Part shown: positions 1 through 64,000 of the stretch, piece after piece
Layout: the number at the start of each line of letters is the position of its first letter
How positions within the stretch are numbered: position 1 is the first letter of the stretch
NCBI RefSeq assembly: GCF_013122565.1
Contig: NZ_CP053258.1
Direction: 5' to 3' (one strand)
Origin: Escherichia coli
GTDB taxonomy: Bacteria; Pseudomonadota; Gammaproteobacteria; Enterobacterales; Enterobacteriaceae
Length of the DNA stretch: 64,000 nucleotides
Notes under the pieces: generated by a model
Told to the model about the DNA's origin: nothing
Databases searched by the model: none
What the model saw: only the letters and a program-made list of their open reading frames with translations
Translations under genes and position numbers: made by a program

Positions 1-1325
<1,325 letters not shown>

Positions 1326-1488
1326 TTAAACGGCTTAACAAAAATCCAGTAATATGGATTAAAAAGCAGACTAAACCCCAAATATTTCTTATGTTTTACT
1401 TTAGACCTATTCACGGTGGTTATTGTGTGCAAATACGCCTCTTGTTACAACCTTAACCCCAATGACCGATTTTCGGGAGAGCGACACC

Positions 1489-2127
1489 ATGAGTTTATTT
1501 GATAAAAAGCATCTGGTTTCCCCCGCCGATGCCCTGCCTGGACGTAACACCCCGATGCCCGTAGCCACGCTGCATGCAGTCAACGGTCACTCAATGACCA
1601 ATGTACCTGACGGAATGGAGATTGCCATTTTTGCGATGGGTTGTTTCTGGGGTGTGGAGCGTCTGTTCTGGCAGTTACCCGGCGTTTACAGCACCGCCGC
1701 AGGCTATACCGGTGGCTATACGCCAAATCCGACTTATCGGGAAGTGTGCTCCGGTGATACGGGTCATGCCGAAGCGGTACGCATTGTTTACGATCCTGCC
1801 GTCATCAGCTATGAGCAGTTGCTACAGGTATTTTGGGAGAATCACGATCCCGCCCAGGGAATGCGTCAGGGCAATGACCACGGCACGCAGTATCGTTCAG
1901 CGATTTATCCGCTGACCCCAGAACAGGATGCCGCAGCTCGCGCCAGTCTGGAACGTTTTCAGGCAGCGATGCTTGCCGCCGATGACGATCGTCGCATCAC
2001 CACGGAAATTGCTAACGCCACACCGTTTTATTATGCCGAAGATGACCACCAGCAATATCTGCATAAAAACCCGTATGGTTACTGTGGAATTGGCGGAATT
2101 GGCGTCTGTCTGCCACCGGAAGCATAG
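1489..2127 (+). CDS. msrA: Peptide methionine sulfoxide reductase MsrA
   Basis: Translation [19 protein letters not shown]... with GCFWG active-site motif; start placed at ATG 1489 (212 aa) rather than upstream in-frame ATG 1423. Confidence 0.93.
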
Positions 2128-2174
2128 CGTTACGGGTACAAATGTAGTTTGTTGATAAAGTGCGTTTTGTTTAT

Positions 2175-2273
2175 GCCGGATGCGGCGTAAACGCCTTAAC
2201 AGGCCTACAAAATCGTCCAAATTCAATATATTGTGGGGACTGCGTAGGCCTGATCGGCATAGCGCATCGGGCA
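2175..2273. repeat. REP/BIME element (two inverted REP units)
   Basis: gccggatgcggcgtaaacgcctt...aggcctaca and tgcgtaggcctgatcggcatagcgcatcgggca, classic REP palindromes. Confidence 0.85.
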
Positions 2274-2449
2274 GTTTTGCATTTATCAGCAGCCTGAATT
2301 TTAACCCTCTGGCGGCTTTACAGTACCTTACGCTATACTAGCCACTGAAAATGCCGGTTCACTTTCTTCGAATCGGCTTTCAATGTGTATTTCACACAAA
2401 TTAATCAACTTCCCCTTCCGAGGATCTGGCCTGAAAGGTCGGATAAGAT

Positions 2450-3793
2450 ATGTTAAACAGTATTTTAGTCATACTCTGCTTGATCGCTGTAAGTGCGTTC
2501 TTCTCGATGTCCGAGATCTCGCTTGCCGCCTCACGCAAAATCAAACTTAAACTGCTGGCTGATGAAGGCAATATAAATGCCCAACGCGTTCTGAATATGC
2601 AGGAAAATCCCGGCATGTTCTTTACCGTGGTCCAAATCGGTCTGAACGCAGTGGCGATTCTCGGCGGTATCGTCGGTGATGCGGCATTTTCTCCAGCTTT
2701 TCACAGCCTGTTCTCCCGCTATATGTCGGCAGAGCTCTCTGAGCAACTGAGCTTTATTCTCTCTTTCTCGTTAGTGACTGGCATGTTTATCCTGTTTGCG
2801 GATTTAACCCCGAAACGCATCGGTATGATTGCGCCAGAAGCTGTGGCTTTGCGTATCATCAACCCGATGCGCTTCTGCCTGTACGTTTGCACCCCGCTGG
2901 TGTGGTTCTTCAACGGCCTGGCGAACATGATCTTCCGTATTTTCAAACTGCCAATGGTACGTAAAGATGACATCACTTCTGATGACATCTACGCGGTAGT
3001 GGAAGCCGGTGCGCTGGCGGGCGTGTTACGTAAACAGGAACACGAGCTGATTGAAAACGTCTTTGAGCTGGAATCCCGTACCGTTCCGTCGTCAATGACA
3101 CCGCGTGAAAACGTGATTTGGTTTGATCTCCACGAAGATGAGCAAAGTCTGAAGAATAAGGTGGCGGAACATCCGCACTCTAAGTTCCTCGTCTGTAATG
3201 AAGATATTGACCACATCATCGGCTATGTCGATTCTAAAGACCTGCTGAACCGCGTGCTGGCTAACCAAAGCCTGGCACTGAACAGCGGCGTACAAATTCG
3301 CAATACGCTGATTGTGCCGGATACGTTAACCCTTTCTGAAGCGTTGGAAAGTTTTAAAACCGCAGGTGAAGACTTCGCGGTGATCATGAACGAGTACGCG
3401 CTGGTAGTGGGGATCATCACCCTCAACGACGTGATGACCACGCTGATGGGCGATCTGGTCGGTCAGGGGCTGGAAGAGCAGATTGTCGCCCGTGATGAGA
3501 ACTCATGGCTGATTGACGGCGGCACCCCGATTGACGACGTCATGCGCGTGCTGGATATTGACGAGTTCCCGCAGTCGGGCAACTACGAAACCATCGGCGG
3601 CTTTATGATGTTTATGCTGCGTAAGATCCCGAAACGCACCGATTCGGTGAAATTCGCCGGCTACAAATTTGAAGTGGTGGATATCGATAACTACCGCATC
3701 GACCAGCTGCTGGTAACCCGGATCGACAGCAAGGCCACCGCCCTTTCGCCAAAACTGCCTGACGCTAAAGATAAAGAAGAAAGCGTCGCGTAA
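2450..3793 (+). CDS. ytfL: Inner membrane protein YtfL (CNNM/DUF21-CBS-CorC family)
   Basis: 447 aa ORF; hydrophobic N-terminal DUF21-like region followed by CBS/CorC-like C-terminus; synteny next to msrA. Confidence 0.9.
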   Translation: MLNSILVILCLIAVSAFFSMSEISLAASRKIKLKLLADEGNINAQRVLNMQENPGMFFTVVQIGLNAVAILGGIVGDAAFSPAFHSLFSRYMSAELSEQLSFILSFSLVTGMFILFADLTPKRIGMIAPEAVALRIINPMRFCLYVCTPLVWFFNGLANMIFRIFKLPMVRKDDITSDDIYAVVEAGALAGVLRKQEHELIENVFELESRTVPSSMTPRENVIWFDLHEDEQSLKNKVAEHPHSKFLVCNEDIDHIIGYVDSKDLLNRVLANQSLALNSGVQIRNTLIVPDTLTLSEALESFKTAGEDFAVIMNEYALVVGIITLNDVMTTLMGDLVGQGLEEQIVARDENSWLIDGGTPIDDVMRVLDIDEFPQSGNYETIGGFMMFMLRKIPKRTDSVKFAGYKFEVVDIDNYRIDQLLVTRIDSKATALSPKLPDAKDKEESVA

Positions 3794-3809
3794 CCCCCAG
3801 AAACATCAA

Positions 3810-3837
3810 CGGCTCCTGAATCAGGAGCCGTCTTATT
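3810..3837. terminator. Bidirectional intrinsic terminator between convergent ytfL and ytfK
   Basis: Perfect inverted repeat cggctcctga/tcaggagccg followed by T-rich tcttatt. Confidence 0.7.
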
Positions 3838-3854
3838 ACTGCATAGCACTTTGG

Positions 3855-4061
3855 TTAAGCCATCTCTGTTTGCAGACGCATAACCTGACGGTTAACTTCG
3901 GACATCACTGACAAATGCAGCTTATCCTTCACTTTTGGGATAAGAATCTTACCCTTATCAAATTCAAAAGCGCCAACGTCCTTGATGTATAACCGTCCAC
4001 GGAACAGGATCTTTACGTACTTCGCCACCTGAAGTGGGTTGTACCGTTGGAAAATTTTCAT
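3855..4061 (-). CDS. ytfK: Small protein YtfK (68 aa)
   Basis: Translation [38 protein letters not shown]...; start chosen at internal ATG giving 68 aa. Confidence 0.88.
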
Positions 4062-4385
4062 TGTTATCTCCTGCTGAGTATTACGCCTGTGCGGTGCCAC
4101 AATCGGCCCAACTATTATGAGGCGCAAATTTTAATGCTTAGTGACTATAGACTATCCGGGCAATGTTTCCACCGCGTATAACTTTTTTTACCTAAAGGTT
4201 ACAATTATTCAGAATTATCTTTTTACCGAAGCGCGGTCTTCAGTATAAGCATTCATTTTTCATATGATTTGTGCGCTTGACCGCAAACTGGCATCACACT
4301 TGCGGGAAATTCGATAAATAGCACATATGATTAAAACTCAGACCCAAGTGGTCGGATCACCTGCATATCATAAGAAGGAAACACC

Positions 4386-4940
4386 ATGACCCTACGCAAG
4401 ATTCTGGTACTCACCTGCCTGCTGTTGCCGATGATGGCTTCCGCACATCAGTTCGAAACCGGTCAGCGAGTGCCGCCGATTGGCATTACCGATCGTGGCG
4501 AGTTGGTGCTTGATAAAGATCAGTTTAGCTACAAAACCTGGAACAGCGCGCAGTTAGTGGGAAAAGTGCGAGTACTGCAACATATTGCTGGTCGCACCTC
4601 TGCAAAAGAGAAAAACGCGACGCTGATTGAAGCGATTAAATCAGCGAAGTTACCGCACGATCGTTACCAGACCACCACCATTGTTAACACCGACGACGCG
4701 ATTCCGGGTTCCGGCATGTTTGTGCGCAGCAGTCTGGAGAGTAATAAAAAGCTTTATCCCTGGTCGCAGTTTATTGTCGATAGCAATGGCATCGCGCGCG
4801 GTGCCTGGCAGCTGGATGAAGAAAGTTCCGCTGTAGTGGTGCTGGATAAGGATGGTCGCGTGCAATGGGCCAAAGACGGGGCGCTCACTCAGGAAGAGGT
4901 GCAGCAAGTGATGGACCTGCTGCAAAAGTTGCTCAAATAA
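4386..4940 (+). CDS. ytfJ: Periplasmic protein YtfJ
   Basis: 184 aa ORF with N-terminal signal peptide MTLRKILVLTCLLLPMMASA; synteny. Confidence 0.9.
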   Translation: MTLRKILVLTCLLLPMMASAHQFETGQRVPPIGITDRGELVLDKDQFSYKTWNSAQLVGKVRVLQHIAGRTSAKEKNATLIEAIKSAKLPHDRYQTTTIVNTDDAIPGSGMFVRSSLESNKKLYPWSQFIVDSNGIARGAWQLDEESSAVVVLDKDGRVQWAKDGALTQEEVQQVMDLLQKLLK

Positions 4941-5002
4941 TGGCAACAACATAGATTCTGCAAAAATAATATTCCCCTGTCGATACCTATGGGATAGGGG
5001 AA

Positions 5003-5785
5003 TTAAGTGTATGAGTTCTTACGCCGAACTAATACTGGTAACGCTAGTTGCTCTTTTTTAAACGCCTCAATGGTAGATTTATATTTCTCGCAAATCTCCT
5101 CTTCGGTAATATCACTATCTACCGCCAGATTCGCACTTACTATCGCATCCACTTGTTCGGCTAATTCCACTTGTTGGCAACCTGCATTAACCAGAAAATT
5201 ATAAATAAGAGAGTAATCTTCATCCTCCAAAACAACAAAGGAACCATTACGAAAACGTTCATCCCCTCCATAGATTGTAAGCACAGAGCCCAAAGATTCT
5301 ATGACTATGGCAAAATTATCATCAATTATTTTTTCGTAAATATACCATCCATCGCATTCTTTAATTCCACCTCCTGGTATTTGGAGTTCAAATTTACCCC
5401 GTTTTAATTTGCTTACTATATCCTCCAATAAGGCATAACCTAAAGACACGTCACCAAACGCCTGGCGAATATAACCTTTAATCCTTTTCGGTATGTCAGA
5501 CTGTTTTTTCTGTAAAATATCCCAGGCATACAATCTTCTGTTTTGTTCTAACGGAAACTCGCGGTTTTTGAAATCCATGAATGAGTTATACTCATTTATT
5601 GTTATGGGAATTTCTTCGTATTCAAACCCACTGCCTCGCAATGTCATTGTATATTCGGCACCGTTATCTTTAAGGCTGAAACTGATAAGAAACTTATCCA
5701 TGGCGTTAACAGTTTCATTTTTTGATGAAAGTACCTGATAACTATTTTTATCAATCTGAGTTGCGCAACGAAAGAACTCCCTCAA
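5003..5785 (-). CDS. Hypothetical acidic cytoplasmic protein, AT-rich orphan occupying the ytfI position
   Basis: 260 aa ORF starting at TTG (in-frame TAG 8 codons upstream); no recognisable motif; visibly AT-rich coding and flanks; weak ribosome-binding signals. Confidence 0.55.
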   Translation of the reverse strand: MREFFRCATQIDKNSYQVLSSKNETVNAMDKFLISFSLKDNGAEYTMTLRGSGFEYEEIPITINEYNSFMDFKNREFPLEQNRRLYAWDILQKKQSDIPKRIKGYIRQAFGDVSLGYALLEDIVSKLKRGKFELQIPGGGIKECDGWYIYEKIIDDNFAIVIESLGSVLTIYGGDERFRNGSFVVLEDEDYSLIYNFLVNAGCQQVELAEQVDAIVSANLAVDSDITEEEICEKYKSTIEAFKKEQLALPVLVRRKNSYT

Positions 5786-6152
5786 AGTTAAGAGGCTATC
5801 ATAATTCTAAACCCAATCTTTTTCCCTAAATGCATGCTGAATATTATTAAAAAAATTGTTTGAATGTGTTTTTGTATGCGATGATTTTACAAATAACTCC
5901 ACCGCACCAATAAAATTATTGTGTCTGATCCTGGGTAACATATGGCTACCTTATTTTATTTGGTTATTTTATGTCGCCATTAAATATCTCATTATAGAAG
6001 TAAACTATCAAAAAACGCTCATTATTAAAATGTTACTTATTAGCAATTGAATTTTTGCACTTTAAATACAATCTCTTTTTATTTATAACTTTTTAGGTTG
6101 GGAGAAATCAGCATGGCAGAATCAGGAAATACACTGTTTCTGCCATCTGAAT

Positions 6153-6893
6153 TTAGTAAATAGACACTCTGAACCCCGGATTCAGGAACGACTCGCGCGG
6201 AGTGTAATCCAGCGGTTTACCCTGCCAGTCGTGAACGTGCGCTCCGGCAGCTGCAGCCACAGCATGACCGGCGGCGGTGTCCCAAATATTCGTTGGTCCG
6301 AAGCGCGGGTACAGCTGCGCCTGTCCTTCCGCCACCAGGCAGAATTTCAGCGAAGAGCCGATGGACGTGGTCTGATGTTCGCCAAGCTGTTGCAGATACT
6401 CTTTCAGCTCCGCATCTGCATGGGAACGGCTGATAACCACCAGCGGCGGGCGCGCATCGCGGACCTGAATCTGCTTGCGCACACCGCACTCTTCTTTCCA
6501 GGCTTTGCCTTCTGCCGCGCTGTACATTACGTTCATTACCGGCGCATACACCACACCTAAAATCGGTTTGCCGTGGTCGATGAGCGCAATGTTAACGGTG
6601 AATTCGCCATTACGTTTAATAAACTCTTTAGTACCATCCAGCGGGTCTACCAGCCAGTAACGCTGCCAGTGCTGACGGACTTCCCAACCGGGAGGATCTT
6701 CTTCAGAAAGGACCGGAATATCCGGTGTCAGCGTACGTAAACCGTCCATGATAACGGTGTGTGCGGCAATATCCGCTGCCGTTACCGGAGAATTGTCCGC
6801 TTTGCTGACGACGTCCATCGGTTTCGTCCCGTCGTAGACCTGCATAATGGCATCGCCTGCATTCCGTGCAAGCTGGCATACTTGATCTAACAT
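6153..6893 (-). CDS. cysQ: 3'(2'),5'-bisphosphate nucleotidase CysQ
   Basis: 246 aa, inositol-monophosphatase-family motifs ([15 protein letters not shown]); C-terminus ...GFRVSIY. Confidence 0.93.
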
Positions 6894-7082
6894 TTCTCCA
6901 CCTCGTCTCTGTGAGCGGTGTTAACTTATTGTTTTACTTATACCCTATCGTTAATGAATGCGCCAACTGTGATAGTGTCATCATTTTCAAAGCGTAAAAT
7001 TGTGGCATTCTTCACTGTTCTATAAGTAAGACGTTTATTCTCCCTTTTCTTTCGTATTCCCGATGATAAAAGGATGTCCCTG

Positions 7083-9026
7083 ATGATTAAGTTTAGCGCA
7101 ACGCTCCTGGCCACGCTGATTGCCGCCAGTGTGAATGCAGCGACGGTCGATCTGCGTATCATGGAAACCACTGATCTGCATAGCAACATGATGGATTTCG
7201 ATTATTACAAAGACACCGCCACGGAAAAATTCGGACTGGTACGTACGGCAAGCCTGATTAACGATGCCCGCAATGAAGTGAAAAACAGCGTACTGGTCGA
7301 TAACGGCGATTTGATTCAGGGGAGTCCGCTGGCCGATTACATGTCGGCGAAAGGATTAAAAGCAGGTGATATTCACCCGGTCTATAAGGCATTAAATACG
7401 CTGGACTATACCGTCGGCACGCTTGGCAACCATGAGTTTAACTACGGTCTGGATTACCTGAAAAATGCGCTGGCAGGAGCGAAATTTCCTTATGTAAATG
7501 CCAACGTCATTGACGCCAGAACCAAACAGCCAATGTTTACACCGTATTTAATTAAAGATACCGAAGTGGTCGATAAGGACGGAAAAAAACAGACGCTGAA
7601 GATTGGCTATATTGGCGTCGTGCCGCCGCAAATCATGGGCTGGGATAAAGCTAATTTATCCGGGAAAGTGACGGTAAATGATATTACCGAAACCGTGCGC
7701 AAATACGTGCCTGAAATGCGCGAGAAAGGTGCCGATGTTATTGTCGTTCTGGCGCATTCCGGGCTGTCTGCCGATCCGTATAAAGTGATGGCGGAAAACT
7801 CAGTTTATTACCTCAGTGAAATTCCGGGCGTTAACGCCATTATGTTTGGTCATGCTCACGCCGTTTTCCCAGGTAAAGATTTTGCTGATATCGAAGGGGC
7901 TGATATCGCGAAAGGCACGCTGAATGGTGTTCCGGCGGTAATGCCAGGCATGTGGGGCGATCATCTTGGTGTAGTCGACTTACAACTCAGTAATGACAGC
8001 GGTAAATGGCAGGTGACGCAGGCGAAAGCGGAAGCACGACCGATTTACGACATCGCTAATAAAAAATCCCTCGCGGCGGAAGACAGCAAGCTGGTAGAAA
8101 CACTCAAAGCCGATCACGATGCCACACGCCAGTTCGTCAGCAAGCCAATCGGTAAATCTGCCGACAATATGTATAGCTATCTGGCGCTGGTGCAGGACGA
8201 TCCGACCGTGCAGGTGGTGAACAACGCGCAAAAAGCGTATGTCGAGCATTACATTCAGGGCGATCCGGATCTGGCAAAACTGCCGGTGCTTTCAGCTGCC
8301 GCACCGTTTAAAGTTGGTGGTCGCAAAAATGACCCGGCAAGCTATGTGGAAGTGGAAAAAGGCCAGTTGACCTTCCGTAATGCCGCCGATCTTTATCTCT
8401 ATCCCAATACGCTGATTGTGGTGAAAGCCAACGGTAAAGAGGTGAAAGAGTGGCTGGAGTGCTCCGCCGGACAGTTTAACCAGATTGATCCTAACAGCAC
8501 GAAACCACAGTCACTCATCAACTGGGATAGTTTCCGCACCTATAACTTTGATGTGATTGATGGTGTGAATTATCAGATTGATGTTACCCAGCCTGCCCGT
8601 TATGACGGCGAGTGCCAGATGGTTAATGCCAATGCGGAAAGGATTAAGAACCTGACCTTTAATGGCAAGCCGATTGATCCGAACGCCATGTTCCTCGTTG
8701 CCACCAATAACTATCGCGCTTACGGCGGCAAATTTGCTGGTACGGGCGACAGCCATATCGCTTTTGCTTCACCGGATGAGAACCGCTCGGTGCTGGCAGC
8801 TTGGATTGCTGATGAGTCGAAACGTGCGGGGGAAATTCACCCGGCAGCAGATAACAACTGGCGTTTAGCACCGATTGCCGGCGATAAGAAACTGGATATC
8901 CGTTTCGAAACCTCTCCGTCAGATAAAGCCGCAGCGTTTATTAAAGAGAAAGGGCAATATCCGATGAATAAAGTCGCGACCGATGATATCGGGTTTGCGA
9001 TTTATCAGGTGGATTTGAGTAAGTAA
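7083..9026 (+). CDS. cpdB: 2',3'-cyclic-nucleotide 2'-phosphodiesterase / 3'-nucleotidase CpdB
   Basis: 647 aa from [19 protein letters not shown] signal peptide; calcineurin-like metallophosphatase plus 5'-nucleotidase C-terminal region. Confidence 0.93.
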
Positions 9027-9044
9027 AACACTTCTTTTTCGGCC

Positions 9045-9236
9045 TATAAATCATCAACCGCATCCGGCACTTTTGGCGGATGCGCTGCTGGCGCATCTTA
9101 TCCGCCCTACAAGCCATGAACCGTTGACCATATAAGCGCAGCGCATCCGGCTCTTCCTGGCGGAGGCGATGCTGACGCATCTTATCCGCCCTACAAGCCA
9201 TGAACCATAGACCGGATAAGCGCAGCGCATCCGGCA
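9045..9236. repeat. Composite REP/BIME cluster with tandemly duplicated ~85 bp unit
   Basis: Two copies of gatgc(t)g...gcgcatcttatccgccctacaagccatgaacc...ataagcgcagcgcatccggc. Confidence 0.8.
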
Positions 9237-9237
9237 G

Positions 9238-9402
9238 TTATGCCGCACGTTCATCCCGCACCGCTAACACCTCGGGCAAATTCAACTCAATCCAGTCCGC
9301 CAGTGCAGCAACCTTTTCGCTCACCTGCTCGCCCAGCGGCGTGAGGCTGTATTCCACATGCGGCGGCGTTACTGGCGTTGTCCGGCCAATGTTAATAACT
9401 AG
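9238..9402 (-). pseudogene. ytfH: Truncated remnant of HxlR-family regulator ytfH (C-terminal ~45 codons only)
   Basis: Minus-strand frame reads ...PVTPPHVEYSLTPLGEQVSEKVAALADWIELNLPEVLAVRDERAA*; in-frame stop at 9403-9405 leaves at most 54 codons, no N-terminal HTH region. Confidence 0.55.
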
Positions 9403-9500
9403 TTAATTAAAGTGGCATCCTCCCGCATCCTCTCTGATAATGACGGGATGCCGGGAGCAATCATGTCTGCTTCCTGAACTTTCTTCTGACAGATCAATGG

Positions 9501-10502
9501 ATGCCAGTAATGATTAGCGGCGTGCTGTACGCCCTGTTAGCAGGGTTGATGTGGGGGCTTATCTTTGTCGGGCCGTTGATCGTGCCGGAATACCCGGCGA
9601 TGTTGCAGTCGATGGGGCGTTATCTGGCGTTAGGGTTAATTGCGCTACCCATTGCCTGGCTGGGACGCGTGCGTCTGCGTCAGTTGGCGCGTCGCGACTG
9701 GCTTACCGCCTTGATGCTCACCATGATGGGCAACCTTATCTATTACTTCTGCCTTGCCAGTGCCATTCAACGTACTGGCGCGCCTGTTTCCACGATGATT
9801 ATCGGCACCCTGCCGGTGGTCATTCCTGTCTTTGCCAATCTGCTTTATAGCCAGCGCGACGGCAAACTCGCATGGGGAAAACTCGCCCCGGCACTGGTTT
9901 GTATTGGCATCGGCCTGGCGTGTGTGAATGTTGCTGAGTTAAACCACGGACTCCCCGATTTTGACTGGGCACGTTATACCTCTGGCATCGTGCTGGCGTT
10001 AGTTTCCGTGGTCTGCTGGGCGTGGTATGCCCTGCGCAACGCCCGCTGGCTGCGGGAAAATCCCGACAAACATCCGATGATGTGGGCAACGGCGCAGGCG
10101 CTGGTCACGCTGCCGGTTTCTCTCATCGGCTATCTCGTCGCTTGTTACTGGCTGAATACGCAAACGCCGGATTTCACGCTTCCTTTTGGCCCGCGTCCGT
10201 TGGTTTTTATCAGCCTGATGGTCGCAATCGCTATTCTCTGCTCGTGGGTGGGCGCGCTTTGCTGGAATATCGCCAGCCAGCGTTTGCCTACGGTGATCCT
10301 CGGCCCGTTAATCGTGTTTGAGACGCTGGCGGGTTTGCTGTACACCTTTTTGCTACGCCAGCAATTGCCATCGCTGTTAACGTTTAGCGGCATTGCGCTG
10401 TTAGTGATTGGCGTGGTGATTGCGGTTCGGGCGAAGCCGGAGAAACCGTTGAGTGTCACTATTACCGACGTTAACAAACCCACTGCCACGAAAGGGTTAT
10501 AG
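9501..10502 (+). CDS. ytfF: Inner membrane DMT/EamA-family transporter YtfF
   Basis: 333 aa polytopic membrane ORF; synteny immediately upstream of ytfE; exact start uncertain. Confidence 0.85.
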   Translation: MPVMISGVLYALLAGLMWGLIFVGPLIVPEYPAMLQSMGRYLALGLIALPIAWLGRVRLRQLARRDWLTALMLTMMGNLIYYFCLASAIQRTGAPVSTMIIGTLPVVIPVFANLLYSQRDGKLAWGKLAPALVCIGIGLACVNVAELNHGLPDFDWARYTSGIVLALVSVVCWAWYALRNARWLRENPDKHPMMWATAQALVTLPVSLIGYLVACYWLNTQTPDFTLPFGPRPLVFISLMVAIAILCSWVGALCWNIASQRLPTVILGPLIVFETLAGLLYTFLLRQQLPSLLTFSGIALLVIGVVIAVRAKPEKPLSVTITDVNKPTATKGL

Positions 10503-10512
10503 CTTTACCTAA

Positions 10513-10535
10513 AAGATGCATTTAATATGCATCTT
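10513..10535. promoter_or_regulatory. NsrR-type operator upstream of ytfE
   Basis: aagatgcatttaatatgcatctt: 9-bp perfect inverted arms, 27 bp upstream of ytfE start; matches the known NsrR palindrome. Confidence 0.75.
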
Positions 10536-10561
10536 ATATTTTTCACCATGAGGTATCCGCT

Positions 10562-11224
10562 ATGGCTTATCGCGACCAATCTTTAGGGGAACTGGCACTC
10601 GCTATTCCTCGCGCTTCGGCACTGTTTCGTCAATATGATATGGATTACTGCTGCGGCGGTAAGCAAACGCTGGCGCGCGCGGCAGCACGTAAGGAGCTGG
10701 ATGTTGAGGTCATTGAAGCCAAACTGGCAAAGCTTGCAGAACAACCGATTGAGAAAGACTGGCGTAGCGCCCCGCTGGCGGAAATCATCGACCATATCAT
10801 CGTGCGCTACCACGATCGTCACCGCGAACAACTGCCAGAGTTGATCCTGCAAGCTTCTAAAGTCGAGCGCGTTCACGCCGACAAACCGAGCGTGCCAAAA
10901 GGGCTGACAAAATACCTGACCATGCTGCATGAAGAGCTTTCCAGCCACATGATGAAAGAAGAGCAGATCCTCTTCCCGATGATCAAACAAGGCATGGGCA
11001 GCCAGGCGATGGGGCCAATCAGCGTAATGGAAAGCGAGCACGATGAAGCGGGCGAACTGCTGGAAGTGATTAAACACACCACCAATAACGTCACACCGCC
11101 GCCGGAAGCCTGCACCACCTGGAAAGCGATGTATAACGGTATTAATGAATTGATTGATGACCTGATGGAGCACATCAGCCTGGAAAACAATGTGCTGTTC
11201 CCACGCGCGCTGGCTGGTGAGTGA
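10562..11224 (+). CDS. ytfE: Iron-sulfur cluster repair di-iron protein YtfE (RIC)
   Basis: 220 aa; ScdA_N plus hemerythrin-like region (HH..EE motifs); synteny. Confidence 0.93.
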
Positions 11225-11232
11225 TTCGTTCG

Positions 11233-11265
11233 ATCAACGATCCTGACATGTACGGGATCGTTGAT
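11233..11265. terminator. Hairpin between convergent ytfE and downstream repeat-protein gene
   Basis: 11-bp perfect stem atcaacgatcc/ggatcgttgat with 11-nt loop; weak T-tract. Confidence 0.5.
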
Positions 11266-11276
11266 TGTTAAGAGGT

Positions 11277-12770
11277 TCAGTCTTTCAATGGACGTAATTC
11301 ATTGTTGTAACTGGTGTAACTGCCTTCAACGGTAAGTAGATTGCCGTTTTCATCAAGATGCGCCGCATTGAGTTGTCGAGTTTCATTACGCCGCTTCGCA
11401 TCACGAACCAGCCCATCGCCTACGTAATAAATATAGTGGTCATCATGAGCAAAGGTATCTGATAATTGACCATTGGCGTATTTAAACCACGTCCATTGGC
11501 CTTTAAGCTCAAATTTCTCAACCGTGTCTTTATCAATAAAATACGTATAGCGATCGTCATGTGCCAAATAATTTAATGTTGTGCCATCGGGGCTTTTATA
11601 CCACTGCCATTGCCCATTGATATCAAAAATAGTCACATCATCCCTTGCAAGGAAATAAACTTTATTCCCTACAACATTAGCACCTTCCTGTAATTCTTGT
11701 TGCGGGTCTGGTAAATGAATGACCGAAAGCGTTTTTTCGACCGCAGAAATATACTTCACCAGATAGAGCGAATCTTTATATTGCGCCACATTCTTCGTCA
11801 GCGGGCGAAAATATTCCGGATCAACATCAGGAATGGTCGCAACCCGGCAGTCATTGGCACGCCAGGAAGCATCACGCGTCATCCAGGTTACTTTATCCCG
11901 CTGTAGGTCAAATGTATTCCGGCAATCTTTACCGAACGAATAACGTTTCTCCCCGTCCTTATCGCGATAAATCAGCAGGGAACCGGCTATCCAGCGCACA
12001 ATATGAAAGGTGTCCGGATCGGCGTCGATGGCATCTCCGTTCACAAAGACCTGCGATTTTGTCCGCCAGATTGTATCCCAGGGTGCGGGATGCCCCCAAC
12101 TTTCACAACTGTTTGGCAAATAAAGAATATTCCGTTGGGCCCAGGGTTTAATATCAAGAATAGAATATCCTTGGGTACTACCCAACCAGCGTCCCTGAAA
12201 GTAAAGATTGCGACGATCTTTCAGCACATCCGCGGAATCAACTGAATTCATCCTCCCCCCCACCTGTTGCAGCGAATCCATATCGACCTGCTTTTCGCCG
12301 TGATTATCATCCGTGCGTTCGCCGTCAAAATAGAGGCTGTCTTTATCGGCAGCAAAACGCCCCCATGCGCGGAATGTTGCGGCATCGACTTTCGGTGTTC
12401 CCGGCGGGTTCTGAACTATTTTCCCTGCCCATAAAATATGGCGACCATCGGTCAACCAGTCGAAACGCCAACTGCTGTTAGTTCTGATATTAGTGCCAGC
12501 ATCTACCTGAACAAAATCATTATTGATATCATCAGGAGAATCATATTTATCATCAGTGCCGTTGGGTACGCGGCGAAGTTGCTTAAACTTCACCTGCGAT
12601 AAATGAATATCCGGAAAATAGAGTCCGTAACCATCACTATCTTCAACGATATATTTTGTGCCTTGCCCCCACGGCTGGTAGTAAAACGCAGCATAAGGCA
12701 CACCAGAGCAAGCTATTGAAGCGGTTGAAAATAAAGCCAGTGCGAGACAAACAGGTTTAATTGGCAACAT
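11277..12770 (-). CDS. Secreted repeat protein, paralogue A (DKNYY-like repeats), function unknown
   Basis: 497 aa; N-terminal signal peptide MLPIKPVCLALALFSTASIACSG; repeated D-K-x-x-LYF/DA-x-TF blocks; ATG with AGGA RBS. Confidence 0.8.
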   Translation of the reverse strand: MLPIKPVCLALALFSTASIACSGVPYAAFYYQPWGQGTKYIVEDSDGYGLYFPDIHLSQVKFKQLRRVPNGTDDKYDSPDDINNDFVQVDAGTNIRTNSSWRFDWLTDGRHILWAGKIVQNPPGTPKVDAATFRAWGRFAADKDSLYFDGERTDDNHGEKQVDMDSLQQVGGRMNSVDSADVLKDRRNLYFQGRWLGSTQGYSILDIKPWAQRNILYLPNSCESWGHPAPWDTIWRTKSQVFVNGDAIDADPDTFHIVRWIAGSLLIYRDKDGEKRYSFGKDCRNTFDLQRDKVTWMTRDASWRANDCRVATIPDVDPEYFRPLTKNVAQYKDSLYLVKYISAVEKTLSVIHLPDPQQELQEGANVVGNKVYFLARDDVTIFDINGQWQWYKSPDGTTLNYLAHDDRYTYFIDKDTVEKFELKGQWTWFKYANGQLSDTFAHDDHYIYYVGDGLVRDAKRRNETRQLNAAHLDENGNLLTVEGSYTSYNNELRPLKD

Positions 12771-12802
12771 AGCGTCATCCTGAAGCTGTTAGCGTGAAGA
12801 GG

Positions 12803-13960
12803 TTATTTAAATAAGGGTTTAAGACCGCTCGGGGGTTGCTTCACCGATGACCAACCTCCCTTACCTAAGTTATAACGCAGCCATTTACCTTGTTGGACGT
12901 GCTCTTTCCCAACTCCAGTCGCTTGTTGAGTGTAAAGCTGCCCGTCTGTTGATATAAACGTGTTAGTTAATCCCCAACTACCACCTGCTTCAAGTGAGTC
13001 GGTGAGATCCTCTGGCTTGAGATTAATCAACTCCCCTTCGCCCAGGGCGTTGGTTGTGACTTTATAAATTTGGTTCTTATATAAACCGGTATTGCGAACA
13101 AACAGATAAAAATATTCCGGATCAACTCGCGGCAGCGTTTCATAAATACACTCACTGCCCGCTGGAGTGGCTTCATGTTTGAGCCAGGACACGTTATTCA
13201 GACCAATATTAAAAGGTGCACAGCGATAGCTGGTATCCTCCAGCTCATAGTCACGCTCACCGCTTTTATCGCGATAAACTAAGCGTTCGCCAGGCATCCA
13301 GCGGATTATCTGAAAGGTTTTACGATCGGCGGGCAGCGGCTTGCCATTAACAATCACCTGCGAATTTGTCAGCACAACAAATTGCAGGGCGGAATCATGC
13401 CGCACGATTTGAAACCCGTCAGCGCTTCCCAACCAGTGCCCCTTATGCCAAAGACTATTTTTATCACGCAGTAAATTCCAGATGTCCGTCTCTTCAAGCG
13501 TTGACATATCCACCTGCTTATCACCGCTATTATCATCGGTACGCTGACCGTCAAAATAGATACTGCGTTTATCAGCAGCGAAAGCGCCGAATGCCTGAAA
13601 ACTGGCAGCGTCGACTTTAGGTTTACCGGGGGGGTTTTTCAGGACTTTGCCAGACCAAAGGACAGAGCGTCCATCAGTGAGCCAGGCATGCTGGCAATCC
13701 CCCTCGTCATCACAATCGAACTTATCGGGATTAAAATCTGACAGTAACCGGCAATCTTGTTTATTGGTTAAATTGGCAATGCGCCAGAGGCGGGAAAAGT
13801 TAACGTCCAGCAGTTCGGAGAGGATCTCATCTTTTTGCCCCTTCTCTTCGGCAACGTAAACCGTGCCTTTCTCCTGCTGGCGGTAATAAAAATCCGCGCC
13901 CCAGGAAGGTGAAATGGAGAGCGGTAATGCGGTGATTAATAACCAACTTCGCGTAACCAT
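12803..13960 (-). CDS. Secreted repeat protein, paralogue B (DKNYY-like repeats), function unknown
   Basis: Signal peptide MVTRSWLLITALPLSISPSWGA; block WLTDGRSVLWSGKVLKNPPGKPKVDAASF...DKRSIYFDGQRTDDNSGDKQVDM nearly identical to paralogue A; start placed at ATG 13960 (track ORF starts at TTG 13984). Confidence 0.75.
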   Translation of the reverse strand: MVTRSWLLITALPLSISPSWGADFYYRQQEKGTVYVAEEKGQKDEILSELLDVNFSRLWRIANLTNKQDCRLLSDFNPDKFDCDDEGDCQHAWLTDGRSVLWSGKVLKNPPGKPKVDAASFQAFGAFAADKRSIYFDGQRTDDNSGDKQVDMSTLEETDIWNLLRDKNSLWHKGHWLGSADGFQIVRHDSALQFVVLTNSQVIVNGKPLPADRKTFQIIRWMPGERLVYRDKSGERDYELEDTSYRCAPFNIGLNNVSWLKHEATPAGSECIYETLPRVDPEYFYLFVRNTGLYKNQIYKVTTNALGEGELINLKPEDLTDSLEAGGSWGLTNTFISTDGQLYTQQATGVGKEHVQQGKWLRYNLGKGGWSSVKQPPSGLKPLFK

Positions 13961-14079
13961 AGTGATCTCTGAAATGAGTGGCAAAGATCCACAGTAAGTC
14001 CGCGCCTGGGGGGATGTCGATGACGGTAAGTTTTTTTAGGAATGTATAAAGACAAAGGAGATTGCTGACAAAGTGAGCT

Positions 14080-14190
<111 letters not shown>

Positions 14191-14226
14191 TGCGCCTGAA
14201 AGACACCCGCAGGTGCCTTAGCGGCA

Positions 14227-15630
14227 TTACTTCGCCATGCGTTTTTTACCAATAAACAACCAGCCCAGCCCCAACGCGATAAACCACAGCGGGGTGACCA
14301 GCAGCGCCTGGCGGGTATCATCTTCCAGCGTCAGCAGCACGATCACAAACACAAAGAACGCCATGCATACCCAGCACATCAGCTTGCCGAGCGGCATCTT
14401 GTAGATCGACTTCTCATGCAGATGAGGACGCTGTTTGCGATACACCAGGTACGAGCAAAGGATAATCGTCCAGACGAACATAAACAGAATCGCGGAAACG
14501 GTTGTAATCATCGTGAACGCGCCAATCACGCTAGGATTCACATACAACATCACCACGCCGCCGAGCAGACAGATACACGAGAAGGTCAATCCTTTCGCGG
14601 GTACTGCGCGCTTAGAAAGTTTAGCGAACGCTTTCGGCGCAACACCTTCCTGCGCCAGACCAAACAGCATACGGCTGGTAGAGAAGACACCGCTGTTAGC
14701 GGAAGACGCCGCAGAGGTCAGCACCACAAAGTTGATCACGCTGGCAGCCGCAGGCAAACCTACCAACACAAACAGTTCAACAAACGGGCTTTTCTCCGGG
14801 ACTACCGAACTCCACGGCGTCACGGACATAATCACAATCAGCGCGAAGACGTAGAACATAATGATACGGATCGGAATGGAGTTAATCGCGCGTGGCAGTG
14901 ATTTCTCTGGATCTTTGGTTTCCGCAGCTGTTGTACCTACCAGCTCAATCCCCACGAAAGCGAAAACCGCTATCTGGAATCCGGCAAAGAAGCCACTTAA
15001 ACCTTTCGGGAACCAGCCGCCGTCATTCCACAAATGCGCGAATGACGCTTCCACACCAGTCGGTGACTGAAAGTGCATCGCCACCATGACCAGGCCGACG
15101 ACAATCAGCGACACAATGGCGACGATTTTGATCATCGCAAACCAGAACTCCATCTCACCGAACATTTTCACGGTGGCGAGGTTAAGCGTCAGCAGCAGCA
15201 CTATCACCGCCAGCGAGGCGACCCAGTCGGAGAGATCGGGGAACCAGAACTGAGCATAAGCCGTGATCGCCACCACGTCTGCCATACCGGTTACAACCCA
15301 GCAGAACCAGTAAGTCCAGCCGGTGAAATATCCTGCCCACGGCCCGAGTAAATCGGAAGCGAAGTCACTAAAAGATTTGTATTCCAGATTCGAAAGCAGC
15401 AATTCCCCCATTGCCCGCATCACGAAAAAGAGCATAAAACCAATGATCATATAAACGAAAATGATCGACGGCCCGGCAAGGCTAATCGTTTTGCCAGACC
15501 CCATAAACAACCCCGTACCAATGGCACCGCCAATGGCAATAAGCTGAATATGTCGGTTTGTGAGATTGCGCCGTAGCGACTGTTCAGCCGGAGCCTGATC
15601 ATCGGCAACGACTTTTACCTGATCTACCAT
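14227..15630 (-). CDS. cycA: D-serine/D-alanine/glycine transporter CycA (APC family)
   Basis: 467 aa ORF MVDQVKVVADDQAPAEQSLRRNLTNRHIQLIAIGGAIGTGLFMGSGK... Confidence 0.93.
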   Translation of the reverse strand: MVDQVKVVADDQAPAEQSLRRNLTNRHIQLIAIGGAIGTGLFMGSGKTISLAGPSIIFVYMIIGFMLFFVMRAMGELLLSNLEYKSFSDFASDLLGPWAGYFTGWTYWFCWVVTGMADVVAITAYAQFWFPDLSDWVASLAVIVLLLTLNLATVKMFGEMEFWFAMIKIVAIVSLIVVGLVMVAMHFQSPTGVEASFAHLWNDGGWFPKGLSGFFAGFQIAVFAFVGIELVGTTAAETKDPEKSLPRAINSIPIRIIMFYVFALIVIMSVTPWSSVVPEKSPFVELFVLVGLPAAASVINFVVLTSAASSANSGVFSTSRMLFGLAQEGVAPKAFAKLSKRAVPAKGLTFSCICLLGGVVMLYVNPSVIGAFTMITTVSAILFMFVWTIILCSYLVYRKQRPHLHEKSIYKMPLGKLMCWVCMAFFVFVIVLLTLEDDTRQALLVTPLWFIALGLGWLFIGKKRMAK

Positions 15631-15938
15631 GTTTTTTTCTTCCTGTACCTGTCTGTGTTGTTCAGGCTCTACGGCCTTTAGTCAGTCTATGATACGACGA
15701 ATCTGTATCGGGACTCATCGATATTAGGTAACAATACGCGGGATGAATACTAAGATTTAGATCTAATGTTAATTTTATGTTTAAAGTGAGTGTCATATCA
15801 CGGTGATAACGCGAAACAGCTCACAAAAATACACGCTTACGGGGTCTTTGCAACACAAAATAGCGCCGTTTGGCAAACTGAAGGGTTTATTGCTGAATGC
15901 CTGCTCCCCTCTGGTTCGAGGGGAACAGAATGCGCTGC

Positions 15939-16559
15939 TTAGAGGATTTCCAGCAGTTCGACTTCAAACACCAGGGTGCTGAACGGAGGGATGGATGCGC
16001 CTGCACCGCGCTCGCCATATGCCAGTTCCTGCGGGATAGTCAGTTCCCATTTAGAACCTACCGGCATCAGAGTCAGTGCTTCAATCCAGCCAGGGATCAC
16101 GCCATTAACCGGAAATTCAGCGGGTTCACCACGAGCAACGGAGCTGTCAAACACGGTGCCGTCGATCAGTTTACCGGTGTAATGAACACGAACGCGGTCG
16201 GTACGTGCCGGAATTGCGCCTTCACCCTGGTTGATCACGCGGAATTGCAGGCCAGATTCGGTGCTATTCACACCTTCTTTTTTGGCGTTTTCTTCCAGGT
16301 ATTTCACACCTTCAGCAGCCATCGCCTGGAAACGCTGACGACGAACGGCATCGGCGCGCTCGTGGATTTCACGCAGCGCGCGATGCACCACATCAACCGG
16401 AACAGCCGGATGTTTGCCTTCCAGCGCATCGGCAATACCTGCAACCAGTGCTTCTGGCAGCAGCCCTTCCAGGCCAGATTCACTCAGTTGTTGCCCTACC
16501 TGCAAACCAATGCCGTAGCTTGCTTGCGCTTCGATGGTGTCAAAAGTTGGGGTGGTCAT
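15939..16559 (-). CDS. fklB: FKBP-type peptidyl-prolyl cis-trans isomerase FklB
   Basis: 206 aa from [25 protein letters not shown]; FKBP C-terminal domain. Confidence 0.92.
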
Positions 16560-16777
16560 CGTATTTCCTTTCTTAGGGTATAAAAGTAGCGGGCAGCATA
16601 TCAGCCACACTTCTTTGGGTAAAACTTTGTCGCAGGAATGATGACAAATCCCGGGGAAAAAGAAACAATAGCAATATCCCGTATGAATATAATAAAGGCG
16701 GGTTTACCACGGACATCATAGCGTTAGCTTATTCATAGGCTATGATTGAGGAACAAGACGCGGAGCAGGAGGAAACC

Positions 16778-17416
16778 ATGCCCGGGCGCTTTGAACTAAA
16801 ACCAACCCTGGAGAAAGTCTGGCACGCGCCGGACAATTTTCGCTTCATGGACCCGCTGCCGCCGATGCATCGTCGGGGGATCATTATTGCCGCCATTGTA
16901 TTGGTGGTCGGATTTCTGCTTCCATCTGATGATACGCCCAACGCGCCGGTGGTGACGCGTGAAGCGCAGTTAGATATTCAGTCGCAATCACAACCGCCGA
17001 CAGAAGAACAGCTGCGGGCGCAATTAGTCACACCACAAAATGATCCTGATCAGGTGGCTCCGGTCGCTCCAGAACCTATACAGGAAGGCCAGCCAGAAGA
17101 ACAGCCGCAAACTACCCAAACGCAACCATTCCAGCCAGATAGCGGAATTGATAATCAATGGCGCTCTTACCGTGTCGAACCCGGTAAAACGATGGCGCAG
17201 CTGTTCCGCGACCACGGACTGCCCGCTACCGATGTCTATGCAATGGCGCAGGTAGAAGGCGCGGGTAAGCCGCTGAGTAATTTGCAAAACGGGCAGATGG
17301 TGAAAATCCGCCAGAACGCCAGCGGCGTGGTGACGGGCTTAACCATTGATACGGGGAATAATCAACAGGTCCTGTTTACCCGTCAGCCGGATGGCAGTTT
17401 TATTCGCGCGCGGTAG
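16778..17416 (+). CDS. ytfB: Cell-division-associated OapA/LysM-domain protein YtfB
   Basis: 212 aa from MPGRFELKPTLEKVW (GGAGCAGGAGG RBS); proline/glutamine-rich linker; synteny after fklB. Confidence 0.88.
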   Translation: MPGRFELKPTLEKVWHAPDNFRFMDPLPPMHRRGIIIAAIVLVVGFLLPSDDTPNAPVVTREAQLDIQSQSQPPTEEQLRAQLVTPQNDPDQVAPVAPEPIQEGQPEEQPQTTQTQPFQPDSGIDNQWRSYRVEPGKTMAQLFRDHGLPATDVYAMAQVEGAGKPLSNLQNGQMVKIRQNASGVVTGLTIDTGNNQQVLFTRQPDGSFIRAR

Positions 17417-17428
17417 ATGAATCAACAT

Positions 17429-18064
17429 TCACATGCATGGGGTCACAAGGAGCCAGCTTAAAAGCGTCTCCTTGATAACCTTATGTCTGTTCTCCAAAGC
17501 CTCAGGAGATATCATACTGATGTGATAAACCAACCCTAAAGTATGTTGGTTAAGAATATAATATCCAGCAAGAGCGGCAAGGCTAATGTTTACCTGTAAT
17601 GGATCTATATCTTGCTTAAAGATATTTTGTTTTTTTCCTTCATCAAGCAACCTTTCCATAATCTCTAAATGCGAGTGGTTAATTTCGGGCAAACGAGTTG
17701 ATTTCTTGTAGTGCTCCCCTCGACTTTGGTTTTCGGAATGAATTATCTTTAAAAACCAAGGATTCTTCACATAATAATCCCACGTAAAATCAATAAATTT
17801 TTCAATGGATTGCAATGGGTTTAGTCCAGTAAAGTCCAGATCTCTTTCTTTTTGCCGGATGTCATTACACGTATATTCAAGGACTTCAATAAACAAATTC
17901 TCTTTATTACCAAAATGATGATAAACAGTCTGCTTACTACAACCGGCTGCTTTAACAATATTATCGACCCTGGCACCTTCATAGCCATACTCTGCAAATT
18001 CATTGATAGCGCACAGTAATAATTTTTCTTTCAAAATTTGCACTTTACTAGTATCAAAATACAT
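17429..18064 (-). CDS. TetR/AcrR-family transcriptional regulator
   Basis: N-terminal TetR HTH ([28 protein letters not shown]); AT-rich; start placed at ATG 18064 with GAGGG RBS (track ORF begins at GTG 18070). Confidence 0.85.
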
Positions 18065-18430
18065 CTTCACCCCTCACACTAATCTTGCCAACCTATTATA
18101 TACTCTTTTACCGCGTGACCACGCACATTTTTCATACAAAAATCATCATTATCTTACAGAGCATTAAACCTACTTACATTGTTTCGTTACTGTGAAACAG
18201 ACAGAAAATTTTTCCTTGATGCATATTTGTTAAAAATGGAATATGGCTTTAATTAATTATATTCATATAATGAATATTTAACTATAAATAATTAATTCCA
18301 TTTATTTTCAAAGAGTTATAATTTTAAATATGATCTCCCTCACGAATCAACCAACTAGATGGTTGGTTCAAATAAAATCTATAGGCATCTTTGTCTCCAT
18401 GATGAATCCTGTATTTAAAGAGGTCCAAAA

Positions 18431-19222
18431 ATGAAATCAAAAAAACCCGTTGCTATTATTACCGGTGCTGCCCGTGGTATCGGTAAAGGTTGTGCTATTG
18501 AACTAGCTCGCGCTGGATTTAATCTTCTAATAAATGATCGACCAGATAAAGACAGCATCGAAAAACTTAAAGCAACTCAAAAACTATGTATCGCTGAAGG
18601 TGTTGAAGTCATAACGTTTCCAGCCAACATTGGCGATTTAACGTTACATGAAAAGATGCTCGACGCGGCGCAAAATCAGTGGGAGCGTTTGGACTGCCTG
18701 CTCAATAACGCCGGAATTTCGGTGAAAAAGCGTGGTGATATTCTCGACCTGGAGCCAGACAGTTTCGACGATAACATTGCCATCAATACCCGCGCACCTT
18801 TCTTCCTCGCCCAGGCTTTCAGCAAGCGCCTGTTGGCGCAACCCAAACCAGAAGCTGAACTACCGCATCGCTCAATTATTTTTGTCAGCTCAATTAACGC
18901 CATCATGCTGGCGATGAATCGAGGTGAGTACACCATTGCCAAAACAGCTGTATCTGCCGCTGCCCGCCTGTTTGCCGCACGTCTTTGTGAAGAGCAAATT
19001 GGCGTTTATGAAATCCGCCCAGGTTTAATCAAAACCGATATGACTATTCCAGCAACAGCTTATTACGACGAACTGATCGCTAAGGGGTTAGTGCCATGGG
19101 GTCGTTGGGGTTTTCCACAGGACATCGCCTCCACTGTCCGTGCAATGGCGGAAGGCAAACTGATTTACACCTGTGGTCAGGCGGTCGCCATCGACGGCGG
19201 CTTAAGTATGCCACGCTTCTGA
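18431..19222 (+). CDS. Short-chain dehydrogenase/reductase (SDR) family oxidoreductase
   Basis: TGAARGIGKG nucleotide-binding motif, NNAG, catalytic Y-x3-K (YTIAK). Confidence 0.88.
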   Translation: MKSKKPVAIITGAARGIGKGCAIELARAGFNLLINDRPDKDSIEKLKATQKLCIAEGVEVITFPANIGDLTLHEKMLDAAQNQWERLDCLLNNAGISVKKRGDILDLEPDSFDDNIAINTRAPFFLAQAFSKRLLAQPKPEAELPHRSIIFVSSINAIMLAMNRGEYTIAKTAVSAAARLFAARLCEEQIGVYEIRPGLIKTDMTIPATAYYDELIAKGLVPWGRWGFPQDIASTVRAMAEGKLIYTCGQAVAIDGGLSMPRF

Positions 19223-19231
19223 GGCTGAACC

Positions 19232-20074
19232 ATGAGAGATCTGTTACATCGCCCGGATTTATTCAGCATCAATACCGCGACGCTGGGCTATAAAATGCCT
19301 CTGCCCGCCCTTATTGATGCTTGTGCCGCACGCGGCATCGGTGCGATTGCCCCCTGGCGCAGAGAGTTGCAGAGCGAAGATCTTCAGCAAATCGTCCGCC
19401 AGCTTGCCGCCAATAACATGAGCGTTTCTGGTTTATGCCGTAGCACCTACTACACCGCGCCGACGCTGGCAGAGCGCAAGCTGGCGATTGATGATAACCG
19501 CCGGGCGCTGGACGACGCAGCGATGCTGAACGCCGCCTGTTATATGCAGGTGGTTGGCGGTCTGCCAACGGGCACTAAAGATCTGTATGAAGCGCGGGAG
19601 CAAGTGAAAGAAGGGGTTCGCCAGTTGCTGTCACATTCGAAAGATGTCGGCGTGCCGATTGCACTGGAGCCACTGCACCCGATGACTGCTGCCGATCGCT
19701 CTTGCCTCTGCTCGCTACGTCAGGCGCTGGACTGGTGTGATGAACTCGATCCCGATGGTGAGTTTGGCCTCGGCGTGGCGGTCGATGTCTACCACGTCTG
19801 GTGGGATCCGGATCTCACCAGTCAGATCCTGCGCGCTGGAAAACGGATCCTCGCGTTTCATGTTTCCGACTGGCTGGTGCCGACGACCGATCTGGTCAAT
19901 GATCGGGGAATGCCGGGAGATGGCGTCATCAATATTCCGTCAATTCGTCGGCTGGTTGAAAACGCCGGATTTAATGGTTCTATCGAATTAGAAATATTTT
20001 CTTCATTCTGGTGGGAAAAGAATATCAACCAAATACTGGATAAAAGTATTAACGGACTTTCTTATTATTGTTAA
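19232..20074 (+). CDS. Sugar phosphate isomerase/epimerase-like TIM-barrel protein (xylose isomerase-like fold)
   Basis: 280 aa; family assignment by overall pattern only; 9 bp after SDR stop. Confidence 0.6.
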   Translation: MRDLLHRPDLFSINTATLGYKMPLPALIDACAARGIGAIAPWRRELQSEDLQQIVRQLAANNMSVSGLCRSTYYTAPTLAERKLAIDDNRRALDDAAMLNAACYMQVVGGLPTGTKDLYEAREQVKEGVRQLLSHSKDVGVPIALEPLHPMTAADRSCLCSLRQALDWCDELDPDGEFGLGVAVDVYHVWWDPDLTSQILRAGKRILAFHVSDWLVPTTDLVNDRGMPGDGVINIPSIRRLVENAGFNGSIELEIFSSFWWEKNINQILDKSINGLSYYC

Positions 20075-20223
20075 ACATCACACTATATTTTTCTCTCGAA
20101 ATTAGTTGATTGTTTAAATTTGCATGTTTTAGAAAGTTATGAGTGAAGTAATAAATCAATAAATTAAATATCTTACAGAGCATTGCGAGTGTTAGGTATT
20201 TATAATCAAATAGGGATTGGCAT

Positions 20224-21765
20224 ATGAGCAAGATTAATACTGCAGAAATACTGGTCGCAGGTATTAAAGATGGCGCAACAATCGCCATTAGCGGTAATGG
20301 CGGTGGAATGGTTGAAGCCGATCATCTACTACAAGCTCTGGAAACACGGTTTCTGGAAACCGGGCATCCATGTAACCTTACGCTTATACACTCATTAGGT
20401 GTAGGAGACCGTGAACACAAAGGCAGTAACCGTTTTGCTCATAAAGGAATGTTAAAGCGTGTTATTGCAGGACATTTCACATGGTCACCAAGAATGCAGG
20501 CTCTGGTTAAGAATAATGAGGTCGAGGCTTATTGCTTTCCTAGCGGAGTTATTCAGACATTATTACGTGAAATAGGCGCTGGACGTCCAGGACTGTTCAC
20601 CCATGTCGGGGTAGGAACTTTTATTGATCCGCGTAATGGAGGAGGGAAATCTAATTCACGAACGACAGAGGATCTGGTAGAGCTAATTGAAATTGATGGA
20701 GAAACAAAGCTACGCTATCGCCCATTTAAAGTTGATTACGCAATTGTGCGCGGTACTTATGCGGATTCACGCGGTAATATTAGCCTGGAAGAAGAAGCCG
20801 TCGATCTGGATTGCAATTCTATAGCTCTAGCTGCCCATAATAGCGGTGGTAAAGTCTTTGTGCAGGTACGTGACATTCTTGAAACAGGTGCGATTGAACC
20901 CAGACGAGTAAAAATACCCGGAATCTTAGTCGATGGCGTCGTGGAATATAGAGATCAACAACAAACATATCTTGGTGGTTACGATCTTACTATCAGCGGC
21001 CAGCATCGTCGTCTTTGTTCTCAAAACTCTATTGAACTGGTTTCAAACCCAATACGTCGATTAATTGCACGCCGTGCAGCACGCGAGTTAGTTGCTGGCG
21101 CATCCACAAACTTTGGCTTTGGCATGCCAGGAGGGATCCCAGGTATTGCTCTGCGTGAAGGAGTCCCTTTTGATACCCTTTGGCTCAGCGTGGAACAAGG
21201 TGTGCATAATGGCATGATGCTGGATGATGCTCTGTTTGGCTGTGCTCGCAATGCTGATGCGATAATTCCTTCTCTTGAGCAGTTTGATTTTTATAGTGGT
21301 GGTGGTGCCGATATAACTTTTCTCGGTATGGGGGAAATGGATCAGTATGGAAACGTGAATGTTTCCCATCTCAACAATAACCTTATCGGACCAGGCGGTT
21401 TTATCGAAATTGCACAGAATGCCCATAAAGTGGTGTTCTGCGGCACGTTTGATGCCAAGGGTAGCAAAATAAACGTCACAAATGCGGGCCTGGAAATCAT
21501 TCAATCCGGCCAGGTAGCAAAACTTGTTTCACAAGTAGAAGAGATAACTTTCAGCGGAGAATATGCGCAACAACGTAAACAGGATGTGTTGTACATTACC
21601 GAGCGCGCTGTATTCCAGTTAACGCCACAGGGTGTGGAACTAATTGAGGTTGCCCCTGGCGTGGACATTGACCACGACATTCTGCCGTATATGGCCTTCC
21701 GTCCAATTATCAAGCACCCACGCCTGATGGAAAGTAGTCTGTTTACGCCGATGGAGGATGCATGA
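20224..21765 (+). CDS. Acyl-CoA:acetate/3-ketoacid CoA-transferase, fused alpha-beta (YdiF-like, family I)
   Basis: 513 aa; clear colinear similarity to E. coli YdiF as recalled (GHFTWSPR, GVGTFIDPRNGGGK, FDFYSGGGADITFLGMGEMDQYGNVNVS, ITERAVF). Confidence 0.85.
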   Translation: MSKINTAEILVAGIKDGATIAISGNGGGMVEADHLLQALETRFLETGHPCNLTLIHSLGVGDREHKGSNRFAHKGMLKRVIAGHFTWSPRMQALVKNNEVEAYCFPSGVIQTLLREIGAGRPGLFTHVGVGTFIDPRNGGGKSNSRTTEDLVELIEIDGETKLRYRPFKVDYAIVRGTYADSRGNISLEEEAVDLDCNSIALAAHNSGGKVFVQVRDILETGAIEPRRVKIPGILVDGVVEYRDQQQTYLGGYDLTISGQHRRLCSQNSIELVSNPIRRLIARRAARELVAGASTNFGFGMPGGIPGIALREGVPFDTLWLSVEQGVHNGMMLDDALFGCARNADAIIPSLEQFDFYSGGGADITFLGMGEMDQYGNVNVSHLNNNLIGPGGFIEIAQNAHKVVFCGTFDAKGSKINVTNAGLEIIQSGQVAKLVSQVEEITFSGEYAQQRKQDVLYITERAVFQLTPQGVELIEVAPGVDIDHDILPYMAFRPIIKHPRLMESSLFTPMEDA

Positions 21766-23834
21766 GTCAGCTTGATGACACCATCCTTGATGCGCTGACA
21801 CACGTCACTTTCCCAAAGGGGTTTGTGTCAGCAGAGCCAACACCAATTGTCACCGTTGAGGATGTTGATTACCCGATCTGGCACGTTGATGCGCTGGTCG
21901 TTGGTAGCGGCGCAGCAGGATTACGTGCGGCAGTTGAACTTAAACGCCGCCAGCAAAATGTGCTGATCGCTACCGCCGGGTTATATATGGGGACGTCGGC
22001 ATGTTCTGGTTCCGATAAACAGACACTGTTTACCGCCGCTACCGCGGGCAACGGCGACAACTTCACCAAACTGGCAGAGGCACTGGCGAGCGGTGGGGCG
22101 ATGGATCACGACACCGCTTATGTCGAAGCGGTAGGTTCTCTGCACACTCTAGGCGGGTTGCAATATCTTGGTCTGGAATTACCGGAAGATCGCTATGGCG
22201 CGATTCTTCGTTATCAAACCGACCATGACGAAGCTGGGCGTGCAACCTCGTGTGGGCCGCGTACCTCAAGGTTAATGGTGAAAGTGCTGTTGGAAGAAGT
22301 ACAGCGCCTCGCCATTCCAGTGTTGACCAGTGCAACAGTGATTAAACTGCTGCATCAGCGTGACGAAAACGGCGAAGACCGCGTGGCAGGGGCAATCCTC
22401 GCGACCGGTCATCGCGCCCATAACCCATGGGGGCTGGCAATTGTGACTGCGCCCAATGTGGTACTGGCAACGGGCGGACCGGGCGAGCTTTATCGCGACA
22501 GTGTTTATCCACATAAATGCTTCGGCTCGCTGGGGCTGGCGCTGGAGGAAGGTCTGACGCTAACCAATCTGACCGAAAGCCAGTTTGGTATAGGCACACC
22601 GCGCAGCACGTTTCCGTGGAATTTGTCCGGCACCTATGTGCAGGTGATCCCGTATATCTATTCCGTGGATGCTGAGGGTAACGAGTATAACTTCCTCGCG
22701 GATTACTATCGCACCACCCAAGAGCTGGCTTCAAACATCTTCCGTAAAGGCTATCAGTGGCCGTTCCACGCCACGCGGGTAATGGATTTTGGCTCCAGCT
22801 TGTTAGATATGGCGGTGGCGCAAGAACAGCAACATGGTCGTCTGGTGTTTATGGATTTCAATCGTAATCCTGAAGCGGTGCCTGGTGATCTACCCTTCTC
22901 ATTAGATCGACTGGACGACGACGTTCGCGCGTATCTGGAAAATAACGACGCTCTGGCACCATCGCCCATCGAACGGCTGCAACGAATGAATCCGCTGTCT
23001 ATCTCGCTGTATAAGATGCACGGTTACGATCTCACCACGCAGCCATTGCAGTTTGCCATGAATAATCAGCACATGAATGGCGGCATTGAAGTGGATATCT
23101 GGGGACAAACATCCCTGCCCGGTTGTTTTGCAGTGGGAGAAGTAGCCGGTACTCACGGCGTTACCCGACCTGGCGGCGCGGCGCTGAATGCCGGACAGGT
23201 TTTTGCCGTGCGTCTGGCGCGCTTTATTGGTTGCACACAAAAGCGGTCTGTTGAGGAGGATGTCGCGCAGCTGGTAGCCTCATCTCTGCATATAGTCAGA
23301 GAAGTTATCGCTCAGGCACTGGCAAACGAGAACGGAATGGCGCTGGTAACGGTGAAAGAAAAAATCCAGGCGCGAATGTCTGATTACGCTGGATTTATTT
23401 GTCATGCCGATAAAGTTCGTCACGCCACCCGTGACGCCCTGCTGTTAAGTGAGTTTGTACAACAACACGGTTTGACCATCAAACATGTTGGCGAAATTGC
23501 CGAACTATTTATGTGGCGGCATATGGCACTGACTTCTGCCGCCATATTGACACAATTGACGCATTATATTGACGCAGGTGGCGGCAGTCGTGGGGCGCGG
23601 ATAATTATTGATCACTATGGGGAAGGTCTACCACAAACTCGACAGGGTGCAAAAGAAAAATGGCGTTTTAGATTGGAGTCTGAAAATGAAAGAGAATCAC
23701 GAGCAACGATTCAGCTTAACAATGGAGAATTTATAATAAATAAAAACAAGATACGTCAAATAATCAATTTCAAAAATAATTATTTTGAAAAAAATTGGCC
23801 GGAGTTTCTCCTTGGAGAAATCTATATAAAATAA
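21762..23834 (+). CDS. FAD-dependent oxidoreductase (fumarate reductase/succinate dehydrogenase flavoprotein-like), with unusual AT-rich C-terminal extension
   Basis: N-terminal dinucleotide-binding motif VVGSGAAGLRAA; 690 aa; ATGA start/stop overlap with upstream CoA-transferase. Confidence 0.8.
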   Translation: MSQLDDTILDALTHVTFPKGFVSAEPTPIVTVEDVDYPIWHVDALVVGSGAAGLRAAVELKRRQQNVLIATAGLYMGTSACSGSDKQTLFTAATAGNGDNFTKLAEALASGGAMDHDTAYVEAVGSLHTLGGLQYLGLELPEDRYGAILRYQTDHDEAGRATSCGPRTSRLMVKVLLEEVQRLAIPVLTSATVIKLLHQRDENGEDRVAGAILATGHRAHNPWGLAIVTAPNVVLATGGPGELYRDSVYPHKCFGSLGLALEEGLTLTNLTESQFGIGTPRSTFPWNLSGTYVQVIPYIYSVDAEGNEYNFLADYYRTTQELASNIFRKGYQWPFHATRVMDFGSSLLDMAVAQEQQHGRLVFMDFNRNPEAVPGDLPFSLDRLDDDVRAYLENNDALAPSPIERLQRMNPLSISLYKMHGYDLTTQPLQFAMNNQHMNGGIEVDIWGQTSLPGCFAVGEVAGTHGVTRPGGAALNAGQVFAVRLARFIGCTQKRSVEEDVAQLVASSLHIVREVIAQALANENGMALVTVKEKIQARMSDYAGFICHADKVRHATRDALLLSEFVQQHGLTIKHVGEIAELFMWRHMALTSAAILTQLTHYIDAGGGSRGARIIIDHYGEGLPQTRQGAKEKWRFRLESENERESRATIQLNNGEFIINKNKIRQIINFKNNYFEKNWPEFLLGEIYIK

Positions 23835-23937
23835 ACGCCTTTTAAATCGGTAGCTATTAAATAAATATTTTATGATTTGCAAAATTCACGCTTTTACATT
23901 GTGAGTATTTTCTATTGATAATATCAAAGGTTTAATC

Positions 23938-25218
23938 ATGAAAAAAATCAAGCACTATAGGTGGCATATTATCGTCTTAATATGTTTCATCACTGTAATT
24001 AATTATTTGGACAGAACAGCATTAGGCGTGGCCGCGCCCACAATAATGCAAACGATGGGGATAACTAAAGAGCAATATTCATGGGTTGTCAGTGCATTCC
24101 AGTTAGCATATACAATTGGACAACCTGTAATGGGATTCTTTATTGACCTTATCGGTCTGAAATTTAGCTTTTTCATTTGCATTATAATCTGGGGACTTGC
24201 CACTATGGGGCACGCATTAGCGGGATCCTGGCAAGGTTTGGCCTTTATGCGTGGCCTGATGGGAGTAAGTGAAGCCTCCGTCTTTCCCGCAGGGATAAAG
24301 ACTGTATCGACGTGGTTTCCTGCTAAAGAACGCGGTATTGCTGCGGGATTCTTCAACACGGGTACATCTCTTGGTGCCATGCTTGCTCCACCGCTTATTG
24401 CCTGGTGCATAATGTTCCATAGTTGGCAATTCGCATTTCTGGTTTCTGGCTGTCTGGCATTATTTGCGGCAGTGATGTGGTTTATCTTTTATAAAGACCC
24501 CAAAGATGCCAAAGGACTTTCTGAAGAGGAAAGACACTATATAGAGTCTGGGCAAGAAAAACATCTTGATTCTAATAAAAGTAAAAAAGCAACCATTCTT
24601 CATGTTATTAAAAAACGCAATTTCTGGGGTATTGGCATTACCCGTTTCCTGGCAGAACCAGCTTGGGGAACAATCAACTTTTGGGTACCTATATTTTTCG
24701 TTGAAACATTGCATTTCAGCTTAAAAGATATAGCAATGTTTATCTGGCTCCCGTTTTTATTAGGTGACTTGGGTTGTTTATCTAGTGGTTTTATCGCTAA
24801 GTTTTTTCACGATCGCGGGGTTAGCCTTCTTAATGCACGAAGAATTACATTTACATTCGCTGCAACAACGATGATGTCGATTGGTTTGGTTAGCATCGTC
24901 ACTAATCCGTACATTGCTGTATTACTAATTAGTATCGGTGCATTCTCACATCAATGCCTATCTACTGTTGTTGCCACTATGGGGGCCGATCTTTTTGAAA
25001 AAGAAGAAGTCGCAACAGTAGTTGGATTATCGGGAGGGTGTGGATATACAGGGCAACTGATATTTAATATATTCATTGGTGTATTCGTTGCTGCAATTGG
25101 CTTCTCGACATTCTTTGTGATACTTGCCTTCCTGGATATTATTGGTGCCATTATTTTATGGTCTGTAATTAGACCACCGAAACTTGTTGAACAAACAAAT
25201 TTAGTAACACAATCGTAG
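23938..25218 (+). CDS. MFS transporter, anion:cation symporter (ACS)-like, probable organic-acid permease
   Basis: 426 aa, 12-TM pattern, N-terminal YLDRTALGVAAP motif. Confidence 0.85.
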   Translation: MKKIKHYRWHIIVLICFITVINYLDRTALGVAAPTIMQTMGITKEQYSWVVSAFQLAYTIGQPVMGFFIDLIGLKFSFFICIIIWGLATMGHALAGSWQGLAFMRGLMGVSEASVFPAGIKTVSTWFPAKERGIAAGFFNTGTSLGAMLAPPLIAWCIMFHSWQFAFLVSGCLALFAAVMWFIFYKDPKDAKGLSEEERHYIESGQEKHLDSNKSKKATILHVIKKRNFWGIGITRFLAEPAWGTINFWVPIFFVETLHFSLKDIAMFIWLPFLLGDLGCLSSGFIAKFFHDRGVSLLNARRITFTFAATTMMSIGLVSIVTNPYIAVLLISIGAFSHQCLSTVVATMGADLFEKEEVATVVGLSGGCGYTGQLIFNIFIGVFVAAIGFSTFFVILAFLDIIGAIILWSVIRPPKLVEQTNLVTQS

Positions 25219-25269
25219 TTTTTATTTTTACCTATAGAATTTTAATCGAAAAAAAATAAAGGAAAGATT

Positions 25270-25749
25270 ATGTCTCAAACAGAAATTATTCTTCCTTCAG
25301 GAAGAGAACTTACTCCAGGTGAATATGGTTATGCCAATCTGGAACCTGGCGATCACTACCAGACTCCCGGTCTTAACGTAACAGAGTCACAGATTGTTGC
25401 TTTTGCGGGGATAAGCGGTGATTTTTTCGATGTTCATATGGATGATGAATTTGCAAGGGAAAAAGGATTTCCAGGACGCATTGCCCACGGTCTGTTAGGT
25501 TTAGCATTGACGGACGGCCTGAAGAATCGTTCTATTGTACGTTTACGTGCAGTTGCTACATTAAACTGGAACTGGTCATTCTGTGCACCATTATTGCCTG
25601 GAGATCATATTCACGCCGTTATTACTGTTGTTAAAAAACGCCCCACCAAACGTGAAGACCGAGGCATTGTGACTTTTGCTTTACAATTGTTTAATCAACA
25701 TGGAAAGATAATACAGCGAGGCGAAACTCTGCTGATGATGATGCAATAA
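25270..25749 (+). CDS. MaoC-like (hot-dog fold) dehydratase / enoyl-CoA hydratase
   Basis: 159 aa; GRIAHGLLGLALTDGL hot-dog motif; AGGAAA RBS. Confidence 0.8.
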   Translation: MSQTEIILPSGRELTPGEYGYANLEPGDHYQTPGLNVTESQIVAFAGISGDFFDVHMDDEFAREKGFPGRIAHGLLGLALTDGLKNRSIVRLRAVATLNWNWSFCAPLLPGDHIHAVITVVKKRPTKREDRGIVTFALQLFNQHGKIIQRGETLLMMMQ

Positions 25750-25760
25750 TCTGAGTTTGA

Positions 25761-25797
25761 AATACGTACCAACGAGTATGCTGGTACGTATTTCTTC
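25761..25797. terminator. Intrinsic terminator between convergent catabolic operon and HipA-like gene
   Basis: 10-bp perfect stem aatacgtacc/ggtacgtatt, 12-nt loop, followed by tttcttc. Confidence 0.65.
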
Positions 25798-25868
25798 GCA
25801 AACGCACTGTTTATGCTCTCTCCCTCATAATGACTGTTTCATCTAACTAATATTTCTAAATAACTGTC

Positions 25869-27137
25869 CTAAATTGACGACCTGAATGCCTCTGCCATTA
25901 ACTCTTGCTCACGATCAGGTAATCTAAGACGCTCGGCAATAGTTTGCCACTGACTGACAATCCCTCTAAAATTAGCAATAATGTCATCAGCTTCCGTCAA
26001 ACTAAGTCGAAAATACTCTGCAACTTCTCTAGCTAATTCCAAATCAAGTGCATTATCATTTTCCGTAATATTAAGCTTTAAACCGTCAGATCTGGAAACA
26101 GGATTCAAATCATATGCTTCAGAAAGCCGCCAACCTTTTCCCGGTATCAAGATATATCCATGATTACGTAAATGATCATCGGTATTAGAAACAAGAATAT
26201 TAAAAACAATTCTGGACCAGAGTTCTTTAAGGTCAGTATTGGTCTGCGCTCCGTGCCTGATAAGAACATCTGCTAATTCCAGATAACTTACACCTGTAGA
26301 GGCATCTTCACCATCCTGATGTCTGGTTAGTGTCATAGCCGAAGCAAAATGCAGACGCCTTCCCGCATTAGTGCGGTCAAAACGACGAACCATAAAACAA
26401 TGGTAATTGCTGGCAAATTTATGCGCCTGAGCAGGTGCAACATTCAGTCCACAGCCAACAGCAAGCGCATTAACGACCATTTCCCATCCACCAACATCAT
26501 ACTCATCTTTTGCACTGGGAAATTTAGCGATGTAAAGATGTCCGGCTTCATCAACCACACTGGCTTTTGGACGTGCACCCCCTAATGATCCCCCCGGAGC
26601 GATTAGCATTCTTAACCATTTTTGCCCCATGAGTTCTTTATTATCAGGATCTTCTTCAATTGCCCGGCTAGCCCTTTCCAGACTCGCTATTTCGGTAAAT
26701 GGTGGGGCTGCAACATTAATGCGGTTATCAAGAAACTCTCCAGCGTCTTCACGTTTGTATCGAAGAGCCCCAACCCGATAAAGATCATGAACACCTAATA
26801 GATAGTCAGACTCATAAAGGTGGGAGTCTTTATCAAATAACCCATCTCGAATATCCCTCTCAAAACGACGCTTCATTAGCATACGCCCCCAACGATCCGG
26901 GCAGGAATCACTAAACGCACCAAATTTATCCTTTGGAGGAATTGGGTACTGTGCTCCCTCATACAACATTATTTCAGGATCTAACTGAATGAAATTAAGT
27001 GCACGATCTGCAAGCGCCTTTTTATCGTACTCAAACTCAAATATCTCACGCGCCCGAGTGCGACGACTGTGTAAATAACCAATACGCGCAGGACCATCCA
27101 GGCCTTCCCAATCCGCATACACTCCGATTAATGCCAT
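25869..27137 (-). CDS. HipA-family serine/threonine kinase (type II toxin-like)
   Basis: 422 aa; P-loop-like GGSLGGARPK and catalytic NTDDHLRNHG motifs in HipA order; AAGGA RBS. Confidence 0.8.
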   Translation of the reverse strand: MALIGVYADWEGLDGPARIGYLHSRRTRAREIFEFEYDKKALADRALNFIQLDPEIMLYEGAQYPIPPKDKFGAFSDSCPDRWGRMLMKRRFERDIRDGLFDKDSHLYESDYLLGVHDLYRVGALRYKREDAGEFLDNRINVAAPPFTEIASLERASRAIEEDPDNKELMGQKWLRMLIAPGGSLGGARPKASVVDEAGHLYIAKFPSAKDEYDVGGWEMVVNALAVGCGLNVAPAQAHKFASNYHCFMVRRFDRTNAGRRLHFASAMTLTRHQDGEDASTGVSYLELADVLIRHGAQTNTDLKELWSRIVFNILVSNTDDHLRNHGYILIPGKGWRLSEAYDLNPVSRSDGLKLNITENDNALDLELAREVAEYFRLSLTEADDIIANFRGIVSQWQTIAERLRLPDREQELMAEAFRSSI

Positions 27138-27150
27138 AATTAATTTCCTT

Positions 27151-27642
27151 TTATCGGTTTTTTATCGGTTTTTTTATCGGTTGTAATAGTGCAGCAAGAG
27201 AGGTTGACGTTTCCCCTGGAATAGTTGGCGTTGAGTCTTTTGCCAGTGCTGTTAAATCCGTGGTGAGATGACCTTCTTTCTCGCGTTTCGTCTGAAATGA
27301 GGCTGTCTGAATCCCTTCTTCATTCTTAACTGATGAACGAGAAAGCCCTCTTTTTTTAATCAAACGGGAATCCTGGAGCTGATGCCCTAAGGCGTCTTCA
27401 GCTGCAAGCTTATTTAAATCCGTTTCCAGGCCCAAAACCTGCATCACAGACAAATATGCCCCTATCGTGACCCCTGCACTTCCTGCCTCCAGAGAACGCA
27501 ATGTGATTGGCGACATCCCTGCACGCTCAGCAACTTGCTTTGCGGTTAGCTTACGTCGTAAACGAGCAAGTTTCAGACGCTCACCAAATTCACTAAGCAT
27601 CTGATTCGTATAAGGGAGTAACGGTGCTGTTTTTTTACCCAT
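27151..27642 (-). CDS. XRE-family HTH protein (HipB-like putative antitoxin) with long low-complexity C-terminal tail
   Basis: 163 aa; HTH ~residues 16-75 ([23 protein letters not shown]); 13 bp upstream of kinase gene on same strand. Confidence 0.75.
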
Positions 27643-27663
27643 AGTGATAATATTTTATCTTTT

Positions 27664-27682
27664 TATGGCTATGATAGCCATA
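27664..27682. promoter_or_regulatory. Palindromic candidate operator upstream of the HTH/kinase operon
   Basis: tatggctat-g-atagccata, 9-bp perfect inverted arms, ~22 bp upstream of HTH start codon. Confidence 0.55.
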
Positions 27683-28000
27683 ATATTAGCATTTATTAGA
27701 TTGAACGCACCTGCAAAGCGTTCAGAATTATGGAAGAGATAATATCTTATCTTTTTATATATAAAAACAATAAAATAACAGCACATTAATATATAACTTA
27801 TTGTTTTTATTATCTTACAAGGGAGACACTCGCTGTATTGATGCTTTTGTCGTGTTTTATGTGTAAAAAACATGACACGAACTACCAGCGGCGAGACTGG
27901 GGGCTGGGGGCCTGGTATGGGTACTGCGAACTTTTTATAAAAGGAATAGCAAGAGATTTATGGAGGGAACGTCTATTTCTGCGGTTTTTATCACTTAAAA

Positions 28001-28030
28001 GCAAAACGCCGACCAATGGTCGGCGTTTTT
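28001..28030. terminator. Intrinsic terminator downstream of rplI (rpsF operon)
   Basis: Stem aacgccgacc/ggtcggcgtt with 4-nt loop, flanked by A-run and T-run (bidirectional capable). Confidence 0.8.
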
Positions 28031-28050
28031 ACGTCTCGTTGAATAACGAA

Positions 28051-28512
<462 letters not shown>

Positions 28513-28541
28513 TCAAAGTCGTATTAATGGACCGTGACCGA

Positions 28542-29088
<547 letters not shown>

Positions 29089-29094
29089 CAGAAA

Positions 29095-29508
<414 letters not shown>

Positions 29509-29816
29509 TTATTCAGCCTCCTGTCTGGGTCAGCCGAATCCCGGGGAGGCAAGGAACGTGTTAAAGGTCGGCTGAAAAATGACGCGTTATAGTACTGACA
29601 TACCCCGCTAAACTCAAGGGCAGAGCCGAAATAAATCTCCCCTTTCGCAAATAACCTCTAAACCGCTGATTTGGAGTTCATCACACTTCATCATGGTGTT
29701 TTTTCGAACAACTGCATCAGAAATGGTCACCATCAACTTCTTTATCATTGATTAAAATTAAATCAGAAGATCATCACAGAGGAGAGCACACAAAGTCAGC
29801 CGTCGAGGAGGTATCT

Positions 29817-30092
29817 ATGTTCAGTCGAGTTTTAGCCCTTCTGGCTGTGCTTTTGCTAAGTGCAAATACATGGGCAGCCATTGAAATTAATAACCACCAG
29901 GCTAGAAATATGGACGATGTGCAAAGCTTAGGCGTGATTTATATCAATCATAATTTCGCCACTGAAAGTGAAGCACGTCAGGCATTAAATGAAGAAACAG
30001 ATGCGCAGGGCGCAACGTACTACCACGTAATTCTGATGCGGGAACCGGGGAGTAACGGCAATATGCACGCCAGCGCGGATATTTATCGCTAG
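29817..30092 (+). CDS. yjfY: DUF1471-family periplasmic small protein YjfY
   Basis: 91 aa from MFSRVLALLAVLLLSANTWA signal peptide; GAGGAGG RBS. Confidence 0.85.
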   Translation: MFSRVLALLAVLLLSANTWAAIEINNHQARNMDDVQSLGVIYINHNFATESEARQALNEETDAQGATYYHVILMREPGSNGNMHASADIYR

Positions 30093-30132
30093 CACCAGGT
30101 ATAACCAACGAAACATTGCCATAGTTTGCTTT

Positions 30133-30157
30133 GCCCCCTTCGCAGGGGGCTTTTTTT
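30133..30157 (+). terminator. Intrinsic terminator after yjfY
   Basis: gcccccttcgcagggggc hairpin followed by ttttttt. Confidence 0.85.
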
Positions 30158-30220
30158 GAAAAACGGCTGCGGAATTAGACCAGTTATCTCCCGAGGAAGG
30201 AAATTTCCGCAGCGCGTGTT

Positions 30221-30907
30221 TTACTTCTGCCCGTAATAAGCGTTAGGACCGTGTTTACGCATGAAGTGTTTATTCATCAGGAAGCTGTCGATGTGATTGA
30301 GTTGTGGGTTAATACTGCGCGCAATCCACGCCATTTTCGCCACTTCTTCCATCACCACCGCGTTATGCACCGCATCGTGGGCATCTTTCCCCCAGGCGAA
30401 CGGTCCGTGCTGATACACCACAATTCCCGGCGTATGCAGCGGCTCGGCGTTGCCCAGCGTTTCGATAATCACTTTGCCAGTGTTCAGTTCATACTCGCCC
30501 TGCACCTCTTCTTCGCTTAACCCGCGCGTACACGGGATGTCGCCAAAGAAGTAGTCGGCGTGCGTGGTGCCTAACGCCGGGATCGCCAGCCCCGCCTGCG
30601 CCCATGCGGTGGCATGAGTGGAGTGGGTATGGACAATGCCGCCAAGCGACGAGTAACGACGGTAGAGTTCAAGATGCGTTGCGATGTCGGAAGACGGACG
30701 ATATTCCCCTTCCACTACCTTGCCGCTCATATCAACTACCACCATATCGTCTGCTTTCATGGTTTCATAGGCGACACCGCTGGGCTTGATCACCACCAGC
30801 CCGCGTTCGCGGTCAATGGCACTAACGTTACCCCAGGTAAAGGTCACCAGCCCATAGCGCGGCAGATCCATGTTGGCTTCAAACACCTGCTGTTTCAGGT
30901 TTTGCAT
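30221..30907 (-). CDS. ulaF: L-ribulose-5-phosphate 4-epimerase UlaF
   Basis: 228 aa class II aldolase/adducin family; last gene of ula operon; 1-nt overlap with ulaE. Confidence 0.92.
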
Positions 30908-31761
30908 TATGCCGCCTCCACCATGCCTGCTTTAACCATGCGCGCTTTCACCCAATCGCGCGCTTTCGCCACTTCTGCCGCCGGGTCTTCCGCCGTTTCG
31001 CTCCACATCTCAATCAGGTACGGCCCGCAATAGCCACTCTGTTTGAGCGTTTCGAAGCAACGTTCGAAATCCACTACGCCTTCACCAAACGGCACGTTTT
31101 TAAAGACGCCCGGTTTAGTGTCTTTCACATGCACCGCAACGATATGCCCGATTCCGGCCTGCAATTCCATCTGCACGTCGTTATCCCACGCCGACAGGTT
31201 GCCAATGTCCGGATAAAGCTGGAACCACGGATTGTTGAGATAGTGCGCGTAGCCCAGCGCCTTGCTGATGGAGTTCATCAACGGGTAATCCATGATCTCC
31301 ATCGCCAGCGTCACCTGCGCGCGGCTTGCCATCTCAACGCTCTCTTTCAGCCCGTCACGGAAACGACGACGCGTTTCGTTATTGGCTTCCTGATAGTAAA
31401 CGTCATAACCCGCCAGTTGGATCACGCGAATGCCGACATCCTGGGCGAACTGGATAGCTTTACGCATAATCTCCAGCCCCTGCGCCCGCACTGCGTCATC
31501 TTCGCTGCCCAGCGGGAAACGACGATGGGCAGAAAGGCACATGGACGGCACACGCACGCCGGTTTCAACAATCGCGTTGACCAGCGCCAGACGCTGCTCG
31601 CGACTCCAGTCGAGGCGCGAAAGGCGCTCGTCCGTTTCATCTACCGACATCTCGACAAAATCGAAACCTAACGTTTTTGCCAGTTGCAGCCGTTCCAGCC
31701 AGCACTCCCCGGCGGGGAGCGCTTTTTCATAGATACCAAGCGGGATTTGTTTGGACAACAT
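30907..31761 (-). CDS. ulaE: L-ribulose-5-phosphate 3-epimerase UlaE
   Basis: 284 aa xylose isomerase-like TIM barrel; operon position. Confidence 0.92.
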
Positions 31762-31770
31762 ATCCGCTCC

Positions 31771-32421
31771 TTAGCCCCACAGTTCGGCGATGGAACGTTT
31801 GAACTGACGTGCGGCTTCCACCGGAGAAGCGGCATCACGGATACTACGGCCCGCGATAAAGACGTGAATCGGAATGCCTTTGAACAGCGGCAGATCTTCC
31901 AGCGCCAGGCCACCAGTGACGGTTACTTTGAAGCCCATATCGGAAAGACGTTTGATCGCGGTAATGTCCGCTTCGCCCCACGCTACGCCTGCGGCCTGTG
32001 CGTCACGGCTGCGGTGATAAACCACCTGCTGAATGCCTGCGTCGCGCCACTGTTGCGCCTGTTCCCAGGTCCAGTAACCGGTCAGTTCGATCTGCACGTC
32101 GCCGTTAAACTCTTTTGCCACGTCCAGAGCGCCTTTGGCGGTGTTGATATCCGCACAGCAAATTACCGTCACCCAGTCAGCGTTGGCTTCGAAGCACATA
32201 CGAGAGAGGATTTTGCCCGCATCGGCAATTTTGGCATCTGCCAGCACGATTTTGTGCGGGTAAAGCGCTTTCAGGTCACGAACCGCACGCACGCCTTCGC
32301 CCACACACAGAATGGTGCCCACTTCGATAATGTCGACTTCTTCGGCAATCAGGCGAGTGGTTTCGTAGGCGCTGTCCATAGTCTGGTTGTCCAGCGCGAC
32401 TTGCAACATGGGTAATGACAT
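31771..32421 (-). CDS. ulaD: 3-keto-L-gulonate-6-phosphate decarboxylase UlaD
   Basis: 216 aa from [36 protein letters not shown]; AAGGA RBS. Confidence 0.92.
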
Positions 32422-32434
32422 CTTCAATTCCTTC

Positions 32435-32899
32435 TTAAGCTGCCGCGTTGGTGCGGTCAATGAGATCCAGTACTTCCTGCTCGGTACGGCAGGCACGTAA
32501 ACGGTCGAAATTCTCTTCATCTTCAAACAGGTTGACGATCTGCATGATGCCCACTTCCTGGTGAGTGTTGGCATCGACCGCCGCCATGGTGATGAGGATA
32601 TCCACCGGGTCGTTATCTTCGTGGTTAAACACCAGAGGCTTTTTCAGCGTCACCAGCGCAAAACCGGTTTTCTTAACACCCTCTTCCGGCCGCCCGTGCG
32701 GCATCGCCAGCCCCGGAGCGATAACGAAATAAGGGCCAAACTGTTCCACGCCATCCAGAATCGCCTGGTAATAGCGCGGCTCGACAACGTCCGCCGCCAC
32801 CAGCAGATCGACGCCGATTTTCACCGCGTCCTGCCAGGTTTCAGCTTCAGCCTGCAGGCGGATGGATTTATTTTCAGCCAGCGAATCACGTAATTTCAT
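32435..32899 (-). CDS. ulaC: Ascorbate-specific PTS EIIA component UlaC
   Basis: 154 aa PTS EIIA (mannitol/fructose-type) fold; operon position. Confidence 0.92.
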
Positions 32900-32908
32900 G
32901 GCGCGTCC

Positions 32909-33214
32909 TTACTTCACATCCTGCGGGAAATGCTCTTTGATCACTTCCAGCAGTTTCGGGCCAAAATCAGCAGGAGAGAGCATGTTGCGCACGCCAACCA
33001 CGTATTTGTTGCCGGTAACGGTGATTTCGCCCGCAATGTGCGTAGAAGCGATGATGATATCCGCGCCGCTCAACTCACTTTTGTATTCGCCAACCGCGCA
33101 GCTATTTACCGTGTGGTCAATCTTTGATTGGGTTAAAAACTGGTCCACTTTCATTTTCATGATCATGGAACTGCCTTGTCCGTTGCCACACACAGCCAGA
33201 ATACGTACGGTCAT
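32909..33214 (-). CDS. ulaB: Ascorbate-specific PTS EIIB component UlaB
   Basis: 101 aa from [16 protein letters not shown] (active Cys); AAGGAG RBS. Confidence 0.92.
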
Positions 33215-33229
33215 AATCAAAACTCCTTA

Positions 33230-34981
<1,752 letters not shown>

Positions 34982-36046
34982 ATGAGTAAAGTGAAAAGTA
35001 TCACCCGTGAATCCTGGATCCTGAGCACTTTCCCGGAGTGGGGTAGCTGGTTAAATGAAGAAATTGAACAAGAACAGGTCGCTCCTGGCACATTTGCGAT
35101 GTGGTGGCTTGGCTGCACCGGGATCTGGTTAAAATCGGAAGGTGGCACCAACGTTTGCGTTGATTTCTGGTGCGGCACTGGCAAACAAAGCCACGGTAAC
35201 CCGTTAATGAAACAGGGTCACCAGATGCAGCGCATGGCTGGCGTGAAAAAACTGCAGCCAAACCTGCGTACCACCCCGTTTGTTCTTGATCCGTTTGCGA
35301 TTCGCCAGATCGACGCGGTACTGGCGACTCACGATCACAACGATCATATCGACGTCAACGTCGCTGCTGCTGTGATGCAGAACTGTGCTGATGACGTACC
35401 GTTCATTGGACCGAAAACCTGTGTGGATTTGTGGATTGGCTGGGGCGTACCGAAAGAGCGTTGCATCGTGGTCAAACCGGGCGATGTAGTAAAAGTGAAA
35501 GACATTGAAATTCATGCGCTTGATGCTTTCGACCGTACTGCACTGATCACCCTGCCTGCCGATCAAAAAGCGGCTGGCGTATTGCCAGATGGCATGGACG
35601 ATCGCGCAGTAAACTACCTGTTCAAAACGCCTGGCGGCTCCCTGTATCACAGCGGCGACTCCCACTACTCTAACTACTATGCAAAACATGGTAATGAGCA
35701 TCAGATCGACGTGGCTTTAGGTTCATACGGCGAAAACCCGCGCGGTATCACTGACAAAATGACCAGCGCCGATATGCTGCGTATGGGTGAAGCGCTGAAT
35801 GCGAAAGTAGTGATCCCGTTCCACCACGATATCTGGTCAAACTTCCAGGCCGATCCGCAAGAGATCCGCGTGCTGTGGGAGATGAAAAAAGATCGTCTGA
35901 AGTATGGCTTCAAGCCGTTTATCTGGCAGGTTGGCGGCAAATTTACCTGGCCGCTGGATAAAGACAACTTCGAGTACCACTATCCGCGCGGTTTCGATGA
36001 TTGCTTCACTATTGAACCGGATCTGCCGTTCAAGTCATTCCTGTAA
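34982..36046 (+). CDS. ulaG: L-ascorbate-6-phosphate lactonase UlaG (metallo-beta-lactamase fold)
   Basis: 354 aa from [23 protein letters not shown]; HxHxDH motif ([10 protein letters not shown]). Confidence 0.92.
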
Positions 36047-36153
36047 TCTGTCGTTTATACCGGATAGCGTGGAGAAGTTCGCGCTATCCGGCGTAGTATT
36101 TCCTGGCTATTTCAAATATCATCTAAAAAAATCAAATTTTATCGGAATAGCTC

Positions 36154-36909
36154 ATGACTGAAGCACAAAGACATCAAATCCTCCTGGAAATGCTCGCACA
36201 ATTGGGCTTTGTGACCGTTGAGAAAGTCGTTGAGCGTCTGGGAATTTCGCCTGCCACTGCGCGACGCGATATCAATAAACTTGACGAAAGCGGCAAACTG
36301 AAAAAAGTGCGCAATGGCGCAGAAGCTATTACCCAACAGCGCCCGCGCTGGACGCCGATGAATCTGCATCAGGCGCAGAATCACGATGAAAAAGTACGTA
36401 TTGCTAAAGCGGCCTCGCAGCTGGTTAATCCGGGCGAAAGCGTAGTCATCAACTGCGGCTCCACCGCGTTTCTGCTTGGGCGGGAAATGTGTGGCAAGCC
36501 AGTGCAAATCATCACTAATTATCTACCGCTGGCAAATTACCTGATCGATCAAGAACATGACAGCGTGATCATTATGGGCGGACAGTACAACAAAAGTCAG
36601 TCCATCACTTTAAGCCCGCAGGGCAGCGAAAACAGTCTCTATGCCGGGCACTGGATGTTTACCAGCGGTAAAGGGCTGACCGCAGAAGGGTTGTATAAAA
36701 CCGATATGCTGACGGCAATGGCAGAGCAGAAGATGCTGAGCGTGGTAGGGAAACTGGTGGTACTGGTTGATAGCAGTAAGATTGGCGAACGCGCGGGAAT
36801 GCTTTTTAGCCGTGCCGATCAAATTGATATGCTGATCACCGGCAAAAATGCTAACCCGGAAATCCTGCAACAACTGGAAGCGCAAGGGGTCAGCATTCTG
36901 CGTGTTTAA
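36154..36909 (+). CDS. ulaR: DeoR-family repressor UlaR
   Basis: 251 aa [43 protein letters not shown]... Confidence 0.92.
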
Positions 36910-37655
36910 AGATGCTGGCGGAAAAATGTCACGGCAGCATCTAACGCTTCAGGCGTAATGCGGTGACGCACGCCTGGCTGCCATGAACAGATTAGCAGTT
37001 TATCCCGTCCCGTCTCGCTTAAGGCCTGCTGCAAACGTAGTGATTCTTCGGCAGACACAACGTCATCGTCGAGGCCATGCCACAGCAGTAGAGGTCTGTC
37101 ACCAAGTTGTTCCAGGTGGTTTGTCGCTTCCCACTCTGCCAGCGGCGCGATAATGTTATTGAATTCATTCTGCTGTGCTGCCGTTTCAGGTATCAGCGGT
37201 GGAAACAGTGAACGGGCGAGTGATGTAAAATAGCCCGATCCCATCATGCTGGCGGTACATCTCACCGTGGGGTGGCGAGCGGTAATCCCCAATGCCGTCA
37301 TCGCGCCCATCGACGCGCCACCGACTGCCAGACGGTCATCAAGCAGCCAGTTTTCTTCGGCTATTGCCGCACGTAAAGTAGTGAATTCCTGCATACTTTG
37401 TAGCAAGATTTGCCAGAATTGATTTAACCGCCGCGCTGCGTCGCCACTAAAACGGCTACCGTGAACGGGCGCATCCGGCATGATCACCCGCAAACCAGTC
37501 TGCGCCAGCGCAACGGCAAAATAGCTATACACCAGACTGGACGAAGTAAAGCCGTGATAAAAAATCACGCACGGTAACGGGGTATCTTTTTGTCCGACAG
37601 GATAAGCATGAAGAACGGGAATATCTGCCAGCTCGCGTGATTCTATTTCAATCAT
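36906..37655 (-). CDS. yjfP: Esterase YjfP (alpha/beta hydrolase)
   Basis: 249 aa; GxSxG motif GGASMGAM; synteny. Confidence 0.88.
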
Positions 37656-37836
37656 CTGTCTCTCCTTTTTGTCTGGTATGACATGAAGAAATCCTTAGCA
37701 CAAGTTTCTGTTGGCGGTATTAGTTCATAATGTTGAGATGTGGATTACGCTTTCGTCACGTTTTCATTCGAAAATCGCGTACCAGGTAACAATTCGGGAA
37801 CATTCCCCCAAAGTTAAATTAATAAGGCACTACACT

Positions 37837-38166
37837 ATGGTTAGCAGGAAACGTAATAGCGTTATTTACCGGTTTGCCAGTTTATTATTGGTGTTGATGT
37901 TAAGTGCCTGTAGCGCACTGCAAGGTACGCCACAGCCAGCACCACCAGTAACCGACCATCCGCAAGAGATTCGCCGCGACCAGACGCAAGGGTTACAGCG
38001 AATAGGTAGCGTAAGCACGATGGTTCGGGGTTCTCCGGATGACGCATTAGCAGAAATCAGAGCGAAAGCTGTCGCTGCAAAAGCTGATTATTACGTTGTC
38101 GTCATGGTGGACGAAACCATCGTCACAGGACAGTGGTATTCACAAGCCATTTTGTACCGTAAATAA
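37837..38166 (+). CDS. bsmA: Biofilm stress and motility lipoprotein BsmA (YjfO)
   Basis: 109 aa from MVSRKRNSVIYRFASLLLVLMLSAC (lipobox). Confidence 0.85.
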   Translation: MVSRKRNSVIYRFASLLLVLMLSACSALQGTPQPAPPVTDHPQEIRRDQTQGLQRIGSVSTMVRGSPDDALAEIRAKAVAAKADYYVVVMVDETIVTGQWYSQAILYRK

Positions 38167-38314
38167 ATCAGAAAACTTACATAGTCAGCTTTACATTGCT
38201 TTGCGTCCCTATGCGTTTACCTGTGCACAATAAATTACCGGCTGGAAGCCTGGGCGTTTATTACCGCGATGGAATGCCCTGCAACATGTGGGGAAATGAA
38301 AAATGGAGCTGACG

Positions 38315-38590
38315 ATGAAACAATTACTTGCCTCACCCTCGCTGCAATTAGTGACTTATCCTGCGAGCGCCACGGCACAGTCTGCAGAATTCGCCAGTGC
38401 TGACTGCGTGACGGGCCTGAATGAAATAGGTCAGATCTCAGTTAGCAATATTTCAGGGGATCCGCAGGACGTGGAACGTATCGTGGCGTTAAAGGCCGAT
38501 GAACAAGGTGCGTCATGGTACCGCATTATTACCATGTACGAAGACCAGCAGCCTGATAACTGGCGTGTACAGGCGATACTGTATGCATGA
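38315..38590 (+). CDS. yjfN: DUF1471-family protein YjfN
   Basis: 91 aa from MKQLLASPSLQLVTYPASA; GGAG RBS. Confidence 0.8.
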   Translation: MKQLLASPSLQLVTYPASATAQSAEFASADCVTGLNEIGQISVSNISGDPQDVERIVALKADEQGASWYRIITMYEDQQPDNWRVQAILYA

Positions 38591-38615
38591 GTGTCATCTA
38601 CAGCAAATGAACAAT

Positions 38616-38650
38616 GCCGGATGCGGCGCGAGCGCCTTGTCCGGCCTACA
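38616..38650. repeat. REP element
   Basis: gccggatgcggcgcgagcgccttgtccggcctaca. Confidence 0.85.
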
Positions 38651-38706
38651 ATTTTCACATATTTCATTGAGTTAATCGAAACCAGCGTCGCATCAGTCGT
38701 ATACGC

Positions 38707-40332
38707 TTACACACACACTCCCCCCGTCGCCCGCAGCAATAAATCATTCTGGATCTGCTCTGACAACCGTACGCCGCCGCGCGTATCTAACATCACCTGG
38801 CACCACGCCTGTGCCATTGGCGGAGAGGCATATTTCAACATTTGCGCACCGCAGCCCAGCAGGAATAGCTGATGAGTAATCTCTCGCCCCAGTTCTTCAG
38901 CAGGCTTACGCAGCTGCTGCTGTAAACGACGAACCGCGCGATCAAAATAGCGATCCTGCCCTTTCACTTCCACAAATGCTTCCGACAATAAGTCGTATAC
39001 GCCCGCTTGCTTATTGAGAACGCGCAGCACATCCAGGCACATAATATTGCCGGAACCTTCCCAAATACTGTTTACCGGCATCTCCCGGTAAAGCCGCGGC
39101 AACTCGCTCTCCTCGCAATAACCAATGCCGCCCAGCACCTCCATCGCTTCGGCCACAAACGGCATACCTCGTTTGCAGATCACAAATTTTGCCACAGGCG
39201 TAAATAAACGCGCCCACAGGGCTTCTTTGGCATCGGCACGCCGGTCCCACGCTCGCGCAAGACGAAACAGCAACGCCGTTTGCCCTTCAAGCTGAAGTGC
39301 CATGCGACTTAAGACATGACGCATAAGGGGCTGTTGGATCAATGGATTACCAAAAACATGGCGTTGATGCGCATGATAAATCGCCAGCGAGAACGCACGG
39401 CGCATCATGGCATGGCTACCCAGGGCGCAATCAAAACGCGTCATCCCACCCATTTTCAGGATCAGACGAATTCCTTCCCCTTCCTGCCCCAACAACCAGC
39501 CAATGGCATCCTGAAACTCCACTTCGCAACTGGCGTTAGAGCGATTACCCAGCTTATCTTTCAGCCGCTCGAGGCGAATCGCGTTACGTTGTCCGTCAGG
39601 CAAAAAGCGCGGCACAAAAAAGCAGGACAGACCGCCCGCGGTCTGCGCCAGCACCAGATGCGCATCGCTTTGCGGCACCGAGAAAAACCATTTATGCCCC
39701 ACCAGCCGATAAGAGCCATCTTCCAAACGCTCTGCACGGGTGGTGTTGCTCATGACATCGGAACCACCCTGCTTTTCCGTCATTCCCATGCCAATCAACA
39801 AACCGCGTTTTTGCCCACCTGGCAATAAGTGAGAATCGTAGCGATCGCTCAGCAGCGGGGTGGTCCAGTCCTGAAACGGCGCGGGTAACATCTGTAACAG
39901 CAATGGCGTGGCGGCAAAGGTCATGGTTATCGGACATAACGACCCTGCCTCAACCTGTGCGTGCAACATAAAACGCGCCGCGCGCGCCACAAATGCGCCG
40001 GAGCGAGCGTCTTCTTCCCAGGCCAGATTGTGCACCCGATTGGTACATAGCGCCTGCATCAGCAGGTGCCAGGCGGGGTGAAAACGCACATCGTCCAGAC
40101 GGCGTCCTTGCGCATCGTAGCGCAATAATTCAGGCGGATTCACATTCGCCAGCCGCCCCAGTTCAAGGGATTCAGCCGTTCCTAACTGCTGACCAATACT
40201 GGCTAGAAAATCGCTATCCCAGCCAGCACCTTCACGCGTTACCGCTTCGCAAAGCGCGCCATCAGACAGGTATAAGTTGCTGTTATTTAATGGTATAGGT
40301 TGATTAAAAACGGTGTGAGTTTGCCAGTGCAC
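38707..40332 (-). CDS. aidB: Acyl-CoA dehydrogenase-family adaptive-response protein AidB
   Basis: 541 aa from GTG (VHWQTHTVFNQPIPLNNSNLYLSDGALCEAV...). Confidence 0.9.
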   Translation of the reverse strand: MHWQTHTVFNQPIPLNNSNLYLSDGALCEAVTREGAGWDSDFLASIGQQLGTAESLELGRLANVNPPELLRYDAQGRRLDDVRFHPAWHLLMQALCTNRVHNLAWEEDARSGAFVARAARFMLHAQVEAGSLCPITMTFAATPLLLQMLPAPFQDWTTPLLSDRYDSHLLPGGQKRGLLIGMGMTEKQGGSDVMSNTTRAERLEDGSYRLVGHKWFFSVPQSDAHLVLAQTAGGLSCFFVPRFLPDGQRNAIRLERLKDKLGNRSNASCEVEFQDAIGWLLGQEGEGIRLILKMGGMTRFDCALGSHAMMRRAFSLAIYHAHQRHVFGNPLIQQPLMRHVLSRMALQLEGQTALLFRLARAWDRRADAKEALWARLFTPVAKFVICKRGMPFVAEAMEVLGGIGYCEESELPRLYREMPVNSIWEGSGNIMCLDVLRVLNKQAGVYDLLSEAFVEVKGQDRYFDRAVRRLQQQLRKPAEELGREITHQLFLLGCGAQMLKYASPPMAQAWCQVMLDTRGGVRLSEQIQNDLLLRATGGVCV

Positions 40333-40415
40333 TGTGTCTCCCTCCATCAATGGCAGTCACCATTAGTATGGTCACTGCCATGGATTCATGACAGAAAGAG
40401 ATTGCTAAAACATTC

Positions 40416-41579
40416 TTATCCAGCAATGTAATGCGGAACGAAACGTGAGGTGTCTTTGGTGATCAGTGTGTTATCTTCACGGATCCCCATTCCGCACGCT
40501 TCATCATCGACAATCCAGCTACCGATGAGTGTGTAGCTATCGCCAAACCGCGGCAGAGGTTGAAACGCCTGGTAGATCATCGGTTCATCGGCGTAATCAC
40601 CATCAGCGTGGTCAACGACGTTATTCTGGCCGTCGAAAATGGTGACATTTCCGCCTTCACGCGAGTAGATCGGTTTACGCACATAGCTTTCGCCAGCGGC
40701 AATCTGCGGTTTTTCACCCTCAAACCAGGATGCAAGAAGGTTAGGATGACCAGGGAAGAAGCGCCAAAGCAGCGGCATTAGCCCTTTATTACTCAAGATA
40801 CTTTTCCATAACGGCTCCACCCATTGCTCGCGATGCTTGCGCAGCAGCGGACCGTTATCGTCACGCATCATCCACTCAAGCGGATACAGCTTAAATGCAC
40901 GCTGGATGACATTATCATCAAGATCGGTCAGTACGCCGCCGACGCCCAAACCGAGATCTTCAATGTAGATAAACCGCGACTCCTGCCCTGCCTGCTGGGC
41001 GCAGTCCTGCAAGTACAGCACGGTACTCCTGTCTTCATCGGTGTCCTGACAGCAGCAGAAATAAAACGGCTCCCGGCTATAAAGCTCGCTAAAGCGTGAA
41101 ATCAGGCGTTCCTGAATGGCATTGTACTGATCGGCATCACGCGGAATAATGCCGCTGCGCCGGGCATCCTCCAGCCACAACCACTGGAAATAAGCCGACT
41201 CATACAACGAGGTCGGCGTATCGGCGTTGTACTCCAGCAGCTTCACCGGCGCATTGCCACACCAGGCAAAATCCATCCGGCCATACAGCGAAGGATCGCG
41301 TGCGCGCCAGCTTTCAGCGATCACATCCCAGTACAACGGCGGGATCGCCAGTTGCGTCAGGATCTCTTCGTCTTTAACCGCGCGATCCACCACCTCAAGG
41401 CACATCTGATGCAGTTCCGCAGTCGGTTTTTCGATCTGCTCTTCAATCTGGCGCAGAGTAAAACGGTAAGCCCGACTCTCGTCCCAATAGATTTCATTGT
41501 CGATGATATGAAAGTCGAAACCGTTGTCAGCGGCGATTTGGTCCAGATCCCGCCGCACAGGAACGTTGTGTCTCAGCAT
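40416..41579 (-). CDS. yjfC: Glutathionylspermidine synthase-like ATP-grasp protein YjfC
   Basis: 387 aa from MLRHNVPVRRDLDQIAADNGFDFHIIDNEIYWDESRAYRF. Confidence 0.88.
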   Translation of the reverse strand: MLRHNVPVRRDLDQIAADNGFDFHIIDNEIYWDESRAYRFTLRQIEEQIEKPTAELHQMCLEVVDRAVKDEEILTQLAIPPLYWDVIAESWRARDPSLYGRMDFAWCGNAPVKLLEYNADTPTSLYESAYFQWLWLEDARRSGIIPRDADQYNAIQERLISRFSELYSREPFYFCCCQDTDEDRSTVLYLQDCAQQAGQESRFIYIEDLGLGVGGVLTDLDDNVIQRAFKLYPLEWMMRDDNGPLLRKHREQWVEPLWKSILSNKGLMPLLWRFFPGHPNLLASWFEGEKPQIAAGESYVRKPIYSREGGNVTIFDGQNNVVDHADGDYADEPMIYQAFQPLPRFGDSYTLIGSWIVDDEACGMGIREDNTLITKDTSRFVPHYIAG

Positions 41580-41581
41580 GA

Positions 41582-42220
41582 TTAGCCTCCCCAATGCCCA
41601 CGGGCGCTGGAAGAACGACCATAGCCGCCGCGTGAAACGGTCGACGCTTTTCTGGTGGTAAAGCCGCCTGAAGAGTAAGACTCTTTTTTGCCAGAACCGG
41701 AGCGCCAGGAGTAATCACCAGAAGTGTTGCGCCAGACGGGGCGCGAAGCAAAAGATGAACCGCCGCTGTTATAAACAAACTGCTCATCGCGATCTTTACG
41801 AATAACCCGGCTTAACAAAAATCCAGAAACGACCGGGATCCAACTCTGTTCAACATTGTCGTAGTAGCAATTTTCGTACTTAGACTGACAATTCTGCTGA
41901 GTCATATTCTTCGGAACATCGGCATAAAATGCTGCTTTGGCGTTGTTCCAGCCACGCGCGCAAATGTCTGCATTATTACCGTCATCAATACAATCCTGCA
42001 CAGTCGAGTAAAACGTTCCGTCGCCGTCGTTATCGACATCGCTACTTTCACTCCATCCTTTGACTATTAAAAAAGCGGCACCGCCCATAAGCGCCAACGT
42101 TAAGTATTTTTGTGCGTAACGATTGCGACGCGGTTCAAAAGGATTATTCGGTCTACCAATGCGACTGATCGCTCCGTGACCAATTTTACTGTTATTTCTT
42201 GATTTGCGTTTTCTGGCCAT
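41582..42220 (-). CDS. yjfM: DUF1190-family protein YjfM
   Basis: 212 aa, basic N-terminus, Gly/Ser-rich C-terminus; operon position. Confidence 0.82.
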   Translation of the reverse strand: MARKRKSRNNSKIGHGAISRIGRPNNPFEPRRNRYAQKYLTLALMGGAAFLIVKGWSESSDVDNDGDGTFYSTVQDCIDDGNNADICARGWNNAKAAFYADVPKNMTQQNCQSKYENCYYDNVEQSWIPVVSGFLLSRVIRKDRDEQFVYNSGGSSFASRPVWRNTSGDYSWRSGSGKKESYSSGGFTTRKASTVSRGGYGRSSSARGHWGG

Positions 42221-42229
42221 GATCGTCCA

Positions 42230-42628
42230 TTACCATGTCATACAAGCTGCGTTAAAAATACCGCCAGCCAGCGCGGCGGTTCCCATAAACATTCCTGCTG
42301 CGGTATTGTGATTAATAATTTTTTCGCTTAATGCGGGCATATAAAGTCTGACACCAGCAAAAACGAGTAACTGAATCACTAGTGCGATCCCGCCCCAGGC
42401 GAAATAGTCTGGAATACTCACCGCATTGATTGCCGCACTGGATAAGGGGATCACGTAACCCAACAATGTACCGCTGAATGCCAGTGACGCCGCGGTATTA
42501 TTGTTTTTGATTAATTGCCATTCGTTGTGCGGTGTAATTTTGGAGTAGATAAACAGAAAAATAATCACCATAGCCACGCCAATAAAAAAATAGGCACTAA
42601 AGGCAAGAAGTGAATCCAGTATATGCAT
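42230..42628 (-). CDS. yjfL: DUF350-family inner membrane protein YjfL
   Basis: 132 aa from MHILDSLLAFSAYFFIGVAMVIIFLFIYSKI. Confidence 0.82.
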   Translation of the reverse strand: MHILDSLLAFSAYFFIGVAMVIIFLFIYSKITPHNEWQLIKNNNTAASLAFSGTLLGYVIPLSSAAINAVSIPDYFAWGGIALVIQLLVFAGVRLYMPALSEKIINHNTAAGMFMGTAALAGGIFNAACMTW

Positions 42629-42645
42629 TGTAAACGTCCTTGTAA

Positions 42646-43305
42646 TTAACCAATAATATGAAGTGATGTCAGCGGGATATCGACACCCAACGCGCGCGAA
42701 AATAACCACTCTGGCTCGCCGAGATCGTTAAAAGATTCCTCACCATTTAATAGCAAATATTCGTAAGTATCTTCAGTCACTTGCCGTTGGTAGCCCATGG
42801 TAAAATTATGGACCTCCCATTTGGCATGGTTTTGATTTTCTACTTTTTCCAGCATGTAGACGGGTTCGATATTTCCCGGTTCTTCGCTGTTAAAAAATCG
42901 CTGCCAGCGTTTTTCCTGCCAGTTTAAGGTCATTGCCCCCATCGCTTTGGCGTTGATCGCCTCGCGCCAGTGACTCTCTTTACTGATACCGTAGCTCTCT
43001 TCATAGACAAAGAGCTTGATATCATCAATGTCATCAATATCTTTGCCGCCGGTAGTATTGATTTGCAGAAACTCATCGCCTGAAGTGTAGTAGCGGAAAA
43101 TCTGGCTACCGCCGCCCAGATCGATGTGACTGACAGCGGCTACCGTAAATTCCTCACCCGGCAGCGCAATCAGCAATTCATCTTCCAGCAAACGAAACGC
43201 TAACGTGTCGAGCGTAAAGCCACTATTGAGATGAAGTCCCAGCGGACCGCGAGCGATAGCAGGCTTATTATCCTTGCCAAACAGACGCTGGAAAAAACCA
43301 GACAT
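42646..43305 (-). CDS. yjfK: DUF2491-family protein YjfK
   Basis: 219 aa MSGFFQRLFGKDNKPAIARGPLGLHLNSGF...; operon position. Confidence 0.82.
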   Translation of the reverse strand: MSGFFQRLFGKDNKPAIARGPLGLHLNSGFTLDTLAFRLLEDELLIALPGEEFTVAAVSHIDLGGGSQIFRYYTSGDEFLQINTTGGKDIDDIDDIKLFVYEESYGISKESHWREAINAKAMGAMTLNWQEKRWQRFFNSEEPGNIEPVYMLEKVENQNHAKWEVHNFTMGYQRQVTEDTYEYLLLNGEESFNDLGEPEWLFSRALGVDIPLTSLHIIG

Positions 43306-43355
43306 ATTTTATCCTTAAAATAGTTGCCAGCCTTGCAGTGAGGCTGGCAAAAAAA

Positions 43356-44054
43356 TTACTCGCCCTGTTGGCGTTGCAGTCTTGCTAATACATCCTGGGC
43401 GCTACTTTTATTGCTACCGCCAATTCCGGCTTCTGCCAGCTTTTCGTCAAGGTCGCGACCGTCTGCGACTTTCTCCAACTGTGCGGCAGCATCCAGGCGA
43501 GCCTGACGTTCGGCCTGACGCGTTTGCAGGCGTTTTAAGGATTCTGCCGCTGTCGAAACGCTGGAAGATGCGCCAACGGTAGAGGTTGTTACAGCCTGTT
43601 GTGCACGCTGCATGGCTTCAGTGGCTTTAACGACTTCCATTTGCTGCTCAAACTGAGCGATACGCTGCGCTGTCGCTGTAACTGCTTTTTCCACGCCATC
43701 ACGGGAGACTTCCAGATTCGACAACACTTGCTCTTCAGCGGTAATGAGATTCTCAAGGCGCGCGATTTCTTCAGCAACTTCGTTAATCAACGACGGATTA
43801 ACGTTCTTGCTTAACGCTTCCAGCGCACGAGCTTCCAGACTGGCTTTGCGCTCACGTAAATCTTTCAGCTTATCGTGACTTAACTTCACCCGCGCCAGCA
43901 GATCAACGCGAGATTTTCCGGCTTTATCGAGTTCAGCTTTAGCGTCACGAATATGCTGTTCCAGCATGCGCACACCCTGGGTTTCTTCAATGGATTCTTC
44001 CGCCTGAGAGATAAACGATTTCCCCAGCGTAAATAAACTTTTTAAAATTCCCAT
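43356..44054 (-). CDS. yjfJ: PspA/IM30-family protein YjfJ
   Basis: 232 aa coiled-coil; operon position. Confidence 0.85.
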   Translation of the reverse strand: MGILKSLFTLGKSFISQAEESIEETQGVRMLEQHIRDAKAELDKAGKSRVDLLARVKLSHDKLKDLRERKASLEARALEALSKNVNPSLINEVAEEIARLENLITAEEQVLSNLEVSRDGVEKAVTATAQRIAQFEQQMEVVKATEAMQRAQQAVTTSTVGASSSVSTAAESLKRLQTRQAERQARLDAAAQLEKVADGRDLDEKLAEAGIGGSNKSSAQDVLARLQRQQGE

Positions 44055-44072
44055 AAATACCCGTCCTTGTAA

Positions 44073-44474
44073 TTAGTGTGAATATTCTTCTGTAATTTCA
44101 GCCAGATCCAATGCGTTATCTACCAGCGAGGTTATCTCAAGCAGGATATCTTCAAGAGAAGATTTAAGCGATAACGCACCGAAAACAATGTAATACTCTT
44201 CTTGTTGTACGCTGGAGATTCCTACCGATGACAACGGCATCATCTTCTGATTTCTTAATAAGAAGGTATTAAATTCATCTGGATTGCTGATACTACTTAC
44301 CGGACAAATAAAGGTTTCGATAATCATTTGGCGGGAAGTAAAAAGAATATTGATTTGCAAATCGCCATAATCATTCATTTTAATAATTAATGCGTTCTCG
44401 CTATTTGTTACATCAATATTTTGTTCATGTTCAGTTTGCAGCGCCGTCGCCAGCGCCAACGGATTCCATGTCAT
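44073..44474 (-). CDS. yjfI: DUF2170-family protein YjfI
   Basis: 133 aa MTWNPLALATALQTEHEQNIDVTNSENALIIKMNDYGDLQ... Confidence 0.82.
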   Translation of the reverse strand: MTWNPLALATALQTEHEQNIDVTNSENALIIKMNDYGDLQINILFTSRQMIIETFICPVSSISNPDEFNTFLLRNQKMMPLSSVGISSVQQEEYYIVFGALSLKSSLEDILLEITSLVDNALDLAEITEEYSH

Positions 44475-44553
44475 ATATTATTCCATATAGATTAAGTTTA
44501 AATATTAATAAAATGAATATTTGCAGTACATAATTATCTTACCAGCTATAGAC

Positions 44554-44580
44554 AAAAAAAAACCATCCAAATCTGGATGG
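44554..44580 (-). terminator. Intrinsic terminator closing the accessory catabolic operon ahead of yjfI
   Basis: Minus strand reads hairpin ccatccagatttggatgg followed by a T-run of 9. Confidence 0.75.
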
Positions 44581-44664
44581 CTATTAAGAAGAACCAAAAA
44601 TTTAACGCTATGCATACGATAAAAAATGCGCCAGTCTACATACACTGACGCTAATGATTAGTCA

Positions 44665-46266
44665 CTACAAGTCTAACGACCGCTTCCACAACATAAAATC
44701 AAACTGTTCGAGTTTGTCTGCCTTCACGACGTAGTCCTTACTGGCAGTTTCAATAACTTTTTCAAATAATTCTCTACTCACATCTTCCAGCGGAGTGCCG
44801 TCAATCACTGGGCCACAGTCGAAATCAATCATGTCAGACAATCGTCTGGCAATCGTGCTGTTGGTGGATATTTTTAACACCGGAACAATCGGGTTACCGG
44901 TGGGCGTACCAAGACCCGTCGAGAAGATAACCACATTACATCCTGCTGCTACCAATCCGGTTACCGCGTCCACGTCATTGCCCGGAGTACACACCAACGA
45001 TAATCCACTATCGGGCATAGGCTCAGCGTAATCGCATACACTCACAATTGGCGCTCGCCCGCCTTTTTTCGCTGCTCCGGTAGATTTTATTGCGTCAGTA
45101 ATCAACCCATCCGCGATGTTGCCAAAACTTGGGTTATCCGCAATGGTGGTATCGAAAAAGTTCGCTGTCTTTTCGTAGCCTTGCATTAGATTGAGGAACT
45201 TTTTTTTATCCTCAAGATTAATACAACGCTTAACCATATCACCTTCTGCCCCACATAATTCTGGAAATTCTGCTAACCCGGAAGCGCCACCAAGCGTTGT
45301 CAACCAGTCAGAAACCAGCCCCATTGCAGGGTTGCCGGAGATACCAGAAAAACCATCGGAACCACCACACTTCATCCCCACTTTGAGACAGGAAAGAGGG
45401 ACCTCTACTCTTTCTGTCGGCTTCACCGCTTTCATTGCCGCGAAAGTCTGCTGTAAAGCGGTCTGCATCATCCGCTCTTCGCTGTCCCACTCCTGTTGGA
45501 GAAAGTAGAGCGCAGGTTTATCAAATTCAGGATTACGTCTCGCCAGCGCATCCTTAAACATTTTCTGCTGCGCTTTTTCACATCCTAAACTGAATACCGT
45601 CATACCGATTACATTCGGATGGTCAGCATAAGCAGCTAATACATCGCACATAGTTTCACAGTCTGAAGTTGCACCACCACAACCACTGGTGACCGTAATA
45701 CAGCGAACACCTTCAATATGCGGAAACATTCTCGCGGTTTCGATCAGTTCATCGCTACCGGACGTCAGATTAAGAGCAAACTTTTTCAGTGAGTTATTGG
45801 TATAACCCAAAGCATCATTCAAAGCATTGGTTAACTTACTGACATTACGGTTCTCGCAAAATACCAATGGAAAGACTAACCAGTAACTGGCAGTACCCAC
45901 TCTGCCATCGTCACGGACATAACCTTTAAAAGTGCGGGTGCTCCAGTCAGAGACATCCGGTGCCTGCCAGTGGTAGGGTTCAACATCCTCCAGTGTGACA
46001 GGAGCTGCATAGTGGCGAATATTATCAACGGTAATCGCTTCTCCCTTAACGATGGGACGCGTGGCCTTGCCAACTGGCGTACCGTACATCGAAACAATGC
46101 CATCCAGAGGAATATCTTGCGTCGCAAACTTATGTTTAGCCTTAACATCAGTTACTAACGTTATGTTGTCGTCATCCCACGAGTACGATTCTCCAGCGTG
46201 CAGGTCTTTCAACGCGACAATGAGATTATCGTTACTGTCGATACGTAATATTTTTTGCATAATCAT
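44665..46266 (-). CDS. UxaA/GarD-family sugar-acid dehydratase (altronate/galactarate dehydratase-like, SAF N-terminal domain)
   Basis: 533 aa; Cys-rich motifs (ITVTSGCGG, CGGSDGFSGISGNP) typical of the family; probable true start at second ATG (46260). Confidence 0.78.
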   Translation of the reverse strand: MIMQKILRIDSNDNLIVALKDLHAGESYSWDDDNITLVTDVKAKHKFATQDIPLDGIVSMYGTPVGKATRPIVKGEAITVDNIRHYAAPVTLEDVEPYHWQAPDVSDWSTRTFKGYVRDDGRVGTASYWLVFPLVFCENRNVSKLTNALNDALGYTNNSLKKFALNLTSGSDELIETARMFPHIEGVRCITVTSGCGGATSDCETMCDVLAAYADHPNVIGMTVFSLGCEKAQQKMFKDALARRNPEFDKPALYFLQQEWDSEERMMQTALQQTFAAMKAVKPTERVEVPLSCLKVGMKCGGSDGFSGISGNPAMGLVSDWLTTLGGASGLAEFPELCGAEGDMVKRCINLEDKKKFLNLMQGYEKTANFFDTTIADNPSFGNIADGLITDAIKSTGAAKKGGRAPIVSVCDYAEPMPDSGLSLVCTPGNDVDAVTGLVAAGCNVVIFSTGLGTPTGNPIVPVLKISTNSTIARRLSDMIDFDCGPVIDGTPLEDVSRELFEKVIETASKDYVVKADKLEQFDFMLWKRSLDL

Positions 46267-46293
46267 ATTCTTCCAGTCAGATGTTCAATCTTA

Positions 46294-47595
46294 TTAACTG
46301 TATGCTTTTGCTGCCTGTTGGCTCTTTTGCAGCAATCCAATCAATAATGCGCAGCCGATGGTAATTACAGACAACGCCATCAATCCGGCGATGCTGCTAT
46401 CCATTGCCCGATCAACCTCAACACGGATAAGAGGAGCAAGGAACGAGCAGAAAGCGCCCATCGTGGTGCAAAAACCGATCCCCGCAGCCAGTGCCGGACC
46501 AGTAAGAAGTTGTGGAGGGAAAGTCCAGAATATTGGCTGTACTGAGAGGAAACCAACCGCACTTAAACAAAGTGCACCAATCGCCACAACAGGCCCCGCA
46601 AATGCGGAAAGGGCAAGGCCGACAGCAGCAGCCAACATACACATAACCGAAATGGCCACACGCTGGGAAGGATTGCGGTCAGCAATTCGCGGAATGTAAT
46701 AGACGCCAAAAGCAGAGCACGCCCATGGTATTGCCGCGACTAATGACTGCTTAAAGCCAAGGCTTTCTCCCATCAGCGATGCAACCTGTGACGGAAGGAA
46801 AAACATTAAACCATATACTGATATCTGGATGGTGCCGTAGATTAATGCCAGATGCCAAACTTTGGCATTTTTCAATGCTGAAATCACTGAACTGGTTTCT
46901 GTTTTCTGTCGTTCAGATTCCAGTTGCTTATTCAAAGCGTCTTTTTCTTCCTGGGTAAGAAATCGCGCTTTCGTCGGATTATCATCAAGGTAGAACCAGG
47001 CAAAGATACCAAGCACTAATGCCGGCAATCCCTCAATGACAAACATCCAGAACCATCCTGGACGTCCCATCCAGCCATGTAGTTCAAGTAAAGCTCCCGA
47101 TATTGGCGAACCGAGCGTTAACGCCAGCGGCACCCCCAACACAAATATTCCCACGACCGATCCGCGAACCTTGTTAGGAAAATAAATGGATGCGAGCAGT
47201 AAAATTCCGGGATAGAACCCCGCCTCGCCCAGCCCTAACAGAAAGCGCAAAATAATAAATTGCGTTTCACTGGTGACAAATCCCGTCATTGCCGAGAGAA
47301 GGCCCCAAATTGCAGTTGTAATACTTAACCACTTTTGTGCGCCGATTTTATTGAGGATCAGGTTAGCTGGAATGCCGAAAAGTGCATAGGCAGCGAAAAA
47401 TATTCCTGCACCGAGAGCGAATGCCGACTCTGATAATCCAATATCCAGTTTCATTGCATCTTTGGCAAAGCCAACATTTACCCGATCAATAAAGGCAACA
47501 AAATACATTATGAACATTAAGGGTACTAAACGTTTCCACGATTTTTGAATTGCGGAATTCAACAGCGGATTATCGTATTGGGTTATATTAGCCAT
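46294..47595 (-). CDS. MFS transporter, ACS family (sugar-acid/anion permease)
   Basis: 433 aa; N-terminal FIDRVNVGFA motif, 12-TM pattern; AAGGA RBS. Confidence 0.85.
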   Translation of the reverse strand: MANITQYDNPLLNSAIQKSWKRLVPLMFIMYFVAFIDRVNVGFAKDAMKLDIGLSESAFALGAGIFFAAYALFGIPANLILNKIGAQKWLSITTAIWGLLSAMTGFVTSETQFIILRFLLGLGEAGFYPGILLLASIYFPNKVRGSVVGIFVLGVPLALTLGSPISGALLELHGWMGRPGWFWMFVIEGLPALVLGIFAWFYLDDNPTKARFLTQEEKDALNKQLESERQKTETSSVISALKNAKVWHLALIYGTIQISVYGLMFFLPSQVASLMGESLGFKQSLVAAIPWACSAFGVYYIPRIADRNPSQRVAISVMCMLAAAVGLALSAFAGPVVAIGALCLSAVGFLSVQPIFWTFPPQLLTGPALAAGIGFCTTMGAFCSFLAPLIRVEVDRAMDSSIAGLMALSVITIGCALLIGLLQKSQQAAKAYS

Positions 47596-47645
47596 AAATA
47601 AATCCTTAGTTCTGTTGGTAAGATATTCTATTTATAGGTTTTATA

Positions 47646-48539
47646 TTATTTATAATAATCGGTGACAGATAAAATTTCCTGCAATCTCCGGGATTGAATA
47701 TCATCAAGTATATTAAATGGTGAAGAACACCGCTCTGATTGAATAACCCCCTTTAACTGAAGGGCTTTTTTGAAAGTGGGAATAAAAGGAGAATTCACGC
47801 TGTAAACGGCCATTAGTTGATCGACTATCTGCTGATGCTGCGCGACTGCAAGTAAATCGTCATTCGTGAATGCTTGCATCCAGGAGGCAAAAAATTCAGG
47901 GACAATATTGGATAAACCACCAATACAGCCATCTCCACCAGATAGTATGTTGTGGGCAAAATTATTGTCATATCCTGCATACACTTCAAAATGAGGGATA
48001 TTTTTCTTTACGGTATTGATAACCTGCGCAGTATGGAAAGCATCAGGGACGGTATCTTTCATACCAATAATATTGGGATATTTATCTGCCAGTCGTAAAC
48101 AAATCTCTGGTGATACGCTGTACCCGGTTCTCTCCGGGAAGTTATAAATAAAAATATGAGCCGGGGTTTGGCTTGCAATCGTACTGTAGAAATCAAAAAT
48201 AGCTTCATCATCCAGAGGGAAATAATAAGGACTGATGATCATCACACCATCCAATCCTTGCTCCCAGGCGTAATTGGCCAGTGATATTGATTCATTGACG
48301 TCCATGCGACTGGCTCCGGCATAAACCTTCATATCGCCTCGGGAAAACTCACTACAGGTTTTAATCATTTGGCGGGCGTTTTCCATATTAAGAGAAAAAA
48401 ACTCACCAGTACTGCCCATCACAACAAACCCGGACACGTGATTTTTAATAAAATCATAAACCTGAGTGTTTTGCTCAGGATCGATTCGCCCTTGTTCATC
48501 AAATATGGTGACAACGGGGGTTATGTAACGACTTTTCAT
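47646..48539 (-). CDS. Dihydrodipicolinate synthase-family (class I) aldolase, probable 2-keto-3-deoxy sugar-acid aldolase
   Basis: 297 aa; N-terminal TPVVTIFDEQGRID and GSTGE motif; GAGGTAGG RBS. Confidence 0.8.
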   Translation of the reverse strand: MKSRYITPVVTIFDEQGRIDPEQNTQVYDFIKNHVSGFVVMGSTGEFFSLNMENARQMIKTCSEFSRGDMKVYAGASRMDVNESISLANYAWEQGLDGVMIISPYYFPLDDEAIFDFYSTIASQTPAHIFIYNFPERTGYSVSPEICLRLADKYPNIIGMKDTVPDAFHTAQVINTVKKNIPHFEVYAGYDNNFAHNILSGGDGCIGGLSNIVPEFFASWMQAFTNDDLLAVAQHQQIVDQLMAVYSVNSPFIPTFKKALQLKGVIQSERCSSPFNILDDIQSRRLQEILSVTDYYK

Positions 48540-48867
48540 GCCTACCTCATCATAGTTTTATTGTTCATATATACAAACAACGTTTTTAAATACAAACTAA
48601 AATGAGTATACCCAACCTCAGAAATGAGTCAAATTTAGCCAATCACAGAAGTGATACAGCTAAGCTATTGATATATTTGGAGTAATTATGTCGGAGACCT
48701 GCATAAAAAACAATCGCAGTTCTTTTTTTATCCGTTTTATGACCAGTATCACGCTAAAAAAGGACTGATGGGCTCAACAGCAGTCAAGGAACGCGAGGGG
48801 GTTAATTTACTTGAATTATAATTCTCCCTAGAATGGTGCATTACTCATGGTAAGGGAAATAGTCATT

Positions 48868-49647
48868 ATGGAACATAAGCCTACCATCCGGGTGTTAGAG
48901 ATACTGGAAGCACTGGCAGCGGAGAATCAGGGTGTTTCATTAACTCACCTTTCGGAAAAAACAGGCATCCTGAAAGGAACGATTTTTCCCATCCTCAAAA
49001 CGCTGGTTGAACAGCGGTACATCAGTTATGACGCTAATACCCAGCTTTATAATCTGGGGATCTCCTGCTCGATTCTGTCCCGTGCTTTCCTCGACAGATC
49101 GTACTGGTTAAAAATGGTTTACAAAGAGATGAACAACATTGTCAAAGAGTGCAATGAAGTTTGTCAGATGGGGATCCTGGACGGTGCAGATGTTTTATAT
49201 ATCAATAAGGTGCAGGCGGCACAAACCGTACAACTGGTTTCACATATTGGGACTCGTCTGCCTGCTATCTATTCTGCGCTGGGAAAAGCCATTATCTGTG
49301 AATACAGTGATCAACAAATTCGGCAACTCTACCCTGACGGTTTTGTTCCCATGACATCGTATAGCGTTACGACCCTGGAACAATTGCGCCAACAACTTGA
49401 GGATGCCAGAGTAAATGGCTATGCATTTGATAACAGGGAAATCAATGAGGAGACGGTATGTTATGCTGTTGCCTTAAAACAGCGAAATAAAACGCTTGCC
49501 GCCATCAGCATTTCAATACCCGTATTTCGTGCGACAAAAGAAAAAATTGCCGATGTCACGCGTATCCTGCTGAATGCACGTTCGCGTATTGAACAGGAAC
49601 TCAACACCTTACAGGATATCAATATCGGTATTGATTCCCACCATTAA
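48868..49647 (+). CDS. IclR-family transcriptional regulator
   Basis: N-terminal wHTH (RVLEILEALAAENQGVSLTHLSEKTGILKGTIFPIL) plus effector domain; start at ATG 48868 (alternative 48847). Confidence 0.85.
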   Translation: MEHKPTIRVLEILEALAAENQGVSLTHLSEKTGILKGTIFPILKTLVEQRYISYDANTQLYNLGISCSILSRAFLDRSYWLKMVYKEMNNIVKECNEVCQMGILDGADVLYINKVQAAQTVQLVSHIGTRLPAIYSALGKAIICEYSDQQIRQLYPDGFVPMTSYSVTTLEQLRQQLEDARVNGYAFDNREINEETVCYAVALKQRNKTLAAISISIPVFRATKEKIADVTRILLNARSRIEQELNTLQDINIGIDSHH

Positions 49648-49723
49648 GGGTATTTTCCATTCGAAGCCCGATACGTAAAAATTATCGGGCTAACAAAATA
49701 TCCATTGAATGGATAGCGATGAA

Positions 49724-50455
49724 CTAGCTGCGCTGGCGCACCGCTTCAAATAAGCAAATTCCGGTCGCAACCGAAACGTTCAGGGAAGAAACGCTTCCAG
49801 CCATCGGGATGCTGATCAACTCATCGCAATGTTCACGAGTCAGGCGACGCATACCTTCACCTTCCGCACCCATCACCAGCGCCAGGCGTCCGGTCATTTT
49901 GCTCTGATAGAGTGTATGATCCGCCTCGCCTGCCGTACCGACGATCCAGATATTCTCTTCCTGCAACATACGCATGGTGCGCGCAAGGTTAGTCACCCGA
50001 ATCAGCGGAACGTTTTCTGCCGCGCCGCAGGCTACTTTTTTCGCCGTGGCGTTGAGCTGTGCGGAGCGATCTTTCGGCACAATCACCGCATGAACGCCAG
50101 CGGCGTCCGCGCTACGCAGGCACGCGCCGAGGTTGTGCGGATCGGTTACACCGTCGAGGATCAGCAGGAACGGTTGATCGAGCGAAGCGATCAGATCCGG
50201 CAGATCGTTTTCCTGATACTGACGTCCTGGCTTCACACGGGCAATAATGCCCTGATGCACGGCACCGTCGCTTTTCTCGTCGAGATACTGACGGTTCGCC
50301 AACTGGATAACCACGCCCTGGGACTCAAGGGCGTGAATCAGCGGTAACAGACGTTTATCTTCACGGCCTTTTAAAATAAAGACTTCCTGAAAACGTTCAG
50401 GGGCGCGCTCCAGCAGGGCCTGCACTGCGTGGATGCCGTAAATCATTTCGCTCAT
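49724..50455 (-). CDS. rlmB: 23S rRNA (guanosine2251-2'-O)-methyltransferase RlmB
   Basis: 243 aa SpoU/TrmH-family MTase [36 protein letters not shown]. Confidence 0.92.
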
Positions 50456-50479
50456 TAATGTACTCGTTGTTTACGTTTT

Positions 50480-50578
50480 GCCTGATGCACTACGTTTATC
50501 CGGCCTACATGATCTCTGCAATATATTGAATTTGCGTGATTATGTAGGCCGGATAAGGCGTTCACGCCGCATCCGGCA
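50480..50578. repeat. REP/BIME element (two inverted REP units)
   Basis: tgcctgatgcactacgtttatccggcctaca ... tgtaggccggataaggcgttcacgccgcatccggca. Confidence 0.85.
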
Positions 50579-50634
50579 TGAACAAAGCGCATTTTGTCAG
50601 CAATCTAACCCTCTTCTTTTAAAGAGGGTAATGA

Positions 50635-53076
50635 TCACTCTGCCACTTTTTTCTTCGCCGCACGCTTCGCTTTGGTCGCTGCAGCTATTTTCTGCGTTTT
50701 CGCCGATGGCTTTTTCGCTTTTCTCGCGTCTTTCTTCGCTGCTTTCGGCTTCGTTTTTTTCTCACCGCGGAAGGCGCTGTCTGGCTCAAAGTTTACCTTT
50801 TTACCGACCTGACGACGCTTGCCGCCTTTTTTACCTGTATCGCCTTTTTTCGCTTTCTCGCGCGCCGTTTTACCGACGTTGCGCGGTGCGCGTTCGCTGG
50901 AGATCAGGCTAAAGTCGATTTTGCGCTCGTCCATATTAACCGCTTCGACGCGAACTTCCACGCGATCGCCCAGACGATAAGTCTGGCCGCTGGATTCACC
51001 CATCAGCCGTTGCCCTACCTGGTCAAAGCGATAGTAGTCATTGTCCAGCGAAGAGACATGGACCAGACCATCAATGAACAAGTCGTCCAGACGGACGAAG
51101 AAGCCAAAGCCAGTGACGCTGGAAATTACGCCTTTAAAGACGTTACCTACCTGGTCGAGCATGAAGTCACACTTCAGCCAGTCAGCTACATCGCGCGTTG
51201 CTTCGTCGGCACGACGTTCCGCCATCGAACAGTGCTGACCCAGTTGCAGCATCTCTTCCATCGAATAATGGTAGCCGCCGGTTTCAGTGGTGTTGCCCTG
51301 ATGCCCCTGCTCTTTCGCCAGCAGATATTTAATGGCGCGGTGCAACGTCAGGTCAGGATAACGACGAATCGGCGAAGTAAAGTGCGCATAGGACTGCAAT
51401 GCCAGACCGAAGTGACCACGGTTTTCCGGATCGTAAATTGCCTGTTTCATCGAGCGCAGCAGCATGGTTTGCAGCATTTCTGCATCAGGACGATCGGCAA
51501 CCGACTCCAGCAGCTCCGCGTAGTCACGCGGTTCCGGCTTGTTACCACCCGGCAGTTCCAGCCCCAGCTCCGCCAGAACAGAACGGAAAGAGGTAATCGC
51601 TTCGGTGCTCGGCTTGTCGTGAATACGGAACAGTGCCGGTTCTTTGGCTTTCTCAACGAAACGCGCCGCCGAGATATTCGCCAGAATCATGCACTCTTCA
51701 ATTAACTTGTGCGCGTCGTTACGCTGAGTCTGTTCGATACGCTCAATACGGCGTTCAGCGTTGAAAATAAACTTCGCTTCTTCGCTCTCAAATGAGATCC
51801 CACCGCGTTCTTCACGGGCTTTATCCAGCACTTTATAAAGGTTATGCAACTCTTCGAGATGCTTAACCAGCGGGGCGTATTGCTCGCGCAGATCCTGATC
51901 GCCCTGCAGAATATGCCAGACTTTGGTGTAGGTCAGACGCGCGTGAGAGCTCATCACCGCTTCGTAGAATTTGTAGCCAGTCAGGCGGCCTTTCGACGAA
52001 ACCGTCATCTCGCACACCATACACAGGCGGTCTACCTGCGGGTTGAGCGAACACAGGCCGTTAGAGAGCACTTCCGGCAGCATCGGGATAACCTGCGAAG
52101 GGAAGTACACCGACGTGCCACGGTTACGCGCTTCTCTGTCCAGCGGCGTTGGCGGACGCACATAGTAGCTGACGTCGGCAATCGCGACCCATAAACGCCA
52201 GCCGCCGCCGCGTTTTTTCTCGCAGTAAACTGCATCGTCAAAGTCACGGGCGTCTTCGCCATCAATGGTGACCAGCGGTAAATCACGCAGATCGACACGG
52301 CCCGCTTTTGCTTCTTCCGGCACTTCTTCTTTCAGCCCGGCAACCTGTTGCTCAACAGCCTGCGGCCAGATGTACGGAATTTCATGGGTACGCAGAGCGA
52401 TATCAACCGCCATGCCGGTGCCCATATTGTCGCCCAGCACTTCGACGATTTTACCCACCGCTTTGGTACGGCGAGTCGGGCGTTGGGTCAGTTCAACTAC
52501 GACCACAAAGCCCATCCGCGCGCCCATGATCTGATCGGGCGGGATTAAGATATCGAAGCTCAGACGGCTATCGTCAGGAACCACAAAGCCGACGCCCGCT
52601 TCGGTAAAGTAGCGACCAACAATCTGGCTGGTTTTTGGCACCAGTACGCGGACAATACGCGCTTCACGACGACCTTTACGGTCAGCGCCCAGCGGCTGAG
52701 CCAGCACCTGATCGCCATGAATGCAGGTTTTCATCTGCTCGCTGGAGAGATACAAATCATCTTTACGCCCTTCAACCCGCAGAAAGCCGTAGCCATCACG
52801 GTGGCCAATAACGGTACCTTTCACCAGGTCGAGGCGTTCCGGCAGCGCATAGCACTGACGACGAGTGAAGACCAGTTGACCATCGCGCTCCATCGCGCGC
52901 AGGCGGCGACGCAGGCCTTCAAGCTGCTCTTCGCCTTCAATGTGCAGTTCTACCGCCAGCTCATCACGGCTGGCCGGTTTTTCACGTTTGGTTAAATGTT
53001 CGAGGATAAATTCCCGACTAGGGATGGGATTCGCGTATTTTTCAGCTTCGCGTTCCTGGAAAGGATCTTGTGACAT
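50635..53076 (-). CDS. rnr: Ribonuclease R
   Basis: 813 aa from [28 protein letters not shown]; RNB domain, lysine-rich basic C-terminal tail. Confidence 0.93.
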
Positions 53077-53114
53077 CTCGGTTCCTCCGTTGTCATCTCT
53101 GATGAAGATTTTCG

Positions 53115-53540
53115 TCACTCCACCAGCAATAATTTATAAAGCGGTTGATTCTCTTCAACCAAATCGGCAAGCGTGTAGTTATCCAGTTCCGTAAGAAAAC
53201 TTTGCACGGCCTTAGAAAGTGCCTGTTTCAACCGACAGGCAGGTGTAATGTGGCAAAACTCACTGCTGCAATTCACCAGCGATAAAGGTTCCAGCTCGCG
53301 CACCACATCACCAATACGTATCGCACTCGCCGGTTTACCCAGGCGAATGCCGCCATTTTTTCCACGAACAGCAGTCACGTAGCCGGCACGACTAAGTTGA
53401 TTGATTATTTTGACCATATGATTACGGGAGACGCCGTAGACGTCAGTCACTTCAGAAATACTGGTCATCCGCCCTTCTGGCAATGACGCCATGTAGATCA
53501 GCGCACGTAATCCGTAATCAGTGAAACTCGTTAACTGCAC
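53115..53540 (-). CDS. nsrR: Nitric-oxide-sensing Rrf2-family repressor NsrR
   Basis: 141 aa [49 protein letters not shown]...; three-Cys cluster. Confidence 0.93.
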
Positions 53541-53744
53541 ATCAACCTCAAAAGGGAAATCGGGAAAAAATACATTTATATTGATGATAAACCAGCCACA
53601 AGCTGTGTCGCTAATTTATTTCAGTTCGGGGAAGGAAAAAAGCGAGGATTTAACACTGTGTCGGATAGCGTAATGGCTTAACCGACACAGCAATGTATCA
53701 CACTGTTAGCCCGGCAGGCAAAATATCTGCCAGGCGTACCAGAA

Positions 53745-55046
<1,302 letters not shown>

Positions 55047-55146
55047 TCAAAATCACCGTTTGCTTAAAAATGGATTCTACCATCGCTTTTTCAGAGTTAC
55101 AGCACTTTTTGCACTCAAAAATGACCTCGATCAGTCTGTTTTTTGT

Positions 55147-55344
55147 TCAGCCAATCGTTTTCCTCAACATGTAGTAGACCACAACGCCCGCAACCACAAG
55201 TCCACCGCCAAAACGACGTAAAATATTATCGGGCAAATTGGTCATCGCAGAGATCATCTTCTTCCATGCCTTCGGGTAAAGCATCGGCCCTAAACCTTCC
55301 AGTACCAAAACCAGGGCAAGCGCCAGCCAGATTGTCGAATTCAT
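55147..55344 (-). CDS. yjeT: Small membrane protein YjeT (DUF2065)
   Basis: 65 aa hydrophobic ORF between purA and hflC. Confidence 0.78.
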   Translation of the reverse strand: MNSTIWLALALVLVLEGLGPMLYPKAWKKMISAMTNLPDNILRRFGGGLVVAGVVVYYMLRKTIG

Positions 55345-55425
55345 TCATTATCCTTATAGAAAAAGAAAACCACCGACATCCCTGAGGATGCGGTGGCTTT
55401 ATTGACCTGTACCGCAGTCGTTATA

Positions 55426-56430
55426 TTAACGCGTTGCGGAAGTCGGCGTCTTCATGTAGCGGAAGAAATCGCTATCCGGGCTCATGACCATCACGTCCTG
55501 ATTGCCAGAGAAGCTGTTCTCATAAGCACGCAGGCTACGGATGAATGCGTAGAAGTCCGGATCTTTACTGAATGCATCAGCAAACAGTTTGGCTGCTTCG
55601 GCATCGCCTTCACCGCGCATGATGCGGCCCTGACGCTCAGCTTCTGCCAGCGTTCTGGTCACTTCATAGTCGGCAGTCGCGCGCAGTTTTTCCGCTTCTT
55701 CCTGACCTTGTGAACGGTGACGACGCGCTACCGCTTCACGCTCGGCGCGCATACGGTTGTAGATCGCTTCAGACACTTCGGTCGGGAGGTTGATCTGCTT
55801 GATACGCACATCGACAACTTCAATACCCAGCGCCGCCATACTGTTCGGGTTGATGACCGGAACTTTGCCCTTCGTCTCAGCCGTTACGCGCTCTGCCGCT
55901 TCGGCAATGGCGTTATCTGCCGCCGGGGTAGTAACTTCATCTTCTGTACCCGCAGAACCGGAGTTCAGCGCATCACGTACTTCGAGGGTCAGACGACCAC
56001 GGGAATCGGTGACGATATCTTTCACGTCCAGGCGACCAATTTCAGAACGCAGACGGTCAGAGAACTTACGTTTCAACAGCACTTCCGCTTGCGAAATGTC
56101 GCCACCACCCGTTGCCAGGTAGTAACGGCTGAAATCGCTGATGCGCCATTTGATGTAAGAGTCGACGATCAGGTCTTTCTTCTCTTTGGTCACAAAGCGG
56201 TCGGCCTGGTTGTCCATGGTCTGAATACGTGCGTCGAGCATTTTCACCGTTTCAATGAACGGTATCTTGAAATGCAGACCCGGCTCATAAACCAGAGGTT
56301 TGTTGTCATCGTCACGCAGTACCTTACCAAAACGCAGCGTAATACCGCGCTCACCTTCTTTGACGACAAAGACAGACATGTAAAGCACTACCAGCACGAT
56401 GATGATAATCGCGATAACTGACTTACGCAT
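55426..56430 (-). CDS. hflC: Modulator of FtsH protease HflC
   Basis: 334 aa SPFH/band-7 protein; operon position after hflK. Confidence 0.93.
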   Translation of the reverse strand: MRKSVIAIIIIVLVVLYMSVFVVKEGERGITLRFGKVLRDDDNKPLVYEPGLHFKIPFIETVKMLDARIQTMDNQADRFVTKEKKDLIVDSYIKWRISDFSRYYLATGGGDISQAEVLLKRKFSDRLRSEIGRLDVKDIVTDSRGRLTLEVRDALNSGSAGTEDEVTTPAADNAIAEAAERVTAETKGKVPVINPNSMAALGIEVVDVRIKQINLPTEVSEAIYNRMRAEREAVARRHRSQGQEEAEKLRATADYEVTRTLAEAERQGRIMRGEGDAEAAKLFADAFSKDPDFYAFIRSLRAYENSFSGNQDVMVMSPDSDFFRYMKTPTSATR

Positions 56431-56432
56431 CG

Positions 56433-57692
56433 TTATTCCCCCTGACGCTGGTAGTCGTTACGCTGCGCGTTGGCGCGGCGTTGGTCCATAATATCGCCCT
56501 GACTGGTGGACGACGTGTTGCTTGCTCCACTGGTTGTGGAGGAAGAGGCTGGCGGCAGACGTAGCAGATTGCTGGCACCGTTATCGCTCTTCGCTGCAGG
56601 GGCGTTACCACCTTTCAGCATCTGGTCTAACGGCAGAACCATCAGGTTGCCACCTTTATCGTTAACCAGCACTTTGCGGGTGTTGCCCAACACTTTTTCC
56701 ATCGTCTCGATATACAGACGCTCGCGAGTAATTTCCGGCGCGGCTTTATATTCCGGCAGAAGTTTAGCAAAGCGCGCCACTTCACCCTGGGCTTCCAGGA
56801 TGGTCTGGGCCTTGTACGCACGCGCCTCTTCGAGGATACGTTGCGCCTGACCGTTCGCACGCGGCTGAACTTCGTTGGTATACGCTTCTGCTTCACGAAT
56901 GTATTGCTGTTCGTTTTCACGCGCGGCAATCGCATCGTCAAACGCCGCTTTTACTTCTTCCGGTGGACGAGCAGCCTGGAAGTTGACGTCCAGCAGCGTG
57001 ATACCCATGTCATACGGACGAATCGTCTCTTCCAGTTCGCGCTGAGTATCGCTACGAATCACGGTACGACCTTCCGTCAGAATGCGGTCCATGGTGTATT
57101 TACCGATAACTCCACGCAGGGCGCTGTCGGTAGCCTGACGCAGGCTGTCATCCGGGCTGGTCACGCTATACAGATATTTTTCCGGATTGGTGACGCGGTA
57201 CTGCACGTTCATCTCAACGCGCACTACGTTCTCGTCCGACGTCAGCATCACACCAGAAGCGGCCAGTTCACGCACGGCTTCCACGTTCACCGGTTTGACT
57301 TCGTCGATAAACGTCGGTTTCCAGTTCAGACCCGGCTCAACCAGATGGCTGAATTTACCAAAGCGTGTTACCACGCCGCGTTCGGCTTCTTTAATGGTAT
57401 AGAAACCACTGGCCGCCCAGATAATGACAATCGCTGCCGCTGCGATGGTAACGACACGACCGCCAAGCTGCGGGCGCGGGCCTTGCGATGAACTGCCACC
57501 GCCAGATCCGGTGCCTTTACCGCCGCCCAGACCACCGAGCTTTTTGCTCAGTTTGCGGAAGATATCATCTAAATCAGGTGGCCCTTGATCGCGACCGCCT
57601 TTGTTTCCATTTCCCTCAGAGTTGCCGCCAGGTTTGCTGCTTCCCCACGGGTCGCGGTCTTGTCCGTTATTACCGGGCTGATTCCACGCCAT
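56433..57692 (-). CDS. hflK: Modulator of FtsH protease HflK
   Basis: 419 aa; Gly-rich N-terminal region, SPFH domain. Confidence 0.93.
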   Translation of the reverse strand: MAWNQPGNNGQDRDPWGSSKPGGNSEGNGNKGGRDQGPPDLDDIFRKLSKKLGGLGGGKGTGSGGGSSSQGPRPQLGGRVVTIAAAAIVIIWAASGFYTIKEAERGVVTRFGKFSHLVEPGLNWKPTFIDEVKPVNVEAVRELAASGVMLTSDENVVRVEMNVQYRVTNPEKYLYSVTSPDDSLRQATDSALRGVIGKYTMDRILTEGRTVIRSDTQRELEETIRPYDMGITLLDVNFQAARPPEEVKAAFDDAIAARENEQQYIREAEAYTNEVQPRANGQAQRILEEARAYKAQTILEAQGEVARFAKLLPEYKAAPEITRERLYIETMEKVLGNTRKVLVNDKGGNLMVLPLDQMLKGGNAPAAKSDNGASNLLRLPPASSSTTSGASNTSSTSQGDIMDQRRANAQRNDYQRQGE

Positions 57693-57777
57693 GTTTGTGC
57701 TCCATATTTGTTATGCGGTGATCCCTGTTGTCTTTCGACGCCAGAGGATATGACTCCACGCTTCAGACGCTACGCCG

Positions 57778-59058
57778 TTAGATCAGGTAATCGATCAACG
57801 CCGGTTCTTGTTTACAGAGGCGACGCCAGTCAACGATCGGCATACGAACTTGCAGACTTACGCTGCCGTCCTCCTCCATCCACTCTTTTTCTATTGCCTG
57901 AAGCTGATAAAAACGACTTCTCAGACGTCCTTCCTGCGGCGGCAAACGCAATGTATGCTGCGCCACCTCGCCGGAAAGCCGCTCCGTCAAAGCCTGAAAA
58001 AGCTGTGGTATCCCCGCTCCGGTCTGTGCGGAAAGCCAGACACGGATCGGTTTGTTCTCTTCGTCCCGATCAATACGCGGTTCGAAATCTTCCAGCATAT
58101 CGATCTTGTTCATCACCAGCAGGGTTGGGATCTCGTGAGCGTCGATCTCTTCAAGAACCGTATTCACCGCTTCGATGTTTTCTTGTACACGCACATCCGC
58201 CGCATCAATGACGTGCAGCAGTAATGTGGCTTGCCGCGTCTCTTGTAACGTGGCTTTAAATGCTGCCACCAGATCGTGCGGCAGGTGGCGAATAAACCCT
58301 ACGGTATCTGCAAGTACGGTTTCACCGACATCCGCGACGTCAATACGCCGCAACGTCGGGTCGAGGGTGGCAAACAACTGGTCTGCCGCGTAGACCCGCG
58401 CTTCGGTGATGCGATTGAAAAGGGTAGATTTACCGGCGTTGGTATATCCCACCAGCGAAACAGTAGGAACGTCGGCTTTGATACGCGATTGCCGCCCCTG
58501 CTCACGCTGCTTTTCAACTCTTTCCAGGCGCGACTGTATCTGCACGATGCGATTACGCAACAAACGACGGTCGGTTTCGAGCTGGGTTTCACCCGGACCA
58601 CGCAAACCTATCCCGCCTTTCTGTCTTTCAAGGTGGGTCCAGCCACGCACCAGGCGCGTAGCCAGATGGCGCAGCTGCGCCAGCTCAACCTGCAACTTAC
58701 CCTCATGGGTACGCGCACGTTGGGCGAAAATATCTAAAATAAGGCCGGTGCGGTCGATGACACGACACTCGCACAAACGCTCCAGGTTACGCTCTTGCGC
58801 CGGGCTCAGGGCATGATCAAAAAGAACGACCGAAGCACCCGTCGCTTTGACAGCTTCCGCAATTTCAACTGCTTTACCTTCACCTACAAAATACTTTGGG
58901 TGCGGCGCTTTACGGCTACCGGTAATCACCTGCAATGCTTCGACACCGGCGGAAGAGACCAGAGATTCAAACTCCTGGAGGTCTTCCATATCTTTGTCTT
59001 GCGTAAAATAGATGTGTACCAGTACCGCCTGCTCACCAGCATCATAACGGTCAAACAA
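57778..59058 (-). CDS. hflX: Ribosome-associated GTPase HflX
   Basis: 426 aa; G-motifs [18 protein letters not shown]. Confidence 0.93.
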
Positions 59059-59134
59059 GCGTATAACCCTCTAAATAGATCAGCGGGGAACGCAGGATCG
59101 CTGGCTCCCCGTGTAAAAAAAACAGCCCGAAACC

Positions 59135-59455
<321 letters not shown>

Positions 59456-59528
59456 TTATATGCTTATTTGTACTTTGAACCTTTCGATTCTGAAAAAATT
59501 GCGCACGATACGTCTCAATTGTACACAT

Positions 59529-60479
59529 TCAGCCTGCGATAGCACCAACAACCTGTAATACTTCGTCACGCGCCTGTTCTGGTTTTTCACTGTCAAGCCA
59601 GTGAACCCCTTCCCAACCACGCAGCCAGGTTATCTGCCGCTTCGCCAACTGTCTCGTGGCGCAAACACCTCGATAAACCATTTCATCGTATGAGATTTCG
59701 CCTTCAAGGTAAGACCACATCTGGCGATAACCCACGCAACGAATGGAAGGCAAGTCCGTATGCAAATCTCCTCGGGCAAAAAGCGCCCGGACTTCTGCTT
59801 CAAAACCTGAAGCCAACATCTGATGAAAACGCTGCTCAATGCGTTGATGGAGCAGTTCACGGCTCGCCGGGGCGATGGCGAACTGATGCACCTGATACGG
59901 TAGAGCGTCTCCTGACGTTTGCGTCAGTTCCGTTAAAGTTTTACCCGAAATGAAAAAAACTTCCAGTGCCCGGGAAAGCCTTTGTGGATCATTTGGATGA
60001 ATCCTTGCTGCCGCAACCGGATCGATCTCCTGAAGTTGACGATGCAATGACTCCCAACCTTGCTCTGCCGCCTGTTGCTCAATTCTGGCCCGTACTTCCG
60101 GGTCTGCCGACGGTAGCGGCGACAACCCTTCCAGCAATGCCTTGAAATACAACATCGTACCGCCCACTAACAGTGGGATCCGCCCCGCCGCGGTGATATC
60201 GGCCATTTCCGCCAGCGCATCGCGGCGAAAATCAGCAGCCGAGTAAGCCTGCGACGGATCGCGAATATCCAGCAATCGGTGCGGCGCGGCGAGTAACTCT
60301 TCAGCGTTCGGCTTCGCCGTCCCGATATCCATCCCTTTGTAAATAAGGGCTGAATCAACGCTTATCAACTCTACTGGTAAAATTTTACGCAGCTCAATGG
60401 CTAACGCCGTTTTACCGGAGGCCGTCGGCCCCATCAAAAAAATCGCCTTAGGCAGGCTCGCCTTACTGATATCACTCAT
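59529..60479 (-). CDS. miaA: tRNA dimethylallyltransferase MiaA
   Basis: 316 aa; P-loop GPTASGKT; 8-nt overlap with mutL 3' end. Confidence 0.94.
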
Positions 60480-62325
60480 CTTTCAGGGCTTTTATCGCCG
60501 GATGTAAATCAACAGATTGTAACAGACCACCCGGCGGCGTTTTCACAAGTTGCGGACATAACCGTTCCACGTCCGCCAGCAGGGTTATGGCCTGTGCCAT
60601 TGACCACTGCGCATGTTCGCTCATCAGATTTCGTGCAATCCACTGCGCAATATTGCCAGGTTCGAATACGGACTGCTTCGCCAGGTAGCCTATCAGTTCA
60701 GGAATCAAGATTTGTAAATTTTGTTGGCGTAAGGGTAAAGGCACGGCCCTGATGGTCACATGCTGTGCATCTGACTGGAAATCAATACCCAATTCCGCCA
60801 GGGCAGACTGCGCTTTTTCTAATGCCGATTTTTCTTCGCCAGAAACTTTTAGCCGCAACGGAATCAGCAGCGGCTGGGCGCAAACGGGCGCTTCACCCGG
60901 CGTCAATTGTGCCTGACGCAGCCAACGTTCTGCCACTGGCAAGGCTAAAAGTGAAATGTTGCCGTCGCGCTCCAGCAACGCACAGTCGGAATGGACGATA
61001 GTCAGTACCCGACCAAAACTCTGACTGTTCGCCGCAAGTGCAGGTTCCTGCGGTTCTGGCGCTTTTGCTTTTGGTTTTTGCATCAGCGCGGGCGTTTGCA
61101 AAAGCTGGCGATACACTTCACCTTGCTGTTTCTGGTAGCCTGGCTGCGCATTCGGCCAGGGGGCAGCCGGACGACTGCCTGAGGCGGGCGCAGGAGTGTA
61201 ACGCGGAGCTACTGGCTCACGAACTGCCGGTTCAGCAAAATGATTGCGCCCCGCCGCCACGCGGTTTTCCGGAATAGCACGCGGTGCAGGTTGGGGTTCA
61301 TCGTCCAGCGGTAGCGGTGTTTCCAGTTGCTGTTGTAGCACGCTCAGCACGCCCTGATAGATAAAGTCATGCACCAGACGCGACTGATGAAAACGCACTT
61401 CGTGTTTGGCGGGGTGCACGTTGACGTCCACCTGATGTGGGTCGATCTCCAGATACAGCACAAATGCCGGTTGTTGATCGGCCCCCAGTTTGTCTTCACA
61501 GGCCTGGCGGATCGCATGATTGATCAGGCGATCGCGCATCATGCGACCATTCACGTAGCAATACTGAATTTCTGCCAGGGCGGGCGTGGTGTGATTTGGA
61601 TCGGCCACCCAGCCGCGCAGGGTGAGATCGCCGTGTTGCCATTCAATCGCCAGCGCTTGTTCGAGAAAAGCGGTGCCGCAAATCGCGCCTAAGCGCCGTT
61701 CTTTTTGCCCGCCTTCCGGCACTGCGCGGTACTGACGCACAATTTTACCGTTATGCGACAGGTTGATCGTGACGTCGAAACGCGCCAGCGCAATGCGGCG
61801 GATGATTTCATCGATATGGTTAAATTCGGTTTTCTCGGTGCGCAGGAATTTGCGCCGCGCCGGGGTGTTGTAGAACAGATCCAGCACCTCCAGCGTCGTT
61901 CCCACCGGATGCGCCGCCGGTTTAACCGTCACGTCCATATCGCGCCCTTCGGCATAGGCCTGCCAGGCTTCCTGCTGTTCTGCGGTGCGTGAAGTGAGCG
62001 TCAGGCGGGAAACCGAACTGATACTCGCCAGCGCCTCACCGCGAAAGCCCAGGCTGATAATGGCTTCGAGATCGTCCAGAGAGGCGATTTTACTGGTGGC
62101 ATGACGAGCCAGCGCCAGCGCCAGCTCATCTTTTTTGATACCGCAGCCGTTATCACGAATGCGGATAAGTTTCGCCCCACCGCGTTCGATATCAATATCG
62201 ATACGCGTCGCACCTGCATCGAGGCTGTTTTCCACCAGTTCTTTGACTACCGACGCAGGTCGCTCGACCACCTCACCTGCGGCAATCTGGTTCGCCAGTT
62301 GTGGCGGTAAGACCTGAATTGGCAT
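60472..62325 (-). CDS. mutL: DNA mismatch repair protein MutL
   Basis: 615 aa from [50 protein letters not shown] (GHKL ATPase). Confidence 0.95.
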
Positions 62326-62334
62326 CAATCGTCC

Positions 62335-63672
62335 TTAGTTTGGCAGCGTGCGATCTGGCGTCGTCACCGTACTGGCAGTTTGTGCCGTTGCCCCCTGCGG
62401 CGCAGATTGCATCGGATGCGCAAGGAAATAATTGCGCAGGCCTTTGTAAATGGCTTCTGCCAGCTGTTGTTGGTAATCGTCGCTCGCCAGCAAACGTTCT
62501 TCGCTGTTGTTGCTGATAAAACCGGTTTCGACCAGTACTGACGGGATATCCGGCGAACGCAGAACGCCGAGACTCGCGTGTTCTGGCCGACGTTTATGTA
62601 TTTCGCCAATGCGTTGCAACTGACTGATCATACTGGTCGCTACATCATACCCTACCCGCTGGGAATGACCGAACTGTAAATCCAGCACCGCCTGGCTTAA
62701 ATAGGGGTCAGACTGACTGTTCGCCAGCACATCGCCCGCTCCGCCCAGTAGCTCCGACTGTTTCTCGTGCTGCTCCAGCCAGCTGGCCATTTCGCTGTTG
62801 GCGCGACGGTTAGAGAGCACCCATACGGAAGCGCCGGTCGCACTGCGGTTCGGTGCGGCATCAGCGTGAATCGACACGAGGAAATTGGCGTTTTGCTTAC
62901 GTGCCACATCGCTGCGCCCCATCACCGATATAAAGTAATCCCCGTCACGGGTTAAAACGCCCTTAAACATCGGATCGTCATTGAGCAAAGTACGCAATTT
63001 ACGCGCGATGGCGATGGTGACATTTTTCTCCCGCGTACCACCGGGGCCGATAGCGCCAGGGTCCTGACCGCCGTGTCCGGCATCAATAGCGATGATAATT
63101 TTATCGCCAGTGTTAGCCGTCGCGCGCGCAGCCGGTCGCGTTACCGTATTACTGCTGATAACACCCGTAGTGCGGTTACTTTCCGTTTTAAACGGATTGC
63201 GCGCTGGTTCACTGACGCGCGGTGCGACAACCGCAGGCGTTTCAACGCGTTTCGCAACCACGGGCGGCGGAGGAGGCGGTGGCGGCGCATCGGCGTTAAT
63301 CGTAAAGACGACAGTGTAATTACTGCCATTCTGCCGCTTCACCGCTTCGGTTTTACCATTTTCGGTAAGATCGACCACCAGCCGTAGCGTTTGTGCATCT
63401 TGAGGCGTTCCGGAGCGAATCGCCTTCACCAGATTATTGCCGCTGAACAACAACGGCAGTCCCTGAATCACGCCCGTTTGTTTGATATCGAGCGCCACGG
63501 TGCGTTTGCTTTGATGGCTAAACGCATAATCAGGATCGCCAATAAAACTCAACGTTATCCGCGCCTGTTGGTTGCCGTTAGAAACCTGAATATCAGAGAG
63601 CGTCGCGGCACTCACCTGCGCGCACAGCAGCAGCAACGTCGCTACCAACCAATTTCTGATGCGATACATCAT
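62335..63672 (-). CDS. amiB: N-acetylmuramoyl-L-alanine amidase AmiB
   Basis: 445 aa from [23 protein letters not shown]; AMIN domain, poly-Pro linker, Amidase_3 domain. Confidence 0.92.
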
Positions 63673-63690
63673 CCCGCCACCTTTCAAAGG

Positions 63691-64000
<310 letters not shown>

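Follow-up and report, generated by a model that had tools for sequence, protein, structure and literature searches.

A premature amber codon in ytfI of an Escherichia coli genome and the AT-rich insertion that carries it

The reading frame at the ytfI position

Between cysQ and ytfJ of an Escherichia coli genome (contig NZ_CP053258.1), the ORF list of the 64,000-nucleotide stretch analysed here (the window) holds a 260-codon ORF with a TTG start (5003..5785, minus strand). Does it represent an orphan gene, an altered allele of ytfI, or the remains of that gene? A sequence-only reading had described an orphan with weak translation signals, possibly a diverged or N-terminally shortened ytfI allele. 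The locus is very probably (probability about 0.88) an orthologous ytfI pseudogene, that is, a known gene that an ordinary mutation has inactivated.

The gene order, with ytfJ at 4386-4940 (plus strand), ytfI at 5003-5941 (minus strand) and cysQ at 6153-6893 (minus strand), agreed with the K-12 annotation. As expected of an orthologue, ytfI lay where the 3′ ends of cysQ and ytfJ converge and on the cysQ strand, and the surrounding genes (paeA/ytfL, ytfK, ytfJ, cysQ and cpdB) were those of the K-12 ytfL-cpdB region in reverse. The earlier placement at the ytfI position was therefore right, and so was the description of the DNA as AT-rich: block 5001-6000 had the lowest GC content of all 64 kilobases in the window. 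GC was 0.370 in the 260-codon ORF and 0.348 over positions 4941-6152, against 0.494 in the whole window, a deficit of the kind looked for in horizontally acquired DNA. It was 0.553 in cysQ and 0.521 in ytfJ. An AT-rich stretch of about 370 bp had also been placed upstream of the ORF, up to cysQ. Its size and composition held (367 bp; GC 0.292 at positions 5786-6152), but not its status as an upstream spacer, as 156 bp were ytfI coding sequence and the true intergenic distance was 211 bp.

K-12 ytfI has an annotated CDS of 939 nt encoding 312 aa (WP_000937655.1), the length that the sequence-only reading had given. A megablast search with positions 4941-6152 matched K-12 MG1655 at 95.7% identity, and alignment with K-12 ytfI (L001:2712-3650) contained no indels across the 1,212-bp segment. 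When the window, K-12 and VE-T9, the closest genome, were aligned together, the frame at 5003..5941 (minus strand) comprised 312 codon positions and a TAA stop, and it was broken at codon 45. There, TAG (5807..5809, minus strand; alignment column 345) stood in place of the Ser45 codon TCG, which is present in K-12, D9, EC2, VE-T9 and L098. The causal change, a coding-strand C to A transversion at window base 5808, was the sole frame-breaking difference from K-12. Translation of 5003-5941 accordingly gave the full YtfI sequence with a single stop, at position 45, and not the uninterrupted frame of about 312 codons that a ytfI orthologue should have.

The start of the gene was retained. The alignment ran from end to end and included the ATG (5939-5941), preceded by a Shine-Dalgarno-like AAGG (5949..5952, minus strand) 7 nt upstream of position 5941; the sequence around this start is TAACCAAATAAAATAAGGTAGCCATATG. 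Both the AAGG and its spacing were kept in K-12 and VE-T9. From this ATG, 44 sense codons are followed by TAG (5807..5941, minus strand), and the translation, MLPRIRHNNFIGAVELFVKSSHTKTHSNNFFNNIQHAFREKDWV and then the stop, agreed with the intact alleles P0002 and D9. Relative to the intact 312-aa proteins P0001, P0002 and K-12, the stop falls early and the part that is lost is conserved, as is typical of a nonsense pseudogene.

The 260-codon ORF corresponded to ytfI codons 53-312, its TTG being Leu53. No Shine-Dalgarno sequence was found in the 25 nt preceding the TTG at 5785 (TTAGAATTATGATAGCCTCTTAACT). The in-frame TAG limits the stop-free run to 267 sense codons, or 268 codons with the stop, the figure noticed at the outset; at the local composition a run of 267 stop-free codons is expected by chance at about 3e-10 per start. 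The encoded 260-aa protein was acidic, as described (pI 4.82, 42 acidic versus 32 basic residues), with a GRAVY of -0.34. No transmembrane segment is expected, because mean hydropathy over 19 residues peaked at only 1.28 in the K-12 protein. As the K-12 ATG and AAGG were retained and codon 45 was mutated, the weak TTG start is best regarded as an artefact of ORF finding.

The facts of the sequence-only reading (an acidic 260-aa product, a TTG start lacking a Shine-Dalgarno, an in-frame TAG) thus all survived; its interpretation did so only in part. The signals of the gene are not those of an orphan, since the K-12 start and its AAGG are present; an indel-free alignment at 95.7% identity speaks against a diverged allele; and what looked like an N-terminally shortened allele is instead a remnant left by TCG to TAG at codon 45. 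The alignment with K-12 ytfI that it proposed gave the same start and one nonsense codon, and a disrupted frame, one half of what it had named as telling against its reading, was found. The window copy resembles K-12 ytfI in position, strand relationship, ATG, Shine-Dalgarno and nucleotide identity; it differs in codon 45 and in 19 amino acids (Nd = 19.0). Judged from its sequence, ytfI in the window is a null allele that would be unable to yield the 312-aa protein. The correct annotation is ytfI pseudogene (S45amber) and not a 260-aa hypothetical protein, an error that public annotations of related genomes do carry.

The AT-rich segment between cysQ and ytfJ

Similarity to E. coli genomes with an empty site (L004, L005) ended at window positions of about 6156 and 4925, delimiting an AT-rich ytfI segment (4926..6156) of about 1.23 kb and about 35% GC between the 3′ ends of cysQ and ytfJ. 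The insert took the place of some 12 bp at the ancestral junction and altered the C-terminus of YtfJ, which ends in LLQKLLK with the insert and in LLHKLINK at the empty site. A 1,901-bp query spanning both flanks matched 5,418 of 5,426 complete E. coli genomes, and its middle was present in 1,609 of these 5,418 (about 30%). The megablast search with 4941-6152 likewise found the interval in 1,622 of 5,426. In E. coli genomes without the segment the matching stretch was 681 bp long, with an 11-bp overlap between cysQ and ytfJ.

GTDB species representatives were scanned with YtfJ, yielding 80 Enterobacteriaceae loci whose junctions were checked by tblastn. In 73 of the 80, cysQ and ytfJ abutted or overlapped with no ytfI between them; these included Citrobacter, Salmonella, Klebsiella, Raoultella, Enterobacter, Kosakonia and E. 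whittamii. Because the tight junction is so widespread, the empty site is taken to be ancestral, as expected where DNA has been acquired horizontally, and the absence of ytfI from these representatives indicates that the segment is an Escherichia-only insertion. The suggestion of horizontal acquisition was therefore well founded, since only about 30% of E. coli carry the segment and other enterobacterial genera lack it. L012, a representative labelled E. coli and part of a divergent Escherichia lineage, carried a ytfI of 69% identity, and there both the border hairpins and the altered YtfJ end were shared with the window. For the related allele in L006, dS was 0.63-0.71 in ytfI and 0.58-0.66 in cysQ. 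Near-equal dS in the two genes and shared junctions fit one old insertion that was then inherited vertically, and the present distribution fits a scenario in which presence and absence were later sorted or shuffled by recombination.

The segment lacked the marks of a genomic island: it contained no integrase or transposase, and ytfI was its only long ORF. No tRNA was found anywhere in the 64-kb window, no target-site duplication or direct repeats were evident at the segment junctions, and no Rfam family was detected in the segment. A mobile-element origin was considered and rejected, as tblastn gave no phage match. Four matches labelled as plasmids were non-mobilizable records of 0.66-4.9 Mb, and hence chromosomal.

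Several elements within the segment resemble those of a transcription unit. A strong hairpin follows the cysQ stop (6108..6150, minus strand; RNA fold -21.4 kcal/mol), with z = -5.2 and none of 200 shuffles as good. It was kept in the 69%-identity allele of L012 and is a probable transcript end or insulator structure for cysQ. The leader between this hairpin and ytfI had a GC content of 28%. It includes a promoter-like TTGATA-17-GATATT with an upstream TG (5983..6011, minus strand), about 40 nt upstream of the ATG and a match to consensus only; promoter-like sites in the region did not exceed those in shuffled sequence (6 found, 5.1 expected). At the other border a terminator-like hairpin, UUCCCCU...AGGGGAA (4971-5003, within an element at 4959..5003, minus strand), adjoins the ytfI stop and is followed by a U-rich tract, AUAUUAUUUUUG. 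Lying between the convergent ytfI and ytfJ, it was kept in K-12 and L012 and folded at -11.9 kcal/mol on the minus strand (z -1.2) and -17.6 kcal/mol on the plus strand (z -2.1); a simple terminator scan made no call at this hairpin. What these data show directly is hairpin energies and sequence conservation; the promoter and terminator roles of the elements are putative. With its leader, Shine-Dalgarno and ATG, 312-codon ORF and border hairpins, the segment looks like a self-contained one-gene module.

The ytfI gene and its AT-rich, H-NS-bound insertion in K-12 are already known. K-12 ytfI has been described as a segment specific to K-12, bound by H-NS and missing from strains SE11 and SE15 (PMC4720273, S10 Fig legend), with H-NS binding that reaches cpdB, cysQ, ytfJ and ytfK only if ytfI is present (PMC4720273). 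Such binding to the K-12 copy supports the earlier suspicion of H-NS silencing. The ytfI region has also given disputed sigma-32 ChIP signals (PMC3870955). Like the H-NS-silenced acquired E. coli genes of Higashi et al. 2016 (PMC4720273), ytfI is AT-rich, patchily distributed among strains and highly diverged at non-synonymous sites compared with its core neighbours. Unlike that set, its segment carries a single gene in about 1.2 kb and is without integrase, transposase, adjacent tRNA or direct repeats. It is a clean, small case of an H-NS-bound, lineage-restricted ORFan that was gained once and repeatedly lost or broken. Since this picture of gain and then loss is already in the literature, the window contributes just one more private allele.

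Other cargo was seen at the same junction in a few species. In E. albertii (L016:4792-5949) it held a 385-aa pentapeptide-repeat protein in DNA of 33% GC, and in Citrobacter youngae (L038:4676-6631) a 298-aa membrane protein with a Cys/Gly/Ser-rich tail together with a radical-SAM/SPASM enzyme. A Kluyvera junction (L070:4556-5461) held a Peptidase_S11-like protein, and a cysQ/ytfJ gap of about 911 bp, similar in size, was present in L072. These loci suggest that the convergent cysQ/ytfJ junction is an insertion hotspot for small cargo without mobility genes. A broader proposal, which we regard as tentative and on balance doubtful, is that intact YtfI is a maintained Escherichia-restricted ORFan of undescribed fold and function, kept as a presence/absence polymorphism from before E. 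coli parted from a divergent Escherichia lineage, and that the junction is a recurrent landing site reached by an uncharacterised insertion route. If so, the amber allele of the window would be a snapshot of the loss phase in a cycle of gain and loss.

Other ytfI alleles, selection and alternative explanations

Other E. coli carried ytfI at the same locus and with the same junctions, as 303-aa, 319-aa and 306/307-aa forms and as frameshifted copies. The nearest haplotype (D9, EC2, VE-T9 and L098) differed from the window segment at 5-7 substitution sites, plus indels; besides the amber, the 1.2-kb segment had four private substitutions relative to these relatives. D9 and EC2 (L091, L092) had a 21-bp in-frame tandem duplication that repeats KKQSDIP at codons ~145-158 and gives a 319-aa YtfI. 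The 303-aa form, found in other lineages, stops at a TAA, nine codons short. YtfI tolerates variation in length both internally and at the C-terminus. The changes in these other alleles were an in-frame duplication, a late stop, a T-run deletion and multiple indels, and the codon-45 amber was seen in the window only.

In several genomes the gene was broken in other ways. VE-T9 (L002) and L098 shared a 1-bp deletion in a T7 run (window position 5855, codons ~29-31). RM9513 ytfI is annotated as frameshifted, with premature stops that break the frame; L096, whose lineage occurred in at least 58 assembly-collection blocks, had several N-terminal indels; and ETEC1738 had IS1 in place of ytfI and part of ytfJ. 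The laboratory strain JM83 is also reported to bear a ytfI mutation (PMC11148124). These sequences indicate that ytfI decays recurrently across E. coli lineages. The T7-run deletion, found in two independent assemblies, may reflect decay at a slippage-prone site or an error in sequencing the homopolymer; T7 is intact in the window.

In a collection of 15 billion proteins, the 260-aa protein occurred once (HAK9704693.1). We considered that its source might be a public genome that shares the amber, and rejected this: the contig, L098 (GCA_013793405.1), has TCG at codon 45 and is truncated by the T-run deletion.

Selection was estimated by the Nei-Gojobori method from four ytfI alleles, with dS of up to 0.86. 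Over the whole gene dN/dS was 0.23-0.41, compared with 0.01-0.03 in the neighbouring cysQ, and over the first 52 codons it was 0.12-0.31 among intact alleles. In a protein alignment of K-12, P0001, P0002, P0003, P0008 and P0010, which were 68-99% identical to the reconstructed window protein, residues 1-60 were among the better conserved parts, even in alleles of 69-78% identity. A stop-free run of 312 codons at the local composition has a chance probability of about 8e-12. The dN/dS values indicate that the intact alleles encode a real protein; given the conserved N-terminus and low dN/dS, ytfI is fast-evolving yet constrained and its K-12 start is genuine. The gene is dispensable in that about 70% of complete E. 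coli genomes are without it. However, long-term purifying selection means that intact YtfI is useful somewhere, so this dispensability holds for some backgrounds only.

The locus is best explained as follows. In an Escherichia ancestor the segment entered the tight junction at which cysQ and ytfJ converge, and in the window genome the C to A change at 5808 turned Ser45 into an amber. Translation from the ATG at 5941 would then halt after 44 residues and leave at most a 44-aa peptide; the 267 codons past the amber are not expected to be translated because they lack a ribosome-binding site. Such a pseudogene was presumably tolerated because the gene is dispensable and, judging by the K-12 copy, largely silenced by H-NS.

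The amber is private to the window's source, so a miscalled base in the assembly could account for it. No exact match to 81 nt centred on the amber was obtained among 5,426 complete E. coli genomes, and 30 complete genomes matched with one mismatch, which in D9, EC2 and VE-T9 was the C at 5808. All 30 carry C there, as would be expected if the gene were intact in nature and the TAG had arisen through an error in sequencing or assembly, or very recently by mutation in the laboratory. We nevertheless think this unlikely, as substitution errors are uncommon in finished sequence and the four other private substitutions accompany the amber in the same 1.2 kb. Disruption has also occurred independently in sister genomes that share the haplotype, and further gene decay is seen in the window, where ytfH is truncated and qorB is absent. 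Least likely is a functional shortened YtfI isoform, made from the TTG at 5785 or from an in-frame start downstream of it. The 267 codons are indeed still open, gene callers have predicted an identical 260-aa product elsewhere, and the protein is identical to the matching part of the closest intact haplotype, bar the 7-aa KKQSDIP duplication of the latter. An open remnant is, however, what a recent lesion should leave, and the TTG is not preceded by a Shine-Dalgarno. The 52 codons that such an isoform would forgo are under purifying selection in intact alleles. Moreover, other genomes reach the same truncated ORF through unrelated frameshifts, which argues for decay and not for a selected isoform.

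The segment might instead matter as DNA, either as a nucleation patch for H-NS or as a hairpin insulator of the cysQ and ytfJ transcripts, with the ORF being incidental. The ancestral genes, overlapping by 11 bp, leave no room for a terminator, and the insert brings a strong hairpin after cysQ (z -5.2) and another after ytfJ/ytfI. The published spread of H-NS binding to neighbouring genes only where ytfI is present (PMC4720273) points the same way. Against this, dN/dS of 0.23-0.41 over dS of up to 0.86 reflects selection on a protein, an ORF of 312 codons in DNA of 36% GC is not incidental, and most E. coli and most enterobacteria do without the segment. We therefore consider a role as DNA very unlikely, and prefer to read the locus as a ytfI pseudogene.

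Relatives of intact YtfI and other features of the window

YtfI was not assigned to any curated family. Searches of Pfam gave nothing above cut-off, with only LisH below it, and NCBIfam gave nothing. The best PADLOC match was Cas6b (E 8e-4) over just 40 residues, which was judged compositional; PHROGs gave one marginal match to a family of unknown function (E 1.7e-3); and a profile search against PDB sequences had a best E of 0.9. A word-indexed search of 5.8 billion proteins detected 17 matches, all at least 69% identical and all from E. coli or Shigella wherever the source names an organism. An exhaustive phmmer search of 1.84 billion cluster representatives returned only fragments of the same family and a chance match to a 1,100-aa repeat protein. 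Neither of the two large protein searches found a homologue outside Escherichia/Shigella.

An AlphaFold2 model built from a 7-sequence alignment was unreliable (mean pLDDT 46.5, pTM 0.34); it had N-terminal helices, a beta-rich core at residues ~180-240 and C-terminal helices. A Foldseek search of PDB with this model gave noise (best E 0.03, TM 0.13-0.23). The original observation that the protein has no recognisable motif was thus upheld, with no domain and no confident fold from remote-homology search and structure prediction. Together, the evidence supports intact YtfI being a soluble, mixed alpha/beta cytoplasmic protein, fast-evolving under purifying selection and confined to Escherichia. 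We infer a selectable but non-essential role that is normally repressed by H-NS. A weak hint comes from overexpression of ytfI from the ASKA library, which allowed growth at 3x MIC of NaOCl (PMC8228696). We guess, with low confidence, that YtfI serves in a niche or a conflict at the level of strains and not in core metabolism.

Elsewhere in the window, about 475 bp between cpdB and an EamA/ytfF ORF (9027-9500) contained REP-like repeated sequence. Only the C-terminal 39 codons of ytfH were present (9238..9357, minus strand), so that ytfH appears truncated, and qorB (ytfG) appears deleted. Two adjacent ORFs of 497 and 393 aa (11277-12770 and 12803-13984, both minus strand) lay between ytfE and a cycA-like gene and had no Pfam match at 1e-5. 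K-12 is not known to have genes at that position. Region 18431-25749, with GC ranging from 0.39 to 0.55, held a set of metabolic genes that are apparently not of K-12 type: an SDR, a xylose-isomerase-like TIM barrel, a 513-aa CoA-transferase, a 690-aa FAD_binding_2 flavoprotein and an MFS transporter. A HipA_C kinase domain was present in a 422-aa protein (25869-27137, minus strand) that follows a 163-aa ORF upstream (27151-27642, minus strand), and this pair, in AT-rich DNA, is likely to be a HipBA-type toxin-antitoxin system.

Rfam families scoring above the gathering score were ES036 and STnc450 upstream of paeA/ytfL (2209-2251 and 2331-2388, plus strand), the ES239 sRNA between cysQ and cpdB (6960-7082, minus strand) and the RpsF leader (29488-29572, minus strand).

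Follow-up and report, generated by a model that had tools for sequence, protein, structure and literature searches.

From our repeat, folding and comparative analyses, we conclude, with a probability of about 90%, that the spacer between cpdB and ytfH contains a BIME, that is, an array of REP sequences in alternating orientation, and that this array is unrelated to the ytfH-qorB deletion beside it. The window (the whole 64-kb stretch of DNA analysed here) is E. coli; its cpdB is 98% identical to that of K-12, and its cycA-fklB segment 98.7%. The element is of a known type and shows a known type of polymorphism, as copy-number variation of BIMEs is textbook. Its proper annotation label is BIME (REP cluster) length polymorphism, and it matters little beyond annotation. 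The locus is a small, clean example of in-register BIME expansion or contraction across Escherichia species.

Architecture and class of the array

Tandem Repeats Finder placed a tandem array at 9059–9236 with a period of 84, 2.1 copies, 88% matches and a score of 284, and returned no other array with a score of at least 80 in the 64-kb window. With a gap-free repeat finder, two 78-nt copies (9074–9151 and 9158–9235) were found to be 91% identical at a spacing of 84, and a third, partial copy of CGCATCCGGC was located at 9059. The 20-mer GCGCATCTTATCCGCCCTAC, taken from the preliminary description, occurs twice, at 9091 and 9175, for a chance expectation of 0.01. Units 1 and 2 differ at 7 of 78 positions and by an indel in the linker. 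These results from both repeat searches and the motif count bear out the tandem composite unit of two REP-like palindromes that had been described 3′ of cpdB, in the spacer between this gene and the convergent 3′ stub of ytfH. The wording "directly adjacent to the ytfH stub" was also right, because the array stops 2 nt before the ytfH stop codon (complement 9238–9240). The earlier extent of 9045–9236 holds at its end and has to be corrected at its start, as the repeat begins at 9059 and 9045–9058 is unique spacer; the unit size of about 85 bp came close to the exact period of 84 bp.

Each 84-bp unit is composed of a 37-nt z2-type REP, a 12-nt linker, a 29-nt z1-length REP and a 6-nt linker. 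Two units and a partial REP are present in the window, with the following parts and neighbours.

7083–9026, + strand: cpdB (2′,3′-cyclic-nucleotide 2′-phosphodiesterase), open reading frame with Pfam matches to Metallophos and 5_nucleotid_C, 98% identical to K-12 cpdB
9024–9026, + strand: cpdB stop codon; the array lies in the 3′ flank of cpdB
9027–9058: unique spacer of 32 nt, read from the sequence
9059–9069, + strand: REP remnant CGCATCCGGCA, partial and counted as the "0.1 copy"; it pairs head-to-head with the left arm of the REP that follows
9070–9073: CTTT, between the REP remnant and the first 37-nt REP
9074–9110, + strand: unit 1, z2-type REP of 37 nt in iREP orientation, with CTAC at 9107–9110 (GTAG on the − strand); match to the REP pattern
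9111–9122: unit 1, tail-to-tail linker AAGCCATGAACC of 12 nt, read from the sequence
9123–9151, + strand: unit 1, z1-length REP of 29 nt in opposite orientation, decayed; GTTG replaces GTAG (9123–9126) and the foot is changed from CCGG to CCAT
9152–9157: internal head-to-head linker TCTTCC between units 1 and 2, read from the sequence
9158–9194, + strand: unit 2, z2-type REP of 37 nt in iREP orientation, with CTAC at 9191–9194
9195–9206: unit 2, tail-to-tail linker AAGCCATGAACC of 12 nt, as in unit 1
9207–9235, + strand: unit 2, z1-length REP of 29 nt; ATAG replaces GTAG (9207–9210), and on the − strand it starts 2 nt past the ytfH stop codon
9238–9240: complement of the ytfH stop codon, two bases past the array
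9238–9390, − strand: ytfH 3′ stub, a pseudogene remnant, from the translations
9388–9402, + strand: last 15 nt of qorB, AATGTTAATAACTAG, the right side of the deletion junction, from the alignment with K-12
9510–10502, + strand: ytfF (EamA/DMT transporter), open reading frame with Pfam match, now the neighbour of the ytfH stub

The REPs of E. coli have been classified as y (35 nt), z1 (29 nt) and z2 (37 nt), each being an imperfect palindrome that is preceded by GTAG and has an AA-GC mismatch in its stem (PMC8266576), and they are usually paired in opposite orientation as BIMEs (PMC8266576, PMC3333891). The element lengths of 37 and 29 nt found here equal those published for z2 and z1 (PMC8266576). 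Three of the four elements fold into stem-loops, namely the 37-nt REPs of unit 1 (−12.5 kcal/mol, z = −4.4) and unit 2 (−10.4 kcal/mol, z = −4.5) and the 29-nt REP of unit 2 (−7.6 kcal/mol, z = −2.5). The 29-nt REP of unit 1 has lost its palindrome and forms no stable hairpin (−1.9 kcal/mol, z = +1.2); it was aligned with intact homologues. The REP remnant and the adjacent left arm form a hairpin of their own at 9059–9084 (−12.7 kcal/mol, z = −7.6). In order, the elements run iREP, 12-nt linker, REP, 6-nt linker, iREP, 12-nt linker, REP with a period of 84, which is the alternating architecture of a BIME.

Further support came from an alignment of 11 distinct units from eight genomes. The columns of the AA-GC 2 × 2 mismatch (G9 C10 opposite T25 T26, and A61 A62 opposite G70 C71) are invariant in 11 of 11 units, and 93% of the cells are paired in the canonical REP architecture, compared to 29–46% when the partners are slid. 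The 12-nt linker is mostly conserved, with four variable columns. The GTAG/CTAC tetranucleotide is present in both 37-nt elements of the window and replaced in both 29-nt elements, while 7 of the 11 homologous units, that of K-12 among these, have GTAG at the 29-nt REP. Covariation of the stems was not significant in these 11 units, with one compensatory pair (in E. whittamii) and 54–63 of 500 shuffles scoring as high under two alternative pairings; the test is underpowered because close relatives vary too little.

As expected for an extragenic multi-copy family, the REP half-motif matched 12 times in the 64-kb window (0.83 expected), with full REPs outside the array at 14092, 14157 and 50544 and canonical y and z1 REPs at 14092–14181, 50495–50573 and 2195–2257. 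A query for the consensus unit junction found a median of 4 match places per E. coli genome. Additional REP or REP-pair matches in the window were noted at 2195–2257, 38636–38649 and 50495–50573, the last of which includes a canonical y REP.

The class of the unit was assigned by element lengths and by comparison with REPs found in this analysis. BIME-2 elements (y + z2) and chimeric BIMEs of the atypical class are found in tandem, with a copy number that differs between strains at a given locus, while BIME-1 elements (y + z1) have a long linker and are single-copy (PMC3333891). The array resembles BIME-2 and atypical BIMEs (Bachellier, Gilson, Hofnung; Ton-Hoang et al. 2012, PMC3333891) in its alternating inverted REPs with short linkers, in its extragenic position between convergent genes, in its strain-variable tandem number, and in a 37-nt z2-type REP with CTAC/GTAG and the AA-GC stem mismatch. 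The z2-type label is supported by the acs-yjcH spacer of E. coli SE15, where a near-identical element of 37 nt has a classic y REP as its partner. The partner REP in the window, however, is 29 nt long, in contrast to the 35-nt y REP of BIME-2, and both of its copies have a mutated GTAG. Compared to the z1-type REP at 14157–14181 it has 3 differences; its foot is y-like, and alignment with the y consensus would require a gap of 5 nt. A partner of z1 length with a y-like foot makes the unit chimeric. The z2-type REP is not paired with a y REP of 35 nt, so the strict BIME-2 composition (y of 35 nt with z2 of 37 nt) does not apply and we file the unit as a probable atypical (chimeric), BIME-2-like BIME. 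With BIME-1, of which the window contains a typical example at 14092–14181, it shares a z1-length REP inverse to a second REP. In contrast to BIME-1, described in the literature as single-copy with a linker of ~35 nt, the unit has 12-nt and 6-nt linkers and no y REP, and is tandemly repeated. The long L linker of BIME-1 usually carries an IHF site.

With both 29-nt REPs mutated in the tetranucleotide and one hairpin lost, the array is in part a relic in decay and not a functional element. E. coli TnpA(REP) does not tolerate mutations of GTAG (PMC8266576). The doublets known as REPINs in Pseudomonas are comparable in that inverted REP pairs are the evolving unit, with presumed dependence on RAYT/TnpA(REP); they are of another REP class and genus, and are dispersed doublets, unlike the locus-specific tandem array of the window.

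Copy number across Escherichia

BIMEs are noted for exceptional length polymorphism (PMC2817692). At the cpdB-ytfH locus, the spacer of K-12 MG1655 measures 128 bp and contains one unit, and ytfH and qorB are intact, while the spacer of the window is 211 bp. The K-12 element is orthologous: it has the same flanks, the partial REP, and one unit of a z2-type and a 29-nt REP with which unit 2 of the window aligns base for base. It differs in its intact GTAG, ytfH and qorB and in lacking the extra 84-bp unit. The RefSeq features of K-12 at this locus include neither a repeat_region nor an official REP name.

Copy number was read from the span and number of pieces of each search record, and from the consensus unit-junction query; the coverage column of the search is unusable for this purpose as one unit in a subject is matched to both units of the query. 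A single unit is the rule in essentially all of 5,426 complete E. coli genomes, as judged from a spread sample and the best 60 among the matches listed: the records span 84 bp less than the query, hence one unit each. Species representatives, fetched with the 3′ end of cpdB, served for comparison. One unit with intact genes was found in E. whittamii, and one unit with the deletion in the E. albertii type strain NBRC 107761 and in E. coli HCP4S3_I4, Ec-U9-1, Ec-U14-2 and Ec-U10. Two units occur beside intact genes in Escherichia sp. E1V33, and together with the deletion in the window, SCPM-O-B-9504 and SCPM-O-B-7615, while SCPM-O-B-8794 has three units and intact genes. For SCPM-O-B-9504 the two units were established by alignment, and it also ranked top in the unit-junction query; SCPM-O-B-7615 gave a contiguous two-unit match to that query, spanning 96 nt in one piece. 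Every multi-unit array has the exact 84-bp spacing in one register, and the number of tandem copies at this one locus is thus 1, 2 or 3 across Escherichia.

SCPM-O-B-9504 (NZ_CP144930.1) is labelled E. coli, yet its ytfF-ytfE region shares 99.3% identity with the E. albertii type strain and ~93% with K-12. SCPM-O-B-7615, also labelled E. coli, gave the same search match. Both are either mislabelled or carry an introgressed segment.

The rarity of the two-unit state in E. coli could speak for an assembly artefact or a very recent duplication private to this strain: among the matches listed from a search of 5,426 complete genomes, no other E. coli sensu stricto had two units, and tandem repeats are a classic site of misassembly. 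We regard this explanation as extremely improbable. Misassembly or fresh duplication would yield identical copies, contrary to the differences at 7 of 78 positions and in the linker, and three further Escherichia lineages have arrays of two or three units that share the register and the internal linker. Exact-protein look-ups with YtfF and CpdB returned solely one short-read sample, SRR11451224, whose unitigs break inside the array. Two of these are 100% identical to the window over the aligned stretches and break exactly within a ~30-nt stretch common to both units, one having the left context of unit 1 and the other the right context of unit 2. Such a break is what the presence of two units would lead one to expect in a short-read assembly. 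The sample may be the window's own strain, so that it supports the sequence but not necessarily independently; an assembly artefact is unlikely. Excess substitution in the array of the window relative to its flanks was considered and rejected, as the single unit of K-12 is equally far from the cross-species consensus.

We instead read the array as a BIME in which whole units would be gained or lost in register. This would proceed by replication slippage or unequal recombination between the repeats, or through the REP-associated transposase TnpA(REP), routes between which the sequence does not discriminate. BIME-2 and atypical BIMEs have been described as targets that DNA gyrase binds and cleaves (PMC6379681) and as substrates of the TnpA(REP) (yafM/RAYT) of their own genome (PMC3333891). 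The linkers suggest a direction of change. The window and SCPM-O-B-8794 have TCTTCC as internal linker, E1V33 has TCTTTC and SCPM-O-B-9504 GCTTAC, and TCTTCC is also the leftmost linker of the E. albertii arrays, while a fresh duplication of a K-12-type unit would put the left linker ATTTAT in the internal position. The internal linker shared between lineages and the 9% divergence between units suggest that the state of at least two units is old and that one-unit alleles are contractions. These would be of two kinds, the K-12 type retaining the outer linker and the E. albertii type the internal one. Since BIMEs elsewhere also have linkers of the form NYTTNY, the linker argument is of moderate weight only. 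The units of one genome also have variants in common, such as GGTTAAG and AAACC in SCPM-O-B-8794 and CGAATAAG and CATCTGG in E1V33, and these array-specific variants show apparent local homogenisation or re-expansion.

In practical terms, the two-unit allele is rare among sequenced E. coli and a useful strain marker, and the array is a predictable breakpoint for short-read assemblies. The allele has no demonstrated consequence.

The neighbouring ytfH-qorB deletion

Compared to K-12, the window lacks ~1.16 kb: ytfH has lost its first ~77 codons, the promoter spacer between ytfH and qorB is missing, and only the last 15 nt of qorB remain. The junction is at ~9388–9391 (BLAST breakpoints 9367/9388), ~150 bp from the array with ~50 ytfH codons between, and the other endpoint is inside the last qorB codons. 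The last 42 codons of the ytfH stub are identical to residues 85–126 of K-12 YtfH, and ~8 codons at the junction are diverged. In HCP4S3_I4 and SCPM-O-B-9504, ytfH is annotated as "incomplete; missing N-terminus".

The preliminary description had suggested that the repeats mediated this deletion, and had proposed an alignment with K-12 to see whether an endpoint coincides with the REP cluster. It does not: in that alignment neither endpoint is a REP sequence, and no REP was found on the qorB-ytfF side. At the junction, ytfH ...CGGTTAA is joined to TGTTAATAACTAG of qorB. The clearest reading of the homologous junction in E. albertii is CCGGTTAA|TGTTAATAACTAG, also given as CCGGTTAATGTTAATAAC. 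The deletion is a separate event, and TTAA microhomology apparently mediated it. Junction and identical adjacent 20 nt are found in HCP4S3_I4 by alignment and in Ec-U9-1, Ec-U14-2 and Ec-U10 by matching search spans, while in the E. albertii type strain 6 of the 20 adjacent nt are different. The same junction therefore occurs with one unit as well as with two.

Nor is the array bound to the deletion. Against the proposed link, the preliminary description had set the possible finding of the same arrangement in genomes with intact ytfH and qorB, and E1V33 has the two-unit array beside full-length ytfH, with qorB present over the 291 nt examined. SCPM-O-B-8794 is a further counter-case, having three units in the same intact context (full-length ytfH; qorB present over the 135 nt examined). 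All four combinations of copy number and deletion hence exist, which largely refutes the link as proposed.

A promoting role of the array, by recombination between REPs or by cleavage with TnpA(REP) at a distance, can still be argued from the general behaviour of these elements. BIMEs are hot spots of polymorphism and targets of insertion sequences (PMC2817692; PMC1525189), TnpA(REP) cleaves single-stranded circles in vitro at CT dinucleotides more than 400 nt from the BIME (PMC3333891), and the left endpoint is only ~150 bp from the array. Given endpoints free of REPs and flanked by the apparent TTAA microhomology, the identical junction in one-unit and two-unit genomes, and the coexistence of two- and three-unit arrays with intact genes, we consider such a role very improbable. 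The deletion is moreover present in only 6 of 5,426 complete genomes, although the BIME is present in all. The ytfH-qorB deletion should not be attributed to the array.

The 20 nt next to the junction (9368–9387) differ from K-12 ytfH at about half of the positions and by a 3-nt gap, while the remaining 130 nt of the ytfH stub have 2 differences. This diverged stretch could be a mutation cluster or filler DNA of the junction. In a far-fetched scenario, the BIME would still be a live substrate of TnpA(REP), distal single-strand cleavage by this enzyme would have started the deletion ~150 bp away, and the 20-nt substitutions would be the scar of repair. If true, this would be the first in-genome footprint of collateral damage by TnpA(REP).

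Transcript ends and the surrounding DNA

As described in the literature, REP arrays form stem-loops at the 3′ ends of flanking transcripts, where they protect the upstream mRNA and attenuate read-through, and are binding sites for gyrase, Pol I or TnpA(REP). Hairpins of REPs and BIMEs at 3′ ends have been reported to facilitate Rho-dependent termination and to bind Pol I (PMC2817692), and BIME-2 arrays are transcription-independent gyrase sites (PMC6379681). The array could accordingly be primarily a functional RNA, either a bidirectional terminator or 3′-end stabiliser of cpdB and ytfH or a source of naRNA4-like RNA, with its copy number under selection. Several observations agree with this. 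The whole spacer folds better than shuffled sequences on both strands (z = −3.2 and −3.6). An intrinsic terminator (GC-rich hairpin followed by a T/U run) was not found on either strand in 8800–9600, which leaves the REP hairpins as the sole 3′ structures of the spacer. A REP no more than 15 nt from a stop codon, which is the situation at ytfH, belongs to a class that has been linked to translational control (PMC12306157). Weak naRNA4 matches of 26 bits point the same way.

Other observations make such a primary function unlikely. Copy number varies freely between lineages, one REP of the window has no hairpin, and the covariation of the stems described above was not significant. Since ytfH is a pseudogene in this strain, an effect on it is moot and only effects on the 3′ end of cpdB could matter. 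In Kluyvera a plain hairpin with a T run takes the same site, so a REP is not required there. The resemblance to naRNA4/REP325 (RF02564) is below threshold: the head-to-head REP pairs are alike and there are weak matches at 9041–9107 and 9126–9191, but these score 20–26 bits against a gathering score of 59.5, and the locus is another one. At a permissive E-value, the Rfam scan returned only sub-threshold naRNA4 matches (best 26.2 bits, E = 0.037) and a spurious IRES match, and membership in naRNA4 was rejected. An RNA function is compatible with the reading of the array as a BIME, as a side effect and not as the reason for the array. A promoter scan gave two weak promoter-like sites downstream of the stub, which are not relevant here.

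In each genus examined, the cpdB-ytfH spacer has a different palindromic repeat. The 3′ flank of cpdB contains single REP-like hairpins in Salmonella arizonae and Citrobacter sedlakii, a two-REP BIME of another class in MGYG-HGUT-00110, and a GC hairpin followed by a T run in Kluyvera. From these sequences, the spacer looks like a recurrent landing place for REP-type elements.

Two further segments downstream of the array set the window apart from K-12. The region ~10137–10790, covering the 3′ half of ytfF, the ytfF-ytfE spacer and the start of ytfE, is 72–85% identical to K-12, HCP4S3_I4 and E. albertii, while its flanks are 97–100% identical; it appears to be a segment of local divergence or recombination. 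The 330-aa YtfF that results is matched exactly by a single public sample, SRR11451224. Between ytfE and cycA, ~3 kb (11226–14239) are absent from K-12, and a version ~84% identical is present in E. albertii. This segment contains, on the − strand, an open reading frame of 497 aa (11277–12770) with no Pfam match and one of 393 aa (12803–13984) with a faint match to DKNYY in its Logan record. At its end, just past the cycA stop codon, there is a BIME-1-like pair consisting of a y REP (14092–14121), a 35-nt linker and a z1 REP (14157–14181).

What the first reader, a model, noticed from the sequence alone, without database searches (positions are those of the whole stretch)
9238..9500. Apparent deletion: ytfH reduced to a C-terminal stub and qorB (ytfG) missing
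After the REP cluster following cpdB, the minus strand encodes only the last ~45 codons of an HxlR-family protein (...PPHVEYSLTPLGEQ...LAVRDERAA*), closed by an in-frame stop 54 codons upstream. ytfF then starts ~100 bp further on. In K-12 as I recall it, full-length ytfH (126 aa) and divergent qorB (286 aa, quinone oxidoreductase) lie between cpdB and ytfF. About 1.1 kb therefore appears to be missing, removing a regulator and its probable target.
Basis: inference. Interest (0 to 1): 0.5.

Follow-up and report, generated by a model that had tools for sequence, protein, structure and literature searches.

The report
Old ytfH–qorB deletion shared with E. albertii
This E. coli strain really lacks about 1.17 kb that removes the quinone reductase gene qorB and most of its neighbouring regulator gene ytfH; the same deletion scar is found in every Escherichia albertii sequence examined and in only about 0.1% of complete E. 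coli genomes, so it is an inherited rare allele, not an error.

Summary

- **The deletion.** Between cpdB/REP and ytfF the window keeps only the last 42 codons and stop of ytfH (9238-9367, minus strand). Next come 20 nt of unassignable sequence (9368-9387), then the last 15 bp of qorB and the intact 107-bp qorB-ytfF spacer (9388-9509). Against K-12, 1185 bp are replaced by 20 bp. The lost DNA covers ytfH codons 1-83, both divergent promoters and 846 of the 861 bp of qorB.
- **Background.** The window is ordinary E. coli, 98-99.9% identical to K-12 in most 1-kb bins. It holds no second copy of either gene.
- **Not an artefact.** The same junction occurs in 6 of 5,426 complete E. coli genomes and in a read-level Logan contig that is 100% identical.
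- **Shared with E. albertii.** All 8 E. albertii-type loci retrieved carry the junction, including the type strain and TW07627.
- **Transfer between species.** Two of the E. coli carriers hold the junction inside a tract 99% identical to E. albertii, which shows the junction on E. albertii-type DNA inside E. coli chromosomes. The window and four other genomes carry it in E. coli-type flanks, and their 20-nt patch differs from the E. albertii patch at 5 of 20 positions. They are therefore not a recent copy of the sampled E. albertii allele.

Verdict: a real, rare, probably old null allele, of modest interest.

The parts
7074..9026 (+). cpdB, intact; the left neighbour of the locus
   Evidence: 650-aa ORF. 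It is 97-98% identical to K-12 cpdB.
9027..9237 (.). REP/BIME cluster between cpdB and the ytfH remnant. The 84-nt unit is present twice here; K-12 has one copy.
   Evidence: Direct repeats at 9074-9151 and 9158-9235, 91% identical to each other. Alignment to K-12 shows one unit missing there. Weak, sub-threshold naRNA4/REP-type Rfam matches.
9238..9367 (-). ytfH 3' remnant: stop codon, codons 85-126 and one base of codon 84. It has no promoter, no start codon and no N-terminal winged-helix part, so it is a pseudogene.
   Evidence: Aligns to K-12 L001 4256-4385. In the 135-nt left-flank alignment, which ends at the junction, the window differs from K-12 at 2 sites. Pfam HxlR positions 53-89/91, E 2.8e-8. 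PGAP annotates the same remnant in carrier genomes as 'incomplete; missing N-terminus'.
9368..9387 (.). 20-nt junction patch GTTACTGGCGTTGTCCGGCC that stands in for 1185 bp of K-12. It is either filler DNA or a heavily mutated relic of ytfH codons 77-84.
   Evidence: No significant similarity to the deleted DNA on either strand. Unique in the window. It does not encode the YPVV that is invariant in all but three of the about 70 intact YtfH, which differ there by one residue. Homologous patches occur in Ec-U9-1 (2 differences) and in E. albertii (5 differences).
9388..9402 (+). Last 15 bp of qorB (AAT GTT AAT AAC TAG = N V N N stop), all that remains of the gene
   Evidence: Aligns to K-12 L001 5571-5585, the end of the qorB CDS at 4725-5585.
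9403..9509 (+). Intact qorB-ytfF spacer. It holds an imperfect palindrome (9385-9416, which starts at the right breakpoint) and two promoter-like sites upstream of ytfF.
   Evidence: Window 9388-9509 is identical to K-12 L001 5571-5692. Palindrome I2. Promoter-like sites at 9412-9441 and 9486-9514, consensus matches only.
9510..10502 (+). ytfF (DMT/EamA transporter), intact. After the deletion it lies in tandem with cpdB. Its 3' third is an unusually divergent allele.
   Evidence: ORF. NCBIfam/EamA match. The 5' 500 bp are about 98% identical to K-12, and 10000-10750 is only about 83% identical to any E. coli.

Best explanation
What it is: a genuine chromosomal deletion allele of the cpdB-ytfF interval in an otherwise ordinary E. 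coli.

The event (shown): one event removed ytfH codons 1-83, the 88-bp divergent ytfH/qorB promoter region and all but the last 15 bp of qorB. It left a promoterless ytfH 3' remnant, a 20-nt scar, and the untouched qorB-ytfF spacer.

Consequence (inferred from the anatomy):
- The allele is null for the HxlR-type regulator YtfH, because its DNA-binding N-terminal part is gone.
- It is null for the NAD(P)H:quinone oxidoreductase QorB.
- ytfF keeps its own upstream region. It loses any read-through from the qorB promoter, and it now lies downstream of cpdB on the same strand.

Origin (inferred):
- The event did not happen in this strain. The scar is identical by descent with the arrangement found in every E. 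albertii locus examined.
- The allele has crossed between E. albertii and E. coli by homologous recombination. Two E. coli genomes carry the junction on E. albertii-type DNA, next to ordinary E. coli sequence.
- In the lineage of the window, the flanks have since been replaced by E. coli sequence right up to the scar, or the donor was an unsampled relative.
- The result is a rare, probably old, tolerated loss-of-function polymorphism.
For: **Breakpoints and content**
- Mapped.
- The remnant belongs to the HxlR family. QorB of K-12 is the solved YtfG protein 2ZCU/2ZCV.

**Real, not an artefact**
- The same junction is in 6 of 5,426 complete genomes.
- Logan contig SRR11451224_175 is 100% identical over window 9177-14113.

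**The window is E. coli**
- 98-99.9% identical to K-12 in most 1-kb bins.

**Shared descent with E. albertii**
- The left and right breakpoints are the same to the nucleotide.
- The patch has the same length and 15 of 20 bases are identical.
- It is present in NBRC 107761, TW07627, GCA_048985605.1 and four Logan contigs.
- Metagenome contig L099 carries it; a second contig, the mosaic L100, also does.

**Ancestral state is intact**
- About 70 Enterobacteriaceae species representatives have full-length ytfH with PVV-PPHVEY conserved. These include E. whittamii, two other Escherichia-level lineages, Salmonella, Citrobacter and Klebsiella.
- The deleted 1185 bp are present in 5,410 of 5,426 E. 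coli genomes.

**Transfer between species**
- In SCPM-O-B-9504 the ytfE-ytfJ region is 99% identical to E. albertii. About 21 kb further on stay at 85-94% identity to K-12.
- In the same genome, mtfA-zinT and the adjacent uxuR-gntP are about 100% E. coli.

**E. coli-type carriers**
- The flanks are 98-99% K-12-like on both sides, up to the patch.
- The YtfF allele of Ec-U9-1 is very common. In all 9 distinct contexts shown for it, ytfH-qorB is intact. The scar therefore sits in ordinary E. coli haplotypes.
- At least three different flanking haplotypes carry it: the window, HCP4S3_I4 and Ec-U9-1.
Against: - The direction and date of transfer are not established.
- The E. coli-type patch differs from the E. 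albertii patch at 5 of 20 positions, and from Ec-U9-1 at 2 of 20. That is too many for a recent import from the sampled E. albertii, and 20 nt are too few to date anything.
- No clearly E. albertii-derived SNP tract survives next to the junction in the window. Introgression is therefore inferred for the window, not shown.
- The E. albertii sample is small and biased. Seven loci were retrieved through one identical YtfF protein. 'Fixed in E. albertii' is not proven.
- The origin of the 20 nt is unresolved.
- The functional consequences for quinone handling and ytfF expression are untested.
- That YtfH regulates qorB is an assumption.
Confidence: 0.8

Rival explanations
1. Assembly or sequencing artefact: a collapse or mis-join removed ytfH-qorB from the assembly, while the strain has the genes.
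For: Only the general possibility. A REP cluster lies 130 bp to the left.
Against: - The identical junction is found in 6 independently assembled complete genomes, in E. albertii genomes from different projects and in 2 metagenome contigs.
- A Logan read assembly is 100% identical across the junction.
- The deleted segment is not flanked by repeats longer than 4 nt.
- The 20-nt patch is not what a collapse would produce.
Confidence: 0.02
2. Recurrent, independent deletions at a hot spot: the same deletion arose separately in E. coli and in E. albertii, for instance through slippage between short TTAA repeats next to the palindrome at the qorB stop codon.
For: - The flanks of the E. coli-type allele are pure E. 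coli.
- The patches differ at 5 of 20 positions.
- The E. albertii junction can be read as a join at a 4-nt TTAA microhomology: K-12 ...ACGGTTAA|GAAAA and ...TTTTTAA|TGTTAAT.
- The right breakpoint abuts an imperfect palindrome.
Against: - Independent events would not share both breakpoints to the nucleotide and also a 20-nt stretch of equal length that is 75% identical. That stretch is unlike the intact ytfH sequence found in all other taxa.
- No other junction type was seen among the genomes that cover the interval in one piece.
Confidence: 0.07
3. Recent direct import from E. albertii into this strain, as in the SCPM-O-B strains.
For: Such imports exist. SCPM-O-B-9504 and -7615 carry the junction inside DNA 99% identical to E. 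albertii. Metagenome contig L100 is an E. coli/E. albertii mosaic at cpdB.
Against: - In the window the ytfH remnant is 98.5% identical to K-12 (2 differences in the 135-nt left-flank alignment), against 13 differences for E. albertii in the same alignment.
- The first 600 bp to the right are about 98% K-12-like and 90-94% E. albertii-like.
- The patch differs from all 9 E. albertii-type copies at 5 of 20 positions.
Confidence: 0.04
4. Ancient trans-species polymorphism: the deletion predates, or dates from near, the E. coli / E. albertii split. It has persisted at low frequency in E. coli, with its flanks homogenised by recombination up to the edge of the non-homologous scar.
For: - Patch divergence between the two species' alleles is 5/20 (25%). 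This lies in the range of the neighbouring sequence: 14/122 in the qorB-ytfF spacer, clustered as 14/40 in its variable part, and 13/135 in the remnant.
- Two of 20 patch positions differ within E. coli.
- At least three flanking haplotypes carry the allele.
Against: - A neutral or mildly harmful allele at about 0.1% frequency is not expected to be that old.
- With only 20 nt, the interval on divergence is very wide.
- An unsampled donor lineage explains the same data.
- This overlaps with the main explanation, differing only in timing.
Confidence: 0.15

Closest known systems
Intact cpdB-ytfH-qorB-ytfF locus of E. coli K-12 (BW2952/MG1655)
   Same: Same gene order and the same flanks: cysQ, cpdB, REP, the ytfH 3' end, the qorB-ytfF spacer, ytfF and ytfE. 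The flanks are 98-99% identical.
   Different: K-12 has 1185 bp (ytfH codons 1-83, the promoter region and qorB) where the window has 20 nt. K-12 has one REP unit and the window has two.
cpdB-ytfF interval of Escherichia albertii (type strain NBRC 107761, TW07627 and others)
   Same: The same two breakpoints, the same 54-codon remnant frame and a 20-nt patch of the same length with 15/20 identical bases. qorB is absent.
   Different: - The E. albertii flanks are only 87-94% identical to the window.
- The patch differs at 5 positions.
- E. albertii keeps the TTAA at the right end of the patch, where the window has CCAA.
E. coli complete genomes with the same junction (HCP4S3_I4; Ec-U9-1, Ec-U10, Ec-U14-2; SCPM-O-B-9504, -7615)
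   Same: The same junction. RefSeq annotates the remnant as a winged-helix regulator pseudogene missing its N-terminus. HCP4S3_I4 has a patch identical to the window's.
   Different: - None is the window's strain. cpdB and ytfF haplotypes differ.
- None has the window's divergent ytfF 3' end.
- The SCPM strains carry the junction inside an E. albertii-like tract.
HxlR/DUF24-type regulator divergently paired with an NAD(P)H quinone oxidoreductase, e.g. QorR-qor2 of Corynebacterium glutamicum (recalled from memory, not checked here)
   Same: The K-12 ytfH/qorB pair has this architecture: an HxlR-family gene and an NmrA-type quinone reductase, transcribed divergently from an 88-bp spacer.
   Different: In the window the whole module is destroyed. 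Regulation of qorB by YtfH has not been demonstrated, and YtfH is listed as a transcription factor of unknown function (PMC9308461).

Membership tests
ytfH (HxlR-family winged-helix regulator, Pfam PF01638) | Sequence match to the HxlR domain | tested here: met
   The 54-aa remnant frame matches PF01638 model positions 53-89 of 91, E 2.8e-8. Residues 85-126 are identical to K-12 YtfH.
ytfH (HxlR-family winged-helix regulator, Pfam PF01638) | Complete domain with the N-terminal helix-turn-helix (model positions 1-52), a start codon and a promoter, i.e. a functional gene | tested here: not met
   Homology to ytfH stops at window 9367, inside codon 84. A stop closes the frame 11 codons further up. 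The 88-bp promoter region is deleted. RefSeq calls the same remnant a pseudogene.
ytfH (HxlR-family winged-helix regulator, Pfam PF01638) | Orthologous position: convergent with cpdB, directly after the REP cluster | tested here: met
   Window 9142-9367 aligns collinearly to K-12 L001 4160-4385.
qorB / ytfG (NmrA-type NAD(P)H:quinone oxidoreductase, PDB 2ZCU) | Presence of the coding sequence | tested here: not met
   Only the last 15 bp remain. tblastn with K-12 QorB finds nothing in 64 kb better than E 1.6.
Deletion allele identical by descent with the E. albertii arrangement | Same left and right breakpoints | tested here: met
   Alignment and pattern extraction across the window, 3 E. coli carriers (L002-L004) and the E. 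albertii-type loci L006, L088-L094, L099 and L100.
Deletion allele identical by descent with the E. albertii arrangement | Homologous junction patch | tested here: met
   Same length of 20 nt, and 15/20 bases identical to all E. albertii copies. The patch is unlike the intact ytfH of about 70 species.
Deletion allele identical by descent with the E. albertii arrangement | E. albertii-derived flanking SNPs next to the junction in the window | tested here: not met
   The flanks are E. coli-type up to the patch. This lowers 'recent import', not shared descent of the scar.
Microhomology-mediated simple deletion | Junction explained by a short direct repeat, with nothing inserted | tested here: inconclusive
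   - In the E. albertii-type junction the deletion can be placed at a TTAA present on both sides in K-12.
- That reading requires the 20 nt to be a mutated ytfH relic with a 3-nt loss.
- Similarity of the patch to the adjacent ytfH sequence is not significant (P 0.14 to 0.7).
IS- or transposon-mediated deletion | IS remnant, inverted repeats or target-site duplication at the junction | tested here: not met
   Every base of 9238-9509 except the 20-nt patch aligns to K-12. No IS-like repeat is present.

The most novel reading that the evidence does not exclude
The scar is a trans-species allele. A single ancient deletion is fixed in E. albertii and has been maintained, or repeatedly re-seeded, at very low frequency in E. 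coli for a time comparable to the age of the species split. Its flanks have been overwritten by recombination up to the 20-nt non-homologous patch.

If so, the patch is a rare nucleotide-level tracer of old E. coli / E. albertii gene flow. Loss of the YtfH-QorB quinone-reductase module may then be favoured in some shared niche rather than merely tolerated.
Probability: 0.12. Interest if true: 0.5.

Novelty: new member of a known kind. Interest (0 to 1): 0.28.

Why it matters
On its own this is a small loss-of-function polymorphism in two poorly studied genes, and it changes nothing fundamental. It is useful in three modest ways.

- **A natural double knockout.** It removes ytfH and qorB in wild E. 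coli, and apparently across E. albertii. These genes are present in 99.7% of complete E. coli genomes and throughout the Enterobacteriaceae. The module is therefore dispensable, and ready-made strains exist for asking what it does.
- **A junction marker.** The 45-nt junction separates E. albertii-type from E. coli-type DNA at this locus. It exposes E. coli / E. albertii hybrid segments, as in the SCPM-O-B strains and one metagenome contig.
- **An annotation caution.** The remnant should be annotated as a pseudogene, not 'corrected' as an assembly error.

Tried and rejected
- **Source of the 20-nt patch.** I looked in the deleted K-12 DNA on both strands with a shuffle control, in the K-12 locus and in the whole window with up to 3 mismatches. 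No source was found.
- **Patch as a natural divergent ytfH allele.** Rejected. About 70 species keep ...NR[VI][SA]YPVVPPHVEY almost unchanged, with single-residue variants in three.
- **Window as a non-coli Escherichia.** An early search gave 93% identity over 24 kb. Rejected: that figure comes from accessory blocks and a few divergent patches, and most 1-kb bins are 98-99.9% K-12-like.
- **SCPM-O-B-9504 as a mislabelled E. albertii.** Rejected. Two other loci in that genome are about 100% E. coli.
- **Counting carriers through the 39-aa remnant ORF.** The window-type peptide is not on record, and the E. albertii-type peptide is recorded once, so this is not informative.
- **Sampling more contexts through common YtfE and YtfF alleles.** Only intact loci came back.
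- **REP unit comparison as a sign of E. albertii ancestry in the left flank.** Uninformative, because all units are 91-96% alike. One fuzzy-regex script timed out.
- **Rfam scan of 8800-9700.** Only sub-threshold REP-type matches, and nothing at the junction.
- **Literature.** No paper was found on loss of ytfH or qorB in E. albertii or E. coli.
- **Donor of the divergent ytfF 3' end.** None found.

Full report
**What is in the sequence**

- cysQ lies at 6153-6893 on the minus strand, and cpdB at 7074-9026 on the plus strand.
- A REP/BIME cluster follows, with an 84-nt unit present twice, at 9074-9151 and 9158-9235.
- From 9238 the minus strand reads ...N*LVINIGRTTPVTPPHVEYSLTPLGEQVSEKVAALADWIELNLPEVLAVRDERAA*, a 54-codon frame between stops.
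- This frame matches Pfam HxlR (PF01638) model positions 53-89 of 91, E 2.8e-8. It matches K-12 YtfH residues 82-126 at 97.8% identity.
- ytfF opens at 9501. The K-12-equivalent start is 9510.

**Breakpoints**

In K-12 BW2952 the interval holds ytfH (381 bp, minus strand), an 88-bp divergent spacer, qorB (861 bp, plus strand) and a 107-bp spacer before ytfF.

blastn gives two collinear alignments:
- Window 9142-9367 aligns to K-12 locus L001 4160-4385.
- Window 9388-10600 aligns to L001 5571-6804.

So 1185 bp of K-12 are replaced by 20 nt (9368-9387, GTTACTGGCGTTGTCCGGCC), a net loss of 1165 bp.

What is lost:
- ytfH codons 1-83 and two bases of codon 84, which include the whole helix-turn-helix part.
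- Both promoters.
- 846 of the 861 bp of qorB.

What is kept:
- ytfH codons 85-126 and the stop codon.
- The last 15 bp of qorB.
- A qorB-ytfF spacer identical to K-12.

There is no second copy of either gene in the 64 kb. K-12 QorB is the solved protein YtfG, PDB 2ZCU/2ZCV. YtfH's closest solved relatives are 1YYV and HxlR.

**Background**

An early search suggested only 93% identity to E. coli over 24 kb. A bin-by-bin comparison with 95 kb of K-12 shows otherwise:
- Most 1-kb bins are 98-99.9% identical.
- Three blocks are absent from K-12: 11.2-14.2 kb, 17.8-28.0 kb and 44.6-49.7 kb.
- A few patches are divergent.

The window is E. coli.

**Is it real, and how common is it?**

- The deleted 1185 bp are present in 5,410 of 5,426 complete RefSeq E. 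coli genomes.
- A query spanning the junction is covered in one place in only 6 genomes. They are HCP4S3_I4 (pig, UK), Ec-U9-1, Ec-U10 and Ec-U14-2 (urine, Burkina Faso; the last two have equal chromosome length), and SCPM-O-B-9504 and -7615 (Russia).
- RefSeq annotates the remnant there as a winged-helix regulator pseudogene missing its N-terminus.
- The alignment shows the same two breakpoints and a homologous 20-nt patch in all of them.
- A Logan read assembly (SRR11451224, contig 175) is 100% identical to window 9177-14113, junction included.
- No repeat longer than 4 nt flanks the lost segment.

Assembly collapse is therefore not a serious option.

**Link to Escherichia albertii**

A scan of one genome per GTDB species with the window's YtfF returned 80 loci.
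- About 70 Enterobacteriaceae representatives have a full-length ytfH with the motif ...NR[VI][SA]YPVVPPHVEYSLT almost invariant. These include E. whittamii, two further Escherichia-level lineages, Salmonella, Citrobacter, Enterobacter and Klebsiella.
- The E. albertii type strain is the exception. It has the same 54-codon remnant running straight into ytfF.
- Looking up the E. albertii YtfF protein gave TW07627, a third NCBI assembly and four Logan contigs. All have cpdB, the remnant and ytfF, and none has qorB.
- A scan of JGI metagenomes for a degenerate junction pattern found two more contigs with the junction, one E. albertii-like throughout and one a mosaic.
- Every one of these E. albertii-type copies has the patch GTTACCAGCGATGCCCGGTT.

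The deletion is thus typical of E. albertii as far as sampled. Its junction is the same as in the window: identical breakpoints, equal patch length and 15 of 20 patch bases identical. Independent events would not reproduce that.

**Transfer between species**

- In SCPM-O-B-9504 the region from ytfE to ytfJ is 99% identical to E. albertii. The next roughly 21 kb stay at 85-94% identity to K-12.
- In the same genome, mtfA-zinT is 100% identical to ordinary E. coli. So is uxuR-gntP, which lies just across an IS1 pair from the tract.
- This is an E. coli chromosome with a large E. albertii-type segment that contains the junction.
- Metagenome contig L100 is another mosaic. Its cpdB is 95.7% K-12-like, and from the remnant onwards it is 98.7% E. 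albertii-like.

**The window's own allele is different**

- Its flanks are E. coli-type up to the patch on both sides. In the 135-nt left-flank alignment the window differs from K-12 at 2 sites and E. albertii at 13. The first 600 bp on the right are about 98% K-12-like.
- Its patch differs from the E. albertii patch at 5 of 20 positions. It is identical to that of HCP4S3_I4 and differs from Ec-U9-1 at 2 of 20.
- The window, HCP4S3_I4 and Ec-U9-1 have different cpdB and ytfF haplotypes.
- The YtfF allele of Ec-U9-1 is very common. In all 9 distinct contexts shown for it, ytfH-qorB is intact.

So the scar sits in several ordinary E. coli haplotypes. It is not a recent copy of the sampled E. albertii allele: five differences in 20 nt would be very improbable at 1-2% divergence. 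Two readings remain:
- The allele entered E. coli long ago, and recombination with intact E. coli DNA replaced the flanks up to the edge of the non-homologous patch.
- The donor was a relative not sampled here.

For scale, patch divergence is 25%. The two species differ at 14 of 122 positions in the adjacent spacer, all within a 40-nt stretch, and at 13 of 135 in the remnant. With 20 nt no dating is possible.

**Origin of the 20 nt**

- They show no significant similarity to the deleted DNA on either strand (shuffle P 0.11-0.9).
- They have no second copy in the window.
- They do not encode the conserved YPVV.
- Read in frame, the E. albertii version (NRASLVT) loosely resembles K-12 NRIAYPVV with one codon missing. 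The junction can then be placed at a TTAA present on both sides in K-12. This would make the event a 1162-bp microhomology deletion with clustered mutations next to it. The similarity is not significant (P 0.14), so I leave this open.
- The right breakpoint lies at the left edge of an imperfect palindrome, at 9385-9416, that spans the qorB stop codon.
- There is no IS remnant. Every other base of 9238-9509 aligns to K-12.

**Consequences (inferred, not tested)**

- The allele is null for YtfH and QorB.
- ytfF keeps its complete K-12-type upstream spacer with two promoter-like consensus matches. It loses any transcription coming from the qorB promoter. It now lies on the same strand as cpdB, 483 bp downstream, with only REP elements and the antisense remnant between them.
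- That YtfH controls qorB is a reasonable guess from the divergent arrangement. From memory, the QorR-qor2 pair of Corynebacterium is a similar HxlR/DUF24-oxidoreductase pair.
- I found no experimental evidence for that link. YtfH is listed among E. coli transcription factors of unknown function (PMC9308461).
- No paper on loss of these genes in E. albertii or E. coli turned up.

**Verdict**

- This is a real, rare (about 0.1% of complete E. coli genomes) and probably old loss-of-function allele. Its scar is shared by descent with E. albertii, and it has moved between the two species.
- It is a new example of a familiar kind of event, with modest interest. Its main uses are as a natural ytfH-qorB knockout and as a junction marker of E. 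coli / E. albertii gene flow.

Noticed in passing
window 10000-10750 (ytfF 3' third, spacer, ytfE 5' end): - This patch is only about 83% identical to every one of 5,416 complete E. coli genomes, and equally distant from the E. albertii, E. whittamii and other Escherichia loci.
- YtfF is 330 aa with a different C-terminal tail; K-12 has 321 aa.
- The exact protein is on record in a single Logan contig. No closer relative was found among 5.8 billion protein clusters.
- The donor lineage is unknown.
   Followed up: partly
window 11277-12770 (-) and 12803-13984 (-): Two hypothetical genes (497 and 393 aa, one with a faint DKNYY hit) lie between ytfE and cycA. They are absent from K-12. A single match covering at least 80% of window 6000-16000, the stretch that holds them, was found in 267 of 5,426 complete genomes, e.g. 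IAI39 and CE10. Relatives also occur in the E. albertii and E. whittamii loci.
   Followed up: partly
window 9074-9235: The 84-nt REP/BIME unit after cpdB is duplicated in the window and in the E. albertii-type SCPM-O-B-9504 locus. It is single in K-12, HCP4S3_I4 and Ec-U9-1. The units are too alike to tell ancestry.
   Followed up: partly
window 9385-9416: An imperfect palindrome, GCCAATGTTAATAACTAGTTAATTAAAGTGGC, spans the qorB stop codon just upstream of ytfF. From window 9388 onward it is identical in K-12 and E. albertii; its first three bases lie in the junction patch and are not shared with K-12. The right deletion breakpoint lies at its left edge. It could be an operator or terminator-like element, or it could have favoured the break.
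   Followed up: no
L096 (E. coli SCPM-O-B-9504, NZ_CP144930.1 4376000-4406000): This E. coli chromosome carries a tract of at least 30 kb, from ytfE to cybC, that is 85-94% identical to K-12. The first 9 kb are 99% identical to E. albertii. On one side the tract is bounded by an IS1 pair next to about 100% E. coli uxuR-gntP DNA. This looks like an E. coli / E. albertii hybrid segment joined to a rearrangement.
   Followed up: partly
L100 (metagenome contig OASX01001734.1): A mosaic locus: cpdB is 95.7% K-12-like, and from the ytfH remnant onwards it is 98.7% E. albertii-like, with the E. albertii-type junction.
   Followed up: no
window 17800-28000 and 44600-49700: Two blocks have no counterpart in the K-12 region. 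Where other E. coli genomes match window 16000-40000, the annotated products include a CoA transferase, FAD-binding proteins and an MFS transporter. The ula region (30-35 kb) is only 94-96% identical to K-12.
   Followed up: no

Follow-up and report, generated by a model that had tools for sequence, protein, structure and literature searches.

Does the inverted repeat just upstream of ytfE in this Escherichia coli DNA serve as an operator for NsrR, the NO-sensing repressor of the Rrf2 family, and has it come through intact in a neighbourhood that has been heavily remodelled? We analysed the whole stretch of 64,000 nucleotides (the window), in which a first-pass annotation had placed a near-perfect NsrR operator before ytfE. 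We assign a probability of about 0.93 to the reading that positions 10513–10535 are the orthologue of the classical ytfE operator, through which NsrR represses ytfE in trans, and we infer NsrR binding, ytfE repression, and a response to NO at this site. Since the site is orthologous to the best-known NsrR operator, it belongs to what is already known, and the result serves mainly as a positive control, in which the strongest known NsrR operator was correctly recognised from raw sequence. Furthermore, NO-responsive control of ytfE has very probably been kept in a strain whose ytfF–ytfE neighbourhood is heavily remodelled.

Sequence, symmetry, and position of the operator

Direct reading of the sequence gave AAGATGCATTTAATATGCATCTT (23 bp) at 10513–10535. 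Its arms, AAGATGCAT and ATGCATCTT, pair without a mismatch over 9 bp around a 5-nt centre, which confirms the 9-bp perfect arms described in the first-pass annotation; in the 11-1-11 register, a single pair is asymmetric (positions 10/14; T10/T14). The operator and its two half-sites are as follows.

10513..10535, unstranded: predicted NsrR operator, a 23-bp 11-1-11 inverted repeat AAGATGCATTT-A-ATATGCATCTT (from the sequence, a matrix score of 29.6 bits, and orthology to the K-12 and CFT073 ytfE operators)
10513..10523, plus strand: left half-site AAGATGCATTT, the same as the K-12 and CFT073 half-site
10525..10535, minus strand: right half-site, read on the minus strand as AAGATGCATAT, differing from the consensus half-site only at position 10

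The left half-site sequence, AAGATGCATTT, appears as the 11-bp motif in Table 2 of PMC5320621, and the ending of the right half-site is also found in the hcp half-site AACATGTATAT. Between the operator end and the ytfE ATG lie 26 bp (ytfE ORF start at 10562), and the distance of 27 bp given earlier agrees with this when counted as 10562 minus 10535. The ytfF ORF ends at 10502 and the operator begins 10 bp 3′ of that stop, not immediately after it as had been described.

We then evaluated how often such symmetry arises by chance. The 64-kb window holds three perfect 9-5-9 palindromes, compared with a mean of 0.245 in composition-matched shuffled sequence, and at least one was present in 22% of the shuffles. 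Because such palindromes often arise by chance, palindromy alone is weak evidence and the specific sequence is the improbable part: the operator sequence, at up to 3 mismatches, gave no match in 100 shuffles. An Rfam search of the window returned no RNA family at the operator. The two further perfect 9-5-9 palindromes, at 3809–3831 and 28005–28027 (ACGGCTCCTGAATCAGGAGCCGT and AACGCCGACCAATGGTCGGCGTT), are both G+C-rich and are probably terminators.

Weight-matrix scoring against known NsrR sites

The operator was scored with a symmetrised log-odds matrix built from Table 4 of PMC5320621, using 25 sites after omission of ytfE and of one of two duplicate sites. The following scores were obtained; the 27 published sites had been chosen with a matrix trained on ChIP peaks, that of ytfE among them, and the present matrix is therefore not fully independent of ytfE-like sequence.

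29.63 bits: window allele AAGATGCATTTAATATGCATCTT (10513–10535)
30.11 bits: K-12 allele AAGATGCATTTAAAATACATCTT
30.96 bits: CFT073 allele AAGATGCATTTAAAATGCATCTT
25.84 bits: hcp site AAGTTATATTTAATATACATGTT, the best training site
13.05 bits: runner-up position in the window, TACTGGCAGTTTCAATAACTTTT (44739–44761)

The window operator outscored all 25 non-ytfE training sites (maximum 25.84 bits), and the K-12, CFT073, and window alleles fell within less than 1.4 bits of one another. Positions 10513–10535 thus hold an 11-1-11 repeat of the form AAGATGCATTT-N-AAATGCATCTT with a score like that of known sites. Two outcomes had been named in advance as grounds for giving up the assignment, a poor matrix score and divergence from the K-12 operator. 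Neither was observed, with 29.6 bits at the operator versus 13.05 bits at the runner-up in 64 kb, and with only 2 of 23 positions differing from K-12.

Comparison with known operators

Alignment with K-12 and with a second E. coli revealed two substitutions relative to the K-12 operator, A14T and A17G, with 21 of 23 positions identical and the same distance before the ATG. An operator is hence present as first proposed, but not as the K-12 allele. The two sites share an orthologous locus, the 26 bp to the ATG, an identical left half-site, and an identical NsrR; they differ in that K-12 has A at both 14 and 17 where the window has T and G, and the K-12 operator forms a weaker RNA hairpin than that of the window. 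The loci differ as well, the ytfF–ytfE intergenic region measuring 107 bp in K-12 and 59 bp in the window, where the ytfF stop lies 10 bp from the operator.

The CFT073 ytfE operator is one base apart from that of the window and carries G17, and thus has the same perfect 9-bp arms. A17G restores the symmetry of the arms as in CFT073, so G17 in the window is the CFT073 state. Whereas the CFT073 operator is a perfect 11-1-11 repeat, T14 in the window disrupts the innermost symmetric pair but one. The same T14 gives a central TTTAATAT, which is also found in the ChIP-positive hcp operator of E. coli; the latter resembles the window site in its 11-1-11 form and its centre and is covered by a ChIP-seq peak, but belongs to another gene and has weaker arms (25.8 versus 29.6 bits). 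The ytfE operators of Enterobacter, Lelliottia, Buttiauxella, Trabulsiella, Raoultella, and related genera have the same 23-mer as the window, 25–27 bp before ytfE, whereas their flanking DNA is only ~75% identical to that of the window.

Published work bears directly on these sites. Among 11-1-11 NsrR sites, that of CFT073 ytfE (AAGATGCATTTAAAATGCATCTT) ranks first by PatSer and lies beneath a ChIP-seq peak; with nitrate, ytfE was 69.6-fold up in the triple mutant on which the RNA-seq was done, and induction was also seen in the wild type by RT-PCR (PMC5320621). A site for NsrR upstream of ytfE/dnrN was predicted across enterobacteria (Rodionov 2005). In the crystal structure of the Streptomyces protein ScNsrR with DNA, the central 7 bp of the 23-bp operator have no base contacts, and altering them leaves affinity unchanged (PMC9338935). 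Operator position 14 falls in this contact-free centre. A14T and A17G are natural alleles, and harm to binding by either is unlikely.

The regulated gene and its repressor

The genes concerned are encoded in the window as follows.

9510..10502, plus strand: ytfF (DMT/EamA transporter), stop TAG at 10500–10502, with a C-terminus 9 codons longer than in K-12
10550..10553, plus strand: Shine-Dalgarno GAGG of ytfE, read from the sequence
10562..11224, plus strand: ytfE, the regulated gene, encoding the RIC/YtfE di-iron protein (NF008221, 415.9 bits; cut-off 254)
53115..53540, minus strand: nsrR, encoding the trans-acting [Fe-S] repressor, GTG start (NF008240, 292.8 bits; cut-off 182)

Both gene assignments of the first-pass annotation stood, with ytfE passing the NF008221 equivalog cut-off (415.9 versus 254 bits) and nsrR lying in the same window at 53115–53540, on the minus strand, above its own equivalog cut-off. 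The window NsrR is identical to K-12 NsrR over 141 of 141 residues, with its GTG start region and upstream sequence identical too, and the cluster-ligand cysteines of the cognate repressor (Cys91, Cys96, and Cys102) are present. Since the protein that reads the DNA is unchanged, knowledge of binding sites from E. coli K-12 and CFT073 transfers directly. YtfE of the window is 97% identical in amino-acid sequence to K-12 YtfE, and the GAGGTA block before its start is mostly kept over the 70 ytfE loci among the matches listed (70–90% of sequences per column). Exact-protein look-ups of YtfF (333 aa) and YtfE gave no match; on an independent contig, ytfF was called as 330 aa.

Conservation of the operator and distribution of its alleles

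We scanned one genome per species with the pattern AAGATGCATTTANNATRCATCTT and obtained at least 120 loci. Among the matches listed, together with K-12 and strain RMDEC465, the operator was located 23–28 bp upstream of a ytfE homologue in 69 loci, mostly at 26 bp. The window operator is placed likewise, within the promoter region of an established member of the NsrR regulon and at the position that corresponds to the K-12 site. Across 70 aligned ytfE upstream regions among the matches listed, the operator was the most conserved block. The alleles among at least 70 ytfE-linked sites, window included, were those of CFT073 (24), K-12 (22), and the window (19). Among the matches listed, the window 23-mer was found 25–27 bp upstream of ytfE in at least about 18 other species, in genera including Enterobacter, Lelliottia, Buttiauxella, Trabulsiella, Raoultella, Cedecea, and Dryocola. 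The pattern AAGATGCATTTANNATRCATCTT also occurred without a nearby ytfE homologue, at loci L007, L010, L014, L019, L024–L026, L040, L062, L067, and others, for example in Legionella, Maritalea, Morganella, Vibrio, Ancylobacter, and Paraburkholderia; presumably they serve further genes under NsrR control, such as hmp.

Exact-word searches of 5,426 complete E. coli genomes, whose counts are lower bounds because megablast requires 28 exact bases and thus some flank, found the K-12 allele in at least 4,168 and the CFT073 allele in at least 959; the window allele, searched with either flank, was found in 0 of 5,426. The operator keeps 21 of its 23 positions within alignment blocks that are only 60–81% identical to K-12. 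That the 23-mer is nearly invariant inside such a divergent tract clearly marks purifying selection on it, in the manner of a phylogenetic footprint. The analysis adds only two mildly new points, both minor and population-genetic in kind, namely the rarity of the allele and the divergence of the tract that holds it, and their chief value lies in that footprint.

A divergent tract and a 20-bp deletion around the operator

We investigated identity to K-12 per 100 alignment columns on both sides of the operator, which revealed the following feature.

10088..10866, unstranded: divergent tract of ~0.8 kb, defined by identity to K-12, covering the 3′ third of ytfF, the intergenic region, and the 5′ half of ytfE, with the operator at its centre

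Identity was 60–93% at ~10088–10866 and 97–100% at 9388–10087 and 10867–11166. The first-pass annotation had described an intact site in a ytfF–ytfE unit flanked on either side by a deletion and an insertion; the operator is indeed intact, but the unit itself is not untouched, the operator lying amid this short, strongly divergent tract. Each Escherichia locus set against the tract showed 84.5–87% identity to it and other genera showed ~75%, and the Escherichia loci were 90–97% identical to one another. The amino-acid sequence of YtfF within the tract is little different from that of K-12, and the tract therefore has the appearance of DNA taken up by recombination from an unsampled relative. 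Homologous recombination is the likely origin, and the donor was probably an unsampled lineage outside all sampled Escherichia, nearer to them than to other genera. Salmonella was rejected as the donor, its operator reading ...AAAATACAAC and its flanks being different, as were the genera that share the window 23-mer, on account of flanks that are only ~75% identical.

A deletion of 20 bp relative to K-12, at 10468/10469, removes the K-12 ytfF stop codon. The ytfF ORF runs 9 codons on and ends with the TAG at 10500–10502, within GGGTTATAGC, a conserved block upstream of ytfE. This extension accounts for a ytfF stop so near the operator, and the ytfF–ytfE intergenic region shrinks from 107 bp in K-12 to 59 bp in the window. 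An independent contig from a public sequencing run (L129; Logan SRR11451224_175), found via the 497-aa ORF downstream of ytfE, was 100% identical over 4,937 bp, corresponding to window positions 9177–14113. It takes in both the operator allele and the 20-bp deletion, along with most of the two-ORF island between ytfE and cycA. This identity indicates that the sequence is real and not an assembly artefact.

Promoter elements and proposed regulation

The upstream region holds two candidate elements.

10484..10499, plus strand: candidate NarL/NarP 7-2-7-like element TGCCACG-AA-AGGGTTA (TGCCACGAAAGGGTTA), matching 10/14 consensus positions
10523..10528, plus strand: putative −10 hexamer TAATAT (K-12: TAAAAT), at operator positions 11–16, by inspection of the sequence

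With a −10 element at 10523–10528, transcription would start close to the operator's right edge, and NsrR sitting on the operator would thus occlude RNA polymerase. In the 2006 work of Bodenmiller and Spiro, the ytfE inverted repeat reportedly overlaps the −10 element. A consensus sigma-70 scan detected no canonical −35/−10 pair in either the window or K-12, which fits an activator-assisted promoter; full-text literature searches for the ytfE transcription start site gave nothing usable. Against the 7-2-7 consensus TACYYMT-NN-AKRRGTA, the candidate element matched 10/14 positions in the window and 11–13 in other genera, while shuffled sequences mostly gave 8–9, and among the matches listed the best 7-2-7 match was located at a fixed offset of −29 or −30 from the operator in 68/70 loci. 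Candidate NarP sites are marked in ytfE upstream regions in Fig. S2 of Rodionov 2005.

Reviews of NsrR and related work describe holo-NsrR dimers that bind such operators and repress, until NO destroys or nitrosylates the cluster and the DNA is released (PMC5320621, PMC9338935, PMC2884951). In a Salmonella nsrR mutant, ytfE mRNA was up 544-fold, placing ytfE among the most strongly de-repressed targets (PMC2884951). On this model, a [4Fe-4S]-NsrR dimer encoded at 53115–53540 would bind the 23-bp 11-1-11 repeat with one subunit per AAGATGCATTT half-site. The operator would cover the likely −10 hexamer (TAATAT, 10523–10528) and the likely transcription start, and NsrR, once bound, would shut out RNA polymerase and hold ytfE silent. 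On exposure to NO, the NsrR cluster would be nitrosylated, NsrR would leave the DNA, and ytfE would be expressed.

Alternative explanations

We considered whether the palindrome acts as a weak intrinsic terminator or insulator for ytfF transcripts, instead of or besides its role as an operator. In such a case, the 9-bp hairpin followed by AUAUUUUUCA would halt read-through from ytfF into ytfE, the ytfF stop now lying only 10 bp upstream. A scan for terminator-like structures flagged exactly 10513–10535 with the tail ATATTTTTCA and gave no match in the orthologous K-12 region, but the same scan yielded 0.6 matches per shuffled 400 bp. RNA folding gave −10.9 kcal/mol (z = −5.8) for the window and −4.0 kcal/mol (z = −0.8) for K-12; this stability is, however, an automatic by-product of operator symmetry, and any G17 allele, that of CFT073 included, would form the same stem. 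The T run of the window (TTTTT) is longer than that of K-12, but the U tract is interrupted and the stem is AT-rich, with 3 of 9 pairs being G-C. Moreover, conservation follows the NsrR consensus base by base, beyond what mere pairing would explain. Both the terminator role and the block of read-through are accordingly quite unlikely, and the operator reading is preferred.

A different possibility accepts the operator but supposes that A14T and A17G shift its set-point, making ytfE regulation quantitatively unlike that of K-12, either by tighter repression via the better right arm or by a weaker promoter via the poorer −10. In line with this, the window allele is present in 0 of 5,426 complete E. 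coli genomes, A14T lowers the putative −10 match from 5/6 (TAAAAT) to 4/6 (TAATAT) and breaks the inner symmetry, and arm symmetry is better at position 17. Against it, less than 1.4 bits separates the three alleles on the matrix, the window allele is resident in at least about 18 other enterobacterial species among the matches listed, and ScNsrR affinity is indifferent to changes in the central region (PMC9338935). We therefore regard an altered set-point, by either route, as improbable. It is likewise unlikely that the probably imported tract as a whole, with its operator allele, 20-bp deletion, and stronger hairpin with a T run, retunes NO-responsive ytfE or insulates it from ytfF read-through, and a measurable change of regulation by the tract is not likely. 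Finally, the palindrome could be a chance feature, given that 22% of shuffled windows hold a perfect 9-5-9 palindrome, or the target of another regulator (Fur, FNR, or IscR), since ytfE is reportedly de-repressed in fnr and fur mutants (PMC9268430). The ytfE promoter, however, has no recognisable Fur or FNR site, and the effect of fnr and fur is thought to be indirect (PMC9268430). A match to the NsrR consensus of 29.6 bits, in vivo binding of NsrR to the orthologous site by ChIP-seq in CFT073 (PMC5320621), and a position kept in 70 loci among the matches listed render this origin extremely improbable, to the extent that chance or another regulator is effectively excluded. An NsrR operator orthologous to those of K-12 and CFT073 is the reading we retain.

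Wider context of the window

Most of the window is 97.4–98.9% identical to K-12, and only the short tract and several islands are divergent. The best complete E. coli genomes are only 98.5–99.1% identical to it, indicating an E. coli-group lineage that is poorly represented among the 5,426 genomes. Upstream of ytfF, the window lacks qorB together with two-thirds of ytfH from its 5′ end (K-12 4433179–4434363), with the junction at ~9367–9388 and a ytfH remnant at 9142–9367. The E. albertii type strain (L004) has this junction too, at 90% identity, which points to an old alternative architecture and not to a recent lesion. Between ytfE and cycA lies the two-ORF island.

11277–12770, minus strand: hypothetical ORF of 497 aa, a paralogue of the 393-aa ORF
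12803–13984, minus strand: hypothetical ORF of 393 aa, called as 385 aa on the independent contig

The two proteins had no Pfam or NCBIfam match above threshold, and the 393-aa ORF had one precomputed faint DKNYY match. Of the 5,426 complete E. coli genomes, 269 carry the island, with about 92.5% identity. E. albertii has the 497-aa ORF at least, its contig ending inside the 393-aa ORF.

Two larger islands are absent from K-12. One, of ~10 kb at 17811–27998, separates the regions of ytfA and yjfZ and carries genes for an SDR, a xylose-isomerase-like TIM barrel, a CoA-transferase, an FAD oxidoreductase, an MFS transporter, and a HipA-like kinase; the other, of ~5 kb at 44585–49725 between rlmB and yjfI, carries genes for a galactarate/altronate-dehydratase-like protein and an MFS transporter, along with two additional ORFs. 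Four RNA families were detected by Rfam above the gathering score.

2209–2251, plus strand: ES036 sRNA
2331–2388, plus strand: STnc450 sRNA
6960–7082, minus strand: ES239 sRNA
29488–29572, minus strand: RpsF leader

Follow-up and report, generated by a model that had tools for sequence, protein, structure and literature searches.

The window, that is, the whole stretch of 64,000 nucleotides that was analysed, is a segment of the Escherichia coli chromosome extending from tamA past ytfB and rplI to nnr/tsaE, and its shared parts are ~92-99% identical to K-12. In comparison with K-12, extra DNA is present at 11225-14246, 17811-27998 and 44585-49725. The second of these segments begins inside a gene for a TetR/AcrR-family regulator, which converges on ytfB and belongs to a gene cluster occurring in two versions, termed here type A and type B. 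The features of the interval from ytfB to rplI are as follows.

16742-17416, plus strand: open reading frame of ytfB, encoding the cell division protein YtfB with LysM_OapA and OapA_N domains; the gene proper is 16778-17416 (212 aa) when the start annotated in reference genomes is used, the mechanical reading frame beginning at 16742
17291-17421: block at the 3' end of ytfB that is near-invariant across the Escherichia versions, its last ~40 nt being conserved in other genera too
17400-17438, minus strand: latent shifted frame, overlapping the ytfB 3' end by 17 nt and colinear with the tail of the 221-aa type B regulator
17414-17416, plus strand: TAG stop of ytfB (protein end ...FIRAR)
17417-17428: 12-bp spacer between the convergent ytfB and TetR stops, atgaatcaacat
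17422-17438: 17-nt segment missing in type A, the counterpart of an 18-nt segment in the 221-aa type B
17429-17431, minus strand: TGA stop of the TetR gene ("tca" on the plus strand), probably put in frame by a 1-nt deletion
17429-18070, minus strand: open reading frame of the TetR/AcrR-family regulator (gene 17429-18064, 211 aa, 36% GC), which is of type B, 211-aa subtype
17811: end of K-12 similarity inside the TetR gene, corresponding to the edge of the K-12 ytfA remnant, a deletion or replacement endpoint in K-12
18065-18430: AT-rich intergenic region between the TetR gene and the divergent operon, holding a palindrome at 18241-18268
18431-25749, plus strand: operon for an SDR, a sugar-phosphate isomerase/epimerase, a CoA-transferase, an FAD-dependent oxidoreductase, an MFS transporter and a MaoC dehydratase
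25869-27642, minus strand: HipA-like toxin (kinase, 422 aa) and HTH antitoxin (163 aa) at the rplI end of the variable segment
27998-28500, minus strand: right edge of the variable segment, K-12 similarity returning at 27998, 53 nt beyond the rplI stop
28051-28500, minus strand: rplI

The other departures from K-12 lie at a distance from this interval. Two open reading frames on the minus strand at 11277-13984, located between ytfE and cycA, encode a protein of 497 aa without a Pfam match and one of 393 aa with a weak, sub-threshold DKNYY match, and neither is part of the K-12 chromosome, although both occur in E. albertii L093 as well as in E. coli L091 and L095. The segment at 44585-49725, ~5 kb between rlmB and yjfI that K-12 does not have, harbors genes for a galactarate/altronate-type dehydratase, an MFS transporter, a DHDPS-family lyase and an IclR regulator, and looks like a putative module for sugar-acid utilisation. 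At 9142-9388 the K-12 qorB-ytfH interval is reduced to 226 nt of similarity, and qorB appears to be missing or replaced in the window.

The 211-aa regulator is identical to the protein already recorded as WP_171459932.1 / QJU25795.1 at NCBI, and database records place its sequence on a single 4.82-Mb E. coli chromosome and a single contig of the Logan assemblies. Both of its Pfam domains are complete, namely PF00440 TetR_N (E = 2.3e-14, profile positions 5-47 of 47) and PF17938 TetR_C_29 (E = 6.7e-30, profile positions 1-117 of 119), and the match to the latter stops before the variable tail, which reads ...LLVTPCM in the window. The AT-rich palindrome upstream of the gene (ATATGGCTTTAATTAATT / AATTAATTATATTCATAT) is a candidate TetR operator.

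A sequence-only reading of this DNA had described the convergent stops as lying 12 bp apart, with no room for a terminator and with an abrupt switch to AT-rich DNA, and had taken the site for the left junction of an island. The descriptive part holds in full. The coordinates of both stops were confirmed, no terminator-like site was found between them, and GC falls from 0.55 to ~0.35, being 0.547 at 17150-17449, 0.380 at 17450-17749 and 0.34 at 17600-18049, or 0.554 for ytfB and 0.360 for the TetR gene when calculated per gene. The junction is not an assembly artefact of the window, because 16429-19064 matches the independent Logan contig SRR11451224 at 100% identity. In all 12 loci that were measured, including those of Salmonella, Klebsiella and Entomohabitans, an AT-rich TetR gene (GC 0.36-0.43) adjoins a GC-rich ytfB (0.54-0.62). 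A high AT content therefore characterises the TetR gene in each of the taxa examined, and the switch in composition reflects the gene itself and not a signal specific to the genome of the window.

The arrangement itself is widespread in the family. A TetR gene converging on ytfB, together with the operon between ytfB and rplI, is found in Salmonella, E. albertii, E. whittamii, Klebsiella spallanzanii and Entomohabitans. The order rplI ... MFS, FAD oxidoreductase, CoA-transferase, (enoyl-CoA hydratase), isomerase, SDR, TetR, converging on ytfB and followed by fklB and cycA, is shared by Salmonella enterica, E. albertii and other E. coli, and recurs in E. whittamii, Entomohabitans teleogrylli and K. 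spallanzanii; the order of the operon genes is conserved across Enterobacteriaceae, and locus comparison revealed that the carriers of the cluster keep the same flanking core genes in the same order. Full clusters in other E. coli contain the TetR, SDR, isomerase, CoA-transferase, FAD oxidoreductase and MFS genes, with the enoyl-CoA hydratase, MaoC and hipBA-like pair as optional members.

The same arrangement can be recognised in K-12 in a decayed form. The pseudogene ytfA (b4205), which overlaps the 3' end of ytfB, retains the 3' two-thirds of a TetR gene, while the N-terminal third and the whole operon are missing and yjfZ is present instead; judged from these alignments, ytfA is best described as the deletion remnant of a type A TetR gene and cluster. 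An intact empty site was not seen, as K-12 retains the truncated TetR gene at ytfB and the other genera carry the whole cluster. The type A junction, with the TetR 3' end abutting ytfB, was detected in at least 5,002 of 5,426 complete E. coli genomes (>92%) by means of a 121-nt probe at >=80% coverage. In E. coli O169:H41 2014EL-1345-2 (L002, locus 8701-10850) an IS609-family element with tnpA and tnpB interrupts the type A TetR remnant, so that the same gene has decayed further.

Within Escherichia, the TetR protein of the window is 97% identical to a rare E. coli type B (MSI001, EC23HZZ201) and 81% identical to the common type A. The junction of the 211-aa type B occurs in only nine of the 5,426 complete genomes, all nine being 93% identical to the window, and the best match to the TetR region among complete E. 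coli genomes is 93-95% identical. Type A, represented by K-12 ytfA and, in full length, by proteins such as WP_001298021.1 (FDAARGOS_1284), has the same position and orientation toward ytfB, the same Pfam pair of TetR_N and TetR_C_29 and the same divergent operon beside it, whereas it has no 17/18-nt segment, overlaps ytfB by 17 nt, ends in ...VDPSSTARE and is 58-80% identical to the window in nucleotides. The 221-aa type B of E. albertii and some E. coli (P0112, P0113) represents the same version of the whole cluster as the window, including MaoC and the hipBA-like pair, and carries an extra segment at the same place; in contrast to the 17 nt of the window, this segment measures 18 nt, the TetR frame reads into ytfB with a 17-nt overlap to end in ...STARE, and the nucleotide identity of the TetR gene to that of the window is 85-93%. 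The closest forms are the 211-aa type B regulators WP_072644705.1 (MSI001, EC23HZZ201), P0111 and P0115, which share with the window the 12-bp gap, the 17-nt segment and a frameshifted tail of two residues, and differ in that the tail is NPRM or TPRM instead of TPCM, that ytfB contains a divergent patch at 16900-17299 which the window does not have, and that the remaining cluster is 71-97% identical.

Several differences in gene content accompany the two versions. Between the isomerase and the CoA-transferase genes, type A and Salmonella carry a gene for a crotonase-type enoyl-CoA hydratase; type B does not have it, and a 149-nt AT-rich gap (20075-20223) occupies this site in the window. A MaoC-type dehydratase gene follows the MFS gene in type B (25270-25749 in the window), and the hydratase step may in this way have been taken over by a non-orthologous enzyme. 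The gene of the HipA-like toxin is frameshifted in FDAARGOS_1284, absent in MSI001 and L095, and shortened in L092, where it adjoins a transposase gene (DDE_Tnp_1). The cluster of the window is a mosaic, the hipBA end of which resembles FDAARGOS_1284 at 92-98%, while the nearest cluster that was found, that of L095, is just 83-97% identical to it, and the donor of the window's own sub-version was not found.

A further peculiarity of the window is the short tail of its regulator. Protein alignment revealed that the conserved core of the family ends in ...SWLL(V), and that the tails beyond this core differ in both sequence and length:

Leminorella: QK
Entomohabitans: VAK, with a 15-nt gap to ytfB
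Salmonella: IDKASIWRE
Citrobacter: VDNNATARE
E. coli type A: ...VDPSSTARE
P0002 contigs: VDPKSLKGGVSTARE
P0003 contigs: VDPLHMAVDASTARE
221-aa type B: ...VNPMQLDADSSTARE, with the end ...STARE

The recurrent ending ...ARE is the antisense of the last ytfB codons (FIRAR and stop), the TetR gene and ytfB overlapping by 17 nt there, and in most relatives the TetR frame enters ytfB antisense in this manner to end in ...STARE. Nucleotide alignment indicated that the segment 17422-17438 is missing in the type A loci of K-12, FDAARGOS_1284 and E. albertii NBRC 107761, and that Salmonella also has a gap at this site, offset by 3 nt in the alignment. Three states can be distinguished between ...TAGATGAA and GGGTCAAC: type A has 0 nt, the 221-aa type B adds 18 nt, and the window, L095 and MSI001 each add 17. 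The absent base is aligned between 17438 and 17439, directly after a Pro codon, its position being ambiguous by a base or two, and the frame thereafter reads Cys-Met-stop in the window and Arg-Met-stop in its relatives. The shifted frame of the window still reads a stretch of 12 residues where the 221-aa relatives read MQLDADSSTARE before the stop.

Taken together, the CM tail and the 12-bp gap are most simply explained by a derived 1-nt deletion. That the 17-nt form derives from the 18-nt form is a conclusion from parsimony, because read-through ARE or RE tails are found in type A, Salmonella, Citrobacter, K. spallanzanii and the P0002 and P0003 contigs; the alternative would be a 1-nt insertion giving rise to the 221-aa form. 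Loss of the 10-residue tail is presumably harmless and the tail dispensable, because the Pfam domains are complete and other genera have equally short tails, and the short tail of Entomohabitans with its 15-nt gap implies that non-overlapping ends arose more than once. The suggestion that the last residues of the regulator might be chimeric is correct insofar as C and M are not homologous to the tails of the relatives, but their cause is a 1-nt frameshift rather than fusion with foreign DNA. Homologues with nearly the same C-terminus and a conserved flank do exist and largely refute a chimeric origin: P0111 (...LLVNPRM, present on 425 contigs) and P0115 (...LLVTPRM) agree with the window in tail length, final Met and the 12-bp spacer, beyond which ytfB is conserved.

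The position at which the divergent DNA begins was examined by sliding identity. Against K-12, the window is 97-100% identical up to 17399, through ytfB, and 58-80% identical from 17422 onward. When E. albertii of type B is compared with E. albertii of type A, 97-100% in ytfB is followed by 64-76% in the TetR gene. The 221-aa type B of E. coli (L091) and that of E. albertii (L093) are 82-97% identical in fklB and ytfB and 98-100% identical from ~17300 onward; their clusters (locus 2000-10650, ~8.6 kb) are 99.4-99.8% identical while the flanks reach 80-94%, so that the cluster is more alike between the two species than the DNA around it. The near-identity from ~17300 onward indicates recent transfer, with the left crossover in the last ~120 nt of ytfB. 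Within the FAD-oxidoreductase and CoA-transferase genes of the same pair of loci, identity drops to 89-92% over a patch of 1.5 kb, and the overall pattern points to a probable recent interspecies transfer followed by a secondary recombination patch.

Identity steps at 17300-17421, in or at the end of conserved ytfB, were thus observed in four independent comparisons, and the block 17291-17421 is likely the homology anchor in which left crossovers are resolved. For the window, the crossover is bracketed to about 17276-17421 and no finer, because this stretch is nearly invariant in all versions. A more precise placement at 17420/17422, from K-12-like TAG ATGAA, was considered and rejected: the first five nucleotides of the spacer, ATGAA, are common to type A and 221-aa type B genomes and hence not diagnostic. 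The alignment with K-12 and with TetR homologues has accordingly located an identity step, though only within this bracket, and the earlier placement of an island boundary at or inside the TetR 3' end was right in that K-12 similarity does break here, and wrong in that no island was inserted into the strain at this junction. MSI001 (L001) and L095, the nearest TetR relatives of the window, carry the divergent ytfB patch at 16900-17299, which is 81-92% identical to every Escherichia compared; E. albertii and E. whittamii were rejected as its source at 81-90% identity. The patch may be donor flank that was brought in with the 211-aa type B cluster.

From these comparisons, the junction very probably marks the limit of a divergent form of an old cluster, exchanged by homologous recombination and carrying a 1-nt frameshift in the tail of the regulator. 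The region between ytfB and rplI is occupied by an old chromosomal catabolic cluster whose gene for a presumed TetR-family repressor converges on ytfB, the common arrangement being one in which the TetR frame runs 17 nt into the antisense of the last ytfB codons to give ...(S)TARE. The Escherichia versions are deeply divergent, a common type A, of which ytfA is the K-12 remnant, standing beside a rare type B in which 18 extra nt separate ytfB from the TetR core. Such versions would be swapped by homologous recombination anchored in the conserved flanks, with the left crossover in the near-invariant 3' end of ytfB. The window combines a ytfB of the E. coli consensus with a rare sub-version of type B. 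A 1-nt deletion directly past the Pro codon would then have produced ...TPCM-stop, removed the 10-residue tail and converted the 17-nt overlap into a 12-bp gap. The coincident fall in identity and GC at 17417-17431 is accordingly attributed to the start of a divergent version of a gene that is AT-rich in itself, and not to an insertion scar.

This exchange has a well-known counterpart in the O-antigen and capsule loci between conserved flanking genes, which are core-flanked variable loci replaced by homologous recombination. The locus between ytfB and rplI resembles them in having divergent versions at a fixed site, crossovers in the conserved flanks, near-identical versions across species, and mosaicism. 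In contrast with them, it encodes a small catabolic operon and a presumed repressor and displays no sign of diversifying selection here. As a tentative and rather unlikely extension, type A with its crotonase-type hydratase and type B with the MaoC-type enzyme and hipBA-like pair might be kept as functionally distinct versions and shuttled among E. coli, E. albertii and other enterobacteria, with the dual-coding end of ytfB and the TetR gene serving as a fixed recombination anchor.

Among the competing explanations, an improbable one regards types A and B as an ancient polymorphism that predates the split of E. coli and E. albertii and is held by balancing selection, the edge at ytfB being the limit to which recombination has homogenised the flank. 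Both species do carry both versions with the same left edge, the A and B TetR genes differ by 25-35% in nucleotides, far beyond the divergence of the species, and the gene content differs as well, with a crotonase-type enoyl-CoA hydratase in A against a MaoC dehydratase in B. The near-identity of the 221-aa type B between the species, seen against their much more divergent flanks, nevertheless requires recent transfer of at least that sub-version, and type B is very rare, as the count of nine complete genomes demonstrates.

Slightly less probable again is a regulatory role of the close convergent ends, whether through antisense or transcriptional interference between ytfB and the TetR gene or through a shared bidirectional terminator in the TetR 3' coding region. 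The plus strand of 17370-17490 does fold better than its shuffles, with a hairpin at ~17431-17490 (z = -2.96), and convergent overlap or near-abutment is conserved across genera. The minus strand is, however, unremarkable (z = -1.2), the spacer and tail differ freely in both sequence and length, the DNA separating the two stops holds no terminator-like site, and the sole candidate near the junction in the terminator scan was a weak 5-bp stem inside ytfB (17380-17394). The hairpin was rejected as a conserved terminator, as it is not kept in an 11-sequence alignment across versions and genera, the consensus energy being -4.9 kcal/mol and the covariation term ~0.

The original proposal, in which site-specific or illegitimate recombination placed a genomic island directly behind ytfB in this lineage and the TetR 3' end was rebuilt at the junction, is very improbable, for although the abrupt fall in GC and K-12 identity at 17417-17431, the heterogeneous composition inside 17417-28000 and the toxin-antitoxin pair at the far end are compatible with it, the cluster occupies the same site in several genera, K-12 keeps a TetR remnant instead of an empty site, the TetR end abuts ytfB in most complete E. 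coli genomes, the same 12-bp junction exists in other E. coli, AT-richness of the TetR gene is universal in the family, and neither an integrase nor flanking repeats were found. With respect to the last point, Pfam analysis of the ten large open reading frames of 16742-27642 (those of at least 150 aa) identified only metabolic, transporter, regulator and HipA/HTH domains, and no integrase, recombinase or transposase domain. The short direct repeats that had been envisaged near 27683-28000 are likewise missing: no direct or inverted repeats beyond chance link 17380-17460 with 27600-28100, the two regions sharing 0 direct 8-mers where 0.56 would be expected.

The exchange of cluster versions by homologous recombination, with the frameshifted tail, therefore remains the preferred reading, and its consequences are chiefly those for annotation. 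The break in composition beside ytfB is not to be taken as an island insertion site, and the short tail of the regulator would be a harmless frameshift variant of an overlapping-gene arrangement. No description of the variable locus between ytfB and rplI was found in the literature; the case is an ordinary one of well-known genome variation, and the protein concerned is already annotated in public databases. If the versions were indeed maintained as functionally distinct forms, the locus would become a small, tractable case of the exchange of catabolic-pathway versions between species. In any event, K-12 ytfA can be understood as the remnant of a conserved enterobacterial operon whose versions are highly divergent and which has been transferred between E. 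coli and E. albertii, and the locus offers useful background for work on this operon rather than surprising biology.

What the first reader, a model, noticed from the sequence alone, without database searches (positions are those of the whole stretch)
17417..25800. AT-rich accessory island: TetR-regulated six-gene acyl-CoA-type catabolic operon of unknown substrate
Between ytfB and rplI (where I recall K-12 carrying yjfZ/ytfA) lies a visibly AT-rich block: a divergent TetR regulator, then SDR dehydrogenase, xylose-isomerase-like TIM-barrel protein, YdiF-like fused CoA-transferase, FAD-dependent flavoprotein, ACS-type MFS anion permease and MaoC hot-dog hydratase. Genes are tightly packed (9-bp gap, ATGA overlap). 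The combination suggests uptake of an organic acid, CoA activation, then beta-oxidation-like dehydrogenation/hydration/oxidation, but the substrate is not inferable and I know of no characterised E. coli pathway with this composition.
Basis: partly seen in the sequence, partly recalled or inferred. Interest (0 to 1): 0.7.

Follow-up and report, generated by a model that had tools for sequence, protein, structure and literature searches.

The report
Uncharacterised TetR-controlled organic-acid operon, rare variant
This is an intact copy, in a rare gene arrangement, of an uncharacterised nutrient-breakdown operon that over half of E. coli strains, plus Klebsiella and Salmonella, carry at the same chromosomal spot; its substrate is still unknown, and its central flavoprotein belongs to a family with no studied member.

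Summary
The genes are there as described: a divergent TetR regulator, then SDR, xylose-isomerase-like TIM barrel, YdiF-type CoA-transferase, SdhA/NadB-like flavoprotein, ACS-type MFS permease and MaoC hydratase. The 9-bp gap and the ATGA overlap are both real. All seven genes are intact and under strong purifying selection.

It is not a strain-specific island.
- A homologous operon sits between ytfB and rplI in 3125 of 5426 complete E. coli genomes, including Nissle 1917.
- It also sits there in E. albertii, Klebsiella oxytoca and Salmonella.
- K-12 keeps only a deletion scar: the ytfA pseudogene is the C-terminal part of the TetR gene.

The window carries a rare, old haplotype. The usual crotonase gene is absent, with no remnant, and an unrelated MaoC hydratase gene follows the permease. 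Only 1 of 5426 complete genomes shares this arrangement.

The SDR, TIM-barrel and flavoprotein genes recur together across phyla. Their usual neighbours are sugar-acid genes (KDG kinase, KDPG aldolase, Gfo/Idh/MocA and OYE oxidoreductases), usually without CoA enzymes. This weakens a plain beta-oxidation reading.

I infer an inducible catabolic route for an anionic hydroxy- or sugar-type acid with a CoA-dependent hydration branch. A conserved palindrome and a CRP-like box mark its control region. I found no paper or database entry that names the pathway.

The parts
17429..18064 (-). TetR/AcrR-family regulator. It is the intact ortholog of the K-12 ytfA pseudogene and is transcribed divergently from the operon.
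   Evidence: ORF (the ATG at 18064 matches the 211-aa RefSeq model of EC23HZZ201). TetR-family hits. PF00440 and PF17938 on orthologs. K-12 ytfA equals residues 83-216 of the common allele. dN/dS 0.04.
18329..18344 (.). CRP-like box TATGA-N6-TCACG, 8 of 10 matches to TGTGA-N6-TCACA. Inferred catabolite-control site.
   Evidence: The position is conserved in the alignment of promoter regions. The box is perfect in Brenneria (TGTGATGTTAATCACA) and near-perfect in Salmonella, Klebsiella and Nissle. Binding was not tested.
18346..18367 (.). Conserved palindrome ATCAACC-N8-GGTTGGT. Candidate TetR operator, about 65 bp upstream of the SDR start codon.
   Evidence: It is the only strongly conserved block in otherwise diverged intergenic DNA. 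Exact pattern matches occur in 7 related loci. It is unique in the window, with 0 of 100 shuffles matching at up to 3 mismatches.
18431..19222 (+). Short-chain dehydrogenase/reductase of the NCBIfam PRK12745 family.
   Evidence: 403 bits against a cut-off of 250; next best hits are glucose 1-dehydrogenase, FabG and KduD models. TGxxxGIG and YxxxK motifs read. A homolog lies within 10 kb of the flavoprotein gene in 32 of 80 genome loci.
19232..20074 (+). Xylose-isomerase-like TIM-barrel protein, a putative metal-dependent isomerase, epimerase or dehydratase. It starts 9 bp after the SDR gene.
   Evidence: PF01261, E 3e-37. PDB 3ju2/3qc0 (structural-genomics entries with no assigned function) E 4e-83; 7vpf E 6e-60. 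Only weak hits to FrlC, IolO and Hyi models. Gap read.
20075..20223 (.). AT-rich 149-bp spacer at the place where the common operon type has a 777-bp crotonase gene.
   Evidence: Sequence. No remnant of the crotonase gene. Architectures compared.
20224..21765 (+). Fused family-I CoA-transferase of the YdiF / propionate-CoA-transferase type.
   Evidence: PDB 2ahu (YdiF) E 2e-119. The glutamate of its VETG segment (which I recall, not tested here, as the catalytic Glu333) aligns with E of VEQG here, and GTGGF aligns with GPGGF. FadX, PcaI and PcaJ models hit.
21762..23834 (+). 690-aa soluble flavoprotein of the SdhA/FrdA/NadB superfamily with a divergent capping domain. Its start overlaps the CoA-transferase stop (ATGA).
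   Evidence: PF00890. Foldseek to FrdA/SdhA gives TM 0.66-0.78 at 15-18% identity on a model with pLDDT 86.6. The profile aligns to NadB in the FAD and C-terminal domains only; the His of QHxNGG and the Arg of RPGG are conserved. The family has 413 representatives at E<1e-30, and every one listed in AFDB carries only a generic name. Overlap read.
23938..25218 (+). MFS permease of the anion:cation symporter type (D-galactonate transporter subfamily).
   Evidence: TIGR00893 at 320 bits, below its cut-off of 395. This is the least conserved gene of the operon: 77% identity to Nissle and 50% to Klebsiella/Salmonella. A promoter-like site lies at 23893-23922.
25270..25749 (+). MaoC-type (hot-dog fold) enoyl-CoA hydratase/dehydratase. 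It is specific to this haplotype.
   Evidence: Hits to the PaaZ C-terminal domain, RipB/Ich and HadB models. PDB hits to PaaZ and (R)-specific enoyl-CoA hydratases. PF01575 on orthologs. The GDFFDVH Asp/His motif is read. Its DNA is found in only 1 of 5426 complete E. coli genomes, plus one unrelated locus. dN/dS 0.02.
25759..25794 (+). Perfect 13-bp inverted repeat followed by TTC. Likely end of the transcription unit.
   Evidence: Repeat I15; sequence. The consensus terminator scan did not call it because the stem is not GC-rich.

Best explanation
This is a functional, inducible catabolic operon for an anionic hydroxy-carboxylic (sugar-acid-like) compound that has not yet been identified. 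It sits at an old enterobacterial locus between ytfB and rplI.

Proposed working (inferred except where marked as shown):
1. The divergent TetR protein represses the operon by binding the conserved palindrome just upstream of the first gene. An adjacent CRP-like box adds catabolite control.
2. The MFS permease imports the acid.
3. A conserved three-enzyme core remodels the carbon skeleton. The SDR oxidises a secondary alcohol. The metal-dependent TIM-barrel enzyme isomerises or dehydrates the keto intermediate. The SdhA/NadB-like flavoprotein adds or removes a C=C (or C=N) bond next to a carboxylate.
4. An Enterobacteriaceae-specific branch takes over. The YdiF-type transferase makes the CoA thioester from acetyl-CoA, and an enoyl-CoA hydratase hydrates or dehydrates it. 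Housekeeping enzymes would finish the job.

Shown here: the hydratase in this window is a MaoC protein. The common E. coli, Klebsiella and Salmonella form uses a crotonase instead, encoded at a different position in the operon. The window therefore carries a rare, old alternative haplotype in which one hydratase family has replaced the other.
For: Genes are real and constrained.
- All seven ORFs are full length relative to their orthologs.
- dN/dS is 0.02-0.15 at dS 0.36-0.71.

The locus is old and at the same site.
- It occurs in 3125 of 5426 complete E. coli genomes.
- It lies at the same site in E. albertii, K. oxytoca and Salmonella.
- K-12 ytfA is the scar.

Regulation.
- The palindrome and the CRP-like box are the only conserved blocks in the promoter region across genera.

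Catalytic competence.
- The glutamate of the YdiF VETG segment and the GxGGF motif align in the CoA-transferase.
- MaoC has the Asp/His motif.
- The crotonase of the common form has both catalytic Glu residues.
- The flavoprotein keeps the NadB/FRD His and Arg.

Hydration of a CoA ester is an essential step.
- Two unrelated hydratase families alternate in an otherwise orthologous operon, and neither leaves a remnant of the other.
- CoA-transferase, MaoC and the flavoprotein also cluster in a Desulfobacterales genome (L068).

The core triad has a sugar-acid flavour.
- SDR, TIM and flavoprotein genes are linked in Brenneria, Pseudescherichia, Phytobacter, Mangrovibacter, Lentisphaeria, Opitutae and planctomycete loci.
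- Flavoprotein homologs sit next to a KdgK-like kinase, KDPG aldolase, an LgdA-like Gfo/Idh/MocA enzyme, LacI regulators, and sugar ABC, TRAP or anion-MFS transporters.

A published pathway also feeds a C3 product of a carbohydrate-type route into a CoA-transferase, hydratase and dehydrogenase branch: the inositol-to-propionate route of Anaerostipes (PMC8355322).
Against: - No substrate, inducer or phenotype is known. Every enzymatic step is inferred from family membership.
- The order of the steps is unknown, as is whether the flavoprotein acts on the free acid or on the CoA ester. The ATGA coupling to the CoA-transferase hints at the ester.
- The flavoprotein homologs found beside KDG kinase and aldolase are only 36-56% identical and may have a different substrate.
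- No electron partner for the flavoprotein (OYE, ETF, cytochrome) is encoded in the E. coli operon.
- No thiolase or lyase is encoded, so the end products are unknown.
- The CRP box matches only 8 of 10 positions in this window.
Confidence: 0.55

Rival explanations
1. This is the first reader's scheme, a self-contained beta-oxidation-like cycle. The acid is taken up and activated by the CoA-transferase. The flavoprotein stands in for an acyl-CoA dehydrogenase and desaturates the thioester. MaoC hydrates it. The SDR oxidises the product to a 3-ketoacyl-CoA.
For: - The CoA-transferase and flavoprotein genes overlap (ATGA) in all enterobacterial copies.
- A hydratase is always present.
- The SDR is named 3-ketoacyl-ACP reductase by NCBIfam.
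- CoA-type neighbourhoods occur in L017 and L068.
Against: - The SDR, TIM and flavoprotein genes occur together in many taxa with no CoA enzyme at all.
- In L017 and L068, genuine acyl-CoA dehydrogenases (with ETF in L017) accompany the flavoprotein, so it is not their substitute there.
- No thiolase is present.
- The TIM barrel has no role in this scheme.
- From textbook stereochemistry, swapping a crotonase ((S)-product) for a MaoC enzyme ((R)-product) in front of a 91%-identical SDR is awkward unless the hydroxylated carbon is not a stereocentre.
Confidence: 0.2
2. This is a C3 route of the 3-oxopropionate / 3-hydroxypropionate / acrylate type.
1. The CoA-transferase works like a propionate CoA-transferase.
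2. The SDR reduces 3-oxopropionyl-CoA (or malonate semialdehyde).
3. The hydratase interconverts 3-hydroxypropionyl-CoA and acryloyl-CoA.
4. The FRD-like flavoprotein reduces acrylate or acryloyl-CoA.
5. The TIM barrel acts like a hydroxypyruvate-isomerase on a C3 keto acid.
For: - Hydration of acryloyl-CoA creates no stereocentre, which would explain why crotonase and MaoC are interchangeable.
- The best PDB match of the crotonase is a 3-hydroxypropionyl-CoA dehydratase.
- FAD_binding_2 enzymes include an NADH:acrylate reductase (bioRxiv 10.1101/2022.01.20.477176).
- In Anaerostipes, a propionate-CoA-transferase-type enzyme, a hydratase and a dehydrogenase process 3-oxopropionate (PMC8355322).
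- L017 resembles that cluster.
- There are weak AcuR and Hyi hits.
Against: - All the specific hits are weak or generic.
- The flavoprotein lacks the OYE and FMN_bind domains of the known NADH:enoate reductases.
- An SDR, TIM and flavoprotein triad beside KDG kinase and aldolase points to C6 acids.
- The permease is of the sugar-acid type.
Confidence: 0.12
3. The operon provides an anaerobic electron sink rather than a carbon source. The flavoprotein would be a soluble reductase of an alpha,beta-unsaturated acid, as in fumarate, urocanate, acrylate and cinnamate reductases. The other enzymes would prepare that acceptor.
For: - Homologs are fused to, or sit next to, OYE-type NADH-oxidising flavoproteins (P0150, L089, the Phycisphaerae loci and L067). 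This is the architecture of NADH:fumarate and NADH:acrylate reductases.
- The family is common in strict anaerobes.
Against: - The E. coli operon encodes no OYE, FMN_bind or cytochrome partner.
- A CRP-like box and a permease are typical of carbon-source operons.
- In the profile alignment to NadB, the motif around the flavin is NadB-like and non-covalent, which is compatible with an oxidase or dehydrogenase.
Confidence: 0.08

Closest known systems
The common ytfB-rplI operon of E. coli (e.g. Nissle 1917, WP_000843394 to WP_001033605), E. albertii, K. oxytoca and Salmonella. It is annotated but uncharacterised.
   Same: - Same chromosomal site and the same divergent TetR.
- Same palindrome in the promoter region.
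- Orthologous SDR, TIM barrel, CoA-transferase, flavoprotein and MFS genes, 77-91% amino-acid identity to Nissle.
- Same ATGA coupling of CoA-transferase and flavoprotein.
   Different: - The common form has a crotonase gene between the TIM barrel and the CoA-transferase and has no MaoC gene. The window has a 149-bp spacer there and MaoC after the permease.
- The window's TetR, CoA-transferase and MFS alleles are more distant from Nissle's (81, 83 and 77%) than Nissle's TetR and CoA-transferase are from Klebsiella's (89%; the MFS is the exception, 52%).
- dS against Nissle is saturated for these three genes, whereas TIM and the flavoprotein have dS of about 0.4. The locus is therefore a mosaic.
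Inositol-to-propionate branch of Anaerostipes rhamnosivorans (OxcT CoA-transferase, EcdH hydratase, AcaD dehydrogenase, acryloyl-CoA reductase/Etf; PMC8355322).
   Same: A propionate-CoA-transferase-type enzyme, an enoyl-CoA hydratase and a dehydrogenase in one operon process a small keto acid. That acid is produced by a carbohydrate-type pathway using Gfo/Idh/MocA and TIM-barrel enzymes.
   Different: - The E. coli operon encodes no ACAD/Etf reductase.
- That pathway has no SdhA/NadB-like flavoprotein.
- No iol genes lie next to the E. coli operon.
- Sequence relatedness to the Anaerostipes proteins was not measured here.
Soluble FAD_binding_2 reductases of unsaturated acids (K. pneumoniae NADH:fumarate reductase, Vibrio harveyi acrylate reductase ARD, urocanate and methacrylate reductases) and L-aspartate oxidase NadB.
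   Same: - FAD_binding_2 domain and SdhA/FrdA fold.
- The His and Arg that align with NadB's AHYTCGG and HGANRM segments are conserved. I recall these as substrate-binding residues of NadB; that role was not tested here.
- Relatives are fused to, or adjacent to, OYE domains, as in those reductases.
   Different: - Identity is only 15-18%.
- The capping domain, which in those enzymes carries the catalytic and specificity residues, does not align.
- The protein has no OYE or FMN_bind domain.
- It has an extra beta-rich C-terminal part of about 80 residues.
KduI/KduD plus KdgK/KdgA (5-keto-4-deoxyuronate to KDG) and the Thermotoga-type inositol route through IolO.
   Same: An SDR with KduD-like similarity is paired with an isomerase-type enzyme. 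In other phyla, homologs of the flavoprotein lie beside KDG kinase and KDPG aldolase.
   Different: - The TIM barrel is unrelated to the cupin KduI.
- All matches to KduD and IolO are far below the family cut-offs.
- Those pathways contain no flavoprotein, CoA-transferase or hydratase.
Deoxyribonate acyl-CoA pathway of Klebsiella michiganensis (PMC6365646).
   Same: A sugar-derived acid is catabolised through CoA thioesters in an enterobacterium, with MFS uptake.
   Different: The gene set is different: CoA synthetase, beta-hydroxyacyl-CoA dehydrogenase, thiolase, type-different CoA-transferase, lactonase and glycerate kinase. It has no TIM barrel, flavoprotein or hydratase. I rejected it as the same system.

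Membership tests
TetR/AcrR-regulated divergent operon | N-terminal TetR-type HTH domain with a ligand-binding C-terminal domain | tested here: met
   TetR-family NCBIfam hits over residues 10-190. PF00440 and PF17938 recorded on orthologs.
TetR/AcrR-regulated divergent operon | Palindromic operator in the divergent promoter region | tested here: met
   ATCAACC-N8-GGTTGGT (GGTTGAT in the common allele) at 18346-18367. It is conserved across Escherichia, Klebsiella and Salmonella, with a related form in Brenneria, and is unique in the window. Binding itself was not tested.
TetR/AcrR-regulated divergent operon | Derepression by a small-molecule effector related to the pathway | not testable with these tools
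   Needs EMSA or a reporter assay with candidate ligands.
Family I CoA-transferase (YdiF / propionate CoA-transferase type) | Fused alpha and beta CoA_trans domains | tested here: met
   Aligned over residues 7-508 to YdiF 2ahu, E 2e-119. PcaI- and PcaJ-type halves hit.
Family I CoA-transferase (YdiF / propionate CoA-transferase type) | Catalytic glutamate in the (S)ExG motif, and a GxGG(A/F) motif | tested here: met
   VEQG aligns with VETG of YdiF, and GPGGF aligns with GTGGF. That the VETG glutamate is the catalytic Glu333 is my recollection of the YdiF literature, not a test made here.
MaoC / hydratase-2 (R-specific enoyl-CoA hydratase) | Hot-dog MaoC dehydratase domain with the Asp-x4-His catalytic motif | tested here: met
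   PaaZ-C, RipB/Ich and HadB models hit. PDB PhaJ-type hydratases hit. PF01575 on orthologs. GDFFDVH read in the translation.
MaoC / hydratase-2 (R-specific enoyl-CoA hydratase) | (R)-stereospecific hydration of 2-enoyl-CoA | not testable with these tools
   Needs an enzyme assay.
Complex-II-type succinate dehydrogenase / fumarate reductase flavoprotein | FAD_binding_2 domain and SdhA/FrdA fold | tested here: met
   PF00890, E 1e-27. Foldseek TM 0.66/0.77 to FrdA.
Complex-II-type succinate dehydrogenase / fumarate reductase flavoprotein | Iron-sulfur and membrane-anchor partner subunits encoded alongside, and scores above the family cut-offs | tested here: not met
   No FrdB-, FrdC- or FrdD-like ORF in the operon. 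All SdhA, FrdA and NadB models score 25-127 bits against cut-offs of 450-1100.
Complex-II-type succinate dehydrogenase / fumarate reductase flavoprotein | Capping-domain catalytic residues (His/Arg proton shuttle) for dicarboxylates | tested here: inconclusive
   The profile-to-NadB alignment covers only the FAD and C-terminal domains. Profile positions of about 255-395 find no counterpart. His (QHxNGG) and Arg (RPGG) of the flavin-proximal site are conserved.
Classical beta-oxidation module | ACAD-family acyl-CoA dehydrogenase, hydratase, 3-hydroxyacyl-CoA dehydrogenase and thiolase | tested here: not met
   Only a hydratase and a candidate SDR are present. No ACAD and no thiolase is encoded between ytfB and rplI.
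Horizontally acquired genomic island | Mobility genes, tRNA or direct-repeat boundaries, and absence from related species at that site | tested here: not met
   No tRNA. No integrase or transposase ORF. The same operon is at the same site in Klebsiella and Salmonella. Composition is atypical only for TetR, CoA-transferase, MFS, MaoC and the spacers.

The most novel reading that the evidence does not exclude
The operon encodes an undescribed CoA-linked catabolic route for a host- or diet-derived acid. The route is built around a flavoprotein family (SdhA/NadB fold, new capping domain, 413 representative clusters at E<1e-30 across bacteria, with at least one archaeal member) that has no characterised member and catalyses a new reaction.

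The two haplotypes at this locus in Escherichia, one with a crotonase and one with a MaoC hydratase, would then be a natural experiment. Unrelated hydratase families would be doing the same step, and that constrains the chemistry to a hydration that creates no fixed stereocentre.
Probability: 0.4. Interest if true: 0.65.

Novelty: new variant of a known kind. Interest (0 to 1): 0.45.

Why it matters
If the inference holds, more than half of E. coli strains carry a complete, regulated pathway whose substrate nobody has named. These include the probiotic Nissle 1917 and many extraintestinal isolates, along with Klebsiella oxytoca and some Salmonella. Identifying the substrate would add a niche-defining nutrient to gut and pathogen ecology models.

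It would also give a first function to a large flavoprotein family that is currently annotated only as 'FAD-binding protein'.

The crotonase/MaoC swap at one locus is a clean case of non-orthologous displacement. It can be exploited experimentally, because it makes the hydration step, and its stereochemistry, directly testable.

For genome annotation, the result explains the K-12 ytfA pseudogene as the scar of this operon. It also shows that the ytfB-rplI interval is a recombination mosaic rather than a mobile island.

Tried and rejected
- **Literature.** Nine full-text searches found no paper describing the operon. Terms included ytfA/yjfZ, PDB codes 7VPF/3JU2/3QC0, annotation-name combinations, the Prokka-style names echA8/ydiF, and ytfB plus CoA.
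- **K. michiganensis deoxyribonate acyl-CoA cluster.** I followed this up from memory and rejected it because the gene set is different.
- **UPEC DFI-seq paper mentioning ytfB.** Irrelevant.
- **Solved structures.** The TIM barrel matches only structural-genomics entries without a function. The flavoprotein has no close solved relative. AFDB neighbours carry only generic names.
- **Remnant searches.** There is no trace of a crotonase gene in the 149-bp spacer. There is no trace of MaoC downstream of the permease in crotonase-type loci.
- **16-bp exact repeat (18150 and 20169).** It is not conserved in the closest complete genome, so I did not interpret it.
- **Riboswitch or tRNA in the interval.** None found. 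There is only one sub-threshold Rfam hit, at the rplI terminator.
- **Decaying pseudogene cluster.** Rejected on dN/dS and intact gene lengths.
- **Large flavoprotein homologs as CoA-transferase fusions.** The natural distant fusion P0150 is OYE plus FAD_binding_2, not CoA-transferase plus FAD. Among E. coli proteins, P0023 (1078 aa) does carry both PF01144 and PF00890, and P0032 (1043 aa) has PF01144 recorded. I assume, without testing, that these are read-through of the overlapping genes.
- **Substrate.** Several candidates were considered but could not be tested or ranked: uronates and unsaturated uronates, cyclitol acids, 2- and 3-deoxyaldonates, quinate/shikimate and C3 acids.

Full report
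**What is in the sequence**

Between fklB/ytfB and rplI the window encodes the following:
- on the minus strand, a TetR-family regulator (17429-18064);
- after a 366-bp AT-rich intergenic region, on the plus strand: an SDR (18431-19222), a xylose-isomerase-like TIM-barrel protein (19232-20074), a 149-bp spacer, a fused family-I CoA-transferase (20224-21765), a 690-aa flavoprotein (21762-23834), an MFS permease (23938-25218) and a MaoC hydratase (25270-25749).

Family assignments are solid:
- The SDR scores 403 bits on NCBIfam PRK12745, against a cut-off of 250.
- The TIM barrel matches PF01261.
- The transferase matches YdiF (PDB 2ahu) at E 2e-119.
- The flavoprotein matches PF00890.
- The permease matches TIGR00893 at 320 bits, which is below that model's cut-off of 395.
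- MaoC matches PaaZ-C and (R)-hydratase models and structures.

The 9-bp gap and the ATGA overlap were read directly. A perfect 13-bp hairpin follows MaoC.

Its 'visibly AT-rich' description is true only on average. GC is 0.36 for TetR, 0.41 for MFS, 0.43 for MaoC and 0.46 for the transferase, but 0.48, 0.54 and 0.51 for SDR, TIM and flavoprotein. The window as a whole is 0.494.

**It is not a private island**

The transferase-flavoprotein DNA finds a homolog in 3125 of 5426 complete E. coli genomes at about 83-84% identity.
- In Nissle 1917 and strain GN4741 the homolog lies between ytfB and rplI.
- It lies at that site in K. oxytoca and Salmonella enterica too.
- An E. albertii contig carries the same gene order, although its flanking genes were not inspected.
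ytfA encodes residues 83-216 of the common TetR allele at 97.8% identity, so it is a deletion scar.
- The interval has no tRNA, no mobility gene and no Rfam family above threshold.

The window's flanks are 96-98% identical to E. coli. The divergence starts exactly at the ytfB stop codon and ends about 50 bp before rplI, at roughly 27998.

That variable segment also holds an independent HipA/HTH toxin-antitoxin-like module at 25869-27642. It is 95% identical to the one in Nissle. It is absent or partly deleted in other carriers of the same operon type.

**The window carries a rare alternative arrangement**

The common operon is TetR | SDR - TIM - crotonase - CoA-transferase - flavoprotein - MFS. 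The window lacks the crotonase gene and has MaoC after the permease.
- Only one complete genome shares this arrangement (EC23HZZ201, from a pig).
- Draft assemblies show it is a stable lineage: L090 and L091 have the identical gene order.
- Neither arrangement retains a remnant of the other's hydratase gene.

Within the MaoC type, alleles are deeply diverged (dS 0.36-0.71) but strongly constrained (dN/dS 0.02-0.15 for all seven genes).

Against Nissle the amino-acid identities are TetR 81%, transferase 83% and MFS 77%. For TetR and the transferase this is lower than Nissle against Klebsiella (89%), and dS for all three genes is saturated. SDR, TIM and flavoprotein are 87-91% identical, with dS of about 0.4 for TIM and flavoprotein. 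The locus is thus a recombination mosaic of two old haplotypes. The AT-rich genes are the divergent ones.

**Regulation**

Promoter regions from Escherichia, Klebsiella, Salmonella and Brenneria share little sequence apart from two adjacent elements:
- a CRP-like TGTGA-N6-TCACA box, perfect in Brenneria and 8 of 10 in the window at 18329-18344;
- a palindrome, ATCAACC-N8-GGTTGAT, at 18346-18367 in the window.

The palindrome pattern matches exactly in seven related loci. It is unique in the window, with no match in 100 shuffles. I read it as the TetR operator and the box as catabolite control. Both readings are inferences.

**What the enzymes suggest**

By alignment or motif the enzymes look catalytically competent.
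- The glutamate of the YdiF VETG segment, which I recall as the catalytic Glu333, aligns with VEQG. The GxGGF motif also aligns.
- MaoC has the Asp-x4-His motif, GDFFDVH.
- The crotonase of the common type has both catalytic glutamates.

The flavoprotein model is confident (pLDDT 86.6) and superposes on FrdA/SdhA at TM 0.66-0.78 with 15-18% identity. A family profile aligns to NadB only in the FAD and C-terminal helical domains. The His of QHxNGG and the Arg of RPGG, next to the flavin, are conserved. The capping domain does not align. That domain sets substrate specificity in this superfamily, according to the ARD preprint.

There is no FrdB-, FrdC- or FrdD-like partner, and all SdhA, FrdA and NadB models score far below their cut-offs. 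The family is large: 413 representatives at E<1e-30. Every listed AFDB neighbour has only a generic name.

**Comparative context changes the reading**

A scan of one genome per species returned 80 loci. I called ORFs in them and clustered the products, then annotated representatives.
- The flavoprotein gene is linked to an SDR in 32 of 80 loci and to the TIM barrel in 13 of 80. These are lower bounds, because many contigs are short.
- Brenneria has TetR | SDR - TIM - flavoprotein plus a PcaK-like permease.
- Pseudescherichia, Phytobacter, Mangrovibacter, Lentisphaeria and Opitutae have SDR - Gfo/Idh/MocA - TIM - (MFS) - flavoprotein.
- Alphaproteobacteria have a sugar ABC transporter, two GMC oxidoreductases, LacI, a levoglucosan-dehydrogenase-like Gfo/Idh/MocA enzyme, the flavoprotein and a KdgK-like kinase.
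- Phycisphaerae have OYE - SDR - KDPG aldolase - flavoprotein - kinase, in some loci with GH28-like genes nearby.
- Metagenomic relatives show the same pattern.
- One protein is a natural OYE::FAD_binding_2 fusion flanked by a TIM barrel and an SDR. This is the domain logic of NADH-dependent reductases of unsaturated acids.

A CoA-transferase accompanies the flavoprotein in only 6 of 80 loci. Two of these are Escherichia. In two others, L017 and L068, genuine acyl-CoA dehydrogenases are also present, with ETF in L017.

The conserved unit is therefore SDR + TIM + flavoprotein, acting on a carbohydrate-like acid. The CoA-transferase and hydratase are a lineage-specific addition.

**Most likely mechanism**

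I commit, at about 0.55, to a TetR- and CRP-controlled catabolic operon for an imported anionic hydroxy- or sugar-type acid.
1. The core triad performs oxidation, isomerisation or dehydration, and flavin-dependent C=C (or C=N) chemistry next to a carboxylate.
2. The YdiF-type transferase and a hydratase then carry the product onward as a CoA thioester.

The hydration step is clearly indispensable, because two unrelated hydratase families alternate in the same operon. They normally give opposite stereochemistry, yet they work alongside a 91%-identical SDR. That makes a hydration without a fixed stereocentre attractive, such as acryloyl-CoA to 3-hydroxypropionyl-CoA. It is the basis of the C3 rival (0.12). 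That rival has a published analogue in the Anaerostipes inositol-to-propionate branch.

The ATGA coupling and the constant hydratase favour it. Against it stand the CoA-free contexts of the triad, the co-occurring ACADs elsewhere, the missing thiolase and the unexplained TIM barrel. An electron-sink role gets about 0.08.

**Known or new**

I found no characterised pathway with this gene set in NCBIfam, PDB, AFDB descriptions or nine literature searches. The K. michiganensis deoxyribonate CoA pathway, which I suspected at first, is a different gene set.

The operon itself is already annotated generically in thousands of genomes. The finding is therefore an uncharacterised but common operon, and the window holds its rarer variant. 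I rate it 'new variant of a known kind' with interest 0.45. The value lies in three things: the unassigned flavoprotein family, the breadth of carriage (Nissle, Klebsiella, Salmonella), and the natural crotonase/MaoC displacement that makes the chemistry testable.

Noticed in passing
window 25869-27137 (-) and 27151-27642 (-): An intact HipA-family toxin (422 aa) and an HTH antitoxin-like gene (163 aa) form a separate accessory module between the operon and rplI. It is 95% identical in DNA to the Nissle 1917 copy, where hipA is frameshifted. It is absent from L090 and partly deleted in EC23HZZ201. K-12 has yjfZ at this place, and Klebsiella and Salmonella have an EamA gene.
   Followed up: partly
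window 18150-18165 and 20169-20184: An exact 16-bp direct repeat, TATCTTACAGAGCATT, occurs in the two AT-rich spacers of the operon (the TetR-SDR intergenic region and the spacer that replaces the crotonase gene). The second copy is not conserved in EC23HZZ201. Its meaning is unknown.
   Followed up: partly
L092 (K-12 MG1655 4427694-4428095, ytfA): The K-12 ytfA pseudogene encodes residues 83-216 of the common-type TetR regulator at 97.8% identity. K-12 lost the HTH part of the regulator and the whole operon in one deletion.
   Followed up: yes
L089 10001-13255 (protein P0150): A natural fusion of an OYE (Oxidored_FMN) domain to a member of this flavoprotein family, flanked by a TIM-barrel gene and an SDR gene. 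It suggests an NADH-linked reductase mode for at least part of the family.
   Followed up: partly
window 1-17400 and 28000-48000: The core flanks are at best 96-98% identical to any of the 5426 complete E. coli genomes. The host is therefore a divergent E. coli-like lineage that is not closely represented among complete genomes.
   Followed up: no
window 23893-23922: A promoter-like site (TTTACA-18-GATAAT, 10 of 12 matches) lies in the 103-bp gap before the MFS gene. It could be an internal promoter for MFS and MaoC. The total number of such sites in the region is not above the shuffle expectation.
   Followed up: no
window 27975-28032: A sub-threshold Rfam hit (AgrB, 32 bits against a gathering score of 40) coincides with the strong terminator hairpin downstream of rplI. 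It is most likely just that hairpin.
   Followed up: no
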